Below are positions 1 to 64,000 of a stretch of 64,000 bases of DNA, one piece after another. Location: positions 245 to 64,244 of the forward strand of contig JBFLFX010000001.1 in NCBI GenBank assembly GCA_041859815.1, in the 5' to 3' direction. Source of the DNA: Dysosmobacter sp. (GTDB lineage Bacteria > Bacillota > Clostridia > Oscillospirales > Oscillospiraceae). Position numbers and translations under genes: made by a program. The notes beneath the pieces were generated by a model. That model made no database searches and was not told the origin of the DNA. It saw only the letters and a program-made list of their open reading frames with translations. Positions within the stretch are counted from its first letter, which is position 1, and each line of letters opens with the position of its first letter.

Positions 1-786
1 TCGGGCGGAACGCCATCCGAAAATCAGAAAGATCGCGGCGATTCCGGCCGTCACAGCCGCAGTCACGGCGCCCTGCTCCCCAAAGAGATACGCCGCCCGG
101 CTCCAGTTCTGCACCGCAGGCATCAGCGCAAGCACCGCCAGATTATGCACGGCGTGCATCGCCACCGCCGGCAGCAAGCTGCCGGAGCGCTCACAGAGCC
201 ACGCCAAAACCACACCGATGCTCACAAGTTCCACAGTAAACACCGGCAGGCTCCACCAACAGGGCGTTCCTCCCAAGTAAAGGCCGCCCAGAATCAGCGG
301 GTAATGCCACGCTGACCAGGCAAGTCCGCCCAGCAGCAGGCTGCGCCGCAGGCCGTAAAGTCCTTCCAGCGCGGGATAGAGGAAGCCGCGCCAACCGATC
401 TCCTCTCCCAGCGTCCGTAAAAATTCCAGCGCCAGAAGTCCCAGCGCGCCGGCCGTCTGCGCCGGGGTCGGCAAGTGGAACGCCGTAAAACAGGCGGCGG
501 GCATTTGCGCTAGGCATACACCGAAAGACGCGCCAAAATATCCCAGCGGGATCAGCACGCCCGCCAGAAAATACCGCCAGCGGCATTTCTTCAGGCCGAA
601 GCGGAAAGAGATTCCGGGGTACTGACGCGTGACCAGCCAAGCTCCCAGCGCGGGAACCCACATGGCAAAGCAGCTCATAACCGCCCGCACCACGCGGCGC
701 GGATGCACCAGCACCCGCGGCACCGTCAGCAGCGCCGAAGCGCCCAGCGTGTAAAACAGATACCGGCAAACCGCCTTTTTCCACAT
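1..786 (-). CDS. CPBP family intramembrane glutamic endopeptidase (CAAX-protease-like); 3' end runs off the window
   Basis: This ORF is absent from the track because it runs off the left edge. My translation of the minus frame from the ATG at 786-784 gives MWKKAVCRYLFYTL...LGEEIGWRGFLYP...CERSGSLLPAVAMHAVHNLAV. That shows the CPBP motifs EExxxR and HxxxN in a multi-TM protein. The listed ORF 191..784 is a different frame. Confidence 0.7.
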   Translation of the reverse strand, partial: MWKKAVCRYLFYTLGASALLTVPRVLVHPRRVVRAVMSCFAMWVPALGAWLVTRQYPGISFRFGLKKCRWRYFLAGVLIPLGYFGASFGVCLAQMPAACFTAFHLPTPAQTAGALGLLALEFLRTLGEEIGWRGFLYPALEGLYGLRRSLLLGGLAWSAWHYPLILGGLYLGGTPCWWSLPVFTVELVSIGVVLAWLCERSGSLLPAVAMHAVHNLAVLALMPAVQNWSRAAYLFGEQGAVTAAVTAGIAAIFLIFGWRSAR

Positions 787-841
787 GGTCTTGTCCTGCA
801 TTGTATGCCTCCGGCCTGAAAAGCCGCGCCGTTCACTCCGC

Positions 842-1609
842 TCAAATATGAATCTGAAACGTACCGAAATCAAACAGGCCCGCGCCCTGATGCAGATTTC
901 CCTGCCGTTCCAGTGTTGCGAAGCCGTCTGCAATTTCTGCCGTCAGCGTCGCGGGGATGTCCAGGCTGTGATGCCCGGGCAGAATTTTCTTCACCGAAAG
1001 CAGCTGCACCTTCCGCACCGATTCGTAAAATTTCACCGGGTCGGTCGTGGGATAAAACATATCCAGCGTGCCGGCATAGATTAAATCGCCGGTAAACAGC
1101 CAGCCGCGTTCCGCTTCCCACAGGCAAATGTGGCCGGGCGTATGGCCGGGCGTGTGGATGACCCGCAGGCCTCTTCCCCCCAGATCGATCATTTCCCCCT
1201 CCCGCAGAATTTTATTCGCGCCGTCCGCATAAATCCGGTATTTCTTCGGGTCAAAGGACGCGGGAAAATTGCCGCATCCGTCCATGAGGTACTTTTTTAC
1301 CGTTTCCAGCGGCAGCGGGTATTTCCCCGCCAGCCAGTCCGCATCCTTCTGATGTACGGCGATTTCCGAAAAGCAGCCGTGACCGCCGATATGATCCCAG
1401 TGGGCATGGGTGGTGATGACCGTTACCGGAAGGGAAGTCAGTCCCCGCACCACGGCGCCGATGTCCGCAACCCCCATGCCGGAATCGATCAGCGCCGCGC
1501 GCTCCGTGCCGCAGACAAGATAGCAGTGTGTTTCCTCGCGGTGGCGGTACTCACTGATGGCATAATCCGTTCCGCTGATCTTTTCCACTGTAAACCATGT
1601 GTCCGCCAT
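842..1609 (-). CDS. MBL-fold metallo-hydrolase
   Basis: 255-aa ORF with the HxHxDH metal motif (TTHAHWDHIGGHG) and a later HTPGHTPGH. Confidence 0.85.
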   Translation of the reverse strand: MADTWFTVEKISGTDYAISEYRHREETHCYLVCGTERAALIDSGMGVADIGAVVRGLTSLPVTVITTHAHWDHIGGHGCFSEIAVHQKDADWLAGKYPLPLETVKKYLMDGCGNFPASFDPKKYRIYADGANKILREGEMIDLGGRGLRVIHTPGHTPGHICLWEAERGWLFTGDLIYAGTLDMFYPTTDPVKFYESVRKVQLLSVKKILPGHHSLDIPATLTAEIADGFATLERQGNLHQGAGLFDFGTFQIHI

Positions 1610-1623
1610 GACGGTTCCTCCTT

Positions 1624-2322
1624 TTATCCAATCCAGTACGCCCGCCGCGGGGCTTTTGTCAGTCCCAGTTTCCGCTGCAGAGCGGCGGAGGCCGTATTGC
1701 TCGTTTCCACCTGTCCGAAGGGGATCAGCCTGTCTTCCATAAAGCGGCGGATTACGAAGCGCTCCATCGCCGCCGCATAGCCCCTCCGGCGGTACGCCGG
1801 CAAAATTTTCAGAATGCCCATGCTGCCCTCCAGATGGCCGCCCGCGAAGCCAACCATGCTGCCCGCAGCGTCGTGCCCCGCAAAAAGCGCGCGGCGCGCG
1901 GCCACCTGATCCAGCTCCGCCCGGCTTAAAATGTCATAATTTGCGGCGATGCGTTCCGTCTCCGCAGGCGTTGCCTCCGCAATCCGCAGCTCCGTGGGTT
2001 CGGCGGGGCAGGTCCCCTCATAAAGATACTGATCGCATTCTACAATCCACTCCGCGTTCCAGTCCGCTCCCACCTGCGCGGCAGGCACTTCATTCCCCAC
2101 CAGCATCAGGATACCTCCCAGCCGGCGGCGCACCCAGTTCCGCGCCTCCGCGCCGTGGGTGCCGCCCAGCAGGTAAATTCCGCTGACGGTGTCCCGCAGC
2201 AGGACGCCCGCGGGCTCCGCCCGCAGCAATTCACCTGTTCCGCGCCGAAGCACCTGCAGCAGCCCCGCGTTGGAAAGCGGGTCGTCCGCCAGCGCGTGCA
2301 GCGTTTGTTCTGCATTCCACAT
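1624..2322 (-). CDS. GNAT family N-acetyltransferase
   Basis: 232-aa ORF. The C-terminal half has an acetyl-CoA-binding-like segment (LPAYRRRGYAAAMERFVIRR...NTASAALQRKLGL). Confidence 0.7.
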   Translation of the reverse strand: MWNAEQTLHALADDPLSNAGLLQVLRRGTGELLRAEPAGVLLRDTVSGIYLLGGTHGAEARNWVRRRLGGILMLVGNEVPAAQVGADWNAEWIVECDQYLYEGTCPAEPTELRIAEATPAETERIAANYDILSRAELDQVAARRALFAGHDAAGSMVGFAGGHLEGSMGILKILPAYRRRGYAAAMERFVIRRFMEDRLIPFGQVETSNTASAALQRKLGLTKAPRRAYWIG

Positions 2323-2338
2323 AAGTTTTTCCCCCTCT

Positions 2339-2884
2339 TTACAGACTGCGCACCATCAGATACAGCGTCTGCCAGCTTCCGTCCCGCAGCAGGCAGGCGC
2401 GTTCCAACGTACCGTAAGTCCGGAAGCCGAATTTCCGGTAGAGCGCCGCGCCGCGTTCGTTGCCGGACACCACGTCCAGTTCTATCTGCCGATAACCCGC
2501 CTGCCGTGCGGAATCCAGAATCCCCTCCAAAATGGCCGATCCGATCCCCTGTCCCCAGTATGCCCGCTGAACGGAAATGCCGAAATCGGCGCGGTGACGC
2601 GCCTTTTCGCAGGGAAGCACCGGGCTGAAACCGGCATTTGCCACCAGTTTTCCGTCAATCTCCCCGGCAATCATGATCTCATTGGGGCTGGCCGCCATCC
2701 GTTCCAGCAGGGCGCGCTCGTCCTTCACAGACAGCGTAATCTCATCCGGATAACGCAGCATATAATCCGTATCGCCGGAGGTCAGCCGCATATGCGCCAA
2801 AATTTCCTCCGCGTCTTTTGCCGCAGGGGTTCGCAGGATACACGTTTTCCCTGTTTTCGTCCGAATTTTCCGGTAATACCGCAT
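2339..2884 (-). CDS. GNAT family N-acetyltransferase (RimJ/RimL-like)
   Basis: The ORF 2339..3031 is trimmed to the internal ATG (MRYYRKIRTKTGK...). It has the GNAT core VQRAYWGQGIGSAILEGILDSARQAGYRQIELDVVSGNERGAALYRKFGF. Confidence 0.8.
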   Translation of the reverse strand: MRYYRKIRTKTGKTCILRTPAAKDAEEILAHMRLTSGDTDYMLRYPDEITLSVKDERALLERMAASPNEIMIAGEIDGKLVANAGFSPVLPCEKARHRADFGISVQRAYWGQGIGSAILEGILDSARQAGYRQIELDVVSGNERGAALYRKFGFRTYGTLERACLLRDGSWQTLYLMVRSL

Positions 2885-3152
2885 TGCTCTCCTCCGTATG
2901 CCGCAGCGGCGGCCGCTTGAGATGGCTTCTCTCCCCGCACGCATTCCGCGCGCAGCGCCGTAACCCGGAACGGGAACCCCTCCCTGCGCCGCTTTATTCG
3001 TCTTTGCGGCAGAACAGCCGCGCTCTTCCAAACGCCTTTTCCAAATCCGCCCCGTTTCTTTTTATTTATGGTAGCACATCCGCACCCGCCTGTCCATTGC
3101 CGGCCGCATGGAAAACGGACGTTCCGGCCGAAAGTCCGGAGCGCCCGCAGAG

Positions 3153-4286
3153 CTATCCGTCAATACGGATATTGACACCGTTGACCTCGACGCCCTCCTC
3201 GGCGCAGATCAAAATGTATTTCGTACCGTTGATCACCCGGGTCTCAATCAAATCACTGCGCTCCGGGCTGACGCGGATGACCACGTCCGGCGTGCGGATC
3301 TCCATCTGCCTGGTATCCACCAGATTCTGGGGACTGATGGCGGAGTCCGTGCCGAAAGACTCGCCGCAGCGATCCTCAAACGCCTCGGCACGCTCCGGTG
3401 AAACGCCGCAGGATTCCAGCACCGTCCGCATCTCCCGGGCCGTCACCGCAGGCGGGTCGGAATCTCTGTCCTCCTTGTGTTCCTCGATGCGGCGGGTCAT
3501 CTGGTCGCTGACGCCCTGCACCACGTCGTAGCGGCACTCCTCCGCCAGCGTCTCCTCCAGCGCGGTCCGGAATGTCTCCTGCTGCGCGGCGGCAGGCATG
3601 GGAATCTCCGAATGGAACACCGCGTCGGCAAATTCCCGGTGGTTTTCCCTGACATCGCGGCAATAGTATAAGGCGTTGTAGAGATTGGATGCACGTCCGT
3701 CAAAGGCTGGGAACAAAAATCCCAGCTCCGGCGCGGACACCACCCAGCCGCCGTCCCGGTTATGAAAAATACTGTCGGAGAAATCGTAGCTCAGGACGGG
3801 CTTGACGCCTTTCACGGGGCAAATGCTGCATACAAGATAAGAATAAACCTCCGACGAGGCATCGTCCATGCGCTGGCCGTCCCTGGCGCGGTACGGCACA
3901 TCGTAAGTGTCGTGGGCCAGCAAAATCACATAGTTTCCCTCCACGGTCAGGTTCTGGATTACCCGATTGTAAAACGCCTTGACCGCGTCCGCATCCCGCA
4001 GGTCGGAGTCCCGCAGCGCCATCAAAAGCCGATGTTCCTCGTCTTCCGCCACCTGGCGGGTGGCAAATCCCACGTCGATGAGGTTCTTCCCCACCGTGCC
4101 GGACAGCGTCCGCTTGAACAGCGCCAGGTAGGCCTCCGTCTCCTCCGCCGAGAGGCGCAGCACGGGCTGATCAAACTGGGAGATCACTTCCCGTTTTTCA
4201 TTGACATAACAGCCGCAGATGTGGCTGACGGTATTCTTCTCCGGGCGAAGCCGGCGGCGGATTTCCCCGATTTCCTTTTCGTTCAT
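3153..4286 (-). CDS. conserved clostridial hypothetical protein (DUF4317-like, from memory)
   Basis: The ORF 3153..4556 is trimmed to the ATG at 4286, which is preceded by GGAGGAG. The N-terminus MNEKEIGEIRRRLRPEKNTVSHICGCYVNEKREV resembles the DUF4317 family start as I recall it. Confidence 0.65.
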   Translation of the reverse strand: MNEKEIGEIRRRLRPEKNTVSHICGCYVNEKREVISQFDQPVLRLSAEETEAYLALFKRTLSGTVGKNLIDVGFATRQVAEDEEHRLLMALRDSDLRDADAVKAFYNRVIQNLTVEGNYVILLAHDTYDVPYRARDGQRMDDASSEVYSYLVCSICPVKGVKPVLSYDFSDSIFHNRDGGWVVSAPELGFLFPAFDGRASNLYNALYYCRDVRENHREFADAVFHSEIPMPAAAQQETFRTALEETLAEECRYDVVQGVSDQMTRRIEEHKEDRDSDPPAVTAREMRTVLESCGVSPERAEAFEDRCGESFGTDSAISPQNLVDTRQMEIRTPDVVIRVSPERSDLIETRVINGTKYILICAEEGVEVNGVNIRIDG

Positions 4287-4390
4287 AGCGTCTCCTCCGT
4301 ATGTTGAAGTCGTTGCCGCGCCGCTTTTTTCAGCGCGCCGGCGAACGCCATTATAGCACAGCGGCTTTGTCCGCGCCAGAAAAAACGATG

Positions 4391-4413
4391 GACGCGCCAG
4401 AAAAAGGCGCGTC
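4391..4413 (-). terminator. hairpin plus T-run on the minus strand
   Basis: gacgcgcc-agaaaaa-ggcgcgtc forms an 8-bp stem. On the minus strand it is followed by catcgttttttc. Confidence 0.4.
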
Positions 4414-4426
4414 CGTAAAGCGGATT

Positions 4427-4609
4427 TTATCTTCGGTTGGATTTTCTCCAGATTTTCTGTTCCTCCGCCGCGCGGATCAGCCCCTCCCGGAAGTCGGGAT
4501 GGGCAATGGAAATCATTTTCTCCGCCCGCTGCCAGGTGGGCAGGCCGGACAGGCATACCGCCAGCAGTATCGCAGAGCGCGCTGACAGCCGTTTTGCCTG
4601 AAAGCGCGG
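4427..4609 (-). pseudogene. C-terminal remnant of an acetyl-CoA hydrolase / CoA-transferase family gene
   Basis: A 61-codon open minus frame ends ...[39 protein letters not shown]. The IAHPDFRE.L motif is typical of the C-terminus of 4-hydroxybutyrate / butyryl-CoA:acetate CoA-transferases. An upstream in-frame TAG is present and no N-terminal part exists. Confidence 0.4.
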
Positions 4610-4734
4610 CTATTCAGTTCAGATTGACGATGGTCAGTTTATAAAAGCAGGCGTAAACCGCTGAACCGCAAACCGCCCAAATTGCAACGGCACGGTTCGG
4701 AATCCCCATCCTATCTTGCTGTGATTGCAAAAAA

Positions 4735-4766
4735 GGCTCGCGCCCGGTAGGACGCGAGCCTTTTTT
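4735..4766. terminator. bidirectional intrinsic terminator
   Basis: ggctcgcg-cccggtagga-cgcgagcc is flanked by an A-run and a T-run. It lies directly downstream of the minus-strand ABC gene. Confidence 0.7.
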
Positions 4767-4780
4767 GCGGGAACGGAACG

Positions 4781-7504
4781 CTATTCTGTCCGCAGCGCAA
4801 CCACCGGGTCTTTTTTTGCCGCCTTCCGGGCGGGAATCAGGCCGCCCAGCAGGGTCAGCCCCACGCTGAGAGCAATGAGAATCAGCGCGTCTCTCACCGG
4901 AAGCACCGCGGTAATATTGGCAGATTTTGTCAGAGAGCGGATCAGCGCGTTGCCGGGAACCAGCAAAATCAGGGCGGCCCCGATGCCGATGGCGCCGGAG
5001 CAGAGTCCGATGATAAACGTCTCCGCGTTGAATACCTGCGAGATATTCCGTTTGGAGGCGCCGAGGGCGCGCAGAATACCGATTTCCTTGGTGCGCTCCA
5101 GCACGGAAATATAGGTGATAATGCCAATCATGATGGAGGAAACCACCAGCGACAGCGCCACAAACGCAATCAGCACATAGGAGATCACATTGACAATCTT
5201 TTCCACGGAACTGGTCAGCAGCGCCACGTAGTCGGTATAGCTGATTTTATCCGCGTCCGCCGCGGATTTGTTATAGTCCTTAATGCAGGCCGCAATGGCA
5301 TTCTTGCTGTCAAAGCTGTCCGCGTAAATGCTGACGGAGGACGGCGTGCCGCGATCCACCGCGCCGAAGGCCGCCAGATTGTCGGCGTAGCTGCCCGGCG
5401 TGATGCTGGTTTTATAGATGGTGAGCAGCACCCTGTCCGAAGGATGCTTCAGGTAGCTGTCCAGCATGGCGGCCAGCGTGCTCTCATCCGCCTGCTCCAG
5501 CGCGGCAAGGCGCTGCGGCTGATTGGCGTACTGGCTCTGGGCAATGGAGCGGAACATCTCCGCCTTGTCGGAAATGCCCAGGTTGGAGAGATACCGCCTG
5601 GCGTCGGCAATCTTCGCGGCGTCGTTGGCCGGCTCAAAGGTCATGCCGTTGAGAACGCTGACCTTTGGGCTCTTTTTTTGTGCCAGCACCACGGCGCTGG
5701 CATCCGCCCGGTCAATGAGGTAGTTGGTCAGCAGACGGGTATATGCCAGCGGCGTGGAAATGGAGGCGGTTCCGTCATCCCCTTTCGGGCGGATTACGCC
5801 GGAAATCCGCAGTTTGACCGCACCTTTCAGCAGCGTCTCCGTTTTTGCCGCATCCGTGGCCGCCGATTCAAAATTTCCGCTGCTGTTTTTTTGATAGGTA
5901 TCGCAGGCAGGCAGCAGCTCCAGCGTCTGGGCGCACAAGGTGCGGTAACTCCATTTTCTCTCTTTCAGCGTTACCTTTTCGCCCGCGTCCAGCTTTTCCA
6001 TCAGCCGGCGATATTCGGAAGTCGGCAGGATTCCCAGTTCATACAGGGTTTTGGTGGAGATTTCGTTGTTTTTGTCCAGTACCAGAACCACTTCGTTGTA
6101 CTTCTCCGGCCACGTGCCGTAGAGCAGCTTGTAGTTGTCCGTCACGGCGGCGCTGACCGTCTTTCCCCTCACGCCGGGCAGCAGCTCCTGCATTCCGCCG
6201 GAGGAAGCCGATGTTCCCAGCATGGCGTTCCGTACGGCGTGCATTCCGCCTTTCGCGGAATTTCCGGAACTGTCCGACGTACCGTCCAGCGTGCTGCCGT
6301 CCGTGTTCACCAACGTTCCCTCGCTGTCGTGGGTATAGACGCTGAACGCGGTATCGTAGGAGTACACAATGCCGTTCACGCCTACATACCGGCGGATCTT
6401 ACTGCTGGGATTGTCCAGATACTTTTTAAACGCCGTGAGATTGTTCTTTTTCGTGTTGACGGATACGCCGGAAGCGCTTTTCAAATCCTGCCCCGTGGCG
6501 TACACGCCGTTCAGGCCGTGGCTCGTCTTTTTCGTCTGCGCCGCTCCTCCGGCCATCAGGCCGCTCACCTCCGTCGTCTCCGATTCAATGGTAATCGGGT
6601 AAGAGGTCATGGTACTTTTCTGAATATCGGCAATATAGTCGTTCACGCCCGTGGACAGCGCCAGAATCAGCGCGATGCCGATGATGCCGATGGAACCGGC
6701 AAAGGCCGTCAGCAGCGTACGCCCCTTCTTTGTCCGCAAATTGTTAAAACTGAGGGACAGCGACGTGCCGAAGGACATAGAGGCCCTCCCCATGGTGCGG
6801 TGTTCCGCGGGCCGTTCGTTTTCCACGGCGAACGGCGCGAAGTCGCCCGTAACCCTGCCGTCCCGGAGCCGCACGATACGGGTGGCGTAGTGTTCCGCCA
6901 ATTCCGGGTTGTGCGTCACCATCACCACCAGGCGATCCTTCGCCACCTCTTTGAGCAAATCCATCACCTGCACGCTGGTTTCCGTGTCCAACGCGCCGGT
7001 GGGTTCGTCCGCCAGCAGAATGTCCGGGTTGTTGACCAGCGCCCGGGCAATCGCCACCCGCTGCATCTGTCCGCCGGACATCTGGTTGGGCTTTTTATGG
7101 ATCTGGCTGCCCAGCCCCACCTTTTCCAGCGCCTGCACCGCAAGACGGCGGCGCTCTCTGCGCCGGATGCCGGAGATGGTCAGCGCCAGCTCCACATTCG
7201 CCAGGACCGTCTGGTGCGGAATGAGGTTATAGCTCTGGAACACAAACCCCACCGTGTGGTTACGGTAGGAATCCCAGTCCCGATCCCTGTACTTCTTCGT
7301 GGAAATTCCATTGATAATCAAATCGCCGCTGTCGTAGCGATCCAGTCCGCCGATCATATTCAGCAGCGTGGTTTTGCCCGATCCGCTGGGGCCGAGAACG
7401 GCGACGAACTCGCTGTCCCGGAGGTTCAGGCTGACTCCGTCCAGCGCCGTCTGTTTCAGATCGCCCGTTACATAGGTTTTGCTGATTTGCTGAATCTGCA
7501 GCAT
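4781..7504 (-). CDS. fused ABC transporter ATP-binding protein / FtsX-type permease (MacB-like)
   Basis: 907 aa. The N-terminal ATPase has GPSGSGKTT, LSGGQ-like MSGGQMQRVAIARAL and LLADEPTGALD. A long periplasmic-type middle region follows, then a C-terminal FtsX helix bundle. Confidence 0.9.
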   Translation of the reverse strand: MLQIQQISKTYVTGDLKQTALDGVSLNLRDSEFVAVLGPSGSGKTTLLNMIGGLDRYDSGDLIINGISTKKYRDRDWDSYRNHTVGFVFQSYNLIPHQTVLANVELALTISGIRRRERRRLAVQALEKVGLGSQIHKKPNQMSGGQMQRVAIARALVNNPDILLADEPTGALDTETSVQVMDLLKEVAKDRLVVMVTHNPELAEHYATRIVRLRDGRVTGDFAPFAVENERPAEHRTMGRASMSFGTSLSLSFNNLRTKKGRTLLTAFAGSIGIIGIALILALSTGVNDYIADIQKSTMTSYPITIESETTEVSGLMAGGAAQTKKTSHGLNGVYATGQDLKSASGVSVNTKKNNLTAFKKYLDNPSSKIRRYVGVNGIVYSYDTAFSVYTHDSEGTLVNTDGSTLDGTSDSSGNSAKGGMHAVRNAMLGTSASSGGMQELLPGVRGKTVSAAVTDNYKLLYGTWPEKYNEVVLVLDKNNEISTKTLYELGILPTSEYRRLMEKLDAGEKVTLKERKWSYRTLCAQTLELLPACDTYQKNSSGNFESAATDAAKTETLLKGAVKLRISGVIRPKGDDGTASISTPLAYTRLLTNYLIDRADASAVVLAQKKSPKVSVLNGMTFEPANDAAKIADARRYLSNLGISDKAEMFRSIAQSQYANQPQRLAALEQADESTLAAMLDSYLKHPSDRVLLTIYKTSITPGSYADNLAAFGAVDRGTPSSVSIYADSFDSKNAIAACIKDYNKSAADADKISYTDYVALLTSSVEKIVNVISYVLIAFVALSLVVSSIMIGIITYISVLERTKEIGILRALGASKRNISQVFNAETFIIGLCSGAIGIGAALILLVPGNALIRSLTKSANITAVLPVRDALILIALSVGLTLLGGLIPARKAAKKDPVVALRTE

Positions 7505-7616
7505 GGCTTCTCTCCTTCCCGGCTTCCGCCGTACGTCTTCGGCTGTTCTTCCTGTGTGTAAAATTCAGTATGGATCAGCCGGTTCCGGATTGCAAACGTT
7601 TTTCACGGAAACGATC

Positions 7617-9422
7617 TCAGGCCTCCGCTTTGCCGGCAAGGCGGAGCTGATACCGCTGCAGCGCCACGGAAAGAGAGATCTTTCGCTCCCCGCCGTCGGT
7701 AAACTGCAGCATAGCAATGTCACCCTGCCGGACGGCAATCTCGCCTAATCCGAACCGCCGATGCACCACCCTCAGCCCCGGAACATAAGGCGCGGTATCT
7801 TTAGGCGGCCCGGAACGGATGGCGCGGGCGCCGGGTTTCGGCGCCGGGCGCGCCGGCGCCCGCTTCGATTTCTCTTGCGGAAACAGGAAGGAGGGAAACG
7901 AGGAGGCCAGCTCCTCCCGCCGAAACCGGAACACAGAAAGCTGCCGCTTTGCCCGGGTCATGCCCATATAAAACAGCCTTCGTTCCTCCCCCAATGCAGC
8001 GTGTTCCTCCGGCGCGGCGTCCGGCCCCGGCAGCACCTTGGACAGAATACCGTCCGCCACGTCCGCCAAGATCACACGATCGTATTCCAGCCCCTTGCTG
8101 GAGTGAATGGTGGAGAGAATCAGATCGCTGTCGGGGTCCGCCGTGCCGCCCTTCACGATACCGCGCAGCTCTTCCAGACGCGCCAGCAGCCGCTCCGGCG
8201 TGGATTTCTCTGCGCCCAGCGCCTCCAGAATCTGCACCCTGCTCCTATCCGCACTGCGGCTCTCCAGATATTCCCCGTAGCCCATGAAATACACAATCCG
8301 GTAAACCGCCCTGTCCGCCTGTTCGTCCAGCAAATTGGTCAGGTGGGTGTGCAGCGCCCGGCAGCGCTGCTTCGTCCATGCGGAGCATTCCGCCAGCTTT
8401 GACAGAACCGGCAGAATCGGCTTCTCCGTCCGGGGGCTCAAGGCAGCGGCTTTCTCCGCCGCGGCTTTGCTGATGCCGGAACTGAATTTGTAATAAATCC
8501 GCAGGAAGAGATCCCCGTCCGTGCCGCCGCGGGCAAAGCGGATGATATTCGCCACGTCCCGCACCGTCCGATTCGTGAAAAAGCCGCCGTCCGTCCGGCG
8601 GCAGCGGTAGCCAATGCCCCGGCGGTTCAGCAGGTCGATGGCCGGCAGGGCGCTGTCGTTGTCCCGGTACAGCACCGCCGTCTGCGCCCGGCGGTCGTAA
8701 ACGGAAAGCTCCTCCACCGCCGGGCTGTCGCCGCGGGTGGGCTGAATGTGCTTGCGATGCCGCTCCCGGTTCTGCTGGATAAAGCGATCCGCCGCCTGCA
8801 CAATCTGCCGGGTAGAGCGGTAATCCCGCTCCATCAGCAGCACTTTCTCACCGGGATAAGCCTTTTCAAAGGATGTCAGCGCCGCCGGATCCGCGGCGCG
8901 AAAGCCGTAAATGCTCTGATCCTCGTCGCCCACCATAAAAAGATTCCGCCCGGTCAGCAGGCGGAGGATGCCGTGCTGAATTTTGGAGGTATCCTGCGCC
9001 TCGTCCACGCAGAGATACGGATATTTTTGCCGGAACGACCGCAAAATTTCCGGGCAGCGGCGGAGAATCCGATCCGCGTAAATCATCTGATCGTCATAAT
9101 CCATCAACCGCCCAACCGCCGCAGGGATGTTCTGTTCCGTCACGCCGACGTATTTTTCAAGCGCTTCCCGTCCCCGTTCCATCTCCTCCAGCAGCGCGTT
9201 CAGCACTGCCGCCGGATGTGCGGAACCGGTATAGAGCCCCGTGGTTTGCAGATAGCAATCCTTTGGAATTGTAAAATAGCTCAACACGCCGGTGAGACGG
9301 CCTTCTTCAAAATATCCCAGCAAACCGCAGTCGTCTTGCCATGCGCATCTCTCAAACTCCCGCAAAGGCCGGGATTCCGTGGGGTAAAGCGGATAACTCC
9401 GCATTCTCGAATCGCCGCACAA
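7617..9422 (-). CDS. UvrD/PcrA-family helicase-like protein lacking the Walker A region (possibly a pseudogene)
   Basis: Helicase motifs II (CVDEAQDTS), III (VGDEDQSIYGFRAA), V/VI (STIHSSKGLEYD, RRLFYMGMTRAK) and a C-terminal VHRRFGLGEI tail are present. No GxGKT/S motif is present. The first ~100 aa are unrelated, and no SD precedes either candidate start. Confidence 0.7.
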   Translation of the reverse strand: MCGDSRMRSYPLYPTESRPLREFERCAWQDDCGLLGYFEEGRLTGVLSYFTIPKDCYLQTTGLYTGSAHPAAVLNALLEEMERGREALEKYVGVTEQNIPAAVGRLMDYDDQMIYADRILRRCPEILRSFRQKYPYLCVDEAQDTSKIQHGILRLLTGRNLFMVGDEDQSIYGFRAADPAALTSFEKAYPGEKVLLMERDYRSTRQIVQAADRFIQQNRERHRKHIQPTRGDSPAVEELSVYDRRAQTAVLYRDNDSALPAIDLLNRRGIGYRCRRTDGGFFTNRTVRDVANIIRFARGGTDGDLFLRIYYKFSSGISKAAAEKAAALSPRTEKPILPVLSKLAECSAWTKQRCRALHTHLTNLLDEQADRAVYRIVYFMGYGEYLESRSADRSRVQILEALGAEKSTPERLLARLEELRGIVKGGTADPDSDLILSTIHSSKGLEYDRVILADVADGILSKVLPGPDAAPEEHAALGEERRLFYMGMTRAKRQLSVFRFRREELASSFPSFLFPQEKSKRAPARPAPKPGARAIRSGPPKDTAPYVPGLRVVHRRFGLGEIAVRQGDIAMLQFTDGGERKISLSVALQRYQLRLAGKAEA

Positions 9423-9565
9423 CGCTCACGCAAGCTTTGACGCTGTTGCAGTCTCAGATTTTTGTAGTTTTCTGATCATTACATTTCCCTTTGCGTCCGC
9501 TGAAACCGTTCCATTCATGATTTCCGGACACTTCTCCCGTATCAATCCGCGTCCCCGGCAAAGGC

Positions 9566-10015
9566 TCAGCGGAGCCGCACCGTCCAGTTCCCGCCGCAAA
9601 CCGCGTACTGAAATTCGGTAAGCGCGTCACTCTCCATCACCCGCAGCAGCTCCGGCAAATCGTCCACAGCGGGGATGTCTTTCAGGTCTTCCCGGTGCAC
9701 CCACTCCATCGCCCCTTCCTCAGAGGATTCCAGTTCGCCGGAAAATTCGTCCGCCCGGAAGAGCAGCACCACATAGCGGCCGCCCTCGATGGGAAACTGC
9801 TTCACGCCGCAGAGCACCGGATGCGCCACGCGCAGCCCGGTTTCCTCCTTCATCTCCCGCGTCACGGCGTCTACAAAGGATTCCCCCGGCTCCACATGGC
9901 CGCCGGGCAGCGCGTAGCCGTGCCAATCCGCTTTGAACCGGTTCTGCAGGAGAATTTCTTCTCCGCGGCGCAGCAGGCACAGCACCGTCAGCTCCACGCG
10001 CTCCGTCCTGCCCAT
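9566..10015 (-). CDS. NUDIX hydrolase (MutT-like)
   Basis: Nudix box GGHVEPGESFVDAVTREMKEETGL. Confidence 0.9.
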   Translation of the reverse strand: MGRTERVELTVLCLLRRGEEILLQNRFKADWHGYALPGGHVEPGESFVDAVTREMKEETGLRVAHPVLCGVKQFPIEGGRYVVLLFRADEFSGELESSEEGAMEWVHREDLKDIPAVDDLPELLRVMESDALTEFQYAVCGGNWTVRLR

Positions 10016-10554
10016 CAGTTCTCTCTCCCGTCAGGCGATTGGTTTGCCCATGCCGTCGCCCGGCATTCCAGATCCTTTACAAAGGCGTCCTTGCCGTCGC
10101 AGTATGCCCCAATATCCCACTCAAACTGGCGGGCAAGCCGGATTTTCAGTTTCCCGTACGCGGCGGCGTCCGCCGGGTGCGTACGGAGAAAATCCCGGAC
10201 AGCCAGATGGCGGCGGATTTCCCCCGCGCTGCCCTGTCCGAACACATGGACATGAACCGTCTCGCCGTCGCCCCAGCCCTTGCGGAAGTAGCGCCGCCCG
10301 GGAATGCCGTACTCCCCCATGGCCTCATAACCGGCCGCCGCAAACTGCGGATTTACCGCGTCCACCGCCGTAATGTCCCGCACCACCGGCAGAATGTCGA
10401 TAATCGGCTTTGCCGCAAGTCCCGGCACCGCCGTGCTGCCGATGTGATACACCGCCGCACAGTTCTCCCCCAGGATTTCCCGCACCACCGCCGCCTCTGC
10501 CGCGTACCGCGCCGCCCAGGCGGGGTCAAATTCCGTTACAACCACATGACGCAT
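10015..10554 (-). CDS. GrpB family protein
   Basis: Trimmed to MRHVVVTEFDPAWAARY...HIGSTAVPGLAAKPIIDILPVV, which is typical of GrpB/UPF0157. GGGGG precedes the ATG at 10554. The stop overlaps the NUDIX start by 1 nt. Confidence 0.85.
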   Translation of the reverse strand: MRHVVVTEFDPAWAARYAAEAAVVREILGENCAAVYHIGSTAVPGLAAKPIIDILPVVRDITAVDAVNPQFAAAGYEAMGEYGIPGRRYFRKGWGDGETVHVHVFGQGSAGEIRRHLAVRDFLRTHPADAAAYGKLKIRLARQFEWDIGAYCDGKDAFVKDLECRATAWANQSPDGREN

Positions 10555-11061
10555 TTTCTTTTCCCCCCGTATCATTTTCGCGCATTCCCGCACAGGATCT
10601 CTCCGCCGTCACCGTGCGCGGATCGACCGCTTAGACACGCTCCGCACTTCAGGGAAGGCGGCTTCCCGGACGCGCTGTTTCCTCTATCATACAGAGTCCG
10701 TCAAAAAAATCAACCCGTTCCGCATTTACGCCTTATCTGCTGTTTTTTAATAGGTATCCTCCCGTCAAAAGGCGCTCGGCGCGGTTTCAGGGGGACATTC
10801 CCCGCAGAACAGCCGGACGGCAGCGCGGTTTTGCCGTTCCCCCCTTGGGACCTGAAGTGCTCCGTTTTTCAGCAGAGGACAATTGTCTTTTCCTTTGTGA
10901 TATGCTAAGATTCAACATAAGCAACAGGTATGGTGCGTCCGGCGAACCGTGCCGGGACGATTTCGGAGCGGCAGCCTGCTTTTTCCCTTCCCGCCAGCTG
11001 TTCGACGCTTTTTTCGCTTCTGTCTCCGCGGAAACGCATTGTTGAAATTCGATGATAAATG

Positions 11062-11090
11062 TTGACAAATGTTAATCTCGATAGTATGAT
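11062..11090 (+). promoter_or_regulatory. sigma-A type promoter, TTGACA-17-TATGAT
   Basis: TTGACA at 11062-11067, an exact 17-nt spacer, then TATGAT at 11085-11090. It lies ~95 nt upstream of the aldolase ATG. Confidence 0.6.
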
Positions 11091-11184
11091 TTGAACAAAT
11101 GCCGAGCGAACACGGATTGAGCGGCCGATCCTCTCCGGAGCGATGGGTTCTGAGTCCGCGGGACTTTGCAAAGGGAGGAAGGAT

Positions 11185-11832
11185 ATGAACTATCGAGCGT
11201 TTCTTGTGGAATCCGGTAAAAAAATGCTGACGAAGGGCTTAACCGTGGAGACATGGGGCAACATCAGTGTGCGCGATCCGGAAACCGGCCTGATTTATCT
11301 GACACCGTCCGCAATGCCTTACAATGTGATTACGGAAGACGACGTCGTGGTAATGCGCCCCGACGGAAGTATCGAGGCCGGACATCGGAAGCCCACCGTG
11401 GAGGCGGGAATGCATCTGGGGATTCTCCGGGCAAGGCCGGAAATCAATGCGATCATCCACACGCATCCCATCTATTCTCAGGTTTTCGCGGTGCTCCGCC
11501 GGCCGATTCCACCCATTATCGACGAGGCGGCGCAGGCGCTGGGCGGCGAAGTCCGCACGGCGGAATATGCCCTGCCCGGCACGCCGGAGCTTGCGCAAAA
11601 CGCGCAGAAAGCGCTGGGTGAGCACGGATCCGCCTGCCTGCTGGCCAATCACGGCGCAGTCTGCGTCGGCAGGGACATGGAGCAGGCTTTCCGCGTCTGC
11701 ACGGTGTTGGAGATGACGGCGCAGATTTACTACATGGCGCTGTCCGTGGGCAAGCCCTCCGTGCTGTCCGACGATCTGGTGGCTTACATGCGGGATTTTG
11801 CGGAAAATCACTATGGGCAGGGCAAGGACTGA
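11185..11832 (+). CDS. class II aldolase/adducin family protein (FucA / Ald2-like)
   Basis: Trimmed to the ATG at 11185, after GGGAGGAAGG. Family pattern: NISVRD...YLTPSAMPY...PTVEAGMHLGILRARPEINAIIHTHP...ANHGAVCVG. Confidence 0.85.
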   Translation: MNYRAFLVESGKKMLTKGLTVETWGNISVRDPETGLIYLTPSAMPYNVITEDDVVVMRPDGSIEAGHRKPTVEAGMHLGILRARPEINAIIHTHPIYSQVFAVLRRPIPPIIDEAAQALGGEVRTAEYALPGTPELAQNAQKALGEHGSACLLANHGAVCVGRDMEQAFRVCTVLEMTAQIYYMALSVGKPSVLSDDLVAYMRDFAENHYGQGKD

Positions 11833-11850
11833 CGGAAGCGGTGAGGGAAG

Positions 11851-12657
11851 ATGAGAGCTCTGCCATATGCCAGAAAAAGGGAAATTTTAGAAATGCTGAA
11901 GCGCAGTGATTATATCGATGTGAATCAGCTCTCCCAAAAATTCAACGTCTCCTATATGACGATCCATCGGGACTTAAAGGAGCTTGAGGACGCAGGTGCC
12001 GTTTCCCGCGTATACGGCGGCGTAGTTCCCAGCGAATCCGCCCGGAATCTCCAGGAAACCGGCGTCACCGGCGATCTGACGGTGGAAGAGCGCTTCGGCG
12101 TTTGCCAGAGGGAAAAGCGCTCCATGGCGCTGGCCGCCGCGGAATACGTCCGGGACGGCGATATTATCTGCATGGACTCCAGCACCTCGGTGCTGCAGAT
12201 GTGCCCGCTGCTGCACGACCGCAAAATCACCGTGGTGACCAACGGCGTCAATGTCGCCCTGCAGTTTTCCGACTCCGAGGCCGTGGAAGTGATGGTGGTG
12301 GGCGGCCTGCTGCGAAAATCCTCTCTCTCCCTCAGCGGAGTCGGAAACGAAGATCTGCTGCGGCACGTCAACATCAGCAAGTGCTTTATCTCGGCCACCG
12401 CTCTTTCTTTTGAGAAGGGCGTTACGGAGCTGAGCCTGGAGGAGAGCGAGAGCAAGCAGAAAATGTTTTCCCGCAGCGAAAAGCTCTTCGTTCTGGCGGA
12501 TCACACCAAGTTGGGCAACGCCGCGCCCTATGTGGACTGCACCTGTGATCGGCTCTACGCCGTCGTGACCGATCCGCACGATTGTCCCGGCGCGCAGGAA
12601 GAAAAATGCCTGGGGAATCTCCGTGAAAACGGGGTGCGCGTCCTTTTTGGAAAATAA
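11851..12657 (+). CDS. DeoR/GlpR family transcriptional regulator
   Basis: N-terminal HTH (REILEMLKRSDYIDVNQLSQKFNVSYMTIHRDLKELE) plus a DeoR C-terminal sugar-phosphate-binding domain. Confidence 0.9.
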   Translation: MRALPYARKREILEMLKRSDYIDVNQLSQKFNVSYMTIHRDLKELEDAGAVSRVYGGVVPSESARNLQETGVTGDLTVEERFGVCQREKRSMALAAAEYVRDGDIICMDSSTSVLQMCPLLHDRKITVVTNGVNVALQFSDSEAVEVMVVGGLLRKSSLSLSGVGNEDLLRHVNISKCFISATALSFEKGVTELSLEESESKQKMFSRSEKLFVLADHTKLGNAAPYVDCTCDRLYAVVTDPHDCPGAQEEKCLGNLRENGVRVLFGK

Positions 12658-12789
12658 GCGGGAAGCGGGTTCAGCCTTTCGCCGACGGATTCTGTCCGCC
12701 GACGGCACGGCAGCCGCAAAGCACGCGCGGAGATCGTTTTTTTTGCGATTTTCCGTGTGGAACGCAACGTGAAAGGAATGGTTCTTATA

Positions 12790-13857
12790 ATGAGCGAAAT
12801 CAAGGAAGTTACCCATGTTGACAACGTCCGTCTCAGCGACGACCAAAAGCATGTCGTGATCATCGATCAGACGCAGCTTCCCAACCGGATGATCTATTTG
12901 ACACTGGACGATGAGAAGAGCTGCTACGAGGCAATTTTAAAATTGCAGGTGCGGGGCGCTCCGGCCATCGGCATCTTTGCCGGCTACGCCATGTACGTGC
13001 TGAGCCGGCAGTATGCGGACAGACCGTACGCGGAGTTTGCCGCCGAGTTCCACCGGCAGAAGGAATACCTCAATTCCTCCCGCCCCACCGCCGTGAACCT
13101 GAGTTGGGCGCTGAACCGCGTGGAAAAGGTCGTCACGGGCAATGCCTCCCTTCCCGTCCGCGAAATTGTGGATCTGCTGAGGGAAGAAGCTGCCCGGATT
13201 CAGCGGGAAGACATCGCCATGTGCACTAAAATCTCCGAATACGGCCTGAGTCTGCTCCATGAGGGCGACGGCGTGCTGACCCACTGCAACGCGGGCCCGC
13301 TGGCCACCTCCCGCTACGGAACCGCCATCGGCCCCATGCTGCTGGGCCGGGAGCGCGGCATGAATTTCCACGTTTTTTCCGATGAGACCCGTCCCCTGCT
13401 GCAGGGAGCACGGCTGACCTCCTTTGAATTGCAGAAGGCCGGTGTGGACGTCACGCTGATCTGTGACAACATGGCCAGCATCGTCATGAAAAACGGCTGG
13501 GTGCAGGCCTGTTTCGTCGGCTGCGACCGCGTTGCCGCCAACGGCGACTTTGCCAATAAAATCGGCACCTCCGGCGTGGCGATTCTGGCCAAGTACTACG
13601 GCATCCCCTTCTACACCCTGGGTCCCACCTCCACCGTGGACATGAGCTGCCCCGACGGCGGCCATATTAAAATTGAGCTGCGCGACCCCAACGAGATCAA
13701 GGAGAAGTTCTATGCCGAACCCATGGCGCTGAAAGAAGTCAAGTGCTACAACCCCGCGTTTGACGTAACCGATCACAATCTGGTCACCGGCATCATCACG
13801 GAAAAGGGCATCTGCTACCCGCCGTTCTCCGACAGCCTGAAAAAGTTGTTTGAATAA
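12790..13857 (+). CDS. mtnA: S-methyl-5-thioribose-1-phosphate isomerase family (MtnA / 5-deoxyribose-1-P isomerase-like)
   Basis: Motifs [23 protein letters not shown] and [15 protein letters not shown] place it in the eIF-2B alpha/beta/delta-related family. The start is ambiguous (12778 or 12790). Confidence 0.85.
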
Positions 13858-13929
13858 TTCCGGATTACGGTCGAAAGACTGTAAATAAAAATTTTTGAGG
13901 AACATTGGATCGTGAAAGGAGCAAAATTC

Positions 13930-15075
13930 ATGAAAAAGAAGCTCAAGGTAATCCTGTCCGTTTTGTCCCTGGTCGCCATTATGGTGTCCCTTGTGGGCTG
14001 CGGCAATTCCGGCAAGTCTGCTTCCGCCGCCAAGTCTGCTTCCGGCAAAACCAAGCTGAAAATCTGCATCATTACTTCCTCCGGCGTGGATGACGGCTCT
14101 TTCAACCAGAATTGCTATGAGGGCATTCAGGATTTTCTGAAAAGCCACTCCGACTGTAAGGTCACCGACATCAAGGAATCCGATTACAACCAGTTGATCC
14201 CCACTGTGCAGAAAGTGGTCGGCGACTACGACGTATTCGTGCTGCCCGGCTACAACTTTGCCGGCATCGGCGACATCGCCAAAGCCAATCCCACGAAAAA
14301 GTTCATCGTGGTGGACTCCACCATCACCGACTCCAAGGGCAAGAAAGTCACTCTGGACAATGTTTACACCATGACCTTTGCCGAGCAGGAGGGCGGCTTC
14401 TTCGCGGGTGTCGCCGCCGCGCTGACCACCAAGGCCAACAAGGTCGCCGTCGTCAACGGCATGGCCTTCCCCTCCAACATCAACTATGAGTATGGCTTCA
14501 TGTCCGGCGTGAACTATGCAAACGCCAAATACGGCACCAAAGCCAAGTGTGTGGAGCTGCCCTCTTACGCGGGCACCGATCTCAAGGGCAAGAAAGTCGG
14601 CGGTAACTATATCGGCGACTTTACCGATGAAAACACCGGCAAGGTGGTCGGTTCCGCGCTGATCAATAAGGGCTGCGATATCCTGTTTGTGGCGGCCGGC
14701 GCCGCGGGCAACGGCGTGTTTACCGCCGCGAAGGAAGCCAAGGACGTGTATGTCATCGGCTGTGACGTCGATCAGTTTAAGGACGGTAAAAACGGCTCTT
14801 CCAACATCATTTTGACCTCCGCGCTGAAGGTCATGGATGTCAACGTACAAAAACAGCTGACCGCCATCTATAACGGCACCTTCAAGGGCGGCGACGCAAT
14901 GCTGAACGCAGGCACCGATTCCACCGGCTATGTTTCCGAAAAAGGCCATCAGCAGCTGTCCGACGACGCTCTGGCCAAGCTGGCCGATTGCTACAAGCTG
15001 GCCAAGGCGGGCACCATTAAGCCGGCTTCCAGCACCAACGGCTATACACCCACCAATTTCCCGGGTTTAAAATAA
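13930..15075 (+). CDS. BMP family ABC transporter substrate-binding lipoprotein (nucleoside-type)
   Basis: Trimmed to MKKKLKVILSVLSLVAIMVSLVGCGNS, which has a lipobox LVGC. AAAGGAG lies 8 nt upstream. The body is typical of Bmp/PnrA-like proteins. Confidence 0.85.
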   Translation: MKKKLKVILSVLSLVAIMVSLVGCGNSGKSASAAKSASGKTKLKICIITSSGVDDGSFNQNCYEGIQDFLKSHSDCKVTDIKESDYNQLIPTVQKVVGDYDVFVLPGYNFAGIGDIAKANPTKKFIVVDSTITDSKGKKVTLDNVYTMTFAEQEGGFFAGVAAALTTKANKVAVVNGMAFPSNINYEYGFMSGVNYANAKYGTKAKCVELPSYAGTDLKGKKVGGNYIGDFTDENTGKVVGSALINKGCDILFVAAGAAGNGVFTAAKEAKDVYVIGCDVDQFKDGKNGSSNIILTSALKVMDVNVQKQLTAIYNGTFKGGDAMLNAGTDSTGYVSEKGHQQLSDDALAKLADCYKLAKAGTIKPASSTNGYTPTNFPGLK

Positions 15076-15091
15076 GTAAGGAGAATTTCAA

Positions 15092-15823
15092 ATGGCAAAA
15101 GAATCTATTTCCGCAAGTATTTCCCTGGACGAGGGCAACGAGATCGCCAAGGTTGTCCTGATGCCCGGCGATCCCCTGCGCGCCAAGTTCGTTGCGGAGC
15201 ACTATCTGGAAAATCCGGTGTGCTTTAACACGGTTCGCAACATGCTGGGTTACACTGGAACCTACAAGGGCAAAAAAATTTCCGTCATGGGCAGCGGCAT
15301 GGGCATTCCGTCCATGGGCCTCTATGCCACGGAACTTTACACGCAGTTTGACGTGGACGCCATTATCCGCATCGGTTCCGCCGGCGGGCTGTGCGATCGG
15401 GTCAAGCTGCGGGACGTGGTCATCGCCATGGGTGCGTCCACCAATTCCGCTTACGGCGAGGGGTACGATTTTCCCGGCCTGCTGGCTCCCGTCGCGGACT
15501 ACGGAATGCTTGCCGACGCTGTGAAGGCGGCAGAGGAACTGAAGGTTCACGCCGTGGTCGGCTCCGTTTATTCTTCCGATCATTTTTACTATCCCCGCCC
15601 CAACATCAATCAGCAGCTGCGTGACATGGGACAGCTGGCGGTGGAAATGGAAACCGCGGGCCTTTACTGGACGGCTATCGGCTGCCATAAGAAGGCGCTG
15701 AGCCTGCTGACGATTTCCGATCACCTCTTTACCGGCGAGGCAATGACCGCCCTGGAGCGGCAGGAATCGTTCCACGATATGATGGAAGTAGCACTGGAAA
15801 CCGCCTGGCATACTGTAGACTGA
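15092..15823 (+). CDS. deoD: purine nucleoside phosphorylase, DeoD type
   Basis: MPGDPLRAKFVAEHYLE, GYTGTYKGKKISVMGSGMGIPS and VEMETAGLY are hallmarks of hexameric PNP. Confidence 0.9.
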   Translation: MAKESISASISLDEGNEIAKVVLMPGDPLRAKFVAEHYLENPVCFNTVRNMLGYTGTYKGKKISVMGSGMGIPSMGLYATELYTQFDVDAIIRIGSAGGLCDRVKLRDVVIAMGASTNSAYGEGYDFPGLLAPVADYGMLADAVKAAEELKVHAVVGSVYSSDHFYYPRPNINQQLRDMGQLAVEMETAGLYWTAIGCHKKALSLLTISDHLFTGEAMTALERQESFHDMMEVALETAWHTVD

Positions 15824-15832
15824 TGTCTTTCA

Positions 15833-15870
15833 GTGCTGCCCCTCCCGCGTGTTCGCGGGAGGGACAGCAC
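15833..15870 (+). terminator. imperfect GC-rich hairpin between deoD and the ABC ATPase (attenuator or weak terminator)
   Basis: gtgctgcccctcccgcg-tgtt-cgcgggagggacagcac. The T-tract that follows is poor. Confidence 0.4.
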
Positions 15871-15956
15871 TGCGTACTTTCCGGGCTGTGCCCGGCCGCT
15901 CCGCAAAGGTCAGCGGAGTATCAAAATCCCGCTCTGGAAAAGCGAGGGGAGTTAAC

Positions 15957-17489
15957 ATGGAAGATTACGTTGTGGAAATGCGCCACATTACGAAGCGTTT
16001 TCCGGGCATTGTTGCCAATGACGACGTCAGCATTCAGGTCAGGCGCGGCGAAGTCTACGCGCTGCTGGGCGAAAACGGCGCAGGCAAATCCACGCTGATG
16101 AGCATGCTCTTCGGCATGTATCAGCCTGACGGAGGAGAAATTCTGATCGGGGGAAAGCCCGTTCACTTCCGTTCCTCCAACGACGCCGCCGCCCACAGCA
16201 TCGGCATGGTTCATCAGCATTTCAAGCTGGTAGGCAACTACACAGTGGCGGAAAATATCGTGCTGGGCGTGGAGCCTATGAAAAAGGCGCTGGGGCTTTT
16301 CCCCTGCGTGGATTTGAAAACGGCCAACCGCCAGATTGCGGAATTGTCCAGAAACTACGGTCTGGAAGTCAATCCCACGGACAGGATTGAGGACATTCCC
16401 GTCTCCGTCCGGCAGCGCGTGGAAATTCTGAAGATGCTCTACCGCAAGGCGGAGATCCTGATCTTCGACGAGCCCACCGCCGTCCTGACGCCGCAGGAGA
16501 TTGAATTCCTGCTGAAAATTATCGACGGCCTGCGCCAAAGCGGCAAAACTATCATCCTGATTACCCATAAAATCGAAGAAATTAAGAAAATTGCGGATCG
16601 CTGCGCCATTCTGTACCGCGGGCGTCTGGTGGATGTGCTGGACGTAAAGTCCTCTTCCCCGCAGGAAATGGCCAACCTGATGGTGGGCCGCGAAGTGGAC
16701 TTTAATTCCCATAAGTCTCCCGCGAACTTCCGGAAAACCATCTTGGAAGTGGAGCATCTGACCGTACGCAACGCCAACAAATTTGAGGTGGTCAAGGACG
16801 TGTCCTTTGGCATCCGGGGCGGCGAGATCTTTGCCATCGCGGGCGTCTCCGGCAACGGCCAGGTGGAGGTCGCCGACGCCATCGCCGGGATGATGAAAGT
16901 TTCCGGCGGCACCGTGAAATTCTGCGGCCGGGATATTACAAATCTTCCCATCCGACAGCGGACGGAGGCCGGCATCTCCTATATTCCGGAAGATCGGCAG
17001 GGCACGGGCGTGTTTCTGGATTTCAATCTGGGGGACAATTTGGCCCTGCGGAAATACTACAAGGCACCGTTTGCCCACAGGGGGATTCTCCGCTTCAGTC
17101 AGTTTGCATCCTACGCCAACGATCTGATTGACCGCTACGACATCCGCTGCGGCCAGGGGCGGAAAACCTCCCTGCGCTCCATGAGCGGCGGCAATCAGCA
17201 GAAGGCGATTATCGCGCGCGAAATTGAAGAACACGCAAAGCTCATCATCTTCGTGCAGCCCACCCGCGGGCTGGACATCGGCGCCATTGAGAACATTCAC
17301 CGTCAGATTCTGGCGGAGCGCGACCGCGGCGTCGCCATTCTACTGGTCTCCCTGGAGCTGGATGAAATTATGGAGCTGGCGGATACCATCGGCGTCATTT
17401 ACAATGGCCAGCTCCTGAAAACCGCGCCGGCCAGCACCCTGACTTCCCACGATGTCGGCCGGTACATGATGGGGGTGAAGGAAGCATGA
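15957..17489 (+). CDS. ABC transporter ATP-binding protein with two ATPase domains (nucleoside/sugar type)
   Basis: Trimmed to MEDYVVEMRHITKRFPG. The first Walker A is GENGAGKST, and a second nucleotide-binding domain has MSGGNQQK. Confidence 0.9.
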   Translation: MEDYVVEMRHITKRFPGIVANDDVSIQVRRGEVYALLGENGAGKSTLMSMLFGMYQPDGGEILIGGKPVHFRSSNDAAAHSIGMVHQHFKLVGNYTVAENIVLGVEPMKKALGLFPCVDLKTANRQIAELSRNYGLEVNPTDRIEDIPVSVRQRVEILKMLYRKAEILIFDEPTAVLTPQEIEFLLKIIDGLRQSGKTIILITHKIEEIKKIADRCAILYRGRLVDVLDVKSSSPQEMANLMVGREVDFNSHKSPANFRKTILEVEHLTVRNANKFEVVKDVSFGIRGGEIFAIAGVSGNGQVEVADAIAGMMKVSGGTVKFCGRDITNLPIRQRTEAGISYIPEDRQGTGVFLDFNLGDNLALRKYYKAPFAHRGILRFSQFASYANDLIDRYDIRCGQGRKTSLRSMSGGNQQKAIIAREIEEHAKLIIFVQPTRGLDIGAIENIHRQILAERDRGVAILLVSLELDEIMELADTIGVIYNGQLLKTAPASTLTSHDVGRYMMGVKEA

Positions 17490-18697
17490 AAGGGAAAAAC
17501 AGTCCTCACCGCTTTGCGGCTCTGCTGGACAGCGAAAAATGGTCCGGCATCAGCATCCCCATCCTCAGCGTTATCCTGTCCCTGATCACCGCCAGCATCA
17601 TGCTGCTGATTATGGGAAAGAACCCGCTGATTGCCTTTCTCAGCTTCCTGCAGGGCTCCGGCTTTGTCCCCAAGGCAAGCTATGGCGGCGGCAGCGGCAT
17701 CCTGACTGATTTTTTTCAGTTTCTCAGCATCATGGCCCCCATGCTGCTGGCCTCTCTGGGCTTTATCATGGCATTCCGCTCCGGTCTTTTCAACATCGGC
17801 ATTTCCGGTCAAATGCTGGCCTCCGGCTTCCTGGCCACGGCGCTCGTCGGATACGGCCATATGAGCTCCTGGCTGGCAAAGCCGCTGGTCTTGCTCATTG
17901 GAATTGTGGCAGGCGGCCTGCTGGGCGCATTCGTCGGTTTTCTGAAGTACCGTTTTAACGTGCATGAGGTGGTTTCCACCATTATGCTGAACTACATCAT
18001 CAGCTATCTCACCGGCTTTTTCATCGACGACCGCTTTGTCGATCCGCTGACCCGTTCCATGCGAATCTGCTCCGAGCAAGCCCGCCTGACATGGGACAAC
18101 GTGACCATCGGCGGCGTCTACTGCAGCATCCCGCTGGGCATTTTTGTGGCGCTGGCCGTGGCGTTCGCGGTGAAATTCATTTTTGATAAAACCGTGTTCG
18201 GCTTTGAGCTGCGGGCAGTTGGATCCAATCCCATCTGCGCAAAATACACCGGCATTCAAGTGGGCCGCCGCATCGTCGTGGCGCTGATGCTCTCCGGTAT
18301 GCTGGCAGGTCTTGCGGGCGTTACCTATTATTGCGGTTACTTCAACACCATCGTCCCCAAGACGCTGCCCTCCCTGGGCTATGACGCCATCGCGGTGGCG
18401 CTGCTGGGCAATTCCAGCCCCATCGGCTGCATCTTCTCCTCCGTCCTGATTACGATTTTCCAAAACGGCAGCGACTACATGAGCTCTACCCTCGGCGTCG
18501 CCAAGGAGATTGCCTCGCTGATCACCGGAATCCTGCTGCTGTTCTCCGCCTGCGGCGGATATTTCCGATATCTGGCTCACCGAAAGCTGGAAGCCGCAGA
18601 GGACGCAGAGCTGGCACGGAAAACCGCCGCAGAGGCCGCAAAGGAGTCCGCTGAGGCGCCTGCCGCCGAAAACGGCGGCGGAGAGGAGGGGAAATAG
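17486..18697 (+). CDS. ABC transporter permease (BMP system)
   Basis: 403-aa polytopic protein. Its start overlaps the ATPase stop (ATGA). Confidence 0.85.
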   Translation: MKGKNSPHRFAALLDSEKWSGISIPILSVILSLITASIMLLIMGKNPLIAFLSFLQGSGFVPKASYGGGSGILTDFFQFLSIMAPMLLASLGFIMAFRSGLFNIGISGQMLASGFLATALVGYGHMSSWLAKPLVLLIGIVAGGLLGAFVGFLKYRFNVHEVVSTIMLNYIISYLTGFFIDDRFVDPLTRSMRICSEQARLTWDNVTIGGVYCSIPLGIFVALAVAFAVKFIFDKTVFGFELRAVGSNPICAKYTGIQVGRRIVVALMLSGMLAGLAGVTYYCGYFNTIVPKTLPSLGYDAIAVALLGNSSPIGCIFSSVLITIFQNGSDYMSSTLGVAKEIASLITGILLLFSACGGYFRYLAHRKLEAAEDAELARKTAAEAAKESAEAPAAENGGGEEGK

Positions 18698-18699
18698 CC

Positions 18700-19659
18700 A
18701 TGCAAAAAGTATTCATCGACGGCCTCTCTTTTGCCATGCCGCTGTTCATCATGGCCATCGGCGGTATCTACTCTGAAAAGAGCGGCGTCACCAACCTAGC
18801 CGTGGAGGGCTTTCAGGGTTTCGGCGCTTTTGTCGGCGCGCTGGTTGCCGTGATGCTGATGCCCAGTATGGGCAGCGGCTCTCAGGCGGTCATTTATCTC
18901 GCCATGCTGGCGGCGTTCGTCGGCGGCGGCATCTACGCCTGCATCCACGCCCTTTTGTGCGTAAAATTCCGCGCCAATCAGGTCATCAGCGGCGTCGTAG
19001 TCAACATTCTGGCGGTGGCGCTGACGTCTTTTCTGACCAGCGCAGTGAACAAATCCCTGACCGGGCAGGCCTCCAACAAATTCATTTTGGGTGTCTGCGA
19101 CCGTTTCGACATTCCCGGTCTGAGCAAAATCCCCTTCATCGGCGCGCTGTTTCGCAGCATGTACTCCTTTGAGCTCGTCATTCTGGTCATCGCCTTTCTG
19201 GCATGGTACCTCATGTATAAAACCAAGTTCGGCATGCGGATGCGCGCCTGCGGCGAAAACCCGCAGGCGGTGGACGCGGCGGGCGGCAATGTGAACCGTA
19301 CGCGGTTTATCTCCGTGATGCTCTCCGGCGCGCTGAGCGGCGTCGGCGGCATCTGCTATGCCTACTCCATCTCCGCCAACTTCTCCCCCAGTATCTACAT
19401 GGGCTACGGCTACCTGGCCATTGCGGCCATGATTTTCGGCAACTGGAATATTCTTCCCACTGCGGCGGTCTGCCTGTTTTTCGGGTTCGCCAAATCCGGC
19501 GGCTATCAGCTCTGCCTGCACATGGGGCTCTCCAGCAACTATTCCGATCTGTTCCTGATGCTGCCCTATATCCTCACCCTGCTTCTGCTGGTGTTTTTCT
19601 CCAAGAAAAATCACCCGCCCAAGGCGGCAGGCGAAGCGTACGACGCCGGAAAGCGGTGA
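18700..19659 (+). CDS. ABC transporter permease (BMP system)
   Basis: 319-aa polytopic protein, 2 nt after the previous permease. Confidence 0.85.
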   Translation: MQKVFIDGLSFAMPLFIMAIGGIYSEKSGVTNLAVEGFQGFGAFVGALVAVMLMPSMGSGSQAVIYLAMLAAFVGGGIYACIHALLCVKFRANQVISGVVVNILAVALTSFLTSAVNKSLTGQASNKFILGVCDRFDIPGLSKIPFIGALFRSMYSFELVILVIAFLAWYLMYKTKFGMRMRACGENPQAVDAAGGNVNRTRFISVMLSGALSGVGGICYAYSISANFSPSIYMGYGYLAIAAMIFGNWNILPTAAVCLFFGFAKSGGYQLCLHMGLSSNYSDLFLMLPYILTLLLLVFFSKKNHPPKAAGEAYDAGKR

Positions 19660-19663
19660 GCGG

Positions 19664-20710
19664 ATGAAAACTGCCATCATCGGAACCGGCGGAATCGCGC
19701 GGGTACATGCCGCCGCGCTTCAGGAGCTCGGACACACGATTTCCCTTGTCACGGGACACAGCGCCGCCGAAGCGGAGCTGTTCGCCGGGGAAGTGGGCTG
19801 CGGCCGCTTTTCCGACCATCTGACCCAAGAGATGCTGGCAGATGTGGACTGCGTCCACATCTGCGTCCCCCCCGAAAATCACGCGGAATTTATAAAAACC
19901 TGTCTCAGCGCCGGCAGGCACATTCTGTGCGAAAAGCCACTGTCCCTCTCCGCGGACGAAGCCGCGGAGCTGGCCGCTCTGGCAAAGGCCCGGGGTATTG
20001 TTGCGGCGGTAAACTTCAACAACCGCTTCTATCCCGCCTGCGACCGGGTGCGGAGCGCCGCCGCGGACATGGATCGCATTGTGTTGGTGCAGGGGCACTA
20101 CCGGCAGGAATTTCACATTCTGCCCGCGCAGTATTCCTGGCGCTACCGGGAGGCTCTTCGCGCCACCACGGAAATCGGCTCTCACTTTATCGATTTGATG
20201 CGCTATCTCACCGGGCTGGAAGCGGAGGCCGTCAGCGCCTCATTTCTGAACGCAACGCCGGATCGCCGGGTGCGGGACGGCATAATGTACGCCGACGGCG
20301 AGGGCGAGCCCGTCACCGTCTCCAGCGAGGATGCCGCCGCAGTCATGTTCCGCCTTACCGGCGGGGCGCTGGCAAGTGCGGTATTCTCCGAAATTTCTCC
20401 CGGGCGCAGCAATGATCTGACCATTGAAATTTCTTCTCCGGGCAAATCCGTATCCTGGTGTTCCGAGCGGCCTTACGAAACCGTTACCGGCGAACCGGGC
20501 GGCGGCTTGGTTCACCGGTGCGACGCTTTCGGCGGCGGATTTTCCGATACCTTTCGGGACGGCTTTCAGGCATTTTACCAAACTGTGGAATCAGGCATTC
20601 CGGATCCCCGCCTGGCCACATTTCAGGACGGCGCCGTCAACGCCGCCGTCTGTGCGGCCATTTTAGAAAGCGCTCATTCCAACGGCGAATTCGTGGAGGT
20701 GCGGAGATGA
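19664..20710 (+). CDS. Gfo/Idh/MocA family oxidoreductase
   Basis: N-terminal Rossmann segment MKTAIIGTGGIARVHAAAL and EKP motif (ILCEKPLS). Confidence 0.85.
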   Translation: MKTAIIGTGGIARVHAAALQELGHTISLVTGHSAAEAELFAGEVGCGRFSDHLTQEMLADVDCVHICVPPENHAEFIKTCLSAGRHILCEKPLSLSADEAAELAALAKARGIVAAVNFNNRFYPACDRVRSAAADMDRIVLVQGHYRQEFHILPAQYSWRYREALRATTEIGSHFIDLMRYLTGLEAEAVSASFLNATPDRRVRDGIMYADGEGEPVTVSSEDAAAVMFRLTGGALASAVFSEISPGRSNDLTIEISSPGKSVSWCSERPYETVTGEPGGGLVHRCDAFGGGFSDTFRDGFQAFYQTVESGIPDPRLATFQDGAVNAAVCAAILESAHSNGEFVEVRR

Positions 20711-21189
20711 GGGATTCACGCGCGCAGGAATTGATCGCATTTTATCAAATGAAGATGCTGCCAGGCGAGGGCACCTACGTCCGGGAATTCTACCGCTCCG
20801 GACAGACCGCGGCCGGCGGGCTTTCCGCCATTTACGGCCTTTACTGCGCAGATCCGCCCAGCTTTTCCAATTTCCACCGGCTGACCCGAGACGAGGTATG
20901 GAGCTGGTACGAGGGCGATCCCATTGAACTTTTTCTGCTTTTCCCGGACGGCAGCACCCGCACCGTAACTCTTGGCCGCAGCGTGAAAACCGGTCAGGTT
21001 TACCAATTCACCATCCCCGCCGGAACCTGGCAGGGCGGCCGTCTTAAAGACGGCGGCAGCTACGCGCTGTATGGCTGTACCGTGGCGCCGGCGTTTACCC
21101 CCGACTGTTTTGAGCTGGGACGGCGCGCGGATCTGACGGTGCGGTATCCCGGCGCCGTAAAAATCATTGCGGAATTGACGGCAGACTGA
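20707..21189 (+). CDS. cupin domain protein (DUF985-like)
   Basis: Trimmed to the ATG at 20707, which overlaps the upstream stop (ATGA). Pattern: LPGEGTYVREFYRS...FHRLTRDEVWSWYEGDP...GCTVAPAFTPDCFELG. Confidence 0.7.
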   Translation: MRDSRAQELIAFYQMKMLPGEGTYVREFYRSGQTAAGGLSAIYGLYCADPPSFSNFHRLTRDEVWSWYEGDPIELFLLFPDGSTRTVTLGRSVKTGQVYQFTIPAGTWQGGRLKDGGSYALYGCTVAPAFTPDCFELGRRADLTVRYPGAVKIIAELTAD

Positions 21190-21249
21190 AAGCAGCGGCA
21201 AAAGGAACCGCGAAGCATTGGCGCGGGACGGTCAGAAAACAAACTTTCG

Positions 21250-21285
21250 GCGGGATCGGCGTGGCATAAGTCACGCCGATCCCGC
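21250..21285. terminator. convergent-gene terminator hairpin
   Basis: Perfect 14-bp stem gcgggatcggcgtg / cacgccgatcccgc with an 8-nt loop, between the cupin gene (+) and a GNAT gene (-). Confidence 0.6.
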
Positions 21286-21386
21286 TGTATTTACGGCATT
21301 CCGCCGCTGCGCAGGGAAATACGGATTTTACCCGCAGGGGATAAAATGGATTCTAACAGGGAGGCGCCTGTCCCCTTTGGCATCTC

Positions 21387-21812
21387 TCAAGATGACGCGG
21401 CGTTCTCCGCATAGGCAAACGCGCCGATTGTCCGCAGGCCGTATTTCTCCGCCGCGGCGGGCAGGAATTTCCGCACCGCCTCCGTGGCGACGCCGCAGCC
21501 CCAGAGGGAGTCGTCAAACACGCAGCAGCTCAGCATGGCGTCCGGGGTGTTCTCCTCGTGAATGCCGGTAATCCACACGTCCCCCACATAGCGCCCGCCG
21601 GCGTAAACCGTTTTCCCGTAACTGGACGCGCCGGGGCGCAGCGTCCGACGGAAATTTTCCACCGCCGCATCCTCCGTCTCGGGGCCGCCGGGCAGCATTC
21701 TCCGGATTTTCCCGTCCCGCGTCCGCCGGAAATACTCCCGGACATGCGCCTCCGTCCGCTCCCGCAGCTCTACCGTTCCGGGGGCTTCGCCGCCCGTTTT
21801 CCCCCGCGGCAG
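21387..21812 (-). CDS. GNAT family N-acetyltransferase, start unresolved
   Basis: The maximal ORF 21387..21953 has a GNAT-like core (VFDDSLWGCGVATEAVRKFLPAAAEKYGLRTIGAFAYAENAAS). No sensible ATG is available. A CTG at 21812 after GGAG is one option, and the upstream part overlaps the divergent PadR promoter. Confidence 0.5.
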   Translation of the reverse strand: MPRGKTGGEAPGTVELRERTEAHVREYFRRTRDGKIRRMLPGGPETEDAAVENFRRTLRPGASSYGKTVYAGGRYVGDVWITGIHEENTPDAMLSCCVFDDSLWGCGVATEAVRKFLPAAAEKYGLRTIGAFAYAENAASS

Positions 21813-21904
21813 GATATTTCTCCGCTTCCCGCCGCCGACCAAACACAACGGCTGATTTTTTTGAAAAGCTTCTATTTTTCTATTGACAAGCTGCGTAATG
21901 CAGC

Positions 21905-21925
21905 ATACTGTATAAAATATAGTAT
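21905..21925. promoter_or_regulatory. imperfect 21-bp palindrome between promoter and SD of the PadR gene (candidate operator)
   Basis: The palindrome is atactgtat-aaa-atatagtat. A second inverted repeat, gctgc-gtaat-gcagc, lies at ~21890-21904 next to a TTGACA. Confidence 0.25.
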
Positions 21926-21951
21926 TTGTTTTGTATAGAAAGGAGGTTTCC

Positions 21952-22266
21952 ATAGATACCCAGCGAAAGAAGGGCGTGCTGGAGATCTGTGTTCTGACGG
22001 CACTGTAAAGGGATTCAGCCTGCGGCTACCGGATTGTGGGGGATGTCTCCCCCTGCATCGAGATCTCCGAATCCACGCCGTACCCCATCCTGCGGCGGCT
22101 GGAGGGCAGCGGCTGCGTCTCCACTTTTACCCGGGAACACAACGGACGGCTGCGGAAGTATTCCCGCATTGAGGAACCGTGTCGGGAGAAAATCCGGAGA
22201 TTTTTAGGCGAAGCGGAAGAAATGAAACGAATTGATCAATACGTTGAGGAGGCGGCAGAAGTGTGA
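21952..22266 (+). pseudogene. PadR family transcriptional regulator with ATA at the start position and an in-frame TAA
   Basis: AGGAGG (21941-21946) is followed by 5 nt and then ATA. The frame reads IDTQRKKGVLEICVLTAL*RDSACGYRIVGDV..SESTPYPILRRLEGSGCV...RLRKYSRIEE. The TAA at 22006-22008 interrupts an otherwise typical PadR N-terminus. Confidence 0.6.
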
Positions 22267-22325
22267 ACCAAAACTGATCGGAATTCCTTTTGTGTTTCCA
22301 TAAGGAAATTATAAGGAGAATGATT

Positions 22326-24107
22326 ATGCGTATCAAAAAAATCACTCAAAAGCACCGGGGGATTCTCTGTCTCAGCGCAGTGATGTACTTAATTTGCGCC
22401 GGGATTGATACTGCCTTTGCAATAATTCTTGGAAATATTGTAGACAGTTCTGTGGATCTGCAGATGCATAAGCTGCTGGTAAGCACGGCAATCTCCATGG
22501 GGCTGGTGGCAGGAAGCCTACTTTTTGAGTGGCTGGCAATTGTAGCGCAGCGCGGCTATGTCATGCGCTGTGTGACGGAACTCAAAGCGTCTCTGATGCA
22601 GAGCTTTTTTCGCAGGGAGCTGCCCGCCTTTCACAAAGAGTCGAATTCGTATTACCTGAATATCCTCTCGAATGATGTGGATCTGGTGGAGAGCGACTAT
22701 CTGCTGAAAAAGCCGCTGCTGCCCTATCTGGCCGGACAGTTCCTTTTTTCCGTCGTGGCATTGTTCTATCTCAGCTGGAAGGCTACCCTGCTCTTTTTTC
22801 TCCTGTTCCTGCTGCCGATTTTTGTGCCGCAGCTTCTGGATCGGATTCTGGCAAAGCGGAAAGCGGCCCTCTCCGTCGCCAATGAGGATTTTACCTTTGA
22901 ACTGAAAGAGCAGATTCAGGGTATGTCGGACATTGTGACCTGTCTCTCTATTCCCGCCTTTTTCAAAAAATTTACCCATGCCAATGAAACGCAGCAGAAG
23001 GCGAAAAAGGCAGCCGGAGAGACAGAATCTTTTGTCCAGATCGCTGCGGGTGCCTGCGGATTTGTTGCGCAGCTTGGCTGCATGGCCATCGGCGGAATTT
23101 TTGTGATTCGCGGAGAGCTGCGTATTGGCGAGCTAATCGCCGCCGTCCAACTTTTGAATTCCGTATTTTCACCCATTACCCGCTTCTCCAGCACCCTTGC
23201 GTGTATGTCCGGGTCCAAGCACGTGCGGGAAAAGGTTGATGCGGAACTGCAGGCGGAGCTTCCGCCGGCCGCGTCAGCAGAACCGGCGCTCTCGGGTGAA
23301 ATCCGGTTTCAGAAGCTCTCCGTCGCTTACACGCCTGAAAAGCCCGTTCTTCAAAATTTTGATCACACCTTTTCAGAGGGGAAAATTTATGCGGTAATCG
23401 GCAGCAGCGGCAGCGGGAAGACAACGCTGATCAGCTGCCTGTTAAAAATATACGAAGATTACACAGGCAATATTTTCATCGGAGACAGGGATATTCGGGA
23501 TCTTCCCGCAGCGGATGTCTACCAATATATCGGACTTGTTCCGCAAAATCCGTATCTCTTTAATGATACGCTCTCGCAAAATATCACATTGGGCGGAGAT
23601 TACTCGGAGGAGGAACAGTCTGCCGTCATTGACCGCGTCTGTCTGCAGAAATTTGCCTCCGCCTCGCGGGAAAAGCTGGGCGACAGCGGAGCAAACGTCT
23701 CCGGCGGGGAAAAGCAGCGAATTGCCTTGGCCCGCGCTCTGATCCGGCACCCCAAGGTGTTGGTTTTCGACGAGCCGACGGCAGCGCTGGATCCCACCAC
23801 AAGGGACTCCATCAACGAATTGATTTTTTCTCTGGACGGCTATATGCGCATCGTCATCACCCACGATCTGCGCGAGGAATATCTCTCTCACTTTGACGAG
23901 GTCGTTTCGTTGGGATGCAATCCAAATGATCATTTATACGGAGCGCATAATCGGCTGACTGCGTTGCCTTCCGAAAGCGGATCACAGGAAATTCTTCATT
24001 CAGACCAAGAGGCAGCGTGTTCTGGGCGTTGTCAGAGTGAGGGCTTTGAAAAAGCCGATGAATCGTCATCTGCTACGCGCCTGCCTTCAGACGCAGTGCC
24101 GGGTTGA
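22326..24107 (+). CDS. ABC exporter, fused permease/ATPase half-transporter (type 1 exporter), with an aberrant C-terminal tail
   Basis: The ATG at 22326 lies 7 nt after AAGGAG. A six-TM domain is followed by GSSGSGKTT, VSGGEKQRIALARAL, LVFDEPTAALD and ITHD. The last ~70 aa (GCNPNDHLYGAHNRL...) do not resemble an ABC domain end. Confidence 0.85.
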   Translation: MRIKKITQKHRGILCLSAVMYLICAGIDTAFAIILGNIVDSSVDLQMHKLLVSTAISMGLVAGSLLFEWLAIVAQRGYVMRCVTELKASLMQSFFRRELPAFHKESNSYYLNILSNDVDLVESDYLLKKPLLPYLAGQFLFSVVALFYLSWKATLLFFLLFLLPIFVPQLLDRILAKRKAALSVANEDFTFELKEQIQGMSDIVTCLSIPAFFKKFTHANETQQKAKKAAGETESFVQIAAGACGFVAQLGCMAIGGIFVIRGELRIGELIAAVQLLNSVFSPITRFSSTLACMSGSKHVREKVDAELQAELPPAASAEPALSGEIRFQKLSVAYTPEKPVLQNFDHTFSEGKIYAVIGSSGSGKTTLISCLLKIYEDYTGNIFIGDRDIRDLPAADVYQYIGLVPQNPYLFNDTLSQNITLGGDYSEEEQSAVIDRVCLQKFASASREKLGDSGANVSGGEKQRIALARALIRHPKVLVFDEPTAALDPTTRDSINELIFSLDGYMRIVITHDLREEYLSHFDEVVSLGCNPNDHLYGAHNRLTALPSESGSQEILHSDQEAACSGRCQSEGFEKADESSSATRLPSDAVPG

Positions 24108-24240
24108 TAAAATGGAAAATGCCACGGACGAGGAGGACGGCCGGTCGGCGGTTAATCGCGCGATTGTATTGTAATCATCCGCGTATTGGACGTAACAGCC
24201 CCTCTTTAAAAAGCAGGCGCCCCGGCATCTTTTTTAACGG

Positions 24241-24509
24241 CGCAGACGCGCTGCCGCCGCCGGTACTCCAAAGCCGCTGCGCACCACGGCGCTCTGCGCT
24301 GCGGCAGCTTTGCTGCGCTCCGTTCAAAATCCAACACCCGTCAAAGGGCACGCAGAGCTGAAGCCGGCTCTGCGTGCCCTTTCATCAAACAAAATGCGGG
24401 AACAGCCTGCGCAAAGGTTTTTTCTGCGGAGAGAGGGGAAGAGAAGAACGTGAAAAGCATCAGCTCTGCCGAATCCCCGACCGATGCGGCATTGACCTGC
24501 AGCGCACGG
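24241..24509 (+). repeat. copy A of a diverged ~270-bp repeat (partner at 42281..42557)
   Basis: By-eye alignment shows shared blocks: cgcagacgc, caaagccgctgcgc, ggcgctctgcgc, gcggcag, gttcaaaat, a hairpin, atcaaa.aaaatgcggga.cagcctgcgcaaaggtt, aagaacgtgaaaa and gatgcggcattgacct.cag. Confidence 0.7.
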
Positions 24510-25067
24510 GGGTGGGCAACGCACCTCCATCAGGCATTCGCGTTTTCCTTTTCAATGTTCCAATTTTAAGTTTTTTGCTCAGGCTCCGTTCGTAAAACCA
24601 AAAGGCTCGTCTATTCAGGCTGAAATCGCGCCTGACTGCGTTAAAAATGCTCGGAACACGGGGAGGATGTCTGCGCCTTTTTCCCCAGGCACCATTTTAT
24701 CCCGGAAATCCGTCATTTTTTCATTTACAGACAAGCCCGGGTATTTCCCCTGCCCCAACGGTGCCGACAGCCGGCACCGCGCCAAGTGCTGTAAATTTTG
24801 CACGGGTTTCCCGATGGTGTTCGGGCCATAGAAGTCTCAGCTGAATAATGAGCGCAAAACGTCAACGCCAGACTGTGAAGGAAGATTCCGAGAAGATACA
24901 GAAAATTACCGCCGTGGAAGGGCGGGCGAAGATTGCGCAGGGACTTCACGATTGCATCGGACGCGGACCCGCCGTAAAACAAGGATTGCCGTCGTTATAT
25001 GGGGTTGCCCTATGCAAAAAGCATATGTTTTATAGTGATAATCATTTGTTTTATGTCGAGTTTGACA

Positions 25068-25097
25068 ATTGACCTTTTTATTCGGACTCTATACAAT
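25068..25097 (+). promoter_or_regulatory. candidate promoter, TTGACC-18-TACAAT
   Basis: TTGACC at 25068-25073 and TACAAT at 25092-25097, ~45 nt upstream of the small ORF. Confidence 0.4.
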
Positions 25098-25140
25098 AAA
25101 AACAATTAAAAAAAGGCGTGCAGAAAGGGGCAGGATTGGT

Positions 25141-25410
25141 ATGACTCGTATGTTTTCCACAAATTCTATGATGACGGGTTACACGTCTGCCAATTTCGCA
25201 GAGGCTTGCTCCGCCTGCGCGCACAATGCTCATAAAGCTACGATTACTCTGCTTCTGGACGCCATGATTATGGCGTCCATTATTATTGCTCTGATCAGCC
25301 TGAATTCCGTAATTCTGGTACTGAACGCCGTACTGCTGGCCGTCTTGCTGCTGGCCGTGCTGCTGATTATGAGGGAATTGAATATGCGCAGAGGGCAGCC
25401 ATCTTATTAG
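25141..25410 (+). CDS. small hydrophobic protein (89 aa), unknown function
   Basis: Internal ATG of ORF 25069..25410. The C-terminal half has two TM-like stretches (ITLLLDAMIMASIIIALISLNSVILVLNAVLLAVLLLAVLLI). It is bracketed by a promoter-like site and a perfect terminator. Confidence 0.4.
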   Translation: MTRMFSTNSMMTGYTSANFAEACSACAHNAHKATITLLLDAMIMASIIIALISLNSVILVLNAVLLAVLLLAVLLIMRELNMRRGQPSY

Positions 25411-25433
25411 CCTTATCATTGGGAAATTTGAAA

Positions 25434-25464
25434 GCGGCTGCGCATCTGCGCAGCCGCTTTTTTT
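25434..25464 (+). terminator. intrinsic terminator
   Basis: gcggctgcgca-tc-tgcgcagccgc forms a perfect 11-bp stem, followed by TTTTTTT. Confidence 0.8.
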
Positions 25465-25508
25465 ATATAAATTCCGATCAAATTTCAATAAGAAGGAGAA
25501 TAAAAGTT

Positions 25509-26696
25509 ATGAAAAAGAAAATGTTCAGTCTCTTGATGGCAGTTGCATTGGTGGTTGGCGTGCTTGCCGGCTGCGGCAGCAACAGCAACGGGAGTGCATC
25601 CACAGCGTCATCCGACGGTTCCTCCACTGGAAAAAACGCCGTCAAAATCGGAGGCATCGGGCCCATATCCGGAAGCAACGCCGTTTATGGACTTGCCACC
25701 CGCAACGGCGCCCAGATTGCCGTTAATGAAATTAACAAGAAGGGCGGCCTTCAATTTCAGCTGAACTTTCAGGATGATGAGGGGGATCCTGAAAAGGGCG
25801 TCAACGCATACCACAAGCTTAAGGACTGGGGAGCACAGATTCTTTATGGCTGCACGACTTCCGACTCCTGTGCCGCCGTTGCCTCCGAAACCTATGCGGA
25901 CCGCTGTTTTCAACTGACGCCGTCTGCTTCTTCCGCAACGGTAACAGAGGGCAAGAACAATGTTTTCCAGCTCTGCTTTACCGATCCCGGACAGGGCGCT
26001 GCTGCCGCCCGGTACATTGGGAAAAACCGGCTGGGGAAAAAGGTCGCCGTGATTTACAACAACTCCGATCCCTATTCCACTGGAATTTACAACGCTTTTG
26101 CGTCTGAAGCGGGCAAACAGTCCTTCAAAATCGTCAGCACCACCACATTTCCCGGTGACAGCACAACCGATTTTTCCGTGCAGCTGAATGATGCAAAGAA
26201 AGCCGGCGCGGATCTGATCTTTATGCCGATCTACTATACTCCCGCGTCCCTGATTCTCGCGCAGGCAAAGAGCATGGGGTATCAGCCCTCTTTCTTTGGC
26301 TGTGACGGTATGGACGGCATTCTCTCCATGGAGGGCTTTGACGCCTCTCTCGCCGAGGGGCTGATGCTTATGACACCGTTCAGCGCCTCCGCTTCCGACA
26401 GCGCCACCAAAAATTTTGTCAGCGCCTACAGGAAATCTTACAAAGAGACGCCCAACCAGTTTGCGGCCGATGGTTATGACTGTATCTACGCGCTTTACAA
26501 CGCCTGCAAAAAGGCAGATGTCACTGCAAATACGAGCACCCCTGACGTCTGTAAAAAACTGATTAAGACGTTTACTTCCGCCGATTTTGCCTTTAGCGGT
26601 TTGACCGGTTCCAATATGACTTGGTCCGCCAAGGGCAATGTTTCCAAAAATCCTGTTGCTGTCCGGATTGAAAACGGCAAATATGTTACCATGTAA
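25509..26696 (+). CDS. branched-chain amino acid type ABC substrate-binding lipoprotein (LivJ/K-like)
   Basis: Trimmed to MKKKMFSLLMAVALVVGVLAGCGS (lipobox) after AAGGAGA. The body is of the Peripla_BP_6 type. Confidence 0.9.
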   Translation: MKKKMFSLLMAVALVVGVLAGCGSNSNGSASTASSDGSSTGKNAVKIGGIGPISGSNAVYGLATRNGAQIAVNEINKKGGLQFQLNFQDDEGDPEKGVNAYHKLKDWGAQILYGCTTSDSCAAVASETYADRCFQLTPSASSATVTEGKNNVFQLCFTDPGQGAAAARYIGKNRLGKKVAVIYNNSDPYSTGIYNAFASEAGKQSFKIVSTTTFPGDSTTDFSVQLNDAKKAGADLIFMPIYYTPASLILAQAKSMGYQPSFFGCDGMDGILSMEGFDASLAEGLMLMTPFSASASDSATKNFVSAYRKSYKETPNQFAADGYDCIYALYNACKKADVTANTSTPDVCKKLIKTFTSADFAFSGLTGSNMTWSAKGNVSKNPVAVRIENGKYVTM

Positions 26697-26824
26697 GTCT
26701 TTTGTTTAGATCGAGAAACAAAGCGGATGCTTTCTTTTTCCGGGAAAGCGCGGAAAATCGAAGCAATTTTCGGCAGCCCAAACTTTATTAACAGCAATTT
26801 TCTTGAAAAAGCAGGTGTCTTTCA

Positions 26825-27706
26825 ATGATGATTCTATCAAACCTCATCAGCGGGATCAGCCTTGGCAGCATTTATGCCATGATTGCTTTGGGATATACCA
26901 TGGTATACGGGATTGCAAAAATGCTGAATTTTGCTCACGGCGATGTGATTATGGTGGGCGGCTATATGGTTTTCTGCTCCACCGCCTACCTGGGCTGGGG
27001 GCCGGTTCCCGCAATCCTGCTGGCCGTTGTGGTCTGCACGATTCTGGGGATTGCCGTGGAGCGGCTGGCCTACAAGCCGCTCCGGGACGCCCCTTCCCTG
27101 GCGGTGCTGATCACCGCCATCGGGGTCAGTTACTTTCTGGAAAACGCGGCCCTTCTGATTTGGGGATCCGATCCAAAGGTGTTCCATTCCGTTGTCTCCC
27201 TTCCCACAATGCTTCTGTTCCATGGCAAACTGTCCATTACCGGCACCGCAGTGGTTACGATTATCTCCTGTCTGGTCATTATGACTGCGCTGATGCTGTT
27301 TACCGGAAGAACAAAAATGGGAAAGGCCATGCGTGCCGTGTCTGAGGACAAGGGAGCGGCACAGCTCATGGGAATTGATATTAACACAACGATCTCCCTG
27401 ACGTTCGCCATTGGCTCCGGCCTTGCCGCCGTTGCCGGTGTGCTACTGTGCTCCGCCTATCCGACGCTGATGCCCACAACGGGCGCCATGCCGGGCATCA
27501 AAGCCTTTACGGCCGCCGTGTTCGGAGGGATCGGATCGATCCCCGGCGCCATGATAGGCGGAATCCTGCTGGGGATCATTGAGATTTTCAGTAAGGCCTA
27601 TATTTCCACGCAACTGTCCGATGCCATCGTATTCGGGGTGCTGATCGTGGTTCTTCTGGTAAAGCCCACGGGACTTCTGGGCAAACCCATCTATGAGAAA
27701 GTGTGA
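26825..27706 (+). CDS. livH: branched-chain amino acid ABC transporter permease (LivH-like)
   Basis: 293 aa. The N-terminus ISGISLGSIYAMIALGYTMVYGIAKMLNFAHGD is typical. Confidence 0.9.
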   Translation: MMILSNLISGISLGSIYAMIALGYTMVYGIAKMLNFAHGDVIMVGGYMVFCSTAYLGWGPVPAILLAVVVCTILGIAVERLAYKPLRDAPSLAVLITAIGVSYFLENAALLIWGSDPKVFHSVVSLPTMLLFHGKLSITGTAVVTIISCLVIMTALMLFTGRTKMGKAMRAVSEDKGAAQLMGIDINTTISLTFAIGSGLAAVAGVLLCSAYPTLMPTTGAMPGIKAFTAAVFGGIGSIPGAMIGGILLGIIEIFSKAYISTQLSDAIVFGVLIVVLLVKPTGLLGKPIYEKV

Positions 27707-27716
27707 AGTGAGGAGG

Positions 27717-28802
27717 ATGACAAAAAAATTACAGTCCCTGAGCCGCACCGCCCGCAGCAATACCATTACTTATGGCATGGTGATCGCTGCGTATGTGGTT
27801 TTAATGATTCTGCAGGCCGGCGGAAACATTTCCAGCTCTCTGTCCGGAATGTTGGTGCCAATCTGCGCCTATATCGTTATGGCAGTCTCCCTGAACCTGA
27901 CTGTGGGAATCATGGGGGAGCTGTCCCTGGGCCACGCGGGATTCATGAGCGTGGGGGCGTTCAGCGGGATCATCACCGCGGTTTCCCTGCAAAATTCCGT
28001 TTCCTCCGGCGGTCTTCGCCTGACGGCGGCAATTCTGGCAGGCGGAATATTTGCCGGCATTGTCAGCCTGATTGTCGTGATTCCCGTCCTGCGGCTTCAG
28101 GGAGACTATCTGGCTATTGTGACGCTGGCTTTCGGGGAAATTATTAAAAATATCATCAATTGCCTGTATGTCGGGAGGGACTGCCACGGTCTCCATGTCA
28201 GCATGTCCAGCGCCGCTCTGATGAGAATGGATGCCGCTACCGGCAGAACCATCCTCCAGGGGCCCATGGGAGCTGTCGGCGTGATGCAGCTGTCCTCCCT
28301 GACCGCCGGATTTCTTCTCATCATGCTCACATTGGTTGTGGTTCTGAATTTTGTGAACAGCCGGGCCGGCCGGGCCGTTATGGCGCTGCGGGATAACCGC
28401 ATTGCCGCTGAATCCATTGGAATTCACATTGCCAAATATAAAATGACGGCATTTGTTATCTCCGCCGTCCTTGCGGGAATGGCCGGCGCCCTGTATGCTA
28501 TGAATTTTTCCACCATCGCAGCACAGAAATTTGACTTCAATACCTCGATCCTGATCCTGGTCTTTGTGGTGCTGGGGGGCATCGGCAATATCCGCGGTTC
28601 CATCATTGCCGCCGCGGCTCTGACGATTCTGCCCGAGCTGCTGCGCCAGTTCAGCGATTACCGGATGCTGGTTTATTCCATTGTGCTGATCCTTGTGATG
28701 CTAGTCACCAACAATCCGGCCAACAAAACGTTCTTTTCCCGCCTGCGCAGCCGGATTGCCGGAAGGCAAGGAAATAAGGAGGTGTCCGAAAATGTCCTCT
28801 AA
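27717..28802 (+). CDS. livM: branched-chain amino acid ABC transporter permease (LivM-like)
   Basis: Polytopic protein with LSLGHAGFMSVGAF. The start is ambiguous (27693 or 27717). Confidence 0.85.
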   Translation: MTKKLQSLSRTARSNTITYGMVIAAYVVLMILQAGGNISSSLSGMLVPICAYIVMAVSLNLTVGIMGELSLGHAGFMSVGAFSGIITAVSLQNSVSSGGLRLTAAILAGGIFAGIVSLIVVIPVLRLQGDYLAIVTLAFGEIIKNIINCLYVGRDCHGLHVSMSSAALMRMDAATGRTILQGPMGAVGVMQLSSLTAGFLLIMLTLVVVLNFVNSRAGRAVMALRDNRIAAESIGIHIAKYKMTAFVISAVLAGMAGALYAMNFSTIAAQKFDFNTSILILVFVVLGGIGNIRGSIIAAAALTILPELLRQFSDYRMLVYSIVLILVMLVTNNPANKTFFSRLRSRIAGRQGNKEVSENVL

Positions 28803-29625
28803 AGTGATTTCTGCTCCGTCTGATCCCATACTCCCGGAGCGGGAGCCGGACAAGTCCCCTATCTTAAAATGTGAGCATTTAGGAATCACCTTCGGTGGCC
28901 TGAAGGCCGTGGAGGACTTTAATCTGACGGTCGGCCGCGCCGAAATCGCCGGCCTGATCGGTCCCAACGGCGCCGGAAAAACCACCATTTTCAACTTACT
29001 CACCAAGGTCTATCAACCGACTTCCGGTACGATTCTGTTGAACGGCAAAGATACGCATGCCATGACAACGATTCAGGTGAATTGTGCCGGAATTGCCCGG
29101 ACTTTCCAGAATATCCGGCTTTTTGACAACCTCAGCGTAGAGGATAACGTAAAGGTTGGAATGAACAGGGACCTGAAATACGGATTGTGGAGCGGAATTC
29201 TCCGCCTGCCCGGTTACTGGAAAGAGGAGAGGGCCGCCCACGAGCGGTCGCTGAAGCTATTGTCCCTGTTTCATATGCAGGATCTGGCAGGCGCAAAGGC
29301 CGGCTCCCTTCCTTACGGAGCGCAGCGCCGTCTGGAAATCGTCCGGGCGCTGGCCACCCGGCCCAGCCTCCTTTTGCTGGACGAGCCGGCCGCGGGGATG
29401 AATCCCTCGGAGACGCTGGAGCTGATGGAAAATATTCGAAGAGTCCGGGATGCCTTTCACATCGCGATTCTGCTCATTGAGCATGATATGAATCTCGTTA
29501 TGAACATTTGCGAGGGAATCTGCGTGCTGAATTTTGGCCATGTCATCGCAAAGGGAACCCCCGGGGAGATTCAGTCCGATCCTTCCGTCATTGAGGCGTA
29601 TCTGGGCAGGAAGAAGGAGGCGTAA
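28792..29625 (+). CDS. livG: ABC transporter ATP-binding protein (LivG-like)
   Basis: Trimmed to the ATG at 28792, after GGAGG. Motifs: GPNGAGKTT, LPYGAQRRLEIVRAL, LLLDEPAAGMN. Confidence 0.9.
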   Translation: MSSKVISAPSDPILPEREPDKSPILKCEHLGITFGGLKAVEDFNLTVGRAEIAGLIGPNGAGKTTIFNLLTKVYQPTSGTILLNGKDTHAMTTIQVNCAGIARTFQNIRLFDNLSVEDNVKVGMNRDLKYGLWSGILRLPGYWKEERAAHERSLKLLSLFHMQDLAGAKAGSLPYGAQRRLEIVRALATRPSLLLLDEPAAGMNPSETLELMENIRRVRDAFHIAILLIEHDMNLVMNICEGICVLNFGHVIAKGTPGEIQSDPSVIEAYLGRKKEA

Positions 29626-29626
29626 A

Positions 29627-30337
29627 ATGGAACCCATTTTAAAAGTTGAGGATATCAATGTTTATTACGGCGGGATCCATGCCATTCAGGGGGTTTCCTT
29701 TGAAGTTTATACCGGAGAAATCGTCACGCTGATTGGAGCCAACGGCGCCGGCAAGTCAACCACACTGAATACAATTTCCGGCCTCCTGCACAGCAAAACC
29801 GGATCCATCTCCTTTGCAGGAAAAAATCTTGCCAAGGTCCCGCCTCACAGAATTGTCAGGCACGGCCTTGCGCAGGTGCCTGAGGGGCGGCGTGTATTTT
29901 TGCAGATGAGCGTGCAGGAAAATCTGGAGATGGGCGCTTACAGCAGACCGAATTCCGGGATCCCGGCAGATCTGGAGATGGTATACGGGCTGTTTCCCAG
30001 ACTCAAAGAACGGCGCCGTCAGGTTTCCGGGACCCTGTCCGGCGGCGAGCAGCAGATGCTGGCCATGGGCCGGGCTTTGATGAGCCACCCGAAGCTTCTA
30101 ATGCTGGACGAACCGTCCATGGGCTTGGCGCCCATCCTGGTGGAGGAGATTTTTGAAATTATTCGCAGCCTCCATAAAACAGGTTCCACCATTTTGCTGG
30201 TGGAGCAAAACGCACAGATGGCGCTGTCTCTTGCAGACCGGAGTTACGTTCTGGAAACCGGGAAAATTGTTACGACGGGAACCGGCGCGGAACTGCTGGC
30301 TTCCCCGGCAATTAAAAGAGCATATCTCGGGGGCTGA
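29627..30337 (+). CDS. livF: ABC transporter ATP-binding protein (LivF-like)
   Basis: Trimmed to MEPILKVEDINVYYG. Motifs: GANGAGKST, LSGGEQQMLAMGRAL, LMLDEPSMGLAP. Confidence 0.9.
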   Translation: MEPILKVEDINVYYGGIHAIQGVSFEVYTGEIVTLIGANGAGKSTTLNTISGLLHSKTGSISFAGKNLAKVPPHRIVRHGLAQVPEGRRVFLQMSVQENLEMGAYSRPNSGIPADLEMVYGLFPRLKERRRQVSGTLSGGEQQMLAMGRALMSHPKLLMLDEPSMGLAPILVEEIFEIIRSLHKTGSTILLVEQNAQMALSLADRSYVLETGKIVTTGTGAELLASPAIKRAYLGG

Positions 30338-30474
30338 TTCGCCTCGGCTCACGCAGAAGGCACGGCCGGCAGGTTTCTTCGCGGGAGGAAGTTGTGATAC
30401 GCCATTCCGAAAGGAGCCAAGGAACCGTGCCAAAAGGAAAGGGCTCCGTTTGAAACGGGAGTGAAAACCTTATC

Positions 30475-30512
30475 AAAAGCGGCCCTGCCCAAAGGGCAGG
30501 GCCGCTTTTCGC
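30475..30512 (+). terminator. intrinsic terminator of the liv operon
   Basis: aaaagcggccctgccc-aaa-gggcagggccgctttt forms a 14-16 bp stem plus a T-run. Confidence 0.8.
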
Positions 30513-30879
30513 ATAAAATGTCAGCAAATTTGACCCGGCCTTTTTCGTTCGGCATATCTTCTTCGCGCGTATTCCCTCCGGCGCAGTCAATGGTTTTGAT
30601 ATTTCCACGCTTACGGCCCCATGCTTCAAATCTGATTCCGCCGCCGCGCCGATTGTCAGTCTGATTTGCGGCGGAGAAATGAAATCCATTGTGTCCATTA
30701 CGCTTCTGGCTTTCTGCGCGTTCTGCTTTGCCGGAATTATGAGCTGTGCAAATGCCTGAATGCGGTTCTGAACGCGCCGATGTCCATTGTAAGGGCGGCG
30801 GGAGGACGATTGCCAGCAGCATGTCTTACCACCATAGCAGTCACGACAGGAGGCTCTTTCCCCTCCATCATCATATAGG

Positions 30880-31867
30880 GGAGGCGGCCCCTGTCCCAGG
30901 GTAGCGCATACAACGGGAAGCGGAGAGCGGGGCCCGTCCTCCAGAACGCCGGAGGCCTGTACCGGAACACTGCCGAATTGCGGAGTTGCAACGGTTTTGG
31001 CCTTCCGGGGCCCGGCGTCATTTCGAGAAGTCCGGAGAATCCGCCGGCAAAAGCCGGAGCCTTGACAGAGGAGGGGCTGACCTGCTATATATTGACGGAA
31101 TCCTATGGATCCCCCGCCGTTACGTTGACCGGAAACCCGGAATGTGATATCGTCATAATTGACAAAATTGCGGGCGTAAAGGCGGCCATTTTCGATCGCC
31201 GCATCTTCAGGGCGAGGGCTTCATCGCTCTTGAGGATCACCGCCCGGCGCGCCGGGCTTTCGGCAGGCTGCCGCGGGACTGTCACCATCCATCCGGGAAG
31301 CGGAAAAGGCCGGCTGGATCCGGTTTTTTATGCGCCGCGGCATTCGGATCTTTCGGCAAAGCCTCTGCTTCCCACCCACATAAATCGTCGTGGACCGGAA
31401 CTTTTGGAGGAGGGAGTCCACCTGACAAAAATCGGCGGCAACACCGACCTGACGGCGAGCGCGCCATGGAGGAAAATCGGATGCCGGCAGAGCCGATTGA
31501 GCGCTTCCTGCGGGAGGCCGCTCCCCTTAAAAGCCTTACGGCTTTCAGTGCCGGCTACGGCAGCCAGCCGCGATTCAATGAATCCGGCAAGTGTATCAGC
31601 CCGACTTATTCCATCCCCCGCAGACTGCGTCAGCTTGTGAACGCCTTTGTCGAAAAACAGACTGCCGCTGGAACAGGCCCTGATGCCGGTTGCTTCCAAT
31701 CCTGCCGGCGTGCCGAAGCTCAGCGCAGGAAAGGAAATTTAATCGGCGGCGCCGACGCAGACTTTTTGATTTATGGAAAGGGCAATAAAATTGAGAGTGT
31801 CGTCACCCGCGGACAGATTGCCGTCCGGGAAAAAGAACATTTAGTAAGGGGGCGGTTTGAAATTTAA
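30880..31867 (+). pseudogene. decayed isoaspartyl dipeptidase (IadA-like amidohydrolase)
   Basis: Pieces lie in at least two frames. One reads ...LPGPGVISRS..ALTEEGLTCYILTESYGSPAVTLTGNPECDIVIIDKIAGVKAAIFDRR...GTVTIHPGSGKGRLDPV...LLPTHINRRGPELLEEGVHLTKIGGNTDLTAS. A shifted frame ends KGNLIGGADADFLIYGKGNKIESVVTRGQIAVREKEH. The order matches IadA, but the HxH and SDHRS-type residues are lost. Confidence 0.6.
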
Positions 31868-31958
31868 CCGTTTTTGACACACACCGGTGAAAATTGCCGG
31901 ACCCGATTTCACACAAAAGAATTGGGGATGACCCGCCGTCTTTCTAAAAAAACGGTTA

Positions 31959-32024
31959 GGCCCTGTTTAAAAAATCGCCGCGCTCATCTGATCACCCAAA
32001 CACGTCGATTTTTCAAACAGGGCC
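31959..32024. repeat. 66-bp palindromic MITE-like element, coreless copy Z
   Basis: The ends ggccctgtttaaaaaatcg ... cgatttttcaaacagggcc match as inverted repeats at 18 of 19 positions. TGATCA (31989-31994) sits exactly at the dyad centre. Confidence 0.75.
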
Positions 32025-32153
32025 TGACCATATATGTGGGGGAATGTTTTTGAACAGAAATATTTGGGCGTTTCGGCAATTTATCCGACGACTTGAACGA
32101 TCAAGGGTCAAATATTCACTTCCAAACAATTTTGATGGGGTACGGGAGAGATC

Positions 32154-32858
32154 ATGAAAAAATCGATCGGAATGATTGGCGGCATGGGCCCGCTGGCAAC
32201 CGCCGACTTATTTTATAAAATCGTAAAAAACACCAGGGCGCAAAATGACCAGGAGCATATTCGGATTTACATCGACAATAATACGGCAATTTCGGATCGG
32301 ACTGCGGCCATTCTAAATGCGGGGCCTGATCCGGTTCCGGCTATGACGGAGTCCATTCGGAAGTTGGAAGCGTGCGGAGCGGACTGTCTGATTATGCCGT
32401 GTAATACCGCCCACTATTTCCTTCCGCAGCTTAAAAAGGTTACCAAACTGCCGTTTGTGAGTATGCTGGAGGTGACTGCCTCGGCCTGCGCGGAGCGGTA
32501 TCCCGGAAAAACGGCGGGATTGCTGGCAACAACGGGAACCCTGGAATCACACCTGTACGATCAGGTGCTGCAGGCTGAAAAGGTGCCGTATCTGCTGCCC
32601 TCTGAAGAAAATGAAAGCCGCCTGATGAAAATTATCTATCGGGGCGTCAAAGGGGGCGCCGCCATGGAAGAAGTGTGCCCTCTCATGGAAAAGATGCTGG
32701 AGGAGATGCTGGCGGGCGGCGTCGATTATTTTATTCTCGGCTGTACAGAACTGCCGCTTGTTTTTGCTTATCTTCCGGCACCGCCGCCCTCTGTGGACCC
32801 GACCGAGGAACTTGCAAAAGCAGCAGTCCGGTTTTGCGGGTATGAGGTGCAGGAATAG
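32154..32858 (+). CDS. aspartate/glutamate racemase family protein (aspartate racemase-like)
   Basis: IGMIGGMGPLATADLFYKIV, MPCNTAHYF and ILGCTELPL give the two catalytic Cys contexts. Confidence 0.85.
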   Translation: MKKSIGMIGGMGPLATADLFYKIVKNTRAQNDQEHIRIYIDNNTAISDRTAAILNAGPDPVPAMTESIRKLEACGADCLIMPCNTAHYFLPQLKKVTKLPFVSMLEVTASACAERYPGKTAGLLATTGTLESHLYDQVLQAEKVPYLLPSEENESRLMKIIYRGVKGGAAMEEVCPLMEKMLEEMLAGGVDYFILGCTELPLVFAYLPAPPPSVDPTEELAKAAVRFCGYEVQE

Positions 32859-33134
32859 GGGTAGCCTGTCCGGTTTTCCATCACGGAAATCGTTATACTA
32901 CATGGAAAGAGGAGAACCCCCTACCGGGGCGGTTGTTGATCAAAAGGCAATTTTTACTAACAGGAAAATACGATACCGGTTTTCCGCGAGAGGATTGTCT
33001 GATGTGAGGGAATGCCATGGCTTCGCAGCAGCGCCCTGCGCAAATACAGAAGTTGATTCTGTCACCTTCGATACAGCAATCTTTACGGTGTTTGCAGATG
33101 CCGCCCTTTAAGTTTTTATTCGGAGTCGTTTACG

Positions 33135-33310
33135 GATTACCTGCATCAGCAGCTGAACCAGCTCTCCGGGCTGAATGCTGAAATGCTGTATTGATACCGG
33201 TATCTTGTCCGCTGTCTGAATTCAGCCGGGCATCTGAATGTCCCTGTGGCGGAACTGGCGCAGGAGCTGAGATTTCAACCTCTAAGATGGAACAGGCGCT
33301 GTATGCCGTG
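33135..33310 (+). pseudogene. remnant of a sigma-70 family region 4
   Basis: DYLHQQLNQLSGLNAEMLY*YRYLV....VAELAQEL, then a frame shift to ISTSKMEQALYA. It resembles L..L...E..+..RY......ELA.ELGIS.S.V but is broken by a stop and a frameshift. Confidence 0.3.
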
Positions 33311-33687
33311 CCGGCGTTTGAGCCTCCGGAGCCGGCGCGCGGAATTTATAGAGTGTCTGTTATTACAGCTGGTGCAGGGCAGCAGTTTTACCGAGCTGAA
33401 CATTTATCCGGCCCGCGGGGAGCTGCCGGAGAGACTTCCAATCTGCTTGCTTGGCGCGGGGACGGGGCAAATCCGCAGAGCGGCGGGCGTTGTCCCGTCC
33501 CTGAATTCCATTCCGCCCTCCGGGTTCAATGCCGGTGAGGATATTTCTCATGCGGAGCCGGGAGCTTTTGTAGACGGTCAAAAGGGAAAATTATTATTGA
33601 AATAAACGAACGGTTTTTGCCGAAGCTTCCCCTGAATTCGGAGGACTGTGCGCTTTTGAAAGATCCGCAGTATCCGGATGCGCATAC

Positions 33688-34911
33688 CTACCGTGCGCGG
33701 GCGAAAAGCTGTTTATTCCATCCTCTTTTGTCAATCAGCCCTTTAAAGATAGCATCCGTGGTGCAGACGTCCGCCCAGGGATTGCATGATTCAATAAGCG
33801 CCCGTACCTTTCCCCCAGAAATCAGAAGCGGGGAAAATCCGATCGCAATCAAAAGCGTATATTGTTTTTCGTTCAGCTGTGAGCATAAAAGCTGCGTCCA
33901 GGCGTTGTCTCTGGCAAAAGCAAGCCGATAGTAAAGGGGGACCAGCTCCCTGTCGGGAAGGTACTGATCCAGAATGCCAATCTCTCCGCCCGGATGCCGC
34001 GCCTTTGTTCCCTGCCCGATGGTCAGTTCGGAAACAATACGGGAAATTTCATCCGCTTCGTCCCAGTCATATTTGTTTTCCCCGGCCTTTTTTGCGAGAA
34101 GCCCGGACGGATCCGCCGCCCCGCGCGTCTCTGCGCAAAGCGCCCTCCGCGCGAGGCGATCAAACAGCCGTTTGAGCTGCTCCAGACTCTTGGGTTGAAC
34201 TGATCTGGCAACAAGGTCGGATGAAAGCTCCGAACAGATTCTATCCGCAAGCTCTCTGGGGCTTGCCGTACCGTTTTTTTCCACCGTCTTTAGAAGTTCC
34301 CGAAAAGACATCCCTTTTGCGCCGGCATATTCTCGGTGGGTAATGAGCGTTTTCACGGCAGAATTTTCTCTATGTCCCAGCTCGTAAAGGGTCTCGATGT
34401 TATTGCAGTAGCAGGCGTCGACAACCAGCAGATCGATGACGCGCCCCATGGCGTTTGCCGCCAGTCCAAGCGCGGCTGCCAGTTCCGGGAGCCCCATAAT
34501 TGCGGGATATTTTCCACTATAGTCGTTCATCAGGCCTATATATTCGCATGCGTGACCGCCCAGAATAAGCATTACATGATCCGTATCGGTATTTTTGAAC
34601 CCCCAGAGGAGAAAATCATACAGGCTCTTGGGATCCGCCATATTGATCCTGCCTAAATCGTTCGGTGGGATTTTTTCGCCTGCGCGGAGTTGATGGCGCC
34701 GCACTCCGTCCCATCTCTCTCGATCCGGTCTGATGCCGGGCCTTATGATTTGTACGGAGCTTTGCTCCAGCCGTCCGGCTTCAAGCAGAACCTTTGTCTG
34801 CCCGTCTGCGGCCGCCGCTTCAAGCTCGCAGTACGCAGCCGCTATTTCCGGCTCCAGTTCCCCGTTGCCGTCCAAATAGGCCAATATCGTCCAACCGGGA
34901 ATTCGATCCAT
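33688..34911 (-). CDS. clostripain-like peptidase C11 family protein, no signal peptide
   Basis: WTILAYLDGNGELE at the N-terminus. The His context is MLILGGHACEY and the Cys context LLVVDACYCNN, in the spacing typical of C11. GGGGGGAGGAAAA serves as SD. Confidence 0.65.
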   Translation of the reverse strand: MDRIPGWTILAYLDGNGELEPEIAAAYCELEAAAADGQTKVLLEAGRLEQSSVQIIRPGIRPDRERWDGVRRHQLRAGEKIPPNDLGRINMADPKSLYDFLLWGFKNTDTDHVMLILGGHACEYIGLMNDYSGKYPAIMGLPELAAALGLAANAMGRVIDLLVVDACYCNNIETLYELGHRENSAVKTLITHREYAGAKGMSFRELLKTVEKNGTASPRELADRICSELSSDLVARSVQPKSLEQLKRLFDRLARRALCAETRGAADPSGLLAKKAGENKYDWDEADEISRIVSELTIGQGTKARHPGGEIGILDQYLPDRELVPLYYRLAFARDNAWTQLLCSQLNEKQYTLLIAIGFSPLLISGGKVRALIESCNPWADVCTTDAIFKGLIDKRGWNKQLFARAR

Positions 34912-35034
34912 AAAGTTTTCCTCCCCCCTCTTTCCTTCTACTCACATTGTATAATGAAACCTCCAAGTTGGTACTTTTGTGTATACCAGCCCGGAGGTTG
35001 CTTAAATATTTATCATGTGATCCGGCATCTATTC

Positions 35035-35193
35035 GGTCTTGTTTGAAAATCGATACGTTTGGATGATCTGCCGAATTTCGCGTCGGACTTCGTTGAATTC
35101 CCTCGCCATAAACCAATGATGCCTGCGGAAATTTGCCTTGCCCGACACAAAGTTCGTCAATCAGATGAGCGCGGGGACTTTTTAAACAGGGCC
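35035..35193. repeat. 159-bp composite repeat copy X (palindromic arms plus 91-bp core at 35069-35159)
   Basis: The arms match Z and Y in inverted order relative to Y. The core aligns with the Y core in the same orientation at ~85% by eye. Confidence 0.75.
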
Positions 35194-35210
35194 TGGAGGA
35201 TGGATCCATG

Positions 35211-36278
35211 CTAACGAAAGAAACGCACGCCGCGGGAGGCCGGGGCCGTATCGTTGAGCAATATTGCGACATTGTTTGAAAAGTGATTTGTAACCGCGAG
35301 ATCCGTTCGGCCGTCCCCGTTAAAATCGGCGGCTACTAATCCCGCGGCGTAAGAGCCAACAGCGGTAAACTGCGGCGGCCAAAAGGTGCCGTTATTCTTT
35401 CCCGCCAATACTGCAACATTATCGGAATCATTATTTCCAACTGCCAAATCGATGATTCCGTTGCCGCAAAAATCAGCTGCAGCGATTCCCTCAAGACTTG
35501 AACCGACAGAAACAAAGGATGCCGGCTGGTAGGTACCGTCACCATTGCCAAACAGGATCGCGATATTTTGAGAATCAAAATTTGTGACTGCCAAATCGGG
35601 CTTGCCGTCGCCGTTAAAGTCGGCCGCCGCGATCTCCAGGGGGGTAACACCTACAGGATAATATACGGCCGGTTGGAAAGTGCCGTCGCCGTTGCCAAGC
35701 AGCACGGCGATGTCATTTGAAACGGTATTCGCCGCGGCTAAATCGGGAATGCCGTCGCCGTTAAGGTCTGCGGCCACGATTCCGTACGGATAATCGCTCA
35801 CGGAATAAGACACAGCCGGCTGAAAAGTGCCGTCGCCGTTCCCAAGCAGCACATTGACGTTGTTACCCCCCGCATCCGTGACCGCCAAATCCATTTGCCC
35901 GTCGCCGTTAAAATCGGCGGAAACTACCGTCAAGGGATTCGACCCGGCCGCAAACGCCGTAGCCGGCTGAAAGGTGCCGTCGCCGTTCCCGATCAGGATT
36001 GCAACGTCGCCGCCGTTTGAATCGGCGATGGCCATATCCATCTTGCCGTCATTGTTGAAGTCGGCGGCGGTAACCGAGGTCGGATTGATGCCTACGTCGA
36101 AAGGCACAGCCGCCTGGAAAGTGCCGTCGCCGTTCCCCTGCAACACGGAAACCGCTTCTCCGCCAATATCTGTTGTCGCCAAATCCATTTGCCCGTCGCC
36201 GTTAAAATCGGCAGCCGTTATTCCATAAGGGCCAGATCCGACAGGGTAAAACACTGCGGGCTTAAAAACCATACTCAT
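35211..36278 (-). CDS. FG-GAP/VCBS repeat protein, 7-bladed beta-propeller, no signal peptide
   Basis: Seven ~50-aa repeats each contain AADFNGDG.(M/P)DLAV....V.VLLGNGDGTFQPA. SD AGGGAG lies 7 nt before the ATG. Confidence 0.85.
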   Translation of the reverse strand: MSMVFKPAVFYPVGSGPYGITAADFNGDGQMDLATTDIGGEAVSVLQGNGDGTFQAAVPFDVGINPTSVTAADFNNDGKMDMAIADSNGGDVAILIGNGDGTFQPATAFAAGSNPLTVVSADFNGDGQMDLAVTDAGGNNVNVLLGNGDGTFQPAVSYSVSDYPYGIVAADLNGDGIPDLAAANTVSNDIAVLLGNGDGTFQPAVYYPVGVTPLEIAAADFNGDGKPDLAVTNFDSQNIAILFGNGDGTYQPASFVSVGSSLEGIAAADFCGNGIIDLAVGNNDSDNVAVLAGKNNGTFWPPQFTAVGSYAAGLVAADFNGDGRTDLAVTNHFSNNVAILLNDTAPASRGVRFFR

Positions 36279-36311
36279 TATAATTGCTCCCTAATTGTTT
36301 CGTTTATCTTA

Positions 36312-36471
36312 GACTCTGTTTAAAAAATCCCCGCGCTCATCTGATCGCCGGATTTTGCGTCGGGCTTCGTTGAATTTTCCTGCCATGAACCAATGATGCC
36401 TGCGGAACTTCGTCTTGCCCAGCTCAAAATTCGTCAGATCATCTAAACACGTCGATTTTTTAAACAGGGCC
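36312..36471. repeat. 160-bp composite repeat copy Y (arms plus 90-bp core at 36347-36436)
   Basis: ctgtttaaaaaatccccgcgctcatctGATC-core-GATCatctaaacacgtcgattttttaaacagggcc. GATC is duplicated on both sides of the core. Confidence 0.75.
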
Positions 36472-36989
36472 TAATAGATAAATCAAATTGAAACCGGCCC
36501 AAAGAATCGGCCGGGGTATCGTAATGGTTTTACCTGTTTTCCTGCTATATAATAGTATGCTTTTTTATCATCAATGTTTCTCAAACGCGGCGCGCGGAAT
36601 CCGTAAACGGTAAGCCCCGCACGGAATACGCCCGGCGCCGGTACGCGGTGGCAGAGGTCTGTCCCTGTCTTGCCGAGCGCATCGAAGCAGGCGCGGTTCA
36701 GCGCAGCGAAGTTGTGCGGGGCTGTTTTGAAAGCTCCCTTCCCAAATCAGGGTCAACTCAAAGAATTAGTCCGCGGGAGCGCGGAGGAAACGCTCAGCGG
36801 CTTGTTGTGAGCGAAGCTGAGAAAGGCATCATTCCTATTCATTTCCAAAAGCACAGGCTCTTGTCAAATTGCTTCCGGAGTGTCAGGTGGCACAGGCAGT
36901 CGATGGAATACCCGTCATACTGTAAAATCAAGAGAGATCCCGTAGAATACGGAAGCCCTCTTATTTTTCAGAATAACATAAAATGGAAG

Positions 36990-37636
36990 GTTGCTACCAT
37001 TCCGATAAATAGCTATACTAGACGCAAGGATAACTTTGCGCCGGAGGGCTTGATATTATGGATCGGCAGCAGCGCTGGAAGCCGCTGCAGGACATCTGGA
37101 GGCCGTGGAGACGCTTTGCTCCGTGTAGAGCGGTTGGGCAAGAGCCAAGCGCGCCCTTTACCGAGAAGGTAATCCGGGATATTCATTCTCCGGTGTTGAT
37201 GGATTGCCCCGAAGATAGGGGCGTGTATCACCGTATCCCGGTGACAATTTTCGGGGCCTTTGGGAAACCGCCGCAGCTGTATCCGGCGCCGCAGCAGATG
37301 GAGGCGTTGACGCTGGATCGGAAGCAGAGCCGAACGCATTCCCTTTATGCCGCCGCTTTGTTTCATCTGAAATTCGAGGGTGTGCATTCTTTCATCGACG
37401 GCAGCGGCCGGACAGGAGGGTCACTGAGGAACTTCTCGCCGATGAAAAACAGTGATCCGCCCGTCAACGTGAAATTCATCAATCGCCGCGCCTGTTACGG
37501 CTGCTCTGACGCATACTCCCGGGACGGCGATGCTGCTCCCTAGCGGGATCTGGTGGCAAACTGTGTCAGCCTGCGGCTGGAGATGTATTTGCGGGTGTTG
37601 GAGGGACAAATGGTATGGATAAATATGAGATACTGA
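36990..37636 (+). pseudogene. Fic/DOC family pseudogene
   Basis: TEKVIRDIHSPVL...DRGVYHRIPVTIFGA...LYAAALFHLKFEGVHSFIDGSGRTGGSLRNF..PPVNV. The Fic motif HPFxxGNGRxxR has degenerated to HSFIDGSGRTGG. An in-frame TAG sits at 37541-37543, after which the homologous frame continues to 37636. Confidence 0.55.
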
Positions 37637-39453
37637 AGCAATACTTCGGACATTCCGCTTTCCGAGAGGGACAGGCAGAAATCATCGAGGCAATTTTAAG
37701 TGGCCGCGACGCCCTTGGCATTATGCCCACAGGCGGCGGCAAAAGCCTGTGCTATCAGGTGCCCGCGCTGATGCTCGGCGGTATCACGCTGGTAATTTCG
37801 CCGCTGATTTCCCTCATGAGGGATCAGGTAATGGCTCTGAAAAACGTCGGCGTCAGCGCGGCGTTTATCAATAGCTCTCTCACTTCGGCGCAGATGCAGG
37901 CCGTGTATTGCAATATGCGTGCCGGGGCATACAAGATCATCTATGTCGCACCGGAGCGGCTGGACGGTGAGGAATTTGTATCCCTTGCGCAAAATTTGCA
38001 GGTTTCTCTTGTGGCGGTAGACGAGGCACATTGCATTTCTCAGTGGGGTCAGGATTTCAGGCCGAGCTACCTGCGGATTCTTGCCTTCATTCAAAAAATG
38101 CCCGACCGCCCGGTGGTGGCCGCATTTACTGCCACTGCGACGACGCGTGTGCGTGAGGATATTGAGCGGATTTTGAAGCTTCAAAATCCGCTGAAAATTG
38201 TGACCGGCTTTGACCGTCCAAATTTGAATTTTGAAGTGCTGCATCCCAAAAATAAATTGGCGGCACTGTGTTCATTGATCGATGCCCGACCCGGTCAAAA
38301 CGGTATCATTTACTGTGCCACGCGAAAGAGTGTTGAATCCATTTGTCAGAAACTGCAGACAGACGGCGTTCGGGCAACACGTTACCATGCGGGGCTGTCC
38401 GGTGAGGAACGCCGAAAAAACCAAGAAGATTTTCTTTATGACCGCTATGCCGTCATGGGGGCAACCAACGCGTTTGGTATGGGAATCGACAAATCGAATA
38501 TCAGTTATGTGATCCATTATAACATGCCTAAAAGCCTTGAGGCGTACTATCAGGAGGCCGGGCGTGCCGGGCGTGATGGGGAGCACGCCGACTGCCTGCT
38601 GTTATATTCTCCGGGCGACGTGCAGACGGCCAAGTTCCTAATGCAGAGCTCTGGTGAAAATACGGAACTGACGGATGAGGAGCGGGCCGCTGTGATGGAG
38701 CAGGATAGGAAACGGCTGCAGGAAATGATCGGCTACTGCAAAACGACGTCTTGCCTGAGAGGGTATATTCTGGACTATTTTGGGCAGGCGCATCAAAAAA
38801 GCTGTGGAAACTGCGGCAACTGCAGAGCACACTTTTCGCAGCAGGACATTACGTCACAGGCACAAATGGTTCTCTCCTGCGTCAAGCGCGCTTATGATAA
38901 GTTAGGGTATTGCGTGGGTGCGACGCTGATTATGCGAACTCTTCGCGGCAGCGCGGAGCAGCGAGTACTGGAGCTTGGGTTGGATCAGCTTTCTACATAC
39001 GGGCTAATGAAGGGGATCGCAGGACCCCAAATCAAGGCGTATATGGAACAGCTTGAGGAAGATGGTTATCTTAAAACCGACCCGCTTCATGGCGGCGTAA
39101 TGCTCACAAAAAAATCGGGTGACGTACTGTTTCATGAAGAGCCGGTATTCATGATCACAAGGGCACCGGTGAAGGGGGAAAAGAGACGCGGAAGGAACAG
39201 AAGTGCCGCTGCGGCAGATATGGATCATGATCTGTTTACAGTGCTCAAAACCCTTCGCTTCAGGCTTTCACAAGAGGAAAATGTACCTGCCTATATTATT
39301 TTTTCCAATGCGGCCCTTTCCGACATGGCAGAAAAAGCGCCAAAAAATATGAGCGAGTTCCTGGAAGTCTCCGGGGTTGGCAGGGTAAAAGCCGCAAGAT
39401 ACGGAAAGGTTTTCCTTGAAGCAATTAGAAAATATGAGGAGGGCGGAAACTGA
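37615..39453 (+). CDS. recQ: ATP-dependent DNA helicase RecQ
   Basis: FGHSAFREGQAEII, MPTGGGKSLCYQVPAL, DEAHCISQWGQDFRPSY, the zinc-binding CGNCGNC and a C-terminal HRDC-like region. Confidence 0.95.
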   Translation: MDKYEILKQYFGHSAFREGQAEIIEAILSGRDALGIMPTGGGKSLCYQVPALMLGGITLVISPLISLMRDQVMALKNVGVSAAFINSSLTSAQMQAVYCNMRAGAYKIIYVAPERLDGEEFVSLAQNLQVSLVAVDEAHCISQWGQDFRPSYLRILAFIQKMPDRPVVAAFTATATTRVREDIERILKLQNPLKIVTGFDRPNLNFEVLHPKNKLAALCSLIDARPGQNGIIYCATRKSVESICQKLQTDGVRATRYHAGLSGEERRKNQEDFLYDRYAVMGATNAFGMGIDKSNISYVIHYNMPKSLEAYYQEAGRAGRDGEHADCLLLYSPGDVQTAKFLMQSSGENTELTDEERAAVMEQDRKRLQEMIGYCKTTSCLRGYILDYFGQAHQKSCGNCGNCRAHFSQQDITSQAQMVLSCVKRAYDKLGYCVGATLIMRTLRGSAEQRVLELGLDQLSTYGLMKGIAGPQIKAYMEQLEEDGYLKTDPLHGGVMLTKKSGDVLFHEEPVFMITRAPVKGEKRRGRNRSAAAADMDHDLFTVLKTLRFRLSQEENVPAYIIFSNAALSDMAEKAPKNMSEFLEVSGVGRVKAARYGKVFLEAIRKYEEGGN

Positions 39454-40338
39454 CGGATGATTTTGACGAAGTTGCAAAACATATAAAAAGGTAAGAGGAG
39501 AAAGCAAGAATACCCGACCGTCCTCGGAAGATGTAATAAAAGCCTTTTGATAAGGCACAAATTCTGTACAAGGCGGAAAAAATGCACAGGGAAAGCTCTG
39601 ATTGAATCGGTTCTCTCTTCTGAGGGCGCCGACCGCCGTGCCAGGGTCCGCTTTATTAAGTTTTACAACCCGCCGGAGGTATGTTGTCGAATATGGACAG
39701 CAGCAAATTATACGCCTATCAAAGTCACTCGCAAAATTTTAAAAGATACGGTCTCCCCGGCACAAATAAGCAAATCCCTCCAGAAAAACACGCAGCGGTT
39801 GGAATAATTTCAACTTCTGCGTGTTAATAAAATTTTATTGTGTAAAATAGACAATTTGCCGTTTTATTCGCTTCTTTTAATGGGGGTTTTTAACAAATTT
39901 TTATGGGATTTTCTGTATTTTTTACTCTTGTTTTTTTAATAAATAAATTCTATAATTTTATTTACTCGATATACCGGATGAACTGGTAGAAAAGTTCCGT
40001 AATACACGTTGAACAGCATAAGCAGCTCTCTGATAAACAATGGGGCAATTCTGATGGGCGAACAATCAAGCCTGAGAAAGTTTCCGTTATGAAACGGAAT
40101 ATCTCTGCAAATGAACCGGCATCTTAATCATACGCGGAACTTGCACAGCGGGAAAAGGCTGCTCCTATATGCCATATCCCTCTGCTTTTACGTTTGTAAG
40201 TTTTTTAGCAGGCTCTAAATAGGGTGAACCGCAGTCTTGGCAAATGTCTTAAATTACTATGATAGCGGGTGATGCCTATGATTGTAATGTGATTGCGCAT
40301 TAATTACGTGTTGAATGTAGGTATGGAGGTTACCATTC

Positions 40339-40749
40339 TTGAACAAAAAGTTTTCAGCGTTTGTATTGATCGTGTCCGCGGCTCTAATAGGTTGTTTCTT
40401 TTTTGAAACGCTCAGTATATACAGTGATTCATCGGCAGATAGAGACAAGACGCTGTCCGGCCATTCCGATCACTGGGATGTATACATTGGCATGGTTACG
40501 AGAGGGACTACAAGAATAGTAATGGGGCCGGCCGTTAAATTCGCTTATCCGGATTCTATTGAAATTGAGATTCGAAGTCATAATAACCTTCTTTACAAGG
40601 ACAAACTATTTATCCAGCGGCCGCAGAACTCTTATACTATAAAGTTCCCAACGATAGAATCCGCTTATAAAGGTAGCGATACCTTGACTTTTATTGTGTA
40701 TTACAACGGTTTATCGGAAAAAGTCAAACTTCGTGACGACCCAATTTAA
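40339..40749 (+). CDS. hypothetical lipoprotein
   Basis: TTG start 9 nt after GGAGG. Signal peptide with lipobox (FVLIVSAALIGC). Lies in AT-rich context. Confidence 0.5.
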   Translation: MNKKFSAFVLIVSAALIGCFFFETLSIYSDSSADRDKTLSGHSDHWDVYIGMVTRGTTRIVMGPAVKFAYPDSIEIEIRSHNNLLYKDKLFIQRPQNSYTIKFPTIESAYKGSDTLTFIVYYNGLSEKVKLRDDPI

Positions 40750-40836
40750 AATAGAGAGTCCCACTCTTAACGAAAATGCGCAAATAAAAAGCCCAATTCT
40801 ACTATCGCCGCAAAGATGTAAAAGGAGATTCGACAA

Positions 40837-41565
40837 ATGAAAAAATTATTTTCCAGAATAATTTGTATGGCACTTTTACTGACAGTATTTGCAGGCCCCT
40901 CAGCAAGTGCATCTTCCAATGACTCCGCAGATGCCATTACGCCAATCCATACAGGCATGCTTGAGGCCACGAATTTAGGCGATTCCGTAGTTTTAGACGA
41001 CGGAGCTGAATTAACGAGGGTATCAAGATCCGATTTCATCAGCCAAATCGCAGCAGCGCAGAATGTATCGGTACAGAAAGCCGAGCAAATATTGATTACC
41101 TCTCAAGCCAAAAAGCTAGAAAACAATTCCGCTACGCAAAATTCAACTTCAGGGTTTGGCAAGGTACAGTATTACTATTTTAATTATAGTAAAGTGTTCC
41201 ATCTGCAAAATAAAACTTCTAATCCCTATAGGGCTGAATTGGTTGCAAACCTCTATCTGGCTTCCGACGGACAATATGTACAAATTGAAGACGTAGAGGC
41301 AGTTTATACGGCGCGAGTAAGTGGATCGTATAGCTATGATTGGTTACCCCTGGCCGCATATAGCAATCCTAAATCTGGCAGCAGCTCTTTTCCAACCGGA
41401 CAAGTTGATCTGTTTGGTGATGGACAATTTAAAGTAGTTACTGCTTGGAGCGCCGGTACAGCCGCTAGTCTTGAAGGCTGGGGATTTAACGTATCTGGCG
41501 GAGGAAATACGATATGGTATTCCCAAAGATTACCTATGCAGGGTCATTACCAATGCTACAAGTGA
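40837..41565 (+). CDS. secreted hypothetical protein
   Basis: AAAGGAGA SD. Cleavable-looking signal peptide (MKKLFSRIICMALLLTVFAGPSASA). I recognise no family. Confidence 0.6.
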   Translation: MKKLFSRIICMALLLTVFAGPSASASSNDSADAITPIHTGMLEATNLGDSVVLDDGAELTRVSRSDFISQIAAAQNVSVQKAEQILITSQAKKLENNSATQNSTSGFGKVQYYYFNYSKVFHLQNKTSNPYRAELVANLYLASDGQYVQIEDVEAVYTARVSGSYSYDWLPLAAYSNPKSGSSSFPTGQVDLFGDGQFKVVTAWSAGTAASLEGWGFNVSGGGNTIWYSQRLPMQGHYQCYK

Positions 41566-41750
41566 GAAGCGCGAGCTTGTATGTATGACACTCTCCCGCG
41601 CATTTGTTGAAGGCTGTTCCTACAGGATAAATCTTATAATTGCGCGTCCTGTGAACGCTTATAGAGCAAGAGCGGCCAATGAACAGCTATGATACAACCG
41701 GGATTTTTCTATGCCAGAGGGGATGCCGAACAGGCGATACCCAGCGGGAT

Positions 41751-42185
41751 TTAAGCAAGAAGTAGCCGAAACCATGCAGTAAAAACATTTGAATTCTGCA
41801 AAAAACGGCTAAACGATTCCAGACTATTCCGCAAAGGCAAATGATTCATACCTGATTTTTTTTGGCCGGGACACTGCTTTGCGCCGCTCTGGCCGGATGT
41901 CTCGCCATTCTGCGGGGCGTCCGGCTTTTTCTTCTGCCCTACTGGCTCATCTGCCTGCTGGGGTTCGGGAGAGTCCGGTATTGGCGGCGGAGCAAAAGCA
42001 TAAACTGCGGCCGGAATTTTCAGATTCAGCCCGCGGTTGGCCGGCGCTGCCGTCTCATCTGTCAGGTTTACAATCCGCGGAGCGATTGCCGGCAAATACG
42101 CCGCTCTCTCGCTGAGGATGTCCGGGAAGTGCGTAAGACCCTCACACAGCTTCCGGAGGGAAAAAGAAATCAGGCGCTCACGCAT
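41751..42185 (-). CDS. hypothetical protein (weak call)
   Basis: 144-aa ORF with a Pro/Lys-rich low-complexity middle and no clear SD. Confidence 0.3.
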   Translation of the reverse strand: MRERLISFSLRKLCEGLTHFPDILSERAAYLPAIAPRIVNLTDETAAPANRGLNLKIPAAVYAFAPPPIPDSPEPQQADEPVGQKKKPDAPQNGETSGQSGAKQCPGQKKSGMNHLPLRNSLESFSRFLQNSNVFTAWFRLLLA

Positions 42186-42280
42186 GACGCCGTGTGCAGA
42201 CGATTAGGAGCGTCTGACGATGTCGTAATCCTGCGGAAACAGCTGGCAGGTAAACGAACGCTCCGGCAGATTCTCGCGGC

Positions 42281-42557
42281 GCAGACGCACGGCTGCTGCC
42301 GGCGCTGTCAAAGCCGCTGCGCGGCGTGGCGCTCTGCGCCGCGGCAGTTCTACTTGATTCAGTTCAAAATTCAACATCATACATAAAGCACGCGGAGCTG
42401 AAGCTGGCTCCGCGTGCTTTTATCAAATAAAATGCGGGAGCAGCCTGCGCAAAGGTTGCTCCCGCGGAGAGAGGAAGAAAAGAACGTGAAAAAACGTCAG
42501 CTCTATCGAATCCCCAACAGATTGATGAACGATGCGGCATTGACCTACAGTGCCCGG
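42281..42557 (+). repeat. copy B of the ~270-bp repeat (partner at 24241..24509)
   Basis: See copy A. Here the repeat continues into the intact HTH gene that starts at 42486. Confidence 0.7.
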
Positions 42558-43202
42558 CAGGCGGGCAATGCGCTGTACAGCAAACGCAGCCGCCTCGGCC
42601 AATGTGTAATGAGCCTGGCCTATCTTGCAAAAGTGTCCGCGTGCAGTATCCCCACCGTCCGCAAAGCGGCGGAGGAGCTGGAAAATGCCGGCTACATCCG
42701 CCGCTGCCGCAATTATCAGTACAGCGAACAGGCCGGCCGCGTCGTCTACGCCCGCACAACCTATGTCTGCACGCTCTCAACGGCCCGGGATTATACGTTG
42801 GTTCCCCGCGAGGTATTTAGCTGGGAACTGACTTCCGGAGCGTTCTGCGTTTGCCTGTGCCTGTTCCAGCAGGCGGGCAATTCCGGCCGCGCGTTTCCGG
42901 CAATCCGGCGCATCGCCCAGCTGCTTGGCATGGGCTATGCCACGGTCTGCCAGGCGCTGGCGCTCCTTCGTAATCAGAGATTGGCGCTTGTACTGCATTG
43001 GAAAAAGCGGAACCACGCCTTCAGCATGAATTCTTACTTTATGCAGGGACGCGGGCAGCGGCAGGAAAAGGACTTTTTCGCATTGCCGGGCGCTTTCTTT
43101 CGTTCTTTTCTACACTCTATTGTAGATTTTGCAAGGACGGAAAGCAATTCCCATTTGCTATCCGGGGGAGTCTCATTTTTTGCAAACTGCCTTAGGACTT
43201 AG
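42486..43202 (+). CDS. helix-turn-helix / winged-helix protein typical of clostridial integrative elements
   Basis: GTG start after AGAGGAAG. Two HTH-like units are present (MSLAYLAKVSACSIPTVRKAAEELENAGYI and RRIAQLLGMGYATVCQALALLRNQ). Confidence 0.5.
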   Translation: MKKRQLYRIPNRLMNDAALTYSARQAGNALYSKRSRLGQCVMSLAYLAKVSACSIPTVRKAAEELENAGYIRRCRNYQYSEQAGRVVYARTTYVCTLSTARDYTLVPREVFSWELTSGAFCVCLCLFQQAGNSGRAFPAIRRIAQLLGMGYATVCQALALLRNQRLALVLHWKKRNHAFSMNSYFMQGRGQRQEKDFFALPGAFFRSFLHSIVDFARTESNSHLLSGGVSFFANCLRT

Positions 43203-43364
43203 ATAACGAGAGTTCTTGGTGCGGCTTCCGCACTTCGGCTGTCAGGGACGCACAGCGCCGCCGCAGCGGCAAGGGAGCCGGGCTTTTCTCGCTGCCCGGC
43301 TTCCGCAGTCCTTGACTGCCGATGTATCATGCACCGACAATGAAAAGGAGGACGGCATTTCCGC

Positions 43365-43592
43365 TTAGTCTCGCGGCGGTGAGCCTGTTTTCTGCCCCCG
43401 TCGCGGCGGGCGGCGTACCGTCAGTTTATCTTCTTTCATCCAGTTCCGCACGATGCGCCGCAGGATTCCGTACGGCGTTTCCCCCATTATCCAGCATTCT
43501 TCTTTGAATTCAATCCATTCTTTCCGGGGCAGCTTTGTGCTTATCGTCGCCAGATTTTCCCTGTCCCACTTCGCCTGTCTGTCTCGTTTCAT
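43365..43592 (-). CDS. small RHH-like protein of a mobile element
   Basis: Trimmed to MKRDRQAKWDRENLATISTKLPRKEWIEFKEECWIMGETPYGILRRIVRNWM after GGAAGGAAG. Confidence 0.5.
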   Translation of the reverse strand: MKRDRQAKWDRENLATISTKLPRKEWIEFKEECWIMGETPYGILRRIVRNWMKEDKLTVRRPPRRGQKTGSPPRD

Positions 43593-43813
43593 GCTTTCAC
43601 TTCCTTCCGTACTGGAGCCTTTCATTTTAACAGGATTCTTGTTATAGAACAAGCGTTCTATCAAGATTCTTGCCATATTTCTGTGAAATCTTCCTCATTT
43701 TTGCCTTTTTCGATACTTTTCGGGGACTATCCGGGACTCTGCGCGTATGCGCACCCCGTACCTTTTAGCAGGCGGACACTTTCCCCGTTGAACAGAAGGG
43801 ATGTGAACAGGCC

Positions 43814-44050
43814 ATGAGTGAGTGCATCGCAGCGCCCAAAAATCCATGTCCGCTTAACTGCCCTGAACGCTCCGCAACTTGCCACTCCGCAGGCGTCTGC
43901 GAAGCGTGGGGCGACTATCAAATTGATTACGCAAAATACATGAGATCCCGCGAAAGAAATATTGCACGGGTGCAGGCGGTATTTGGGTACAACCGCTCCG
44001 TAGGCAACCGCTGCGAGCGTCTGGCTCATAAACGGCTCTCCGGAAAGTGA
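43814..44050 (+). CDS. small Cys-rich protein (phage / mobile-element type)
   Basis: 78 aa: CIAAPKNPCPLNCPERSATCHSAGVCEAW. A competing antisense ORF lies at 43727..44188. Confidence 0.35.
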   Translation: MSECIAAPKNPCPLNCPERSATCHSAGVCEAWGDYQIDYAKYMRSRERNIARVQAVFGYNRSVGNRCERLAHKRLSGK

Positions 44051-44720
44051 GAAACAGTTAAGGGCATTTTTCCAAATATTTGTTGAGTTTCGTCTTGCTT
44101 GGCGGTACAATGCTTTTGTTCCGTGAGGGACGGTTATTGCGCCGGTCATCTGCATCTTTGAAAAAAGCGGCGCTGGCCAAGCGGTCATACCGGCGTTTTA
44201 ACATACGGAGGGAAAGGAAAAGACCCTCCCTTTTCAGGAGAGTCTTACCACGACGATGCACCTTGAAAAACAAACAACGTAATAACCAGATAAAAACAGT
44301 TAACCCAGCTATTATCAAGATTTATTCAAAATTTCCTGCTTTACAGGATATGCTGGATTGCCTTTGGATATACAGCAAAGAATTTGAACGAAACAGTCAG
44401 CAGGCCATTAGAAGGCCAGCACTGGGAAAACCACCGCCGGGCGGCACGGCTCCCCTGCATTCGTCCTGTGCCATGATCCATCTATTGGGATGGGAGCCGG
44501 GCCGGATTAAAGAAGTTGCCATGAAACGCTGCTTTCCCATGATACTTCCTCACGGCCCCGCATGAACTTGCCGGGGAGGCTGCGCGGGTACGCAGACCTA
44601 TGCTATGCGCCATCAATAGGGCGGTTCCTTCGCTGATTTTCTTATAAATCTGAGGCAAAGGCGCATCTGCTTACTGCACCTTTGCCTGAGAGCCATCTGG
44701 CGAAGGGAAAAGACTTTCAA

Positions 44721-44757
44721 TGGAGCTGGATGCGAGATTTGAACTCGCGACCTCTGG
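44721..44757 (-). other. tRNA 3'-end fragment (variable loop, T-arm, acceptor and CCA); putative attachment-site remnant
   Basis: The minus strand reads ccagAGGTCGCGAGTTCAAATCTCGCATCCAGCTCCA. It has a canonical T-stem/loop (GCGAG-TTCAAAT-CTCGC), a 7-nt acceptor 3' strand, a discriminator and CCA. No matching 5' acceptor, D-arm or anticodon arm lies upstream. Confidence 0.7.
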
Positions 44758-45115
44758 TTGTTTGTAAGGGTGGGTATTATCTCTCATAGAGTTTATTTGG
44801 CATATCATATGGTTGCGGTAGATATTTAACGGAGGAGATTTTTGGTCTTGAAATTCCATATTGGGGTTATGCACAAAAAAGACTGACGCAGCATTCCAAA
44901 TCGCCGACCTCTTTCTCCACCGCGCAGAGTAGTTCAAGGTTGCCTTTGCATCTTCGTTGGAACGGTGCGTATTTTTCGTTTTTAATTCAGTTGCTTGTCA
45001 TCTCGCTCAAAACTGTTATGCAGCGCCATAACTTCCGGTATCCGGTTAGCTTTTGACAGGGGCTCCCGTACATCCGCACAAGCACGATTTTTGCCTCAGT
45101 CCCCAAGTTCACATT

Positions 45116-47644
45116 TCACAGCATATTGCACTGGTTTGCAAATTTGATTCTTTCCAACTTGAAGTTTGACTCGGCAAGGGATGCGGCCCAGAGACTGACC
45201 ATCTGATAAATCTGTGTTTTCATTTCATTTTTGGAAAGTACGCGGGTTTGTGTGGAATCGGCACCGTTTATCTTGTCGTAATTTCTACGGCGTTTATACT
45301 CAAACCGTACAAGCTCTCCAAGCTCCTCCTCTGAAAAAGCCGGGTTCTCCGCCTTGTCATCGACATAGAGAACGTCGTATTGTATAAGCAAAAGCGCTTC
45401 AGGAATGTTTTTAACATGATCTCGGTAAAAGCCCTTTTGAAATTCGTCCAGCCTTTCCCATGGCATGGAAGTGTTATCGCCGGTAACGGCAATGGAATTT
45501 TCCAATACATTATATTTGTCCCGTAGCAGCTGCGCTATGATATCGACCTTTTCGCTAAAAATAGCATCGTGCATCATATATCTCAAGAACTGCTTTTCAT
45601 CAAGATGAAGCTTAAGCTGCTCCTTTGGAGGCAAAGACGACTGCTCCCATTTTTTGGCCTGTGCCAATGTACTCATATCCATAATGGCTTCCACCGATCT
45701 TGATTCATGTTTGTATTTTGGTATTTTGAGCATAGCCCTGAGAACACCATCATCAATCTGCGCTTCTCCCTTTTCGTTAATTAAATGCGGAAGCTTTTGT
45801 TCAATCAACGACCGAATCAGCATAGCCCTTCTAAGCATAAAGAGCTGGTCGTTGTCGTCGCTTTGATTAGGTCCGAGTATATTGATATAACCCCTCAAAC
45901 GGCTAACAAAATCAGGCCCTTTGTTTGCTTTAAATTCATTCAAAAATATCCGCTTATTGTCTTCGCCTTCAATTTTCTCTCCGCAAAATTCTGAAAACGA
46001 ACTGCTGGTTCCTCCGACAAAAACGAAGATCGCCTTTCCGATCGGGTGAAAGGTTTCCTCGCCCCTGTAAACGCCATCCTGCATAGGAGACAGAAAATAT
46101 TTTAGCCATCCGAGGTTTCCTTCAAAGTAAGTGTCGAATTCGTCAAACACAACAAGCGGAATTTTCCCCATAAGATTTAAATCACTTATTTTATGAAATG
46201 CCGTTTGTAGTTCAAGAGGTGTTGAAAATTGAGAAATATTATAATTCAGCTTTTGAATGTCTTCAGGAAATGTGCTTGTTGCCATCTCGGTAAGCCCGTA
46301 GGATTTACCGGAACCCGGCGTTCCGAATATGGCGATGGATAGCGGACGAATAGTATTCTTGGATGAGATATATTCCGAGATCAGATTGTGTATAGTTCGG
46401 TAGCTTTCAATTTCGATCCTGTCAACTGTTTTCAGCTTGCCGAATCTGGCGGTAGGGATACGCATAAGGACATTTTCCTCGCCGTTTTTAACCAGATCAT
46501 AAGCCATTTGCGCAATACTCGCGGAACTTTTTCCTTGTAAAATGCACCAGCTGTCCTGATAGTCCCTGTTTAAAACACTTGGGATTTTTACGTCCTGTAT
46601 ATGATTCAGGATAGTCATATCGGTGGAATTCCGCTCAAATATTAGAGGGTTGGGGAAAAGGAAAGAATCCGGATTTCCCCCAAAACCATAATGAAAGCAT
46701 TTTCTGATTGCATTCATCCCTTCACGAATGCCTTGGGAAATCAAGGTTGAAAGTTCATCCGTTTCTTCTCCAAAAAAGGTGGCAGCGAGCCCCGCTACAA
46801 AGGCGGATGTAAGCCCGTACATTTTCCCCAAAGCCTTTTGCTCGAAGTCTCCCTCAAACTCATAAGGCAAAAAGTATAAGCGGGCTTCAGGATTGCTGTC
46901 ATTTTTATAATAGATAACGCCTTCCAATCCAAACAGGACAATCAGATGTCTGCATTTTGACAGGAAAGACAGGCTCGGGTTATTGCTGAGCTGCCAGACG
47001 AAATCAAGGGCTGTCTTCTCCCAGGACAGGCTTTTGCTGATATTGACACCTTTTGAACGGAGGTCGTCGGCATTAATGATGGCGATGGTGTTGTCATTTT
47101 GATACTGGCCTAATTGCTGCCAAAGAGCGCTTCTTCCAGTTGGATTATCCATTTTATACAAAACAATCGGCGTTTCCCCTGGGCTTTTAATTGCAGACGG
47201 CCAGTAACTCTCATCGTTATTAAAACCATTGTTTTCGTCATCTATGATAACGATTCGGGCATCAGAAGCATCGTCTTCTATAGGAAGCAGCCCCGGATTC
47301 CCGCTTGCCGTGCCGGAGAGCCCCATAAACCGGCCCACTCTGTAGACCTTTTCCTTTTTCCTATCGGCAGAAGAAGGAAAAGGTTCGATCTCAACAAATG
47401 AGTGTAAAAAACGATCGGTATAAGGACCGATGCCCTTTGGAATAGACGGAGAAATAATCTGTTTTCCGGTCGCCAACGCAGTCATTTCCGCCAAAAGCAA
47501 TGATTCACCCGGCTTAGATATACTGTGCAAATTAGTTCTATTTTTCCAGTTTAAACCTTCATGTCCCTGTGGCAGCACACTCCACATCAGGGTATTGATA
47601 CATATATCGCCCGTAACGACAATTTTAGTCTCTTGATTTTTTAT
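45116..47644 (-). CDS. large P-loop NTPase: degenerate ribokinase-like N-domain, AAA ATPase core and two RyR-like C-terminal repeats
   Basis: Walker A is IFGTPGSGKSYG and Walker B is IPLVVFDEFD. The listed ORF starts at the ATG at 47587 with no SD. The frame stays open upstream to an ATA (47644-47642) placed 9 nt after AAGGAGG (47660-47654), adding IKNQETKIVVTGDICINTL. Confidence 0.85.
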   Translation of the reverse strand: MKNQETKIVVTGDICINTLMWSVLPQGHEGLNWKNRTNLHSISKPGESLLLAEMTALATGKQIISPSIPKGIGPYTDRFLHSFVEIEPFPSSADRKKEKVYRVGRFMGLSGTASGNPGLLPIEDDASDARIVIIDDENNGFNNDESYWPSAIKSPGETPIVLYKMDNPTGRSALWQQLGQYQNDNTIAIINADDLRSKGVNISKSLSWEKTALDFVWQLSNNPSLSFLSKCRHLIVLFGLEGVIYYKNDSNPEARLYFLPYEFEGDFEQKALGKMYGLTSAFVAGLAATFFGEETDELSTLISQGIREGMNAIRKCFHYGFGGNPDSFLFPNPLIFERNSTDMTILNHIQDVKIPSVLNRDYQDSWCILQGKSSASIAQMAYDLVKNGEENVLMRIPTARFGKLKTVDRIEIESYRTIHNLISEYISSKNTIRPLSIAIFGTPGSGKSYGLTEMATSTFPEDIQKLNYNISQFSTPLELQTAFHKISDLNLMGKIPLVVFDEFDTYFEGNLGWLKYFLSPMQDGVYRGEETFHPIGKAIFVFVGGTSSSFSEFCGEKIEGEDNKRIFLNEFKANKGPDFVSRLRGYINILGPNQSDDNDQLFMLRRAMLIRSLIEQKLPHLINEKGEAQIDDGVLRAMLKIPKYKHESRSVEAIMDMSTLAQAKKWEQSSLPPKEQLKLHLDEKQFLRYMMHDAIFSEKVDIIAQLLRDKYNVLENSIAVTGDNTSMPWERLDEFQKGFYRDHVKNIPEALLLIQYDVLYVDDKAENPAFSEEELGELVRFEYKRRRNYDKINGADSTQTRVLSKNEMKTQIYQMVSLWAASLAESNFKLERIKFANQCNML

Positions 47645-47878
47645 TTTAAATAACCTCCTTGTTTTTGCGCTTTTTGGCTTACCTTGCTGAGCAGGGCTTA
47701 ACGTACTAACTATTTGTAGAGAAAATTAAAATCACAAACGCCACAGGCGCAATAAATCTGTATTTAACTGCAATCGTTTTTTCAAGGGATCTCATCATAT
47801 CACATAAACAGTTTAAATGATACAAATATATTGATAAATAATAAATAAAATAATTCTAATAATTATTTGAATATTATG

Positions 47879-47907
47879 TTGACATATTATTCTGATTGGT
47901 ATATGAT
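47879..47907 (+). promoter_or_regulatory. sigma-A type promoter, TTGACA-17-TATGAT
   Basis: Exact consensus -35, a 17-nt spacer and TATGAT. It lies 38 nt upstream of the Phd-like ATG, within the AT-rich divergent spacer. Confidence 0.55.
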
Positions 47908-47944
47908 GCATTTAGATAAAAGAAAAATATAGGAGAAAACAACA

Positions 47945-48226
47945 ATGAATATTTCTGCAAAGGCGATCGTCTCAAACTCCGATATGATAAAAAACTATAA
48001 AGGCTGCCGGGAAAAAGCAGAAAGTTTCGGTAAGATTTTTGTCTTGAAAAACAACCAGCCGGACGCCGTTTTATTTTCCATTACCGAATATGAAAGGCTT
48101 TCAGGTTTTATTGAGTATATGGAAAGCCTTGAAGATCAAGATATGGAAAAAGTCATCGAGTCGTTGCCAAAGGAAGGAATCCGCAGAGGATACTCATTTG
48201 ACCATTTAAAAAATGATTTAAAATAA
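47945..48226 (+). CDS. Phd/YefM-like antitoxin-fold protein, with no cognate toxin adjacent
   Basis: 93 aa. The N-terminal pattern SNSDMIKNYKGCREKAESFGKIFVLKNNQPDAVLFSITEYERL matches the Phd/YefM fold signature. AGGAG lies 9 nt upstream. Confidence 0.6.
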   Translation: MNISAKAIVSNSDMIKNYKGCREKAESFGKIFVLKNNQPDAVLFSITEYERLSGFIEYMESLEDQDMEKVIESLPKEGIRRGYSFDHLKNDLK

Positions 48227-48320
48227 AGCACAGCGGTAGGAAATAATTTAAATAAACACTCGAAACCTTTTATATAGAGAAAATATATAGGACCATTCAT
48301 TAGAAAAGAGGGGCTTCATT

Positions 48321-48494
48321 ATGCTTTTGAAAGATCATTCATCAGACTGCGAAAAAAGTCTAAAAGTGCGAGTTAGTTGGCTTGTCGCCGGTATGGGTAT
48401 TGCAATTACTTCCATCTCGGCAATAGAAGTTCTTCTTGCTGTAAGGCGGAAAAAGAAAGCGCAAAATGAATTATTAAATAAGGAAACGATATAA
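48321..48494 (+). CDS. 57-aa single-TM protein translationally coupled to the SPFH gene
   Basis: Below the ORF-track cutoff. AGAGGGG lies 7 nt before the ATG. Sequence: MLLKDHSSDCEKSLKVRVSWLVAGMGIAITSISAIEVLLAVRRKKKAQNELLNKETI. Its TAA overlaps the SPFH ATG (TAATG). Confidence 0.45.
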   Translation: MLLKDHSSDCEKSLKVRVSWLVAGMGIAITSISAIEVLLAVRRKKKAQNELLNKETI

Positions 48495-49384
48495 TGAGCT
48501 TTACAGTTATTATTGCCGGTATTCTGATACTTGCATTTGTTGTTTTCTTCGCTGGCATCCGAGTCGTAAGGCCGACAGAACGCGGGTTGATAGAGACGCT
48601 TGGAAAATATACAAAATTCGCGCTTCCGGGATTCCATTGGGTGATTCCCGTAATACAGCGGCTTTACCGGATCAACATCACCGAGCAGATGGTCAATGCC
48701 GAGCCGCAGGAGATTATCACAAACGACAACCTGAACGCTACTGTGGACGCTCAGATCTACTTCAAGGTTAGGCAGGATGAGGAAAGTGTCAAAAGTTCCC
48801 AGTACAACGCCGCGAATTACAAATATCAAATCGTCAATCTTGCAAGAACGACCCTGAGGAATATCATCGGCACCATGTCGCTGCGCTCCGCCAACAGCGA
48901 AAGGGGAAAAATCAACACCGATCTCCTTCATACTCTTGAAGTCGAAACAGGAAAATGGGGCATCGAGATCGTCCGGGCGGAACTCAAAGAAATCGATCCT
49001 CCGAAGGACGTTCAGGAGACGATGAATAAGGTGGTCAAGGCCGAAAACGAAAAGATCGCGGCTATCGATTTTGCAACCGCCGCAGAGACGAATGCGGACG
49101 GCCTGAAAAGGGCTGAGATCAAGAAAGCTGAAGGCATAAGGCAGTCGCGAATCCTGGAAGCCGAAGGAGAAGCGCAGGCCATCAAGTTGGTTAACGAATC
49201 GGCGGAGAAATATTTTGTGGGGAATGCACAGCTTCTGAGAAAATTACAGGCGACTGAGACATCGCTGAAAAACAATGCAAAAATTGTCGTTCCCACCGGC
49301 ACGGAGCTGGTCAACGTGATCGGTGAGCTTGCGGGGGTTTTGCCGATTGAGAAGCCTGCTGCAAAGGCTCTGTCGAGAACATGA
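48494..49384 (+). CDS. SPFH/band 7 domain protein (stomatin/HflC-like)
   Basis: An N-terminal TM helix, then IRVVRPTERGLIETLGKY...VDAQIYFKV...IEIVRAELKEIDPP and a coiled-coil tail. Confidence 0.9.
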   Translation: MSFTVIIAGILILAFVVFFAGIRVVRPTERGLIETLGKYTKFALPGFHWVIPVIQRLYRINITEQMVNAEPQEIITNDNLNATVDAQIYFKVRQDEESVKSSQYNAANYKYQIVNLARTTLRNIIGTMSLRSANSERGKINTDLLHTLEVETGKWGIEIVRAELKEIDPPKDVQETMNKVVKAENEKIAAIDFATAAETNADGLKRAEIKKAEGIRQSRILEAEGEAQAIKLVNESAEKYFVGNAQLLRKLQATETSLKNNAKIVVPTGTELVNVIGELAGVLPIEKPAAKALSRT

Positions 49385-50382
49385 ATATGCCGCGCTTTCA
49401 ATCAAGACTGAAAAGCTATGATAATACATATAAAGACCTGTTCGTCCGCCATCAGAACAATCCAATTTTGACTGCCGAAGACTGGCCGTATCCGGTGAAT
49501 ACGGTATTCAATCCCGCGGCAACATATTTTCAAAACAAGGTGCTACTGCTGACCCGTGCGGAAGACCGAAGGGGATTTTCCCATTTCACAAAAGCCGTCA
49601 GCGAAAAAGGTGTTGTCAACTGGATGGTGGATACGCAGCCCACGTTTGAATCGGACCCGGAAAATTATCCTGAAGAGGCATGGGGAATTGAGGATCCAAG
49701 AATTACTCGGCTTGACGAACTGGACGCATGGGCAATCACCTATACCGCATATTCAAAATCCGGTCCCATGGTATCTCTTGCGCTGACAAAGGACTTTCAG
49801 ACGTTTGAGAGGATGGGTCCCATCCTGCCCCCGGAAGATAAGGATGCCGCTTTATTTCCAAGGAGAATTGATGGCAAGTGGGTTTTGATTCACAGGCCAA
49901 TTGTTACCTGCAGCGAACCCGGTGCGCATATCTGGGCATCAGATTCGGTTGACTTAAAGAACTGGAGCAATCACAGAATCCTCATTCCTGCGCGGGCAGG
50001 CGCCTGGTGGGATGCAAGCAAGGTCGGTTTGAGCGCGCAGCCGCTTGAAACACCGGAGGGCTGGCTGATTCTGTATCATGGCGTGAGACTGACCGCGGCG
50101 GGAGCCATCTACCGCTTGGGGCTGGCGCTTCTTGATCTTGAAAATCCGTTCAATGTTTTGCGAAGAAGCGACGAGTGGATATTCGGGCCTCAGGAATCTT
50201 ATGAAAAAGAGGGCGACGTGGGCGGAGCCGTATTCCCGTGCGGATGGATACTCGACCGCGAAACAGGAAAGGTCAGAATGTATTACGGTGCCGCGGATAC
50301 CTGCATTGCTCTTGCCACGGCAAATCTGAACGATTTACTTGAGTATATTAAATCCTGTCCGGAAGTGAAACAGGAAATATAA
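49381..50382 (+). CDS. GH130 family glycoside phosphorylase/hydrolase (beta-mannoside type)
   Basis: FNPAATYF, GIEDPRITRL..WAITYTAYS, KDAALFPRRIDGKWVLIHRP and MYYGAADTCIALATA. The ATG overlaps the SPFH stop (ATGA). Confidence 0.85.
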   Translation: MNMPRFQSRLKSYDNTYKDLFVRHQNNPILTAEDWPYPVNTVFNPAATYFQNKVLLLTRAEDRRGFSHFTKAVSEKGVVNWMVDTQPTFESDPENYPEEAWGIEDPRITRLDELDAWAITYTAYSKSGPMVSLALTKDFQTFERMGPILPPEDKDAALFPRRIDGKWVLIHRPIVTCSEPGAHIWASDSVDLKNWSNHRILIPARAGAWWDASKVGLSAQPLETPEGWLILYHGVRLTAAGAIYRLGLALLDLENPFNVLRRSDEWIFGPQESYEKEGDVGGAVFPCGWILDRETGKVRMYYGAADTCIALATANLNDLLEYIKSCPEVKQEI

Positions 50383-50424
50383 TAAGAATATATTAAGAAT
50401 GTTATTGCAAATATTATATGATGT

Positions 50425-50464
50425 CCGAGCCTGTTTTCCTTTCAGAAAACAGGCTCGGTTTTTT
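50425..50464 (+). terminator. intrinsic terminator after GH130
   Basis: ccgagcctgttttc-ctttca-gaaaacaggctcgg forms a perfect 14-bp stem, followed by TTTTTT. Confidence 0.85.
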
Positions 50465-50569
50465 GGCGCTGCATACGTAAAATTTGATGTCCGCGGCGAT
50501 AGTAATAAATTTGGTATTACGCATATCTGATGGTAGATGGAAACGCCAACATATGTGGAAAGGGGAAAA

Positions 50570-51652
50570 ATGAAAGCATTATTTCTTGCCGGCGGAATGG
50601 GGACAAGGCTTAGGCCTTTAACCGATAAGATTCCTAAACCGATGGTTCCGATTATGAACAAGCCATTACTTGAGCGGAGTATGGAGAATCTCAAAAAATG
50701 CGGGATAAATCAAATTGTTATCAGTACCTGCTACAAGTCCCAATATATAGAAAAATATTTCGGAGACGGCAGCAAGTTTGGGCTCAAAATCGAGTATATC
50801 CGCGAGGATACTCCTTTGGGAACGGGCGGCGCCATTAAAAATACCGGGCACTTATTTGATGATACCTTTTTGGTTTTCAATGCGGATATCCTTTGCAACA
50901 TGGATTTCATGGAACTTGTAAAATTCCACAAATCAAAATTGGCTGCCGTTACGATTGCCGTCACCCGGGTAAGCAATCCCTCCGCATATGGCGTGATCGA
51001 ATATGATAAAAACGGATATGCGCTCTCTTTTACAGAGAAGCCGAAAGCCGATGAAATTAAGTCCGATTATATCAACGCGGGAGTTTATGTGCTTGAGCCT
51101 GAAGTGCTTGGGGAAATTCCAAATGACCGACCGGTATCGGTAGAGCGTGAAATATTCCCCTTGCTATTGCGAAAAGGACACAAGGTCGCTGTATATAACG
51201 GCTGCTCCTACTGGATGGATATCGGTACACCGGAAAAATATCTTCAGACGCATGAAGACATCATGGCCGGAGATTGCCGGCTGTCAGGAGTTCGGTTTAA
51301 CAGCTTAGGCGTTATAAAAGGCTCCCAATCCGCCATAAACATCACTGCCGTAATTACCGGTCCTGTGTATATCGGTGATCGTGTGAAAATCGGGGCATAT
51401 GCAAAAGTCGGGCCGAATGCGGTAATTGGAGACGACGTACGCATTCATGCGGGCGGCAGCGTAAGCAACAGCATACTCTGGAACAATGCAGACATAGGAA
51501 GTCTCGCTGAAATGGACGGCATGGTTGCCGCTTCCAATTTTAAAATCCAGTGCGGAACCATTCCTCACGATAACACTTTGACCAGCAAAATAAATATAAA
51601 GTCTGACGGAAAAGCACTGGGAAAAGAGCTGATGCTCGGCGCAAGACTATAA
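50570..51652 (+). CDS. NDP-sugar pyrophosphorylase (mannose-1-phosphate guanylyltransferase-like) with a C-terminal left-handed beta-helix
   Basis: MKALFLAGGMGTRLRPLTDKIPKPMVPI plus hexapeptide repeats near the C-terminus. Confidence 0.85.
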   Translation: MKALFLAGGMGTRLRPLTDKIPKPMVPIMNKPLLERSMENLKKCGINQIVISTCYKSQYIEKYFGDGSKFGLKIEYIREDTPLGTGGAIKNTGHLFDDTFLVFNADILCNMDFMELVKFHKSKLAAVTIAVTRVSNPSAYGVIEYDKNGYALSFTEKPKADEIKSDYINAGVYVLEPEVLGEIPNDRPVSVEREIFPLLLRKGHKVAVYNGCSYWMDIGTPEKYLQTHEDIMAGDCRLSGVRFNSLGVIKGSQSAINITAVITGPVYIGDRVKIGAYAKVGPNAVIGDDVRIHAGGSVSNSILWNNADIGSLAEMDGMVAASNFKIQCGTIPHDNTLTSKINIKSDGKALGKELMLGARL

Positions 51653-51703
51653 TGCTGATTTTTTTCTGCCGCGCACCGACAAAAAGAAAAAGGAGTAACC
51701 AAT

Positions 51704-52882
51704 TTGATTTCTGAAATAACTATGAATATTGCATTTTTAAGTACATATCCGCCCAGAGAGTGCGGCCTTGCAACCTTTACACAGGATCTTGTAATGCAGC
51801 TGGGCAGGATGCATCCGGCAGGACGGAGCGGGATCATCGCCGTCAGCAACGAAAGTTTGCGGTATGATGATAACGTCATCATGGAGCTTGCGCAGAATGA
51901 CAGGAGCAGCTATACGCAGACGGCAAGCAAGCTGAATAATTCGGATATCGACCTTTTAGTCATCGAGCATGAGTTCGGCATCTATGGCGGTGAACGGGGC
52001 GAATATTTGCTGGATCTTATAGACAACCTGAAAATCCCTTTCGTAACGACGCTGCATACCGTGCTCCCAGAGCCGGATGCCAAACAACGGTATATTCTGA
52101 ATGTCCTTGGTCAAAAGGGCGACAAAATAGTCACAATGGCAAAAAATACGGTTAACATATTGGAAAATGTCTATGGGATCGATCCGTCGAAGATAGCGGT
52201 AATCAACCACGGCGTGCCATATATGCCCATGGAATGCAGAGAAACTTTAAAGGCTGAGAGTGGGTTGGAATACCGGTTCGTTATCAGCACGTTCGGCCTG
52301 CTCGGTCCTGGGAAAGGATTGGAATACGGGATCGAAGCGGTTGCGGATGTGGCAAAGAAGCACAAAAATGTGCTTTATTATATCCTCGGTCAGACTCATC
52401 CCGCAGTCAAAAAAGAATCGGGAGAAGATTACCGCGAGTCTTTAGAAGCGATGGTTGCAAACCTGGGGATCAGCGACAATGTAGTATTTGTAAATGCGTA
52501 TCTGACGAAAGCGGAAATCATCCGATACCTGATGCTTTCCGATATTTATATGACTCCTTATCTAAACAAGGATCAGGCGGTGAGCGGGACGCTGGCCTAC
52601 GCCGCCGGGTATGGCCGTGTGATCGTTTCAACACCATACAGTTACGCAAAAGAGATGCTGTCGCATGGCAGAGGCTTACTTACAAAGTTCAGGGATTCGG
52701 AATCAATTGCGGGCTGCATCGAATACGTGCTTGACCACCCGGAGGAAAAGAAACAAATGGAACAGAAAACATTAGAAACGGGAAAAACAATGATGTGGGA
52801 GAACGTGGGGGAACAATATCAAACTTTGTTTGCAAGCATTATAAAGCATAATATAAAGGCAAGGGATATGGTGACCGCATGA
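51704..52882 (+). CDS. GT4 family glycosyltransferase
   Basis: TTG start 8 nt after AAGGAG. IAFLSTYPPRECGLATFT, and a C-terminal GT-B donor region (VSGTLAYAAGYGRVIVSTPYSYAKEML). Confidence 0.85.
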   Translation: MISEITMNIAFLSTYPPRECGLATFTQDLVMQLGRMHPAGRSGIIAVSNESLRYDDNVIMELAQNDRSSYTQTASKLNNSDIDLLVIEHEFGIYGGERGEYLLDLIDNLKIPFVTTLHTVLPEPDAKQRYILNVLGQKGDKIVTMAKNTVNILENVYGIDPSKIAVINHGVPYMPMECRETLKAESGLEYRFVISTFGLLGPGKGLEYGIEAVADVAKKHKNVLYYILGQTHPAVKKESGEDYRESLEAMVANLGISDNVVFVNAYLTKAEIIRYLMLSDIYMTPYLNKDQAVSGTLAYAAGYGRVIVSTPYSYAKEMLSHGRGLLTKFRDSESIAGCIEYVLDHPEEKKQMEQKTLETGKTMMWENVGEQYQTLFASIIKHNIKARDMVTA

Positions 52883-53925
52883 TAAAAGACAACAATCCAA
52901 GAATATTAAAGACAGCTCATGTTTTTCGTATGACCGACGATACGGGGATGCTCCAGCATTGTATTTATGGTACCCCCAATCGTTCAAAGGGATATACGTC
53001 CGATGACAATGCCAGAGCGCTCATCATGGCCGTAGAGTTTTATGGTCGGTACAGGGAAAAAGCTGTTGAGAGATTGATCACAAAGTACCTTTCCTTCCTG
53101 TGCTATGCTCAAAACCCAAACGGAACCTTCCGGAATTTCATGGCTTATAATCGTGAGTTCTCTGAAGAAAAATCATCTGAAGATTGCTTCGGCCGCTGCC
53201 TGTGGGCGTTGTGTTATACCTTTTCAGATCCTATAATTTCACAGAACGTGAAGAAAACCGCATGGATTCTGGTTGAGAAGGCCATGCCGAATTGCATGAA
53301 GCTAATCTCACCAAGAGCGATCGCATATGTGATCATCGGACTGAAATGTTTGAACCAAGAGAAAACCAATAAATATATTTTAGAGCTGGCCAATACTCTT
53401 GCTGATCATTATGCGCATTACAATGACGGCGAATGGCATTGGTTTGAAGACAGCTTAACCTACTGCAATGCGACACTGCCATGGGCCATGATTGCGGCTT
53501 ACCGAGTTACAAAAGTTGAACAGCACCGGCAAGTCGGATTTGAAAGCCTGAAATTTCTCGAGAGCAAGACCTTTCGTAACGGTTATTTTAAGCCGATCGG
53601 CTGCAAGGGATGGCTTTATAAGGGAAATGATCCCGCCGAATTTGACGAACAGCCTGTCGAAGCCTGTGAGGCAATACTCGCTTTTCTGGAAGCCTATGGA
53701 TCCTCGGGAAATAAAGATTATCTTGAAAGGGCAAGAACCTGTTACTCCTGGTACCGTGGTAAAAATTCAAAGGGCCTCAGCCTTATCGACAACGAGACCG
53801 GCGGGTGCTACGACGCGATAACAGCGGAAGGATTAAACCTCAATCAGGGCGCGGAAAGTATAGTTTCCTTCTGGATAGCTTACTTGGAAATTAAAAAATA
53901 TGAAAATAAAGAAAAGCAAAAATAA
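52879..53925 (+). CDS. hypothetical protein translationally coupled to GT4 (possibly an alpha/alpha-barrel, glycosidase-like fold)
   Basis: 348 aa. ATGA overlap with the GT4 stop. Sequence: FRMTDDTGMLQHCIYGTPNRSKGYTSDDNARALI... I do not securely recognise the family. Confidence 0.7.
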   Translation: MIKDNNPRILKTAHVFRMTDDTGMLQHCIYGTPNRSKGYTSDDNARALIMAVEFYGRYREKAVERLITKYLSFLCYAQNPNGTFRNFMAYNREFSEEKSSEDCFGRCLWALCYTFSDPIISQNVKKTAWILVEKAMPNCMKLISPRAIAYVIIGLKCLNQEKTNKYILELANTLADHYAHYNDGEWHWFEDSLTYCNATLPWAMIAAYRVTKVEQHRQVGFESLKFLESKTFRNGYFKPIGCKGWLYKGNDPAEFDEQPVEACEAILAFLEAYGSSGNKDYLERARTCYSWYRGKNSKGLSLIDNETGGCYDAITAEGLNLNQGAESIVSFWIAYLEIKKYENKEKQK

Positions 53926-54005
53926 TCCGTGGAAAAATGTCTGACTTACGACAGTCAGACATTTTTTTATTCCATGATCAAAACAAAGTGAAAGGCGATG
54001 ATGCG

Positions 54006-55715
54006 ATGAACCCGGCATGTATTTATAAAAAGTGGCTTGAAACCGTGGCGGATGCTGATTTGAAAAGGCAATTACTTGCAATGTCGGAATCCGAAAAAAA
54101 CGATGCGTTTTACAAGGAACTGGCGTTCGGTACCGGCGGATTGCGCGGCGTCATGGGGGCCGGCACAAACCGGATGAATGTTTATACCGTTTGCAGGGCG
54201 ACACAAGGCCTGTGTGATTTTCTGAAGCGCCGAAAGAAATTGACTTCCGTCGCGATTGCGTATGACAGCCGGATAAATTCAGAACTGTTTTCAAAATCCG
54301 CGGCTGAGGTAATTGCCGCCAATGGAGCAACCGCTCATATCTTTTCGGAGCTGATGCCCACTCCCGTTTTGTCCTACGCGGTCAGAAAACTCGCATGCGA
54401 TGCGGGGATTGTGATTACTGCCAGCCACAATCCGTCCGAATATAACGGCTACAAGGTATACGGGAGCGACGGATGCCAGATTACGCTCCAAACGGCCGAA
54501 GCTGTACAAACGTGCATCGAAGCAGTGGATTTGTTTGCCGATGTGAAAAAGACGCCTTTTGAAACAGCTGTCCGGGAGGGCCGTGTCCGTTTTATGTCTC
54601 CGGATATTCTTGAAAGCTATCTTGATCTGGTGGAGCGCTGCTCTATCAATCCCGAACTTATGAATGAGTCGGATTTAAAAGTGATTTATACCCCGCTTAA
54701 TGGCACTGGGAACAAACCCGTCAGAGAAATCCTGTCAAGAGCCGGACTCAAAAATCTGACGGTAGTGCCGGAACAGGAAAATCCGGACGGTCATTTTCCT
54801 ACTTGCCAAATGCCCAACCCGGAGGAACCTTCCGCCTTTGAACTGGCAATCGCGCTTGCCGGGAAAAACGAGGCAGATCTGCTTCTTGCGACAGACCCCG
54901 ATGGCGACAGAGTGGGAGCAGCAGTAAAATACGGACACGGCTATAGATTGCTGACAGGCAATGAAACCGGATGCTTGCTGTTAAACTATATTTTATCTCA
55001 GAAAAAAGCTAAAAACATCCTGCCTGAACGGCCTGTGATTATCAAGACGATTGTCACGAGCGCGATGGCAAACATGATAGCCGGAAAATATGGCGCGCGG
55101 GTCATTGACACTTTGACCGGCTTTAAATATATCGGCGAGCAAATAGGCGCATTGGAGCAAAAGCATCTGGAAGGCAGCTATGTATTGGGATTTGAAGAAA
55201 GCTACGGATACCTGCCTGAGATTTTTGTCAGGGATAAGGATGCCGTATCGGCTTCCCTGCTGATCTGTGAAATGGCTGCCTATTATAAAGAGAATCTTTC
55301 GACGCTGCTTGATGAACTGGAAAAGCTGTATAAACAGTATGGCTATTGGATGCACAAACTGCTGTCCTTCACCTTTCCAGGTGCTGACGGGCACAATAAG
55401 ATAAACGCGATTATGAGCAGTTTCCGGAAAGAAACTGATCTGGAATATGCTGCAATGCCGGTCATCAAAATCGACGATTACCTGGATTCTATGTCTTTGG
55501 ATAAACAAACAGGCAGGAACGCCCGCCTGCTGCTGCCAAAATCCGATGTTATGGTATTCTCGCTTGAAAAAAACTGCGAAATCGTGATAAGGCCCTCGGG
55601 CACGGAGCCGAAAATAAAATGTTATCTGACGGTTATGGCAAAGGATAGCTTCAGTGCAATTCAACTGCTCAATGCGCTTGAGGCTGATTTGGCCAACAAG
55701 CTCGAATCATTATGA
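54006..55715 (+). CDS. phosphohexomutase (phosphomannomutase/phosphoglucomutase)
   Basis: Active-site loop ITASHNPSEYNGYKVY and metal loop ATDPDGDRVG. The start was chosen at MNPACIYKKW; the upstream alternative is 53937. Confidence 0.9.
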   Translation: MNPACIYKKWLETVADADLKRQLLAMSESEKNDAFYKELAFGTGGLRGVMGAGTNRMNVYTVCRATQGLCDFLKRRKKLTSVAIAYDSRINSELFSKSAAEVIAANGATAHIFSELMPTPVLSYAVRKLACDAGIVITASHNPSEYNGYKVYGSDGCQITLQTAEAVQTCIEAVDLFADVKKTPFETAVREGRVRFMSPDILESYLDLVERCSINPELMNESDLKVIYTPLNGTGNKPVREILSRAGLKNLTVVPEQENPDGHFPTCQMPNPEEPSAFELAIALAGKNEADLLLATDPDGDRVGAAVKYGHGYRLLTGNETGCLLLNYILSQKKAKNILPERPVIIKTIVTSAMANMIAGKYGARVIDTLTGFKYIGEQIGALEQKHLEGSYVLGFEESYGYLPEIFVRDKDAVSASLLICEMAAYYKENLSTLLDELEKLYKQYGYWMHKLLSFTFPGADGHNKINAIMSSFRKETDLEYAAMPVIKIDDYLDSMSLDKQTGRNARLLLPKSDVMVFSLEKNCEIVIRPSGTEPKIKCYLTVMAKDSFSAIQLLNALEADLANKLESL

Positions 55716-55728
55716 GGATGTGGTCTAT

Positions 55729-56694
55729 ATGTTGTATCCGCTGAAATTTAATCCGATCTACAAGCAGATCATTTGGGGCGGAACAAATATTTCAAGATAT
55801 TTTCACCGGGATATCGGCTTGGATAAGGTGGCGGAGAGCTGGGAGCTCTGTTGCCGTGTTGACGGAACAAGCGTTGTATCTTCTGGAAAATTAAAAGGCA
55901 AGAGTTTGAGTTGCCTAATCCTCATGTATGGGGACAAGATTCTGGGGGGAACTACTTTCCGGAAGTTCGGCGCTCATTTTCCTCTCCTGATAAAAATAAT
56001 CGACGCAAACGAAAATCTTTCTGTGCAGGTCCACCCCGGCGACGCTTATGCAAGATCCAACGGTGAAAAGAACGGCAAGAACGAGCTGTGGTACGTATTG
56101 GAAGCCCGGGAGAACGCCGAGATTGTATACGGCATAAAACAGGAAGAAACCAAAGAGGAGTTCGTAAAGGCCATTTCAGAAAATAACATTGCGCAGACAT
56201 TAAACATGGAAAACGTAAACGCCGGAGATGTTTTTTATGTGCCGGCCGGTAAAGTACATGCGATCCTTGGTGGGATTCTGATTGCCGAAATCCAGCAAAA
56301 CAGCAATACAACATACCGTATATTTGATTGGAACAGAGTGGATAGATCCGGCAAGGGCAGGACGCTGAATATTTCCGAAGCGCTTGATGTCATTGATTTC
56401 AACTCACAGAATAAACGTGAGCTTTGTCCTCAAATTGCTGATAACAAGGATTATTGCACCAATGCCGTCCTCAGATCCGAATATTTCAATATTGATCGAA
56501 TCACCATACATCACTCCTACATAAGCGCATGGACTGACAGCTTTTTGGTATTGATGTGCATTAAAGGAAGCGGGGTGGTGTATTATGGCGGCGGGACATG
56601 CAGCGTCATACTCGGAGAAACCGTGCTTTTCCCGGCCTGTATCGGGGAGTTTACTATAGATGGGGACATGACGCTGCTTTCCATATACATGTAA
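55729..56694 (+). CDS. manA: class I mannose-6-phosphate isomerase
   Basis: MLYPLKFNPIYKQIIWGG, LSVQVHPGDAYA, ELWYVLEA and VPAGKVHA. Confidence 0.85.
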   Translation: MLYPLKFNPIYKQIIWGGTNISRYFHRDIGLDKVAESWELCCRVDGTSVVSSGKLKGKSLSCLILMYGDKILGGTTFRKFGAHFPLLIKIIDANENLSVQVHPGDAYARSNGEKNGKNELWYVLEARENAEIVYGIKQEETKEEFVKAISENNIAQTLNMENVNAGDVFYVPAGKVHAILGGILIAEIQQNSNTTYRIFDWNRVDRSGKGRTLNISEALDVIDFNSQNKRELCPQIADNKDYCTNAVLRSEYFNIDRITIHHSYISAWTDSFLVLMCIKGSGVVYYGGGTCSVILGETVLFPACIGEFTIDGDMTLLSIYM

Positions 56695-56768
56695 AAACAC
56701 ACGAATAAAGAGTGCGGAAGTTGTTACGATACAGGGGAAAATGTGATAAGAAAAGAGGTGATTATTAA

Positions 56769-56885
56769 ATGTCATTTAAAAACCCGGATAAATTAAAAAA
56801 GAAAAATACGGCAAAAAAAGTCCTTCCACATTCCCCCATTAACGCAAAAGCAGTATCGGCAATAAAACCCAAAGAGATGCAGTAA
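56769..56885 (+). CDS. 38-aa Lys-rich micro-ORF (speculative)
   Basis: AAGAGGTGAT lies 6 nt before the ATG. Sequence: MSFKNPDKLKKKNTAKKVLPHSPINAKAVSAIKPKEMQ. Confidence 0.3.
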   Translation: MSFKNPDKLKKKNTAKKVLPHSPINAKAVSAIKPKEMQ

Positions 56886-56969
56886 GGACAATCAAATAAA
56901 GCGGTAATTTATCAGCAAGCGCCATCAGATTATAAAAACAATAATTGCGCGGAGAGGAAGTGATATTAA

Positions 56970-57083
56970 ATGGGAGATAAAAATCCGAAAAAGCCGAAGA
57001 AAAAGAAGAAAATTGTTGTGAAAATTGCTGTGCAGCCCCCAGTTGCCACGGAAACCTTTACGGTAAATAATACTAAAAAGTAA
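56970..57083 (+). CDS. 37-aa Lys-rich micro-ORF, paralogous N-terminus (speculative)
   Basis: GGAGAGGAAG lies 9 nt before the ATG. Sequence: MGDKNPKKPKKKKKIVVKIAVQPPVATETFTVNNTKK. Confidence 0.3.
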   Translation: MGDKNPKKPKKKKKIVVKIAVQPPVATETFTVNNTKK

Positions 57084-57112
57084 TCGGTTTACATCGCGGA
57101 ATATTAAAATCC

Positions 57113-57475
57113 AGGAAAAAGATTTACAGATGGGAGGACTGCTACTCCACAGGGTACGATCCCGAAACCGGCAAGCAGATCTCCAATAACATCCTTGGCA
57201 AAACGCAGGGCGAACTCGAGGAAAAGCTGAAAAAAGCGATTGACGATACAAGAGCGATCGACGTCCGGCACCCCGAAGGGTACACGGTGGCATGTTGGGT
57301 GCTGACCTGGTTTGAACTGTACTCCAAGCCCAACATCCGCCCTTTCACGGTAGAGTACTATCAGAATTTTATCAGGGACTACATCGTGCCCAAGATCGGC
57401 GACATCCCGCTCAGCAAGCTGGCCCCACGGGGATATCCAAGAAGCTCTGTAACGACCTTAGCGTTGGCCGATGGC
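57113..57475 (+). pseudogene. N-terminal fragment of a tyrosine site-specific integrase
   Basis: RKKIYRWEDCYSTGYDPETGKQISNNILGKTQGELEEKLKKAIDD...WFELYSKPNIRPFTVEYYQNFIRDYIVPKIGDIPLSKL matches the Arm / SAM-like N-domain of Tn916-type integrases. There is no start codon, a frameshift lies after LSKL, and the catalytic domain is absent. Confidence 0.6.
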
Positions 57476-57521
57476 AGCATGGACGACAAAGCACTGCTCG
57501 ATTGGATTCTGGATTGAGACT

Positions 57522-57564
57522 AAAAATACGGCCGCCGGAATTTTACTTCCGATGGCCGTATTTT
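57522..57564 (-). terminator. hairpin directly after the serine recombinase stop
   Basis: aaaaatacggcc ... ggccgtatttt arms with a 20-nt loop, followed by a T-run on the minus strand. Confidence 0.45.
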
Positions 57565-57566
57565 AT

Positions 57567-59249
57567 TTATGCGGTCTGCTTATCCTGTGCATTGTGCTCT
57601 GTCCCGGATGGTGCCGGTGGTTGTGGCATCGTGCCAAACCATTCCTTCTGATTCACATAGCCGATAAATTTATAATGGATGTCCACCCGCTGGCTTTTGC
57701 TGCCATCGGGATTGATGGTTTTTTCATACACCACAATCTTTTCGATCAGTTCGTTGAGGATATGGGCATCCAGTTCCGTGATATCGGTGTACTTCCAGAT
57801 AATCGGCAGGAATTTTTCAATGTCGTCGTAAATCTTCTCACAGCGTGTAATCTCGGCTACCAGCTTTTCCCGCTGGCCCTTCAGTAATTCCTGCTCCCGT
57901 TCGTAGCCGGGGGCCATCGCCTGATACCGTTTCTCGCTGATGCGCTCCAACGCCGCATCCTCATAGAGCTTCGTAAGTATTTTTGACAATTCACCGACCC
58001 GCTTGTCCACAGCCTTGAGCTCGCGTTTGCAGCGCTCGGTTTCCTGCTTCTTCTTATCCGTTCTGGCGGCGATGAGCATATCCATGTATTTCTGCGTGGC
58101 GAGCTTTGCGGCGGATGCGTTGCGCCGGATGTCCTCCAACACCAGGCGGTTGAGGGTCACCCAACCGATGGCATGGGAGGTACAGCGCTGTTTCCCGTAG
58201 TTCTTGTAGACCCAGCAGGAGAAGCCGGTATATCGTCCCTTTTTTGCGTCGTAGCTCACATTCAGGGAGGAGCCGCAGTCGGCACACTTAACCAGCCCTG
58301 CGAAGGGCTGCACTTCGCCGCTTAAATTTTCCCGCCGTTTTGCGCGCATCATCTGATGTACCGTAACCCATATCTCCCGCGTGATGATCGGCTCGTGGGT
58401 GTCCTCGGCGATCACCCATTCCTCCTCCGGGGCCGCGATTCGCGTCTTATCAAAAAAGCCTTTGGTTTTTGTCCGTCCAAATACCGTTTGACCCAGATAA
58501 ACGCGGTTGTTGAGGATCGCCCGGATGGAGGTGGCATGCCAGTCGAAAGGCTTTCGCCAGTAATCACTGTTCTTGTAGTAATCCGGATTGTTCTGATTGA
58601 AATATGCCTGAGGGTTCAGAATACTGCGCTCCCGCAGAATTTTTGTCATCCGCACATAGCCGATGCCATCGGCGAACATCTGGAAGATCTCACGCACAAC
58701 GTCTGCGGCAGGAGGATCAATGATCAGTTTGTGCCGGTCGCCGGGATCTTTCTGATAGCCGAACGGCGCCCGGCTGCCGATAAACATTCCGGCTTTCGCC
58801 CGCGCCCGATGTGCCGCCTTTGTCTTGCTGGACGCCTGCCGCGCGTAGAAGGAATTGATGACGTTGGTGAATGGCAGGACGAGATTATCGATGCCGTTTT
58901 TTGAGTCGATGTTCTCCGCCACTGAAATAAAACGTACGCCTTTTTCCTCAAAGTAGTGTTCAATGTACATTCCCATTTGCGCGTATTCGCGACCGAATCG
59001 GGATAGGTCCTTTACGATCACCATATTGATGTTTCCTGACTCAATATCGTCCAGCATCCGCTTGAAGTTCGGGCGGTCGAAGTTTGTGCCTGACCAACCA
59101 TCGTCGCAATAATATCCGCCAATGGCAATGTGGTGGTCGCTGCAATATTGTGTAAGCAGCGTTTTCTGTGTCTGAATACTGCCCGATTCACCTACGCTGC
59201 CGTCATCCTGGCTGAGCCGGCAATAAATCCCGGCTGTTTCTGTTGCCAT
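57567..59249 (-). CDS. large serine recombinase
   Basis: Trimmed to MATETAGIYCRLSQDDG (catalytic Ser context). Resolvase domain (IVKDLSRFGREY), a recombinase domain, a zinc ribbon (CADCGS...C) and a coiled coil. Confidence 0.95.
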   Translation of the reverse strand: MATETAGIYCRLSQDDGSVGESGSIQTQKTLLTQYCSDHHIAIGGYYCDDGWSGTNFDRPNFKRMLDDIESGNINMVIVKDLSRFGREYAQMGMYIEHYFEEKGVRFISVAENIDSKNGIDNLVLPFTNVINSFYARQASSKTKAAHRARAKAGMFIGSRAPFGYQKDPGDRHKLIIDPPAADVVREIFQMFADGIGYVRMTKILRERSILNPQAYFNQNNPDYYKNSDYWRKPFDWHATSIRAILNNRVYLGQTVFGRTKTKGFFDKTRIAAPEEEWVIAEDTHEPIITREIWVTVHQMMRAKRRENLSGEVQPFAGLVKCADCGSSLNVSYDAKKGRYTGFSCWVYKNYGKQRCTSHAIGWVTLNRLVLEDIRRNASAAKLATQKYMDMLIAARTDKKKQETERCKRELKAVDKRVGELSKILTKLYEDAALERISEKRYQAMAPGYEREQELLKGQREKLVAEITRCEKIYDDIEKFLPIIWKYTDITELDAHILNELIEKIVVYEKTINPDGSKSQRVDIHYKFIGYVNQKEWFGTMPQPPAPSGTEHNAQDKQTA

Positions 59250-59281
59250 ATTGTTGCCCCCTTTCGCAACACACAATACCG

Positions 59282-59485
59282 TTATTCCTTTTCCGAAGCT
59301 ATACCAGAATCCAACAAAATTTCATTCGGAATCTCGTCAGGTTCAGATGCCTGAAAGGAATCGGAAATTAAATCCCCGACCTTTTGGAACAGGTCTTTGT
59401 CTCCATCGTAAAAGCTGAAGGTCACATACTGCACGCCGTGAATCATCGTGCTGTTGACTCGGAAATCACCTTTGAATAAAAACAT
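59282..59485 (-). CDS. small hypothetical protein upstream of the recombinase
   Basis: Trimmed to the ATG at 59485, 6 nt after AGGAGG. Sequence: MFLFKGDFRVNSTMIHGVQYVTFSFYDGDKDLF... Confidence 0.45.
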   Translation of the reverse strand: MFLFKGDFRVNSTMIHGVQYVTFSFYDGDKDLFQKVGDLISDSFQASEPDEIPNEILLDSGIASEKE

Positions 59486-59513
59486 AATTGCCTCCTGTCT
59501 CATAATCGTACTG

Positions 59514-60851
59514 CTACTGCAAGGCCTGCTGCCAGGTTTGCTCATCCTCATGGTCATCCGCCTTATGACCAAGGGCAATTTTCTTTTCACGCTCTTTGGT
59601 GAACACTTTTCGGTCTGTGTACGGATTCAGAGTTGTGGCATCCTTTACGGGAACATCGTCCTGAGTCCGTTCCAGAGCGTGTCCCAGCTGTGCCACATTG
59701 CCCAGAGCACCAGCAAGATTACCGGGATCAGTAGCCATGCCGGGCTGAGGCATGGCAGGTGCAGATGCGGAAGAGAGATACGCCGCGCGTTCTTTTTCCC
59801 AGCCTGCTGCATCGTCTCCCGCACTGCCGCCACATCCCGTGCCAGCACCGCGATCTGCTCCTGGGTCGGGTACGTTCTCGGCCTTTGGGAAAACTCCCGC
59901 ACAAGGGCCGCCTGCACGGCCACACGGTGCTCCAGCGAGGCCAGCATACTCATCAGTTCCGCCCACTCCGCCTGCGTCGGATGTGACTCCGGCTGTGCCG
60001 GTATGGCCGGCTCTTGCCGCATCATCGAACCCTGTGGATGATTCAGCCGTTTCAATTCCTCCATGGACAATTCCCGCTCGGATTCGGAACTCACGTTCCA
60101 TCGCCTCCTTCAAATATCGTTCGTCGTGCAGCCGGTCATCCCGGCACTTCATTCCACTTAGGGTTGTGTAAGTGATATTTTTTCTGGAATCCTGCCAGCG
60201 GATGTCGTAACCCTCGGTGCGCATCAGGGTGATGAACTCCTCACGGGTTCCGGCGTAGCGCATGCACTCGTCGATGGTGTCCATGAGCCGGAACTTCCAG
60301 CTCTCGCCCCGGGCGGCGGTGTGGTATTCCGCCGTGGACATGGACTTCACTTTTTTCTTTTTCTGGTCTTTCTGAAATACTGGCAGGTTAAACATCTCGC
60401 ACACCTGATCGTTTCGCTGCCTGAGCTCGACCAGCTCCGGTTCGCTGATGTGGAGCTTTCGTCCGTCCTCCAGTGAGACGCTGTTGATGATGAAGTGCGA
60501 GTGGACGTGGCCGCGGTCGGTATGGGTGCAGACCAGCACCTCGCGGCCCTCGAAATACTTACCAAGCTCCATCGCCGCCTCGTGCGCCGTGACCGGATCG
60601 ACGTCGGCACCCTTGGGGAAGGACTGTACCATGTGGAAAAACAGGGTTTTGTCATCCTTATGGTAGAGCAGCTTCGTACAGAGAAAATCGTCATAGACGC
60701 TTTCGGGTCGGCAATTGATGCCGCTGATCAGAGCCTGTCCCTGCCACAGCGTTTTCTCCTCCCGCTTCGTGTACGCCATGACCGCCGCCATGCAGGGACG
60801 GTTCTGCCCCCTGGGGTAATTCGTAAAGCTGATGATGGCTATTTCGTCCAC
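59514..60851 (-). CDS. relaxase/mobilization nuclease domain protein; start and 3' third uncertain
   Basis: HTDRGHVHSHFIINSV histidine triad. The N-terminus (V)DE-IAIISFTNY has an ATA (60842-60840) at SD-optimal spacing. The C-terminal third is Gly/Ala-rich and overlaps a better-looking alternative-frame ORF. Confidence 0.8.
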   Translation of the reverse strand: MDEIAIISFTNYPRGQNRPCMAAVMAYTKREEKTLWQGQALISGINCRPESVYDDFLCTKLLYHKDDKTLFFHMVQSFPKGADVDPVTAHEAAMELGKYFEGREVLVCTHTDRGHVHSHFIINSVSLEDGRKLHISEPELVELRQRNDQVCEMFNLPVFQKDQKKKKVKSMSTAEYHTAARGESWKFRLMDTIDECMRYAGTREEFITLMRTEGYDIRWQDSRKNITYTTLSGMKCRDDRLHDERYLKEAMEREFRIRAGIVHGGIETAESSTGFDDAARAGHTGTAGVTSDAGGVGGTDEYAGLAGAPCGRAGGPCAGVFPKAENVPDPGADRGAGTGCGGSAGDDAAGWEKERAAYLSSASAPAMPQPGMATDPGNLAGALGNVAQLGHALERTQDDVPVKDATTLNPYTDRKVFTKEREKKIALGHKADDHEDEQTWQQALQ

Positions 60852-61153
60852 CTCCCTCGCTCGGCGATCTCCCGCAGCGTCTCGCTGATCGCTTTCAGCG
60901 CCTGCGCCGTTTCACCGAGATTGGCAACCGACACTCTGCCCATGTTGGCCAGCATCGTGAGCTGGTTAAGGTTGTTGCCAATGGCGCGCTGCTGTTTCAG
61001 AACTTCCTTTAGATCTTCCACGACCACCACCTGCCTGCCGAGGCAGCATCGGGTAACGTAGTCGCTCTGGGAGAGCCGGGCCTGTTTTGCTTTTTGCTTG
61101 ATGGTGTCCAGATCGCCGGATGCGATCCGAATGCTGAATGTCGTATTCTTCAT
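60839..61153 (-). CDS. mobC: MobC family relaxosome accessory protein
   Basis: FSIRIASGDLDTIKQKAKQARLSQSDYV (RHH) and AIGNNLNQLTMLAN. Confidence 0.9.
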   Translation of the reverse strand: MKNTTFSIRIASGDLDTIKQKAKQARLSQSDYVTRCCLGRQVVVVEDLKEVLKQQRAIGNNLNQLTMLANMGRVSVANLGETAQALKAISETLREIAERGRWTK

Positions 61154-61254
61154 TCGTTCCTCCGTCCTACCGGGTGTGGGGCAGGGCCCCGCAAACTGGG
61201 CGTTTGGCAGGGCGGCGGCTGTGTGGCCGACGTCCAGACAAACGCGATGCTGGC

Positions 61255-61272
61255 TCTCCCCGAAAGGGGAGA
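61255..61272. other. perfect 18-nt palindrome upstream of mobC (candidate oriT inverted repeat)
   Basis: tctcccc-gaaa-ggggaga, in the 137-bp spacer between the ATPase gene and mobC. Confidence 0.25.
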
Positions 61273-61290
61273 AATTCCCCCGCCGGGCAT

Positions 61291-62394
61291 CTACGCATCC
61301 TCCCGTGACAGGTGTGACGGCTGTGACAGCAGATTCGGTACTGGGCCTGTATCGGTTTTCCCGTCATTCCCGTCACTGCCGTCACCAACAAGAGCCAGAC
61401 GCAGCTCCCGACGGTCGCGGGTGCGGTGGGTTTCAAACGTAATTTCGCACGCCGCCAACTCGTCCCGGCAGCGGATCAGCCGCTTGGTCAGCGCGGCCGG
61501 GACGAGCGGTTCACCGCTCAGCTCCGCCAACGCTTCCGCCAGCTCCGTGGCTGTGCCGGTGAACGATTTGCGCTGGCTGAGAAATTCAGAGAGAAAAATA
61601 GTGAGCTTATCTTGCGGCCGTGGCTCCGTGGTAACGCTGTCCGAGAGTAGCTTCCAGATATGCGTTTCGGTATCAAACTCCAGCGTCAGCTCCCGGTACT
61701 CAATGTCTCGCCCGGTACAGTAAAGTGTCGCGGTGCTGCCGCCGCGCTTGTCCTTGCGAAGGACGAAGTTAGAGTCCGTCGCGCCGCTGATGCCTGTGGT
61801 GCCGGAAATCATGTTCATGGGATCATCGTCGTTCATTTTCCGCAGGTGGTGGATGAGCAGAATTGCGATGCGGTGTTTGTCCGCCAGCTCCTTGAGGATG
61901 CCGAGGTCGCGGTAATCGCTGGCGTAGGGATTGACATCATTCGCTATACCGCGGATGCGCTGGAGCGTGTCGATGACAATGAGCGCGGTGCCGGGATGCT
62001 CTTTGAGGAAGCGCTCGATCTGCTGCTCCAGACCGCCGCGGAGCTTTTCCGACATGGTGGCAAAGAACAGATTCGGTGGCGCGTCGTCCGTGATGTCCAG
62101 CAGCCGGTTCTGGATGCGGGAATAGCTGTCCTCCAGACAGAGGTACAGCACATCGCCTTGCACAGACGGGAACTCCCACACGTTATCTCCCTTGGCAACA
62201 CACAGGCACAGCCACAGTGCCAGCCACGATTTTCCCACCTTTGGCGCGCCAGCGAGGATGTGCAGCCCCTGGGGCAGAAGTCCGCCGATGGTGAAGCGGA
62301 TCGGCGGCAGCGGCGTAGTCATCAGGGTTTCGCCGTCTATGGCGTCCAGCCTGTGTTGGTTCACCGTAGCCGCTGGTTCTTTGGTAATTGACAT
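61291..62394 (-). CDS. AAA_25 / RepA-like RecA-fold ATPase of mobile elements
   Basis: HILAGAPKVGKSWLALWL (Walker A), LIVIDTLQRIRG (Walker B context) and AILLIHHLRK. Confidence 0.85.
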   Translation of the reverse strand: MSITKEPAATVNQHRLDAIDGETLMTTPLPPIRFTIGGLLPQGLHILAGAPKVGKSWLALWLCLCVAKGDNVWEFPSVQGDVLYLCLEDSYSRIQNRLLDITDDAPPNLFFATMSEKLRGGLEQQIERFLKEHPGTALIVIDTLQRIRGIANDVNPYASDYRDLGILKELADKHRIAILLIHHLRKMNDDDPMNMISGTTGISGATDSNFVLRKDKRGGSTATLYCTGRDIEYRELTLEFDTETHIWKLLSDSVTTEPRPQDKLTIFLSEFLSQRKSFTGTATELAEALAELSGEPLVPAALTKRLIRCRDELAACEITFETHRTRDRRELRLALVGDGSDGNDGKTDTGPVPNLLSQPSHLSREDA

Positions 62395-62536
62395 TTTGAT
62401 CCTTCCTTTCTTTTGAGAATTGAGAGACTCTTGGTTCTATCGTCAGTGTAGCAACTTTCCCTCTTGCGGTCTCCGTTTGAGCGTGATAACATATAACAGG
62501 CAAAAACAATTTATCGTATATAGCTTGGAGGGACAC

Positions 62537-63613
62537 ATGGATAGAGCGAAATCGACCGCCGATGAATTCGCAGCGCCGCTCACGCTCTCGCTGGAGGAGA
62601 ACAGCTGCATCTTCACAATCAAGTGGCGAGACGCACCGGGAATGCTGGTGGAGAAATTTGAGTCCCCGCAGGAGCTCCTGACGGTATTTCTCAACGGGGA
62701 TTATCTTCGGTTGATTACCACAAGGGATCTGCTCAATATGGAGTTGACGGACGCTCCGCAGTTTTACGAGTGGCTGACCACTTATGACCGGGAGCGGATC
62801 ACGAATCTGATTGGACAGCTCTATTTTTCCGAGTCCGCCGACGTGAACGCGCTGCCACCGAGCCAGCGGTTGCGGGTATATCTCACCTTCGACCGAACGC
62901 TTTTCTCCGTGGAAGCGCGGGAGCAGGGGTATTCCTGCGTTTGGAAGGTGTTGCACAAACATGCTCCTGCGGACGAAGCCTTCGGGAAATATTCCGGACA
63001 AAATAAGTGCCGAAATGCGGGTACGCGGCGTGAGGCTGATTTTGAAGCAGGCTGTCAAGCAATAAAGGAATACAATCTTAGAATTCCCCGCGGAACCATG
63101 GCTCGGTTTGAGGAACCCCAGGAGCTGGTGATGTATCTGCTGCGGGAAGCGATCCTATCGGATAAGCACATCAAAAAGTGCGAATTCTGCGGTCGGTTTT
63201 TCATTCCCCGGCGCAGCACCCGGCAATACTGCTCGCCGGCGTGTGCCAGCAAGCAGCGGAACCTTGACGGCTTCTGCGGCGAGACGGAAGTCAGCGCGGC
63301 GTACAAACGCATCGTCGCCAATCTCTCCGCCAAGGATAAAAAGCAAAAAGAGCTCCGCCGCCAGTATTGCCTGGACGGCGGAGCCGTGGTGAAGCCGCGC
63401 GAGGTGCTGCGGCAGTTTTATGACGAGAACTATATCCATCAGGAGCAGTTCCGCTCCGCGTGGGAGACGCTGAATAAGGCAGAGAAAAAAAGCTGGGCGG
63501 ATCGCCAAAAATACGAACAGGCCAAGACCGAGTATCTCTCCTGGCTGGACAGCCGGCTCAGCTATGCCAAGCGAATTCATATAGATCAGGATAGTTATCT
63601 GGAAAAAACCTGA
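62537..63613 (+). CDS. element-encoded hypothetical protein with a CxxC...CxxC zinc ribbon
   Basis: Trimmed to the ATG at 62537, 5 nt after GGAGGG. KKCEFCGRFFIPRRSTRQYCSPACASKQ. Confidence 0.7.
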   Translation: MDRAKSTADEFAAPLTLSLEENSCIFTIKWRDAPGMLVEKFESPQELLTVFLNGDYLRLITTRDLLNMELTDAPQFYEWLTTYDRERITNLIGQLYFSESADVNALPPSQRLRVYLTFDRTLFSVEAREQGYSCVWKVLHKHAPADEAFGKYSGQNKCRNAGTRREADFEAGCQAIKEYNLRIPRGTMARFEEPQELVMYLLREAILSDKHIKKCEFCGRFFIPRRSTRQYCSPACASKQRNLDGFCGETEVSAAYKRIVANLSAKDKKQKELRRQYCLDGGAVVKPREVLRQFYDENYIHQEQFRSAWETLNKAEKKSWADRQKYEQAKTEYLSWLDSRLSYAKRIHIDQDSYLEKT

Positions 63614-63622
63614 AGCGTAAGA

Positions 63623-63648
63623 GAGGGAGCGGCAATGACCGCTCCCTC
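63623..63648. terminator. hairpin between convergent genes
   Basis: gagggagcgg-caatga-ccgctccctc forms a perfect 10-bp stem. The T-tracts are weak. Confidence 0.4.
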
Positions 63649-63659
63649 AACCTCTGCTA

Positions 63660-63920
63660 TCAGATTGACCTTTTGCGTCTTACGGTCTCGGAAATATATA
63701 GGATCAGTTCTTCAGGCGTAGGTATATCTTTCTCGCATGGGACAGCGTCCCAAAACGCCTTAATATTTGGGTCAGTGCTGCACAGGCCGTTCAGCATGGC
63801 AATCTGCATCTGCTTTCTTACATATTCCGTTGAAACACCGTCACGATCGGCGATTTTTCTGATGGCGTTTTCCGCCACAATCCGCTTTGCTGTTTTGCTT
63901 CCGCTCTTTTTCTTACCCAC
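63660..63920 (-). CDS. small element-encoded hypothetical protein
   Basis: 86-aa ORF with a GTG start and a helical, DNA-binding-like sequence (AIRKIADRDGVSTEYVRKQMQIAMLNG). Confidence 0.55.
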   Translation of the reverse strand: MGKKKSGSKTAKRIVAENAIRKIADRDGVSTEYVRKQMQIAMLNGLCSTDPNIKAFWDAVPCEKDIPTPEELILYISETVRRKRSI

Positions 63921-64000
63921 GTTTCAAACCCCACAACTATAATTTTTTGGTACGTCCGGCTTATCAAACAATTTTGCGCGTAATGAAGGCCGCCTCTCCA

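Follow-up and report, generated by a model that had tools for sequence, protein, structure and literature searches.

The 64,000-nt stretch of Dysosmobacter sp. DNA analysed here (the window) contains a seven-bladed FG-GAP/VCBS propeller gene (35211-36278, minus strand; 355 amino acids with seven 147-nt units, assigned by Pfam) that is flanked on both sides by a composite repeat of odd geometry. The outer arms of the two copies are inverted with respect to each other, while their cores point in the same direction. This raises the question of how a core can come to be flipped relative to the arms that surround it, and whether the gene in between takes any part in the process.

Both composite copies were found where a preliminary description of this DNA had placed them, and their limits were refined to 35035-35194 (copy X) and 36311-36472 (copy Y). 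Read along the plus strand, X has the order B-core-A'. It starts with a B-type arm (35035-35068, outer to inner), whose final three nucleotides, ATC (35066-35068), form the left copy of a short duplication. The arm is followed by a 91-bp insert, the core (35069-35159; TGCCGAA...GTTCGTCA, with terminal inverted repeats of ~20 bp), and by an A'-type arm (the reverse complement of an A arm; 35160-35194), of which the initial ATC (35160-35162) is the right copy of the duplication. Y has the order A-core-B' and consists of an A-type arm (36311-36345) ending with GAT as the left duplication copy (36343-36345), a 91-bp core (36346-36436; CGCCGGA...ATTCGTCA), and a B'-type arm (36437-36472) starting with GAT as the right duplication copy (36437-36439). 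The distances to the propeller gene that had been reported before also held: X is separated from the stop codon by 16 nt, and Y from the ATG by 32 nt.

That the cores are direct repeats is supported by several comparisons. Aligned in the same orientation, they agree in 77 of 92 columns, compared with 58 of 96 when one of them is reverse-complemented, and for the central 51 nt inside the terminal repeats the counts are 45/52 (direct) and 29/56 (reversed). A repeat search of the region returned the core centres (~90 bp) as a direct repeat with 83% identity, blastn gave the direct match an E-value of 1.8e-22, and a 20-mer common to both cores occurs twice in the window, where 0.01 matches are expected. 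The same repeat search independently paired the arms the other way round: the right arm of X matches the left arm of Y, and the left arm of X the right arm of Y, both as inverted matches with 85% identity. Global alignments of X and Y likewise gave the best arm matches cross-wise and the best core match directly.

A third pair of arms was first located at 31963-32020 by a search with the outer-arm motif and belongs to copy Z (31958-32025, plus strand), an unoccupied, core-less hairpin repeat of 68 bp. In Z, the A arm (31958-31992) is joined straight onto the B' arm (31990-32025) with no core between them, and the two overlap at a single GAT (31990-31992). The hairpin has fold energies of -32.8 and -40.1 kcal/mol with z-scores of about -8 (-8.1 on the plus and -7.4 on the minus strand). 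A profile search of the window with models of the arm, the core, and the core ends yielded exactly six arms and two cores; a core standing alone, away from any host repeat, was not detected in the window. The examined sample thus comprises two cores and three host repeats, all three copies being intergenic and clustered in 4.5 kb of the ~91 kb sampled, for which the chance is ~0.007 under uniform placement.

The symmetry of the arms could have prevented an assignment of their orientation, but the six arms can clearly be sorted as either A (ctgtttaaaaaatcCCCGCGCTCAtctgatc) or B (ctgtttaaaaaatcGACGTGTTTAgatgatc). When the inner 24 nt are aligned, 21-23 of 25-26 columns agree for A-A pairs and 18-20 of 24-26 for B-B pairs, whereas A-B pairs reach only 13-17 of 24-27. 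Arm-arm pairing is furthermore strand-specific: X folds better on the plus strand (-22.0 vs -6.5 kcal/mol), whereas the minus strand is the better one in Y (-30.9 vs -18.4 kcal/mol) and Z (-39.3 vs -27.0 kcal/mol). The strand reading B...A' is the better-folding one because A and B differ partly by C/T transitions. This folding behaviour agrees independently with the arm types assigned from sequence, and together with the core and arm alignments it establishes that the inverted arms and direct cores noted earlier are real.

The anatomy of the junctions becomes apparent when X, Y, and Z are compared in a common A->B' frame. Z reads ...CATCT GAT CACCC..., Y reads ...CATCT GAT [CGCCGGATTTTG...TTCGTCA] GAT CATCT..., and the reverse complement of X reads ...CATCT GAT [TGACGAACTTTG...TTCGGCA] GAT CATCC.... 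The core is inserted at the identical nucleotide of the host repeat in X and Y, and a 3-bp direct repeat (GAT/GAT at Y, ATC/ATC at X) that is single in Z brackets each core. Parsing a 4-bp duplication (GATC) instead gives offset ends for the two cores, so that 3 bp is the consistent parse. Seen in the host frame, X and Y both have GAT as the duplicated triplet, and neither has the mirror ATC despite the opposite cores, which is recorded here as a counterpoint. Copy Z, the terminal inverted repeats of the core, and the flanking 3-bp direct repeat are three features that the preliminary description did not contain.

Within each core, the ~20-nt ends align as inverted repeats and pair in the fold (consensus TGMCGAATTTTGNGTCGGGC, with TG...CA ends), and the core alone folds as a hairpin because these ends are inverted repeats of each other. 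TG is the start at three of the four core ends and both right ends are CA; as a further counterpoint, the left end of the Y core is CG rather than TG. Relative to the A->B' frame of the host repeat, the core is in the (+) orientation in Y and in the opposite, (-) orientation in X. In both copies, core position 3 tells the two ends apart, with C on the left and A on the right. Since these end-diagnostic positions move together with the core centre, the whole 91 bp are reversed and not the middle alone. The host repeat of X is itself inverted in the genome with respect to that of Y, and the cores therefore appear direct and the arms seemingly swapped.

The core is hence a discrete 91-bp unit (35069-35159 and 36346-36436) that is small and non-coding, has terminal inverted repeats, and lies within a short target duplication, the structural features by which a MITE is recognised. 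No reading frame is open and conserved across both copies, and the idea that the core is a coding remnant was rejected on this ground. The element-derived open peptides, concatenated and compared with 5.8 billion proteins, gave no match with E <= 1, Rfam returned no match for the elements at either the E-value or the gathering threshold, and no tRNA genes were found. Taken as a whole, the junction anatomy is the one classically left when a small transposable element inserts into a target, here seen both empty and occupied.

The core is probably a MITE-like insert nested at the centre of a hairpin repeat, a near-symmetric target that it entered in both orientations. The first layer would be the 68-bp intergenic hairpin repeat, whose two halves (A and B') repeat each other imperfectly in inverted orientation, the difference lying in an inner block of ~10 nt, with Z presumably representing the plain state. 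The second layer would be the core as a 91-bp non-autonomous transposon-like element (MITE), inserted into the central TGATCA of the first and duplicating 3 bp (GAT) upon insertion. It would have entered the host repeat of Y one way round and that of X the other, and the propeller gene would just happen to sit between two occupied intergenic spacers. Two mechanisms had been put forward in the preliminary description. The first, in which a near-symmetric target received the core in both orientations, is supported by the empty Z, the identical insertion point, the 3-bp duplication, and the terminal repeats of the core; the second, an inversion across the arms, is not supported, as discussed below. 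The odd flipped-core geometry can in this way be accounted for by an ordinary process, one small mobile repeat inside another, and the repeats that flank the gene look like ordinary selfish DNA, in which nothing indicates a gene cassette or a DNA switch.

The insertion may have been made by a DDE-type transposase supplied in trans, which would recognise the centre of the hairpin repeat, so that either orientation is possible. TG...CA termini and a duplication of 3-4 bp are criteria of the IS3 family, some members of which are known to target palindromic repeats. By analogy, the TG...CA ends and the 3-bp duplication of the core point to this family, and an IS3-like transposase is our best guess from these ends, the duplication, and the palindromic-repeat targeting of some IS3 members. 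A profile of the core ends detected no autonomous element with matching ends in the window, the same-lineage contigs (which cover the genome incompletely), and the relatives, and the ends of an IS3-type element in a relative (L031) do not match those of the core. It is conceivable, and put forward here only tentatively, that the core represents an undescribed Clostridial transposon in its non-autonomous form, one that homes to the centre of a single specific hairpin repeat with single-nucleotide precision and in either orientation. If true, the consistent strand bias of 12-15 kcal/mol in the host hairpin would indicate that the transposon recognises a folded single strand, and the core would be an obligate parasite of another selfish repeat, that is, a MITE counterpart of IS1397 and ISKpn1.

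The stability of the three loci was followed in eleven other assemblies of the same lineage (~99.5% nucleotide identity, independent runs, mostly from activated sludge), which were recovered via exact-protein look-ups and each cover at least one copy. By its RecQ homologues, the host falls among Oscillospiraceae-like Clostridia, and reads of the lineage are available in SRR18116729, SRR18116732, SRR18116733, SRR18116734, SRR26562365, SRR3065626, SRR3065653, SRR3065760, SRR5895953, and SRR15661542. X is present with unchanged arrangement in seven of them (99-100% identical over the portion that each contig covers), and Y is unchanged and 100% identical in four, one of which continues into the gene. 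Z is core-less in all five assemblies in which it was found. Neither orientation nor occupancy polymorphism was detected at X, Y, or Z among the consensus sequences of the eleven assemblies. An assembled consensus is compatible with a minority orientation. As a last counterpoint, Z is a paralogous empty site, and no single locus was seen with and without the core among the eleven assemblies.

The copy number outside the window was approached through assembly breaks and database scans. Across independent runs, Logan contigs built with k=31 end at identical positions in the core or the A arm (35143, 35115, and 36319/36314), although X and Y have no 31-mer in common. These reproducible breaks suggest that further near-identical copies are present elsewhere. 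One practical consequence is that short-k assemblies of this lineage are interrupted at reproducible bases in these hairpins. No further copies were found in ~27 kb of additional same-lineage DNA beyond the window, a look-up of the right end of the window gave no match on record, and 93 kb of DNA from relatives with 79-84% RecQ identity contained no arm, core, or core end. A scan of a genome collection with the arm pattern gave 11 single matches in unrelated phyla, none of which has a partner arm or core, and these were for that reason rejected as chance matches. The A-arm pattern common to the three copies matched four times in a metagenome scan, always within coding sequence. Viral contigs, plasmids, and phages contained no core and only chance matches of half an arm. 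The element is absent from the genome and metagenome DNA collections scanned, where the arm-pattern matches are due to chance.

The alternative that survives best is that the ~160-bp unit of arms and core was the original MITE and that Z arose from it by internal deletion. Correia elements are mosaics of two terminal-repeat variants and occur in long and short forms, and Z would correspond to the short ones, with the two core orientations representing two old subfamilies. Slippage deletion classically acts on hairpins flanked by 3-bp direct repeats, and its product here would be exactly Z; the divergence between X and Y is alike in arms and core (~80-90%). We nevertheless consider this origin unlikely. 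It still requires a reversal of the whole core between the duplications, most simply by an insertion, and an origin in a single piece does not account for the 3-bp repeat or the terminal repeats of the core. For the most part, the proposal collapses into nested insertion with the direction of one step reversed.

Less probable still is that the composite is a single element in which a recombinase acting on the inverted arms flips the core in situ, as in fimS- or hin-type switches, with X and Y as its two states. Inverted sequence (the arms and TGATC/GATCA) does bracket the core, and a gene for a large serine recombinase lies inside the window (57567-59276). This gene is, however, 21 kb away within a low-GC mobile element and encodes an integrase-type architecture with DUF4368; no recombinase gene adjoins X or Y, and this one is the nearest. 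Since core position 3 flips along with the rest, only the ~5 bp that separate the core from the arm-diagnostic block would be available for the crossover. Moreover, the single consensus state per locus (X in seven and Y in four other assemblies) argues against an active inversion switch, and such a switch leaves both the core-less Z and the 3-bp direct repeat unexplained. The fixed loci, the complete reversal of the core with so little room for a crossover, and the lack of an adjacent recombinase leave unsupported the inversion across the arms that had been offered as the second mechanism. We do not count the element among the invertible switches, as defining features of that class were looked for and not found.

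It had also been proposed that the propeller gene may owe its mobilisation or capture to the repeats; X and Y would then act jointly as the ends of the unit. The copies do lie 16 and 32 nt from the ends of the gene with mutually inverted outer arms, the three copies fall within 4.5 kb, and the gene has no close orthologue. Inverted outer ends are, however, expected of any two copies of a palindromic repeat, and copy Z places the repeat in a neighbouring intergenic spacer as well. The unit of X, gene, and Y has no direct repeat around it, its outer flanks merely extending the arm palindrome, and no transposase is near. With a GC content of 0.55, the gene resembles its neighbours (0.51-0.54), among which are a C11 peptidase, a racemase, a Fic-like ORF, and recQ. 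The relatives with 79-84% RecQ identity have neither the gene nor the repeats beside recQ.

The comparison of related strains for presence or absence of the cassette, which had been suggested as a check, was carried out and returned a single structural variant. A segment of 3.2 kb (35528-38722) is missing in five same-lineage assemblies, and with it go Y, the Fic-like ORF, and two-thirds each of the propeller gene and recQ. The ends of this microhomology deletion lie inside the propeller gene and recQ, at an imperfect microhomology of ~12 nt, and not in X or Y. Because the deletion ends ignore X and Y, the gene was not gained or lost as an X-Y unit. No close orthologue of the propeller was found in any other context; the best matches are 51-60% identical and of the repeat-consensus type. 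The gene itself is intact at both ends, and P0066 aligns from its own residue 1. The possibility that the elements truncate a larger gene was rejected on the basis of this alignment start, and apparent homology running into X (tails of HSPs) was dismissed as read-through noise. The proposed capture is consequently unsupported and in our judgement most improbable: the element is not a composite transposon, as a duplication flanking the unit and presence or absence of the unit as a block were not seen, and the suggestion that the gene is a mobile cassette can be removed.

A related proposal was that the repeats supply the promoter and the terminator of the gene. Consensus scans detected neither in X, Y, or Z, and since such scans are weak evidence the proposal is unsupported rather than refuted. 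That the elements are retained because they serve the neighbouring genes as terminators, as stabilisers of mRNA, or as structures of the 5'-UTR, as their very stable folds (z = -8 for Z; -64.9 kcal/mol and z = -5.7 for the Y composite), the position of X and Z just downstream of genes, their 99-100% conservation between strains, and the documented effects of this kind for REP, ERIC, and Correia elements (PMC3184786) might suggest, is hardly probable as an explanation, as no T-run follows any of the hairpins, no sigma-70-like promoter lies within them, Rfam has no match, the strand co-transcribed with the neighbouring genes folds more weakly at X and Z, and the conservation does not exceed that of the flanking DNA (99.5%); such a function would in any case be compatible with nested insertion and not exclusive of it.

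Nested insertion can finally be placed among known systems, some of which resemble the locus in wording and others in mechanism. The flip and flop forms of parvoviruses and AAV likewise have an inner part that is reversed relative to an outer stem, but the likeness is one of wording only. Parvoviral flip and flop are products of hairpin transfer where a linear replicon ends, and nothing is terminal or replicative here. The fimS and hin switches share with our copies a short segment that occurs in two orientations between inverted repeats. Unlike those switches, our copies show the orientations at two separate loci, each fixed across strains and without an adjacent recombinase, and they come with an empty site and a target duplication, both of which the switches lack.

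The 68-bp arm repeat is similar to a REPIN (PMC3116915) in being composed of two inverted halves of ~30 nt with an asymmetric centre that form a long hairpin. The high copy number of such repeats (tens to hundreds per genome) was not observed, with three copies in the ~91 kb sampled; a 5' GTAG-type motif is absent, and no RAYT (Y1 transposase) gene was seen among the ORFs scanned in part of the window. MITEs are typically small, have terminal inverted repeats and a short target duplication, are intergenic, give hairpin transcripts, and are known from occupied and empty sites (PMC3184786). In size, terminal repeats, duplication, and intergenic location, the core is like the bacterial MITEs Correia/CREE, ERIC, Nezha, and RUP (PMC3184786). 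It has no sequence similarity to any of them, and whereas the variants of those families are internal deletions of a single element, two different elements are nested here.

In mechanism, the nearest precedent is provided by the insertion sequences that target REP units, namely IS1397 and ISKpn1 (IS3 family), ISPsy8, and IS621 and ISPpu9 (IS110 family). IS elements of five families insert within palindromic REP units, and joining their flanks rebuilds the REP (PMC1525189). Our locus shares the insertion at a fixed point of a palindromic intergenic repeat as well as the joined flanks that correspond to an intact repeat (PMC1525189). In contrast to these elements, the insert is only 91 bp long, encodes nothing, and has no autonomous partner among the sequences searched; its host belongs to a Clostridia lineage and is not a proteobacterium; and its target repeat is rare in the sampled DNA (3 copies in ~91 kb). 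If the precision of targeting holds genome-wide, the core would be a gram-positive and non-autonomous addition to the short list of palindrome-homing elements, and target and insert would form a defined pair with which the responsible transposase can be traced.

The three copies of the hairpin repeat, namely X (35035-35194) and Y (36311-36472), both carrying the MITE-like core, and the core-less Z (31958-32025), lie inside 4.5 kb of the window (31958-36472), and the remaining ~87 kb of same-lineage sequence analysed contained none. Within X and Y, independent k=31 (Logan) assemblies stop at identical bases (35115, 35143, 36314, and 36319), unlike SPAdes and MEGAHIT assemblies, which continue through. 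This difference suggests that the Logan-assembled samples contain additional, nearly identical copies of both the core and the A arm, one of the two arm types of the repeat.

The propeller gene between X and Y (35211-36278, minus strand) is itself internally repetitive. Positions 35286-36212 consist of seven 147-nt units with DNA identities of up to 91%, and a 36-nt run is identical at 35883-35918 and 36177-36212; together, these similarities suggest recent blade amplification or gene conversion. No obvious signal peptide and no close orthologue were found for the encoded protein, which is not present in a collection of 5.8 billion proteins.

The locus is also polymorphic, as five same-lineage assemblies (L039-L043) share a 3195-bp deletion corresponding to window 35528-38722. 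The deletion truncates the FG-GAP propeller gene as well as recQ and eliminates copy Y together with a Fic-like ORF, and its junction (GAAACAAA|TGATCGGCT) displays an imperfect microhomology of ~12 nt. In these five strains, a functional RecQ would be missing. The ~1.1 kb from Y to recQ (36480-37610) has a poor coding signal. It includes the ORF at 37058-37543 (161 aa), which other assemblies annotate as encoding a Fic domain and which has an odd, arginine-rich translation; it may be a decaying gene.

Further strain differences were observed in the left part of the window. The UvrD-like helicase gene (7617-9422) shows an in-frame length polymorphism, with strain L046 lacking window 8415-8876 and strain L047 lacking 8534-8725, and the called products across strains comprise 620, 514, and 427 aa. 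In strain L045 (106-kb contig), the genes left of the DUF4317 gene (window ~4555 leftwards; L045 1-7053) are wholly different, encoding POR, an MFS transporter, and acetyl-CoA hydrolase, and the ABC/FtsX and UvrD genes of the window are absent. This gene content places a rearrangement or indel breakpoint near window 4555.

On the right, strain L037 no longer follows the window beyond 40956 and instead carries phage-like genes, including a small terminase, DNA polymerase A, and a tyrosine integrase. In the window, ~38000-62400 forms a low-GC block (GC 0.41-0.47 versus 0.52-0.61 elsewhere) that is probably an integrative mobilisable element and encodes an HTH_36 protein (42414-43202), a large serine recombinase with DUF4368 (57567-59276), a MobA/VirD2 relaxase (59514-60851), and an AAA_25 protein (61291-62394).

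Follow-up and report, generated by a model that had tools for sequence, protein, structure and literature searches.

The ATPase gene and its surroundings

The window, by which we mean the whole 64,000-nucleotide stretch of Dysosmobacter sp. DNA that was analysed, carries on its minus strand a gene for an 842-aa protein with a PfkB-like domain, an AAA+ ATPase module and a tandem RyR domain (45116..47644, stop codon at 45116-45118). The gene was delimited from the ORF and its translation and from a full-length alignment with 35 homologues. As originally predicted, the Walker A and Walker B motifs were both found intact in a single 2.5-kb minus-strand frame.

The start of the gene required closer attention. 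The ORF list places it at an ATG at 47587, giving a protein of 823 aa whose first residue is M20 of the 842-aa reading. The conserved N-terminal strand of the protein, KIVVTGD, is encoded 5' of this ATG, and the ORF translation contains no in-frame ATG, GTG or TTG upstream of it; the 842-aa reading therefore requires initiation at an ATA codon (47642..47644, minus strand). This proposed non-canonical start aligned with the ATG, GTG and TTG starts of other family members, and an upstream alignment revealed ATA at the equivalent position in the window copy and in loci L008, L001/L009, L010 and L004, the last of which has an in-frame TGA 5 codons upstream of the ATA. A Shine-Dalgarno sequence, AAGGAGG, lies 9 nt 5' of the ATA (47654..47660, minus strand) and is kept in relatives. 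Further upstream, alignment of the window with L008, L001 and L010 identified a conserved promoter-like block (47790..47832, minus strand) that includes a putative extended -10 element, TGATATGAT, at 47794-47802, and this block is the predicted promoter of the ATPase gene.

Divergently oriented from the ATPase gene is a 93-aa Phd/YefM-like gene (47945..48226, plus strand), preceded by a promoter-like TTGACA-17-TATGAT sequence that matched the consensus at 11 of 12 positions in a scan (47879..47907, plus strand). The Phd-like protein fell below threshold both against PF02604 (E 2.8e-5, 24.2 bits, cut-off 29.8) and against TIGR01552 (17.5, cut-off 20.8), and most of its homologues carry precomputed PF02604 annotations. 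No toxin-like ORF adjoins it; downstream follow a membrane ORF of 57 aa and then an SPFH gene. The divergent gene, its promoter and the missing toxin had all been predicted, and each was found, with the PF02604 match remaining sub-threshold. The Phd-like gene is the first of a rightward operon that Pfam matches define as the membrane ORF followed by SPFH/Band 7, GH130, NTP-transferase and GT4 genes (48321..52882, plus strand), and that continues to PGM/PMM and PMI genes at about 56.7 kb.

The predicted island setting was likewise recovered. The region of the AT-rich spacer, 47001-48000, has a GC fraction of 0.386 and lies in a low-GC block that spans about 44 to 57 kb of the window. A tRNA 3' fragment, comprising the T-arm, the acceptor 3' strand and CCA, is located at 44721-44757 on the minus strand; its T-arm matches the tmRNA/tRNA clan, it occurs as a single copy, and no intact tRNA was found in the 64-kb window. 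Sitting where the low-GC block begins on the left, the fragment resembles, by its sequence, the remains of an att site. The GC content of the ATPase gene is 42%, against about 58% for the genome. Its reading frame is unbroken, and the gene was acquired by horizontal transfer.

Domains of the encoded protein

Alignment, profile and Foldseek results agreed with the three-module architecture originally proposed, namely a degenerate PfkB-like domain, a Walker NTPase and RyR repeats. The N-terminal domain (residues 1 to ~345; 46610..47644, minus strand) was modelled by AF2 at a pLDDT of about 80-90. When the model was searched against the PDB with Foldseek, the best match was the ribokinase 6ilr_B (E 3.5e-7, prob 1.00, TMt 0.56), and the best 50 matches were all ribokinase-family proteins (E 3.5e-7 to 1e-5, prob 1.00, TMt ~0.5). 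The domain thus resembles the PfkB/ribokinase kinases in its alpha/beta fold and its beta-1 GD motif, and differs from them in its sequence identity of 10-13%, in its length of ~345 aa with insertions, and in its fusion to an ATPase. The Pfam PfkB family, PF00294, did not match the window protein at E <= 0.01, and a Pfam search of 51 relatives did not bring it up either.

Motif order and secondary structure place GLTS (G277-L-T-S280) at the position of the GAGD motif, where it forms the N-terminus of helix 278-290; a helix therefore starts where the GXGD anion-hole helix would start. Ser280, in place of the GXGD catalytic Asp, is invariant in the Firmicute branch of the family, and the position is variable in the broad family. 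With the catalytic Asp lost, the PfkB-like domain is probably a ligand-binding pseudo-kinase, and the earlier description of a degenerate ribokinase fold without GAGD was borne out.

The AAA+ ATPase module comprises residues about 431-660 (45665..46354, minus strand), with Walker A as FGTPGSGKS (residues 440-448; 46301-46324) and Walker B as VVFDEFD (residues 498-504; 46133-46159). These two motifs and an arginine motif, DFxSRLRG, were invariant in alignments of 35 and of 51 homologues. PF00004 matched 30 of the 51 relatives at E <= 1e-3, and the only AAA match of the window protein in Pfam was AAA_14 at E 0.007. Foldseek searches with the AAA+ core returned a mixture of generic ORC, FtsH, Rubisco-activase and RFC matches (E 5e-4 to 3e-2) from a model of low confidence, with pLDDT values of 30-70.

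At the C-terminus is a tandem, RY12-like RyR domain (residues ~695-835; 45140..45562, minus strand), identified by alignment, profile and Foldseek. The family profile matched the RyR1/2/3 repeats in the PDB at E 2e-20, and Foldseek matched the RyR Repeat12/34 crystal structures 6uhs, 4esu and 3rqr with prob 1.00 over ~170 columns, in keeping with the tandem RyR repeats first read from the sequence. Pfam RyR was present in 40 of 51 relatives, whose canonical members retain EHxRW ... GWxYG ... PW motifs, in which EHxxW/GWxYG are the residues of the ligand cleft. PF02026 found no match in the window protein, a copy too degenerate for it, and precomputed PF02026 annotations were absent from the 33 closest homologues. 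In the window clade EHxRW of repeat 2 has become FEYKRRR, the conserved His and Trp of that repeat are gone, and 13 aa are deleted from it. Judged from these losses, nucleotide sensing through the RyR domain may have been lost in the window clade.

Family distribution and gene neighbourhoods

The original prediction had called the NTPase an orphan, a description that we rejected. More than 380 full-length homologues were found at 50-92% identity, at least 483 species genomes hold a relative, and the N-terminal domain alone, used as query, retrieved 1,499 cluster representatives at 50% clustering. The gene is a member of a large, uncharacterised sugar-kinase-like/ATPase/RyR family, whose database name is merely "RyR domain-containing protein". 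The 35 homologues that aligned with the window protein over its full length were 54-92% identical to it, and the mean column identity of the Firmicute branch was 67% across genera. The phyletic distribution is patchy and shows clear horizontal transfer; the copies nearest to that of the window come from Lawsonibacter, Dehalobacter, Sporobacter and Megamonas.

The neighbourhoods of the Firmicute branch and of the more distant relatives are quite different. Across 83 Firmicute-branch loci there was no conserved neighbour, and among 138 immediate flanking proteins no Pfam family had more than 5 members and PADLOC yielded background matches only. The neighbours were ordinary housekeeping genes in which redox and HAD genes recurred weakly (azoreductase-like genes at 8 loci, HxlR at 8, nitroreductase at 5 and Cof-type HAD hydrolases at 5), and at locus L006 NiaR and NadABC genes adjoin the ATPase gene. 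A search for TIR, SLOG/SLATT or STAND partners within 5 kb in the window gave nothing better than E 0.17; no such partner was present at any of 14 metagenome loci of the branch or flanking the gene at ~70 genome loci.

In contrast, 48 of 70 loci of distant relatives, at 32-44% identity, had TIR, SLOG-like/SLATT, DUF4062-STAND or 2TM-RCK-RyR neighbours. TIR proteins were present at 15 of these loci, DUF4062-STAND at 12, SLOG-like/SLATT at 27 and RyR-containing proteins at 21. Rare fusions of relatives join the protein to TIR (P0153), to NUDIX (P0174) or to a SLOG-like module (L156, L166, L168 and L169), and one relative adjoins a RelA/SpoT-TPR-RyR protein while another adjoins a giant SIR2 protein. 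The originally proposed link to conflict or defence was seen only among the distant relatives; in the window's own Firmicute branch the 138 neighbours included no recurrent partner and showed no defence enrichment. The link to conflict is one of guilt by association at 32-44% identity, and the distant branch may differ in function.

Candidate functions and relation to known systems

The reading we favour, to which we give about an even chance, is that the protein is an AAA+ switch gated by nucleotides and descends from a conflict system, so far undescribed, with NAD/ADPR-type signalling. One or both of two sites, the PfkB-like pocket and the RyR cleft, would take up a small molecule that contains ribose or adenine; the candidates are ADP and ATP as a pair, or a signal of ADPR type derived from NAD. 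RyR domains are known to bind adenine nucleotides or ADPR derivatives only in RY12 of RyR1 (ADP/ATP; PMC13642953) and in phage RyR Tad (gcADPR and cADPR). Ligand binding would gate assembly of the AAA+ module or its hydrolysis of ATP, and the gated module would then act on a downstream target. The ancestral wiring would have been a nucleotide-signalling conflict operon with TIR, SLOG-like/SLATT effectors, 2TM-RCK-RyR channel-like proteins and DUF4062-STAND NTPases. In the Firmicute branch all of these conflict partners would have been lost, leaving the protein to stand alone, and the ATA start should hold its expression very low. Given the loss of partners, the degenerate RyR domain and the ATA start, the window copy could now serve as a single-gene abortive or stress switch, or as a sensor of the energy or NAD state.

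A more far-reaching version, which we put forward only tentatively, places the family at the centre of an immune system, as yet undescribed, that works by nucleotide signalling. In it the RyR repeats would be the host's receptors of TIR-derived ADPR-type signals, a SLOG-like/SLATT effector, a 2TM-RCK-RyR channel and TIR or STAND proteins would be the partners, and the window copy would be a simplified single-gene derivative. If this were true, a bacterial immune sensor would be the ancestor of the RyR repeat in animal calcium-release channels, and the sponge protein RyR Tad of phages would be a decoy of the host RyR sensor.

Conservation and housekeeping neighbours in the Firmicute branch agree with a physiological role at least as well as with defence, and it is possible, though we think it somewhat doubtful, that the protein is not a conflict gene and instead senses energy or NAD/redox state in anaerobic Firmicutes, adjusting a cellular process through its ATPase. 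Identity of at least 50% over 850 aa across classes would suit such a housekeeping sensor, as would the chromosomal location of the gene, with no occurrence in phage records and hardly any in plasmid records, the weak recurrence of redox and HAD genes, and the NiaR and NadABC genes at L006. RY12 of RyR1 binds ADP/ATP, and the proposal that it reads the ATP:ADP ratio (PMC13642953) is also in line with this role. However, the phyletic spread is patchy with horizontal transfer, the GC content of the gene departs from that of its genome, no conserved operon partner indicates a pathway, and the wider family is set in TIR/STAND/SLATT contexts.

It is very unlikely that the N-terminal domain works as a kinase, or as another enzyme, on a ribose-containing metabolite, which would make the protein a metabolic enzyme joined to regulatory ATPase and RyR modules. 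Along with the ribokinase fold, such activity would be suggested by the beta-1 GD and GG-like (PGGA) motifs, conserved across the broad family, and by further invariant residues such as D13, D136, S207, W208 and E264. However, members of the Firmicute branch have Ser280 where the catalytic Asp would be, a position that varies across the broad family, and Pfam PfkB gave no match.

The original prediction also paired the NTPase with the Phd-like gene as a defence or abortive-infection module of two genes, in which the Phd-like protein would be regulator or antidote, an arrangement we now consider very unlikely. The two genes do lie side by side in divergent orientation in the window, L008 and L180, and also in L010 with two Phd-like copies; the pair sits inside a low-GC island next to a tRNA fragment, and the ATA start suggests tight control of expression. 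Yet among 87 ATPase loci searched, the Phd-like gene was found near the ATPase gene only in the clade of at least 75% identity, and in the Dehalobacter lineage 2.6 kb with an Nramp gene and a 110-aa gene separates the two. At least 1,292 proteins belong to the Phd-like family, and conservation over more than 100 clusters is 74-99%. The gene occurs without the ATPase in five independent contexts, three of which continue with the same SPFH/GH130/GT genes. The gene order of the rightward operon is the same after the Phd-like homologues of L174/L175 and L179/L180 and partly so in L181-L183, and across L174-L183 the same or related non-toxin genes lie downstream. The Phd-like gene is therefore the lead gene of the neighbouring SPFH/GH130/mannose operon and not a partner of the ATPase. 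It resembles the Phd/YefM antitoxins of type II TA modules in its sub-threshold N-terminal match and in the PF02604 annotations of its homologues, and departs from those modules in heading a mannose-metabolism operon with no adjacent toxin.

Finally, it is very improbable that the window copy is a decaying remnant, barely expressed or non-functional, as its ATA start, degenerate and partly deleted RyR domain and location in an acquired island might suggest, because the frame is intact over 842 codons with all ATPase motifs, and because the ATA start, the Shine-Dalgarno sequence and the degenerate RyR domain are common to relatives of 74-92% identity in different genera, which indicates purifying selection on the gene in this form.

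Neither the ATPase protein nor the Phd-like protein matched any family of the anti-phage defence models in PADLOC-DB v2.0.0 at E <= 1. In the literature searched we found no description of the PfkB-like/AAA+/RyR architecture and no paper pairing "RyR domain" with ribokinase, and among the matches listed for SLATT paired with RyR there were only unrelated papers. The original view that this is not a named system was thus sustained, and the protein appears to be an undescribed component.

The RyR proteins compared were PF02026, RY12/RY34 of RyR1-3, the bacterial RyR proteins 3NRT and 6UAG, and the phage protein RyR Tad, which binds gcADPR and cADPR (bioRxiv 10.64898/2026.06.04.730250). The C-terminal 140 aa of the ATPase protein share with these the two-repeat RyR fold. 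Unlike in the RyR channels or in the small sponge RyR Tad, the fold here shares one protein with a PfkB-like domain and an AAA+ ATPase, and unlike in canonical RyR the window clade has neither the repeat-2 His nor the Trp and bears the 13-aa deletion. The window copy also goes unmatched by Pfam RyR.

Burroughs et al. reportedly described SLATT/SLOG nucleotide-centric conflict systems in 2015. NTP-dependent STAND conflict systems were the subject of Kaur et al. 2020 (PMC7159879), in which RyR is nowhere mentioned, a difference from the family studied here. As in both types of system, SLATT_1, DUF4231, DUF4062, NACHT/nSTAND1, WD40/TPR and TIR recur beside the distant relatives.

In Thoeris-type systems the ADPR-derived signal comes from a TIR protein, and the effector is switched on by a SLOG or Macro-type sensor. 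The window protein differs in that PADLOC shows no ThsA/ThsB homologue in it, in that its sensor set would be PfkB-like, AAA+ and RyR, and in that its locus is without a TIR, SLOG or SLATT gene. The operons of the distant relatives, on the other hand, bring together TIR proteins, RyR sensors and a SLOG-like module, the last either alone or with SLATT. As in Thoeris, the set would cover production of the signal, sensing of the nucleotide and a membrane or NAD effector.

Three modules and a probable non-canonical start

The 842-aa product of the minus-strand ATPase gene (45116-47644) gave nothing significant in searches of Pfam, including its PfkB model, NCBIfam, PADLOC, and PHROGs, and a single-sequence phmmer search of the PDB returned no match. 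The protein was then modeled with AlphaFold2, yielding a mean pLDDT of 71.8, with values of 80-90 in the N-terminal third. The 50 best Foldseek matches of the N-terminal domain in the PDB were all ribokinase-family structures (E 3.5e-7 to 1e-5, prob 1.00, TMt ~0.5). The helix at residues 278-290 begins with GLTS at what would be the GXGD position of PfkB kinases; Ser280 is invariant in the Firmicute branch, comprising the close relatives of the window protein, and the same position is variable in the wider family. Because hhalign of the domain against a true PfkB kinase was uninformative (Prob 0.8%), we infer this and the other PfkB motif correspondences. The degenerate ribokinase-fold sensor of the original prediction thus stands as to fold, and its motif correspondence is putative.

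The Walker A (FGTPGSGKS) and Walker B (VVFDEFD) motifs had been placed in the middle third of the protein, where both were found and are invariant across homologues. This module has a full set of AAA+ motifs, and PF00004 matched 30 of 51 divergent relatives; a separate AlphaFold2 model of residues 375-842 searched with Foldseek gave a low-confidence AAA+ core with mixed matches that singled out no clade. The C-terminal domain consists of the tandem RyR repeats that had been suspected. A profile that included divergent members matched the RyR1, RyR2, and RyR3 repeats (E 2e-20 to 1e-13), and Foldseek retrieved the RyR Repeat12 and Repeat34 crystal structures (prob 1.00). Within the clade of the window protein the domain is degenerate: EHxRW of repeat 2 has become FEYKRRR, Arg stands in place of the His of repeat 1, and a deletion has removed 13 residues (the GWxYG...K...P loop). 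The Pfam RyR model therefore misses the window protein and its 33 closest homologues. The call of a three-module architecture, with PfkB-like fold, AAA+ motifs, and tandem RyR, was right.

A mechanical ORF list started the gene, which ends at 45116 on the minus strand, with an ATG at 47587, giving 823 aa. The frame is open 5' of this ATG, the upstream codons encoding ...RRLFKIKNQETKIVVTGDICINTLMWSV, and aligned homologues begin with M-x-N-K-x-x-K-I-V-V-[TS]-G-D, which places the true N-terminus upstream. That part of the frame holds no ATG, GTG, or TTG. A candidate ATA start codon at 47642-47644 (minus strand), 9 nt 3' of AAGGAGG, aligns with the ATG, GTG, and TTG starts of other family members, and the five closest independent loci share both this ATA and its distance from the Shine-Dalgarno sequence. 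A canonical start codon is missing across a clade of 74-100% identity, comprising the window and the homologue-bearing loci L008, L001/L009, L010, and L004; there the ATA lies 7-9 nt past a strong Shine-Dalgarno sequence, exactly at the start position of the other members, and in L004 an in-frame TGA stands five codons 5' of it. From the aligned ATA, the Shine-Dalgarno sequence, the conservation in the closest loci, and the upstream TGA, we read the gene as encoding 842 aa from what looks like a conserved AUA initiation codon. Initiation at AUA in E. coli reporters reaches ~1% of that at AUG or less, and its use here would imply very low translation of the ATPase gene.

Alignment of the upstream regions revealed a conserved promoter block 5' of the ATPase gene. 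The ~130-nt leader is present in the window, L008, and L001 and missing in L010, and for this reason no conserved structured element is proposed for the 5' region; an Rfam scan of the window found no regulatory RNA in the leader. Within it, a terminator-like hairpin (GCGCCTGTGGCGT) with a T-run lies at 47738-47750 (minus strand) and is weaker in L008.

Distribution of the family and the setting of the window gene

When 5.8 billion proteins were searched for homologues, over 380 full-length sequences emerged that are 50-92% identical to the window protein. Clostridium, Oxobacter, Pelosinus, and Lawsonibacter are among their sources, and where they have been given a name it is "RyR domain-containing protein" or "Ryanodine receptor Ryr". 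Relatives occur in at least 483 genomes in a scan of one genome per species, mostly Bacillota, with a few Planctomycetota, Chloroflexota, Desulfomonile, and methanogenic archaea among the matches listed, and the protein taken at first for an orphan is clearly not one. The N-terminal domain alone retrieved 1,499 representatives (50% clustering, E <= 1e-3), mostly proteins of 800-1,100 aa. The gene was carried by none of 50,697 phage records and by 3 of 72,556 plasmid records, and a scan of IMG/VR yielded one real match.

When the neighbors of 83 Firmicute-branch loci (at least 46% identity) were clustered all-against-all, no conserved neighbor emerged. The commonest groups were generic, namely ABC ATPases (16 loci, scattered), MCP/HAMP proteins (14), and response regulators (11), with weak recurrence of azoreductase-like (8), HxlR (8), nitroreductase (5), and Cof-type HAD hydrolase (5) genes beside the ATPase gene. 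No Pfam family had more than five members among the 138 immediately flanking proteins, on which PADLOC produced background only, as scattered restriction-modification and ABC-like matches. No TIR, DUF4062, STAND, SLATT, or RCK-RyR gene was detected elsewhere in the window by tblastn, and partners of the TIR, STAND, SLATT, or RCK-RyR type were likewise absent from 14 close metagenome loci. In a single case (L006/L007), a 67%-identical relative adjoins a HAD hydrolase, NiaR (HTH_11 + 3H), and the NAD biosynthesis genes nadA, nadB, and nadC, which we cite for the NAD/ADPR theme alone.

The divergent, plus-strand Phd-like ORF of 93 aa (47945-48226) and its TTGACA-17-TATGAT promoter (47879-47907) are present as originally described, the match to PF02604 falling below the cut-off (E 2.8e-5, 24.2 bits versus 29.8). 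Its proposed role as regulator or antidote of the ATPase did not survive comparison of loci. Among the first 87 loci surveyed, Phd-like genes near the ATPase gene were confined to its closest clade (75% identity and above): the two are divergent and ~300 bp apart in the window and L008, L010 has two Phd-like copies near the ATPase gene, and in L001/L009 genes for Nramp and for a 110-aa protein fill the 2.6 kb between them. In L180, reached later through its Phd-like protein, the ATPase N-terminus sits at the contig edge in the same block as that of the window.

At least 1,292 proteins make up the Phd-like family, the best 120 of these being 72-99% identical, and the loci of six members were inspected. 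In L174/L175 (90% identical), where ComFB lies upstream and there is no ATPase gene, the Phd-like gene is followed by a 55-aa gene, Band 7, and GH130; in L181/L182 by a 165-aa gene, GH130, a GT, and ManC; in L183 by two small ORFs and Band 7; and in L176 by a radical-SAM gene with an NTP-transferase further on. L178 has two Phd-like genes and a LOR gene, and gene order in L179/L180 is identical to that of the window. In the window, the plus-strand operon to the right runs from 48321 to about 56.7 kb (56694) and encodes a small membrane protein, SPFH/Band 7, GH130, an NTP-transferase, GT4, PGM/PMM, and PMI. The conserved partner of the Phd-like gene is therefore this SPFH/GH130 operon and not the ATPase; the Phd-like and ATPase genes are neighbors through synteny inherited with a single block that was transferred recently. 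The highly conserved Phd-like gene, lacking a toxin, is the first gene of an operon recurrent in Clostridia (window 47945-56694; L174, L175, L179-L183), which suggests that its product, instead of serving as an antitoxin, is a transcription factor of the Phd fold that controls a mannoside pathway. As a caution for annotation, a "toxin-less antitoxin" beside a large NTPase proved to be part of a carbohydrate operon.

The low-GC region and the tRNA 3' fragment of the original prediction were both found. GC content is 39-50% across 44 to 57 kb versus 55-62% over the window's first 22 kb, and the 37-nt fragment (T-arm, acceptor strand, and CCA) lies at 44721-44757 on the minus strand. The window contains neither a second copy of the fragment nor an intact tRNA by which the island could be delimited, and no integrase. 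The fragment marks the junction of the low-GC ATPase/mannose block with a block that includes a plus-strand DnaD-like/replication-initiator gene (42414-43202; HTH_36, PHROG 186) and, at 40.3-41.6 kb, low-GC ORFs to which no function is assigned. Just left of the fragment, at 44536-44603 (plus strand), Rfam reported a sub-threshold pemK RNA motif (21.4 bits versus a gathering score of 34.8, E 0.23), probably by chance.

Operons of the divergent branch

The predicted link to conflict and defense was found in distant relatives only. A conflict-type neighbor (TIR, DUF4062-STAND, SLOG-like/SLATT, or RyR protein) is present in 48 of 70 metagenome loci of the divergent branch (32-44% identity), but none was found in the window or in the 14 close metagenome loci. 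Fifteen of the 70 have TIR proteins, whose fusion partner is WD40, an LVIVD propeller, or a nucleoside-binding domain of the Bmp/PnrA-like type, and 12 have DUF4062-NACHT/nSTAND1-TPR/WD40 proteins. A ~570-aa DUF4231/SLATT_1 protein, or its N-terminal 180-aa module alone, was found in 27. Sub-threshold matches relate this module to SLOG-superfamily models (YAcAr, E 0.003 and 0.045; YpsA, 0.006; DprA, 0.085 and 0.16), and in four loci it is fused to the C-terminus of the family protein. Other RyR-containing proteins lie near family genes in 21 loci, most of them ~590 aa long and combining a pair of TM helices at the N-terminus with a TrkA_N/RCK domain and, at the C-terminus, RyR. Two family proteins are themselves fused to further domains, P0153 to TIR and P0174 to NUDIX.

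One operon recurs in environmental bacteria: the PfkB-like/AAA+/RyR gene, the SLOG-like module of ~180 aa, either by itself or as a fusion with DUF4231/SLATT_1, and the channel-like 2TM-RCK(TrkA_N)-RyR protein, often alongside TIR or DUF4062-STAND-WD40/TPR giants. It was found in L157 (3266-10137), L145, L146, L111, L114, L152, L162, and other metagenome loci and, from its gene content, looks like an undescribed nucleotide-signaling conflict system. The operon of L157 unites the family gene with a 185-aa SLOG-like gene, a 2TM-RCK-RyR gene, and a gene (8383-10137) whose product joins TIR to a Bmp/PnrA-like domain, a type known from purine-nucleoside-binding lipoproteins. In L090, a family member with a C-terminal NUDIX domain (4320-7307) is directly followed by a gene for a 985-aa RelA/SpoT-like-TPR-RyR protein (7393-10350). 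On Methylobacterium sp. FF17 plasmid pA (L184, 1-10253), a family member annotated as "RyR domain-containing protein" lies ~1.4 kb from a SIR2-family giant of more than 2,000 aa, with a transposase gene and an HTH gene between them.

TIR, SIR2, and NUDIX all act on NAD or ADPR, and SLOG domains sense ADPR-derived signals in Thoeris. Two 2026 papers show that RyR repeats bind small molecules: RY12 of RyR1 binds ADP/ATP and is a proposed ATP:ADP sensor (PMC13642953), and the phage sponge protein RyR Tad sequesters gcADPR and cADPR and blocks type I Thoeris (bioRxiv 10.64898/2026.06.04.730250). A TIR-type enzyme of the divergent operons would make a ribose-adenine signal, and modules of the RyR and SLOG-like kinds, borne by several products of that operon, would sense it, the response being executed by SLATT, the RCK-RyR channel, and the AAA+ protein. 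The PfkB-like pseudo-kinase could provide a second pocket for a ribose-containing ligand. We propose that the window gene encodes the same core, a ligand-gated AAA+ ATPase now standing alone, whose degenerate RyR cleft and ATA start should keep expression very low. These two features suggest either a growth-arrest switch under tight restraint or a physiological sensor put to new use; that the window ATPase is a housekeeping sensor is a possible if rather unlikely reading.

Relation to known systems

The window locus belongs to the less informative branch, yet it leads to a large family in which a role for bacterial RyR repeats is directly testable. In this family, which has ~1,500 cluster representatives, the repeats are combined with an ATPase and a pseudo-kinase. 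Many environmental bacteria carry its gene together with TIR, SLOG-like/SLATT, RCK-channel, and STAND partners, in operons that form a testable set. These raise the question of whether immune signals derived from NAD have RyR repeats as their native receptors, the answer to which would bear on the origin of an animal calcium-release channel domain.

As predicted, the architecture corresponds to no named system: the window ATPase matched no PADLOC system, and our literature searches found no description of a PfkB-like/AAA+/RyR protein nor of any RyR-SLATT pairing. On prokaryotic RY12 homologues, PMC13642953 says only that they occur "in a variety of domain architectures". With PfkB kinases the window protein shares the fold, without the catalytic motif or the sequence signature; with AAA+ ATPases it shares the motifs; and with RyR repeats it shares the fold, the ligand residues being absent in its clade. 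We rate the family as belonging among the nucleotide-sensing NTPase components of conflict systems, and the window copy as a stand-alone derivative.
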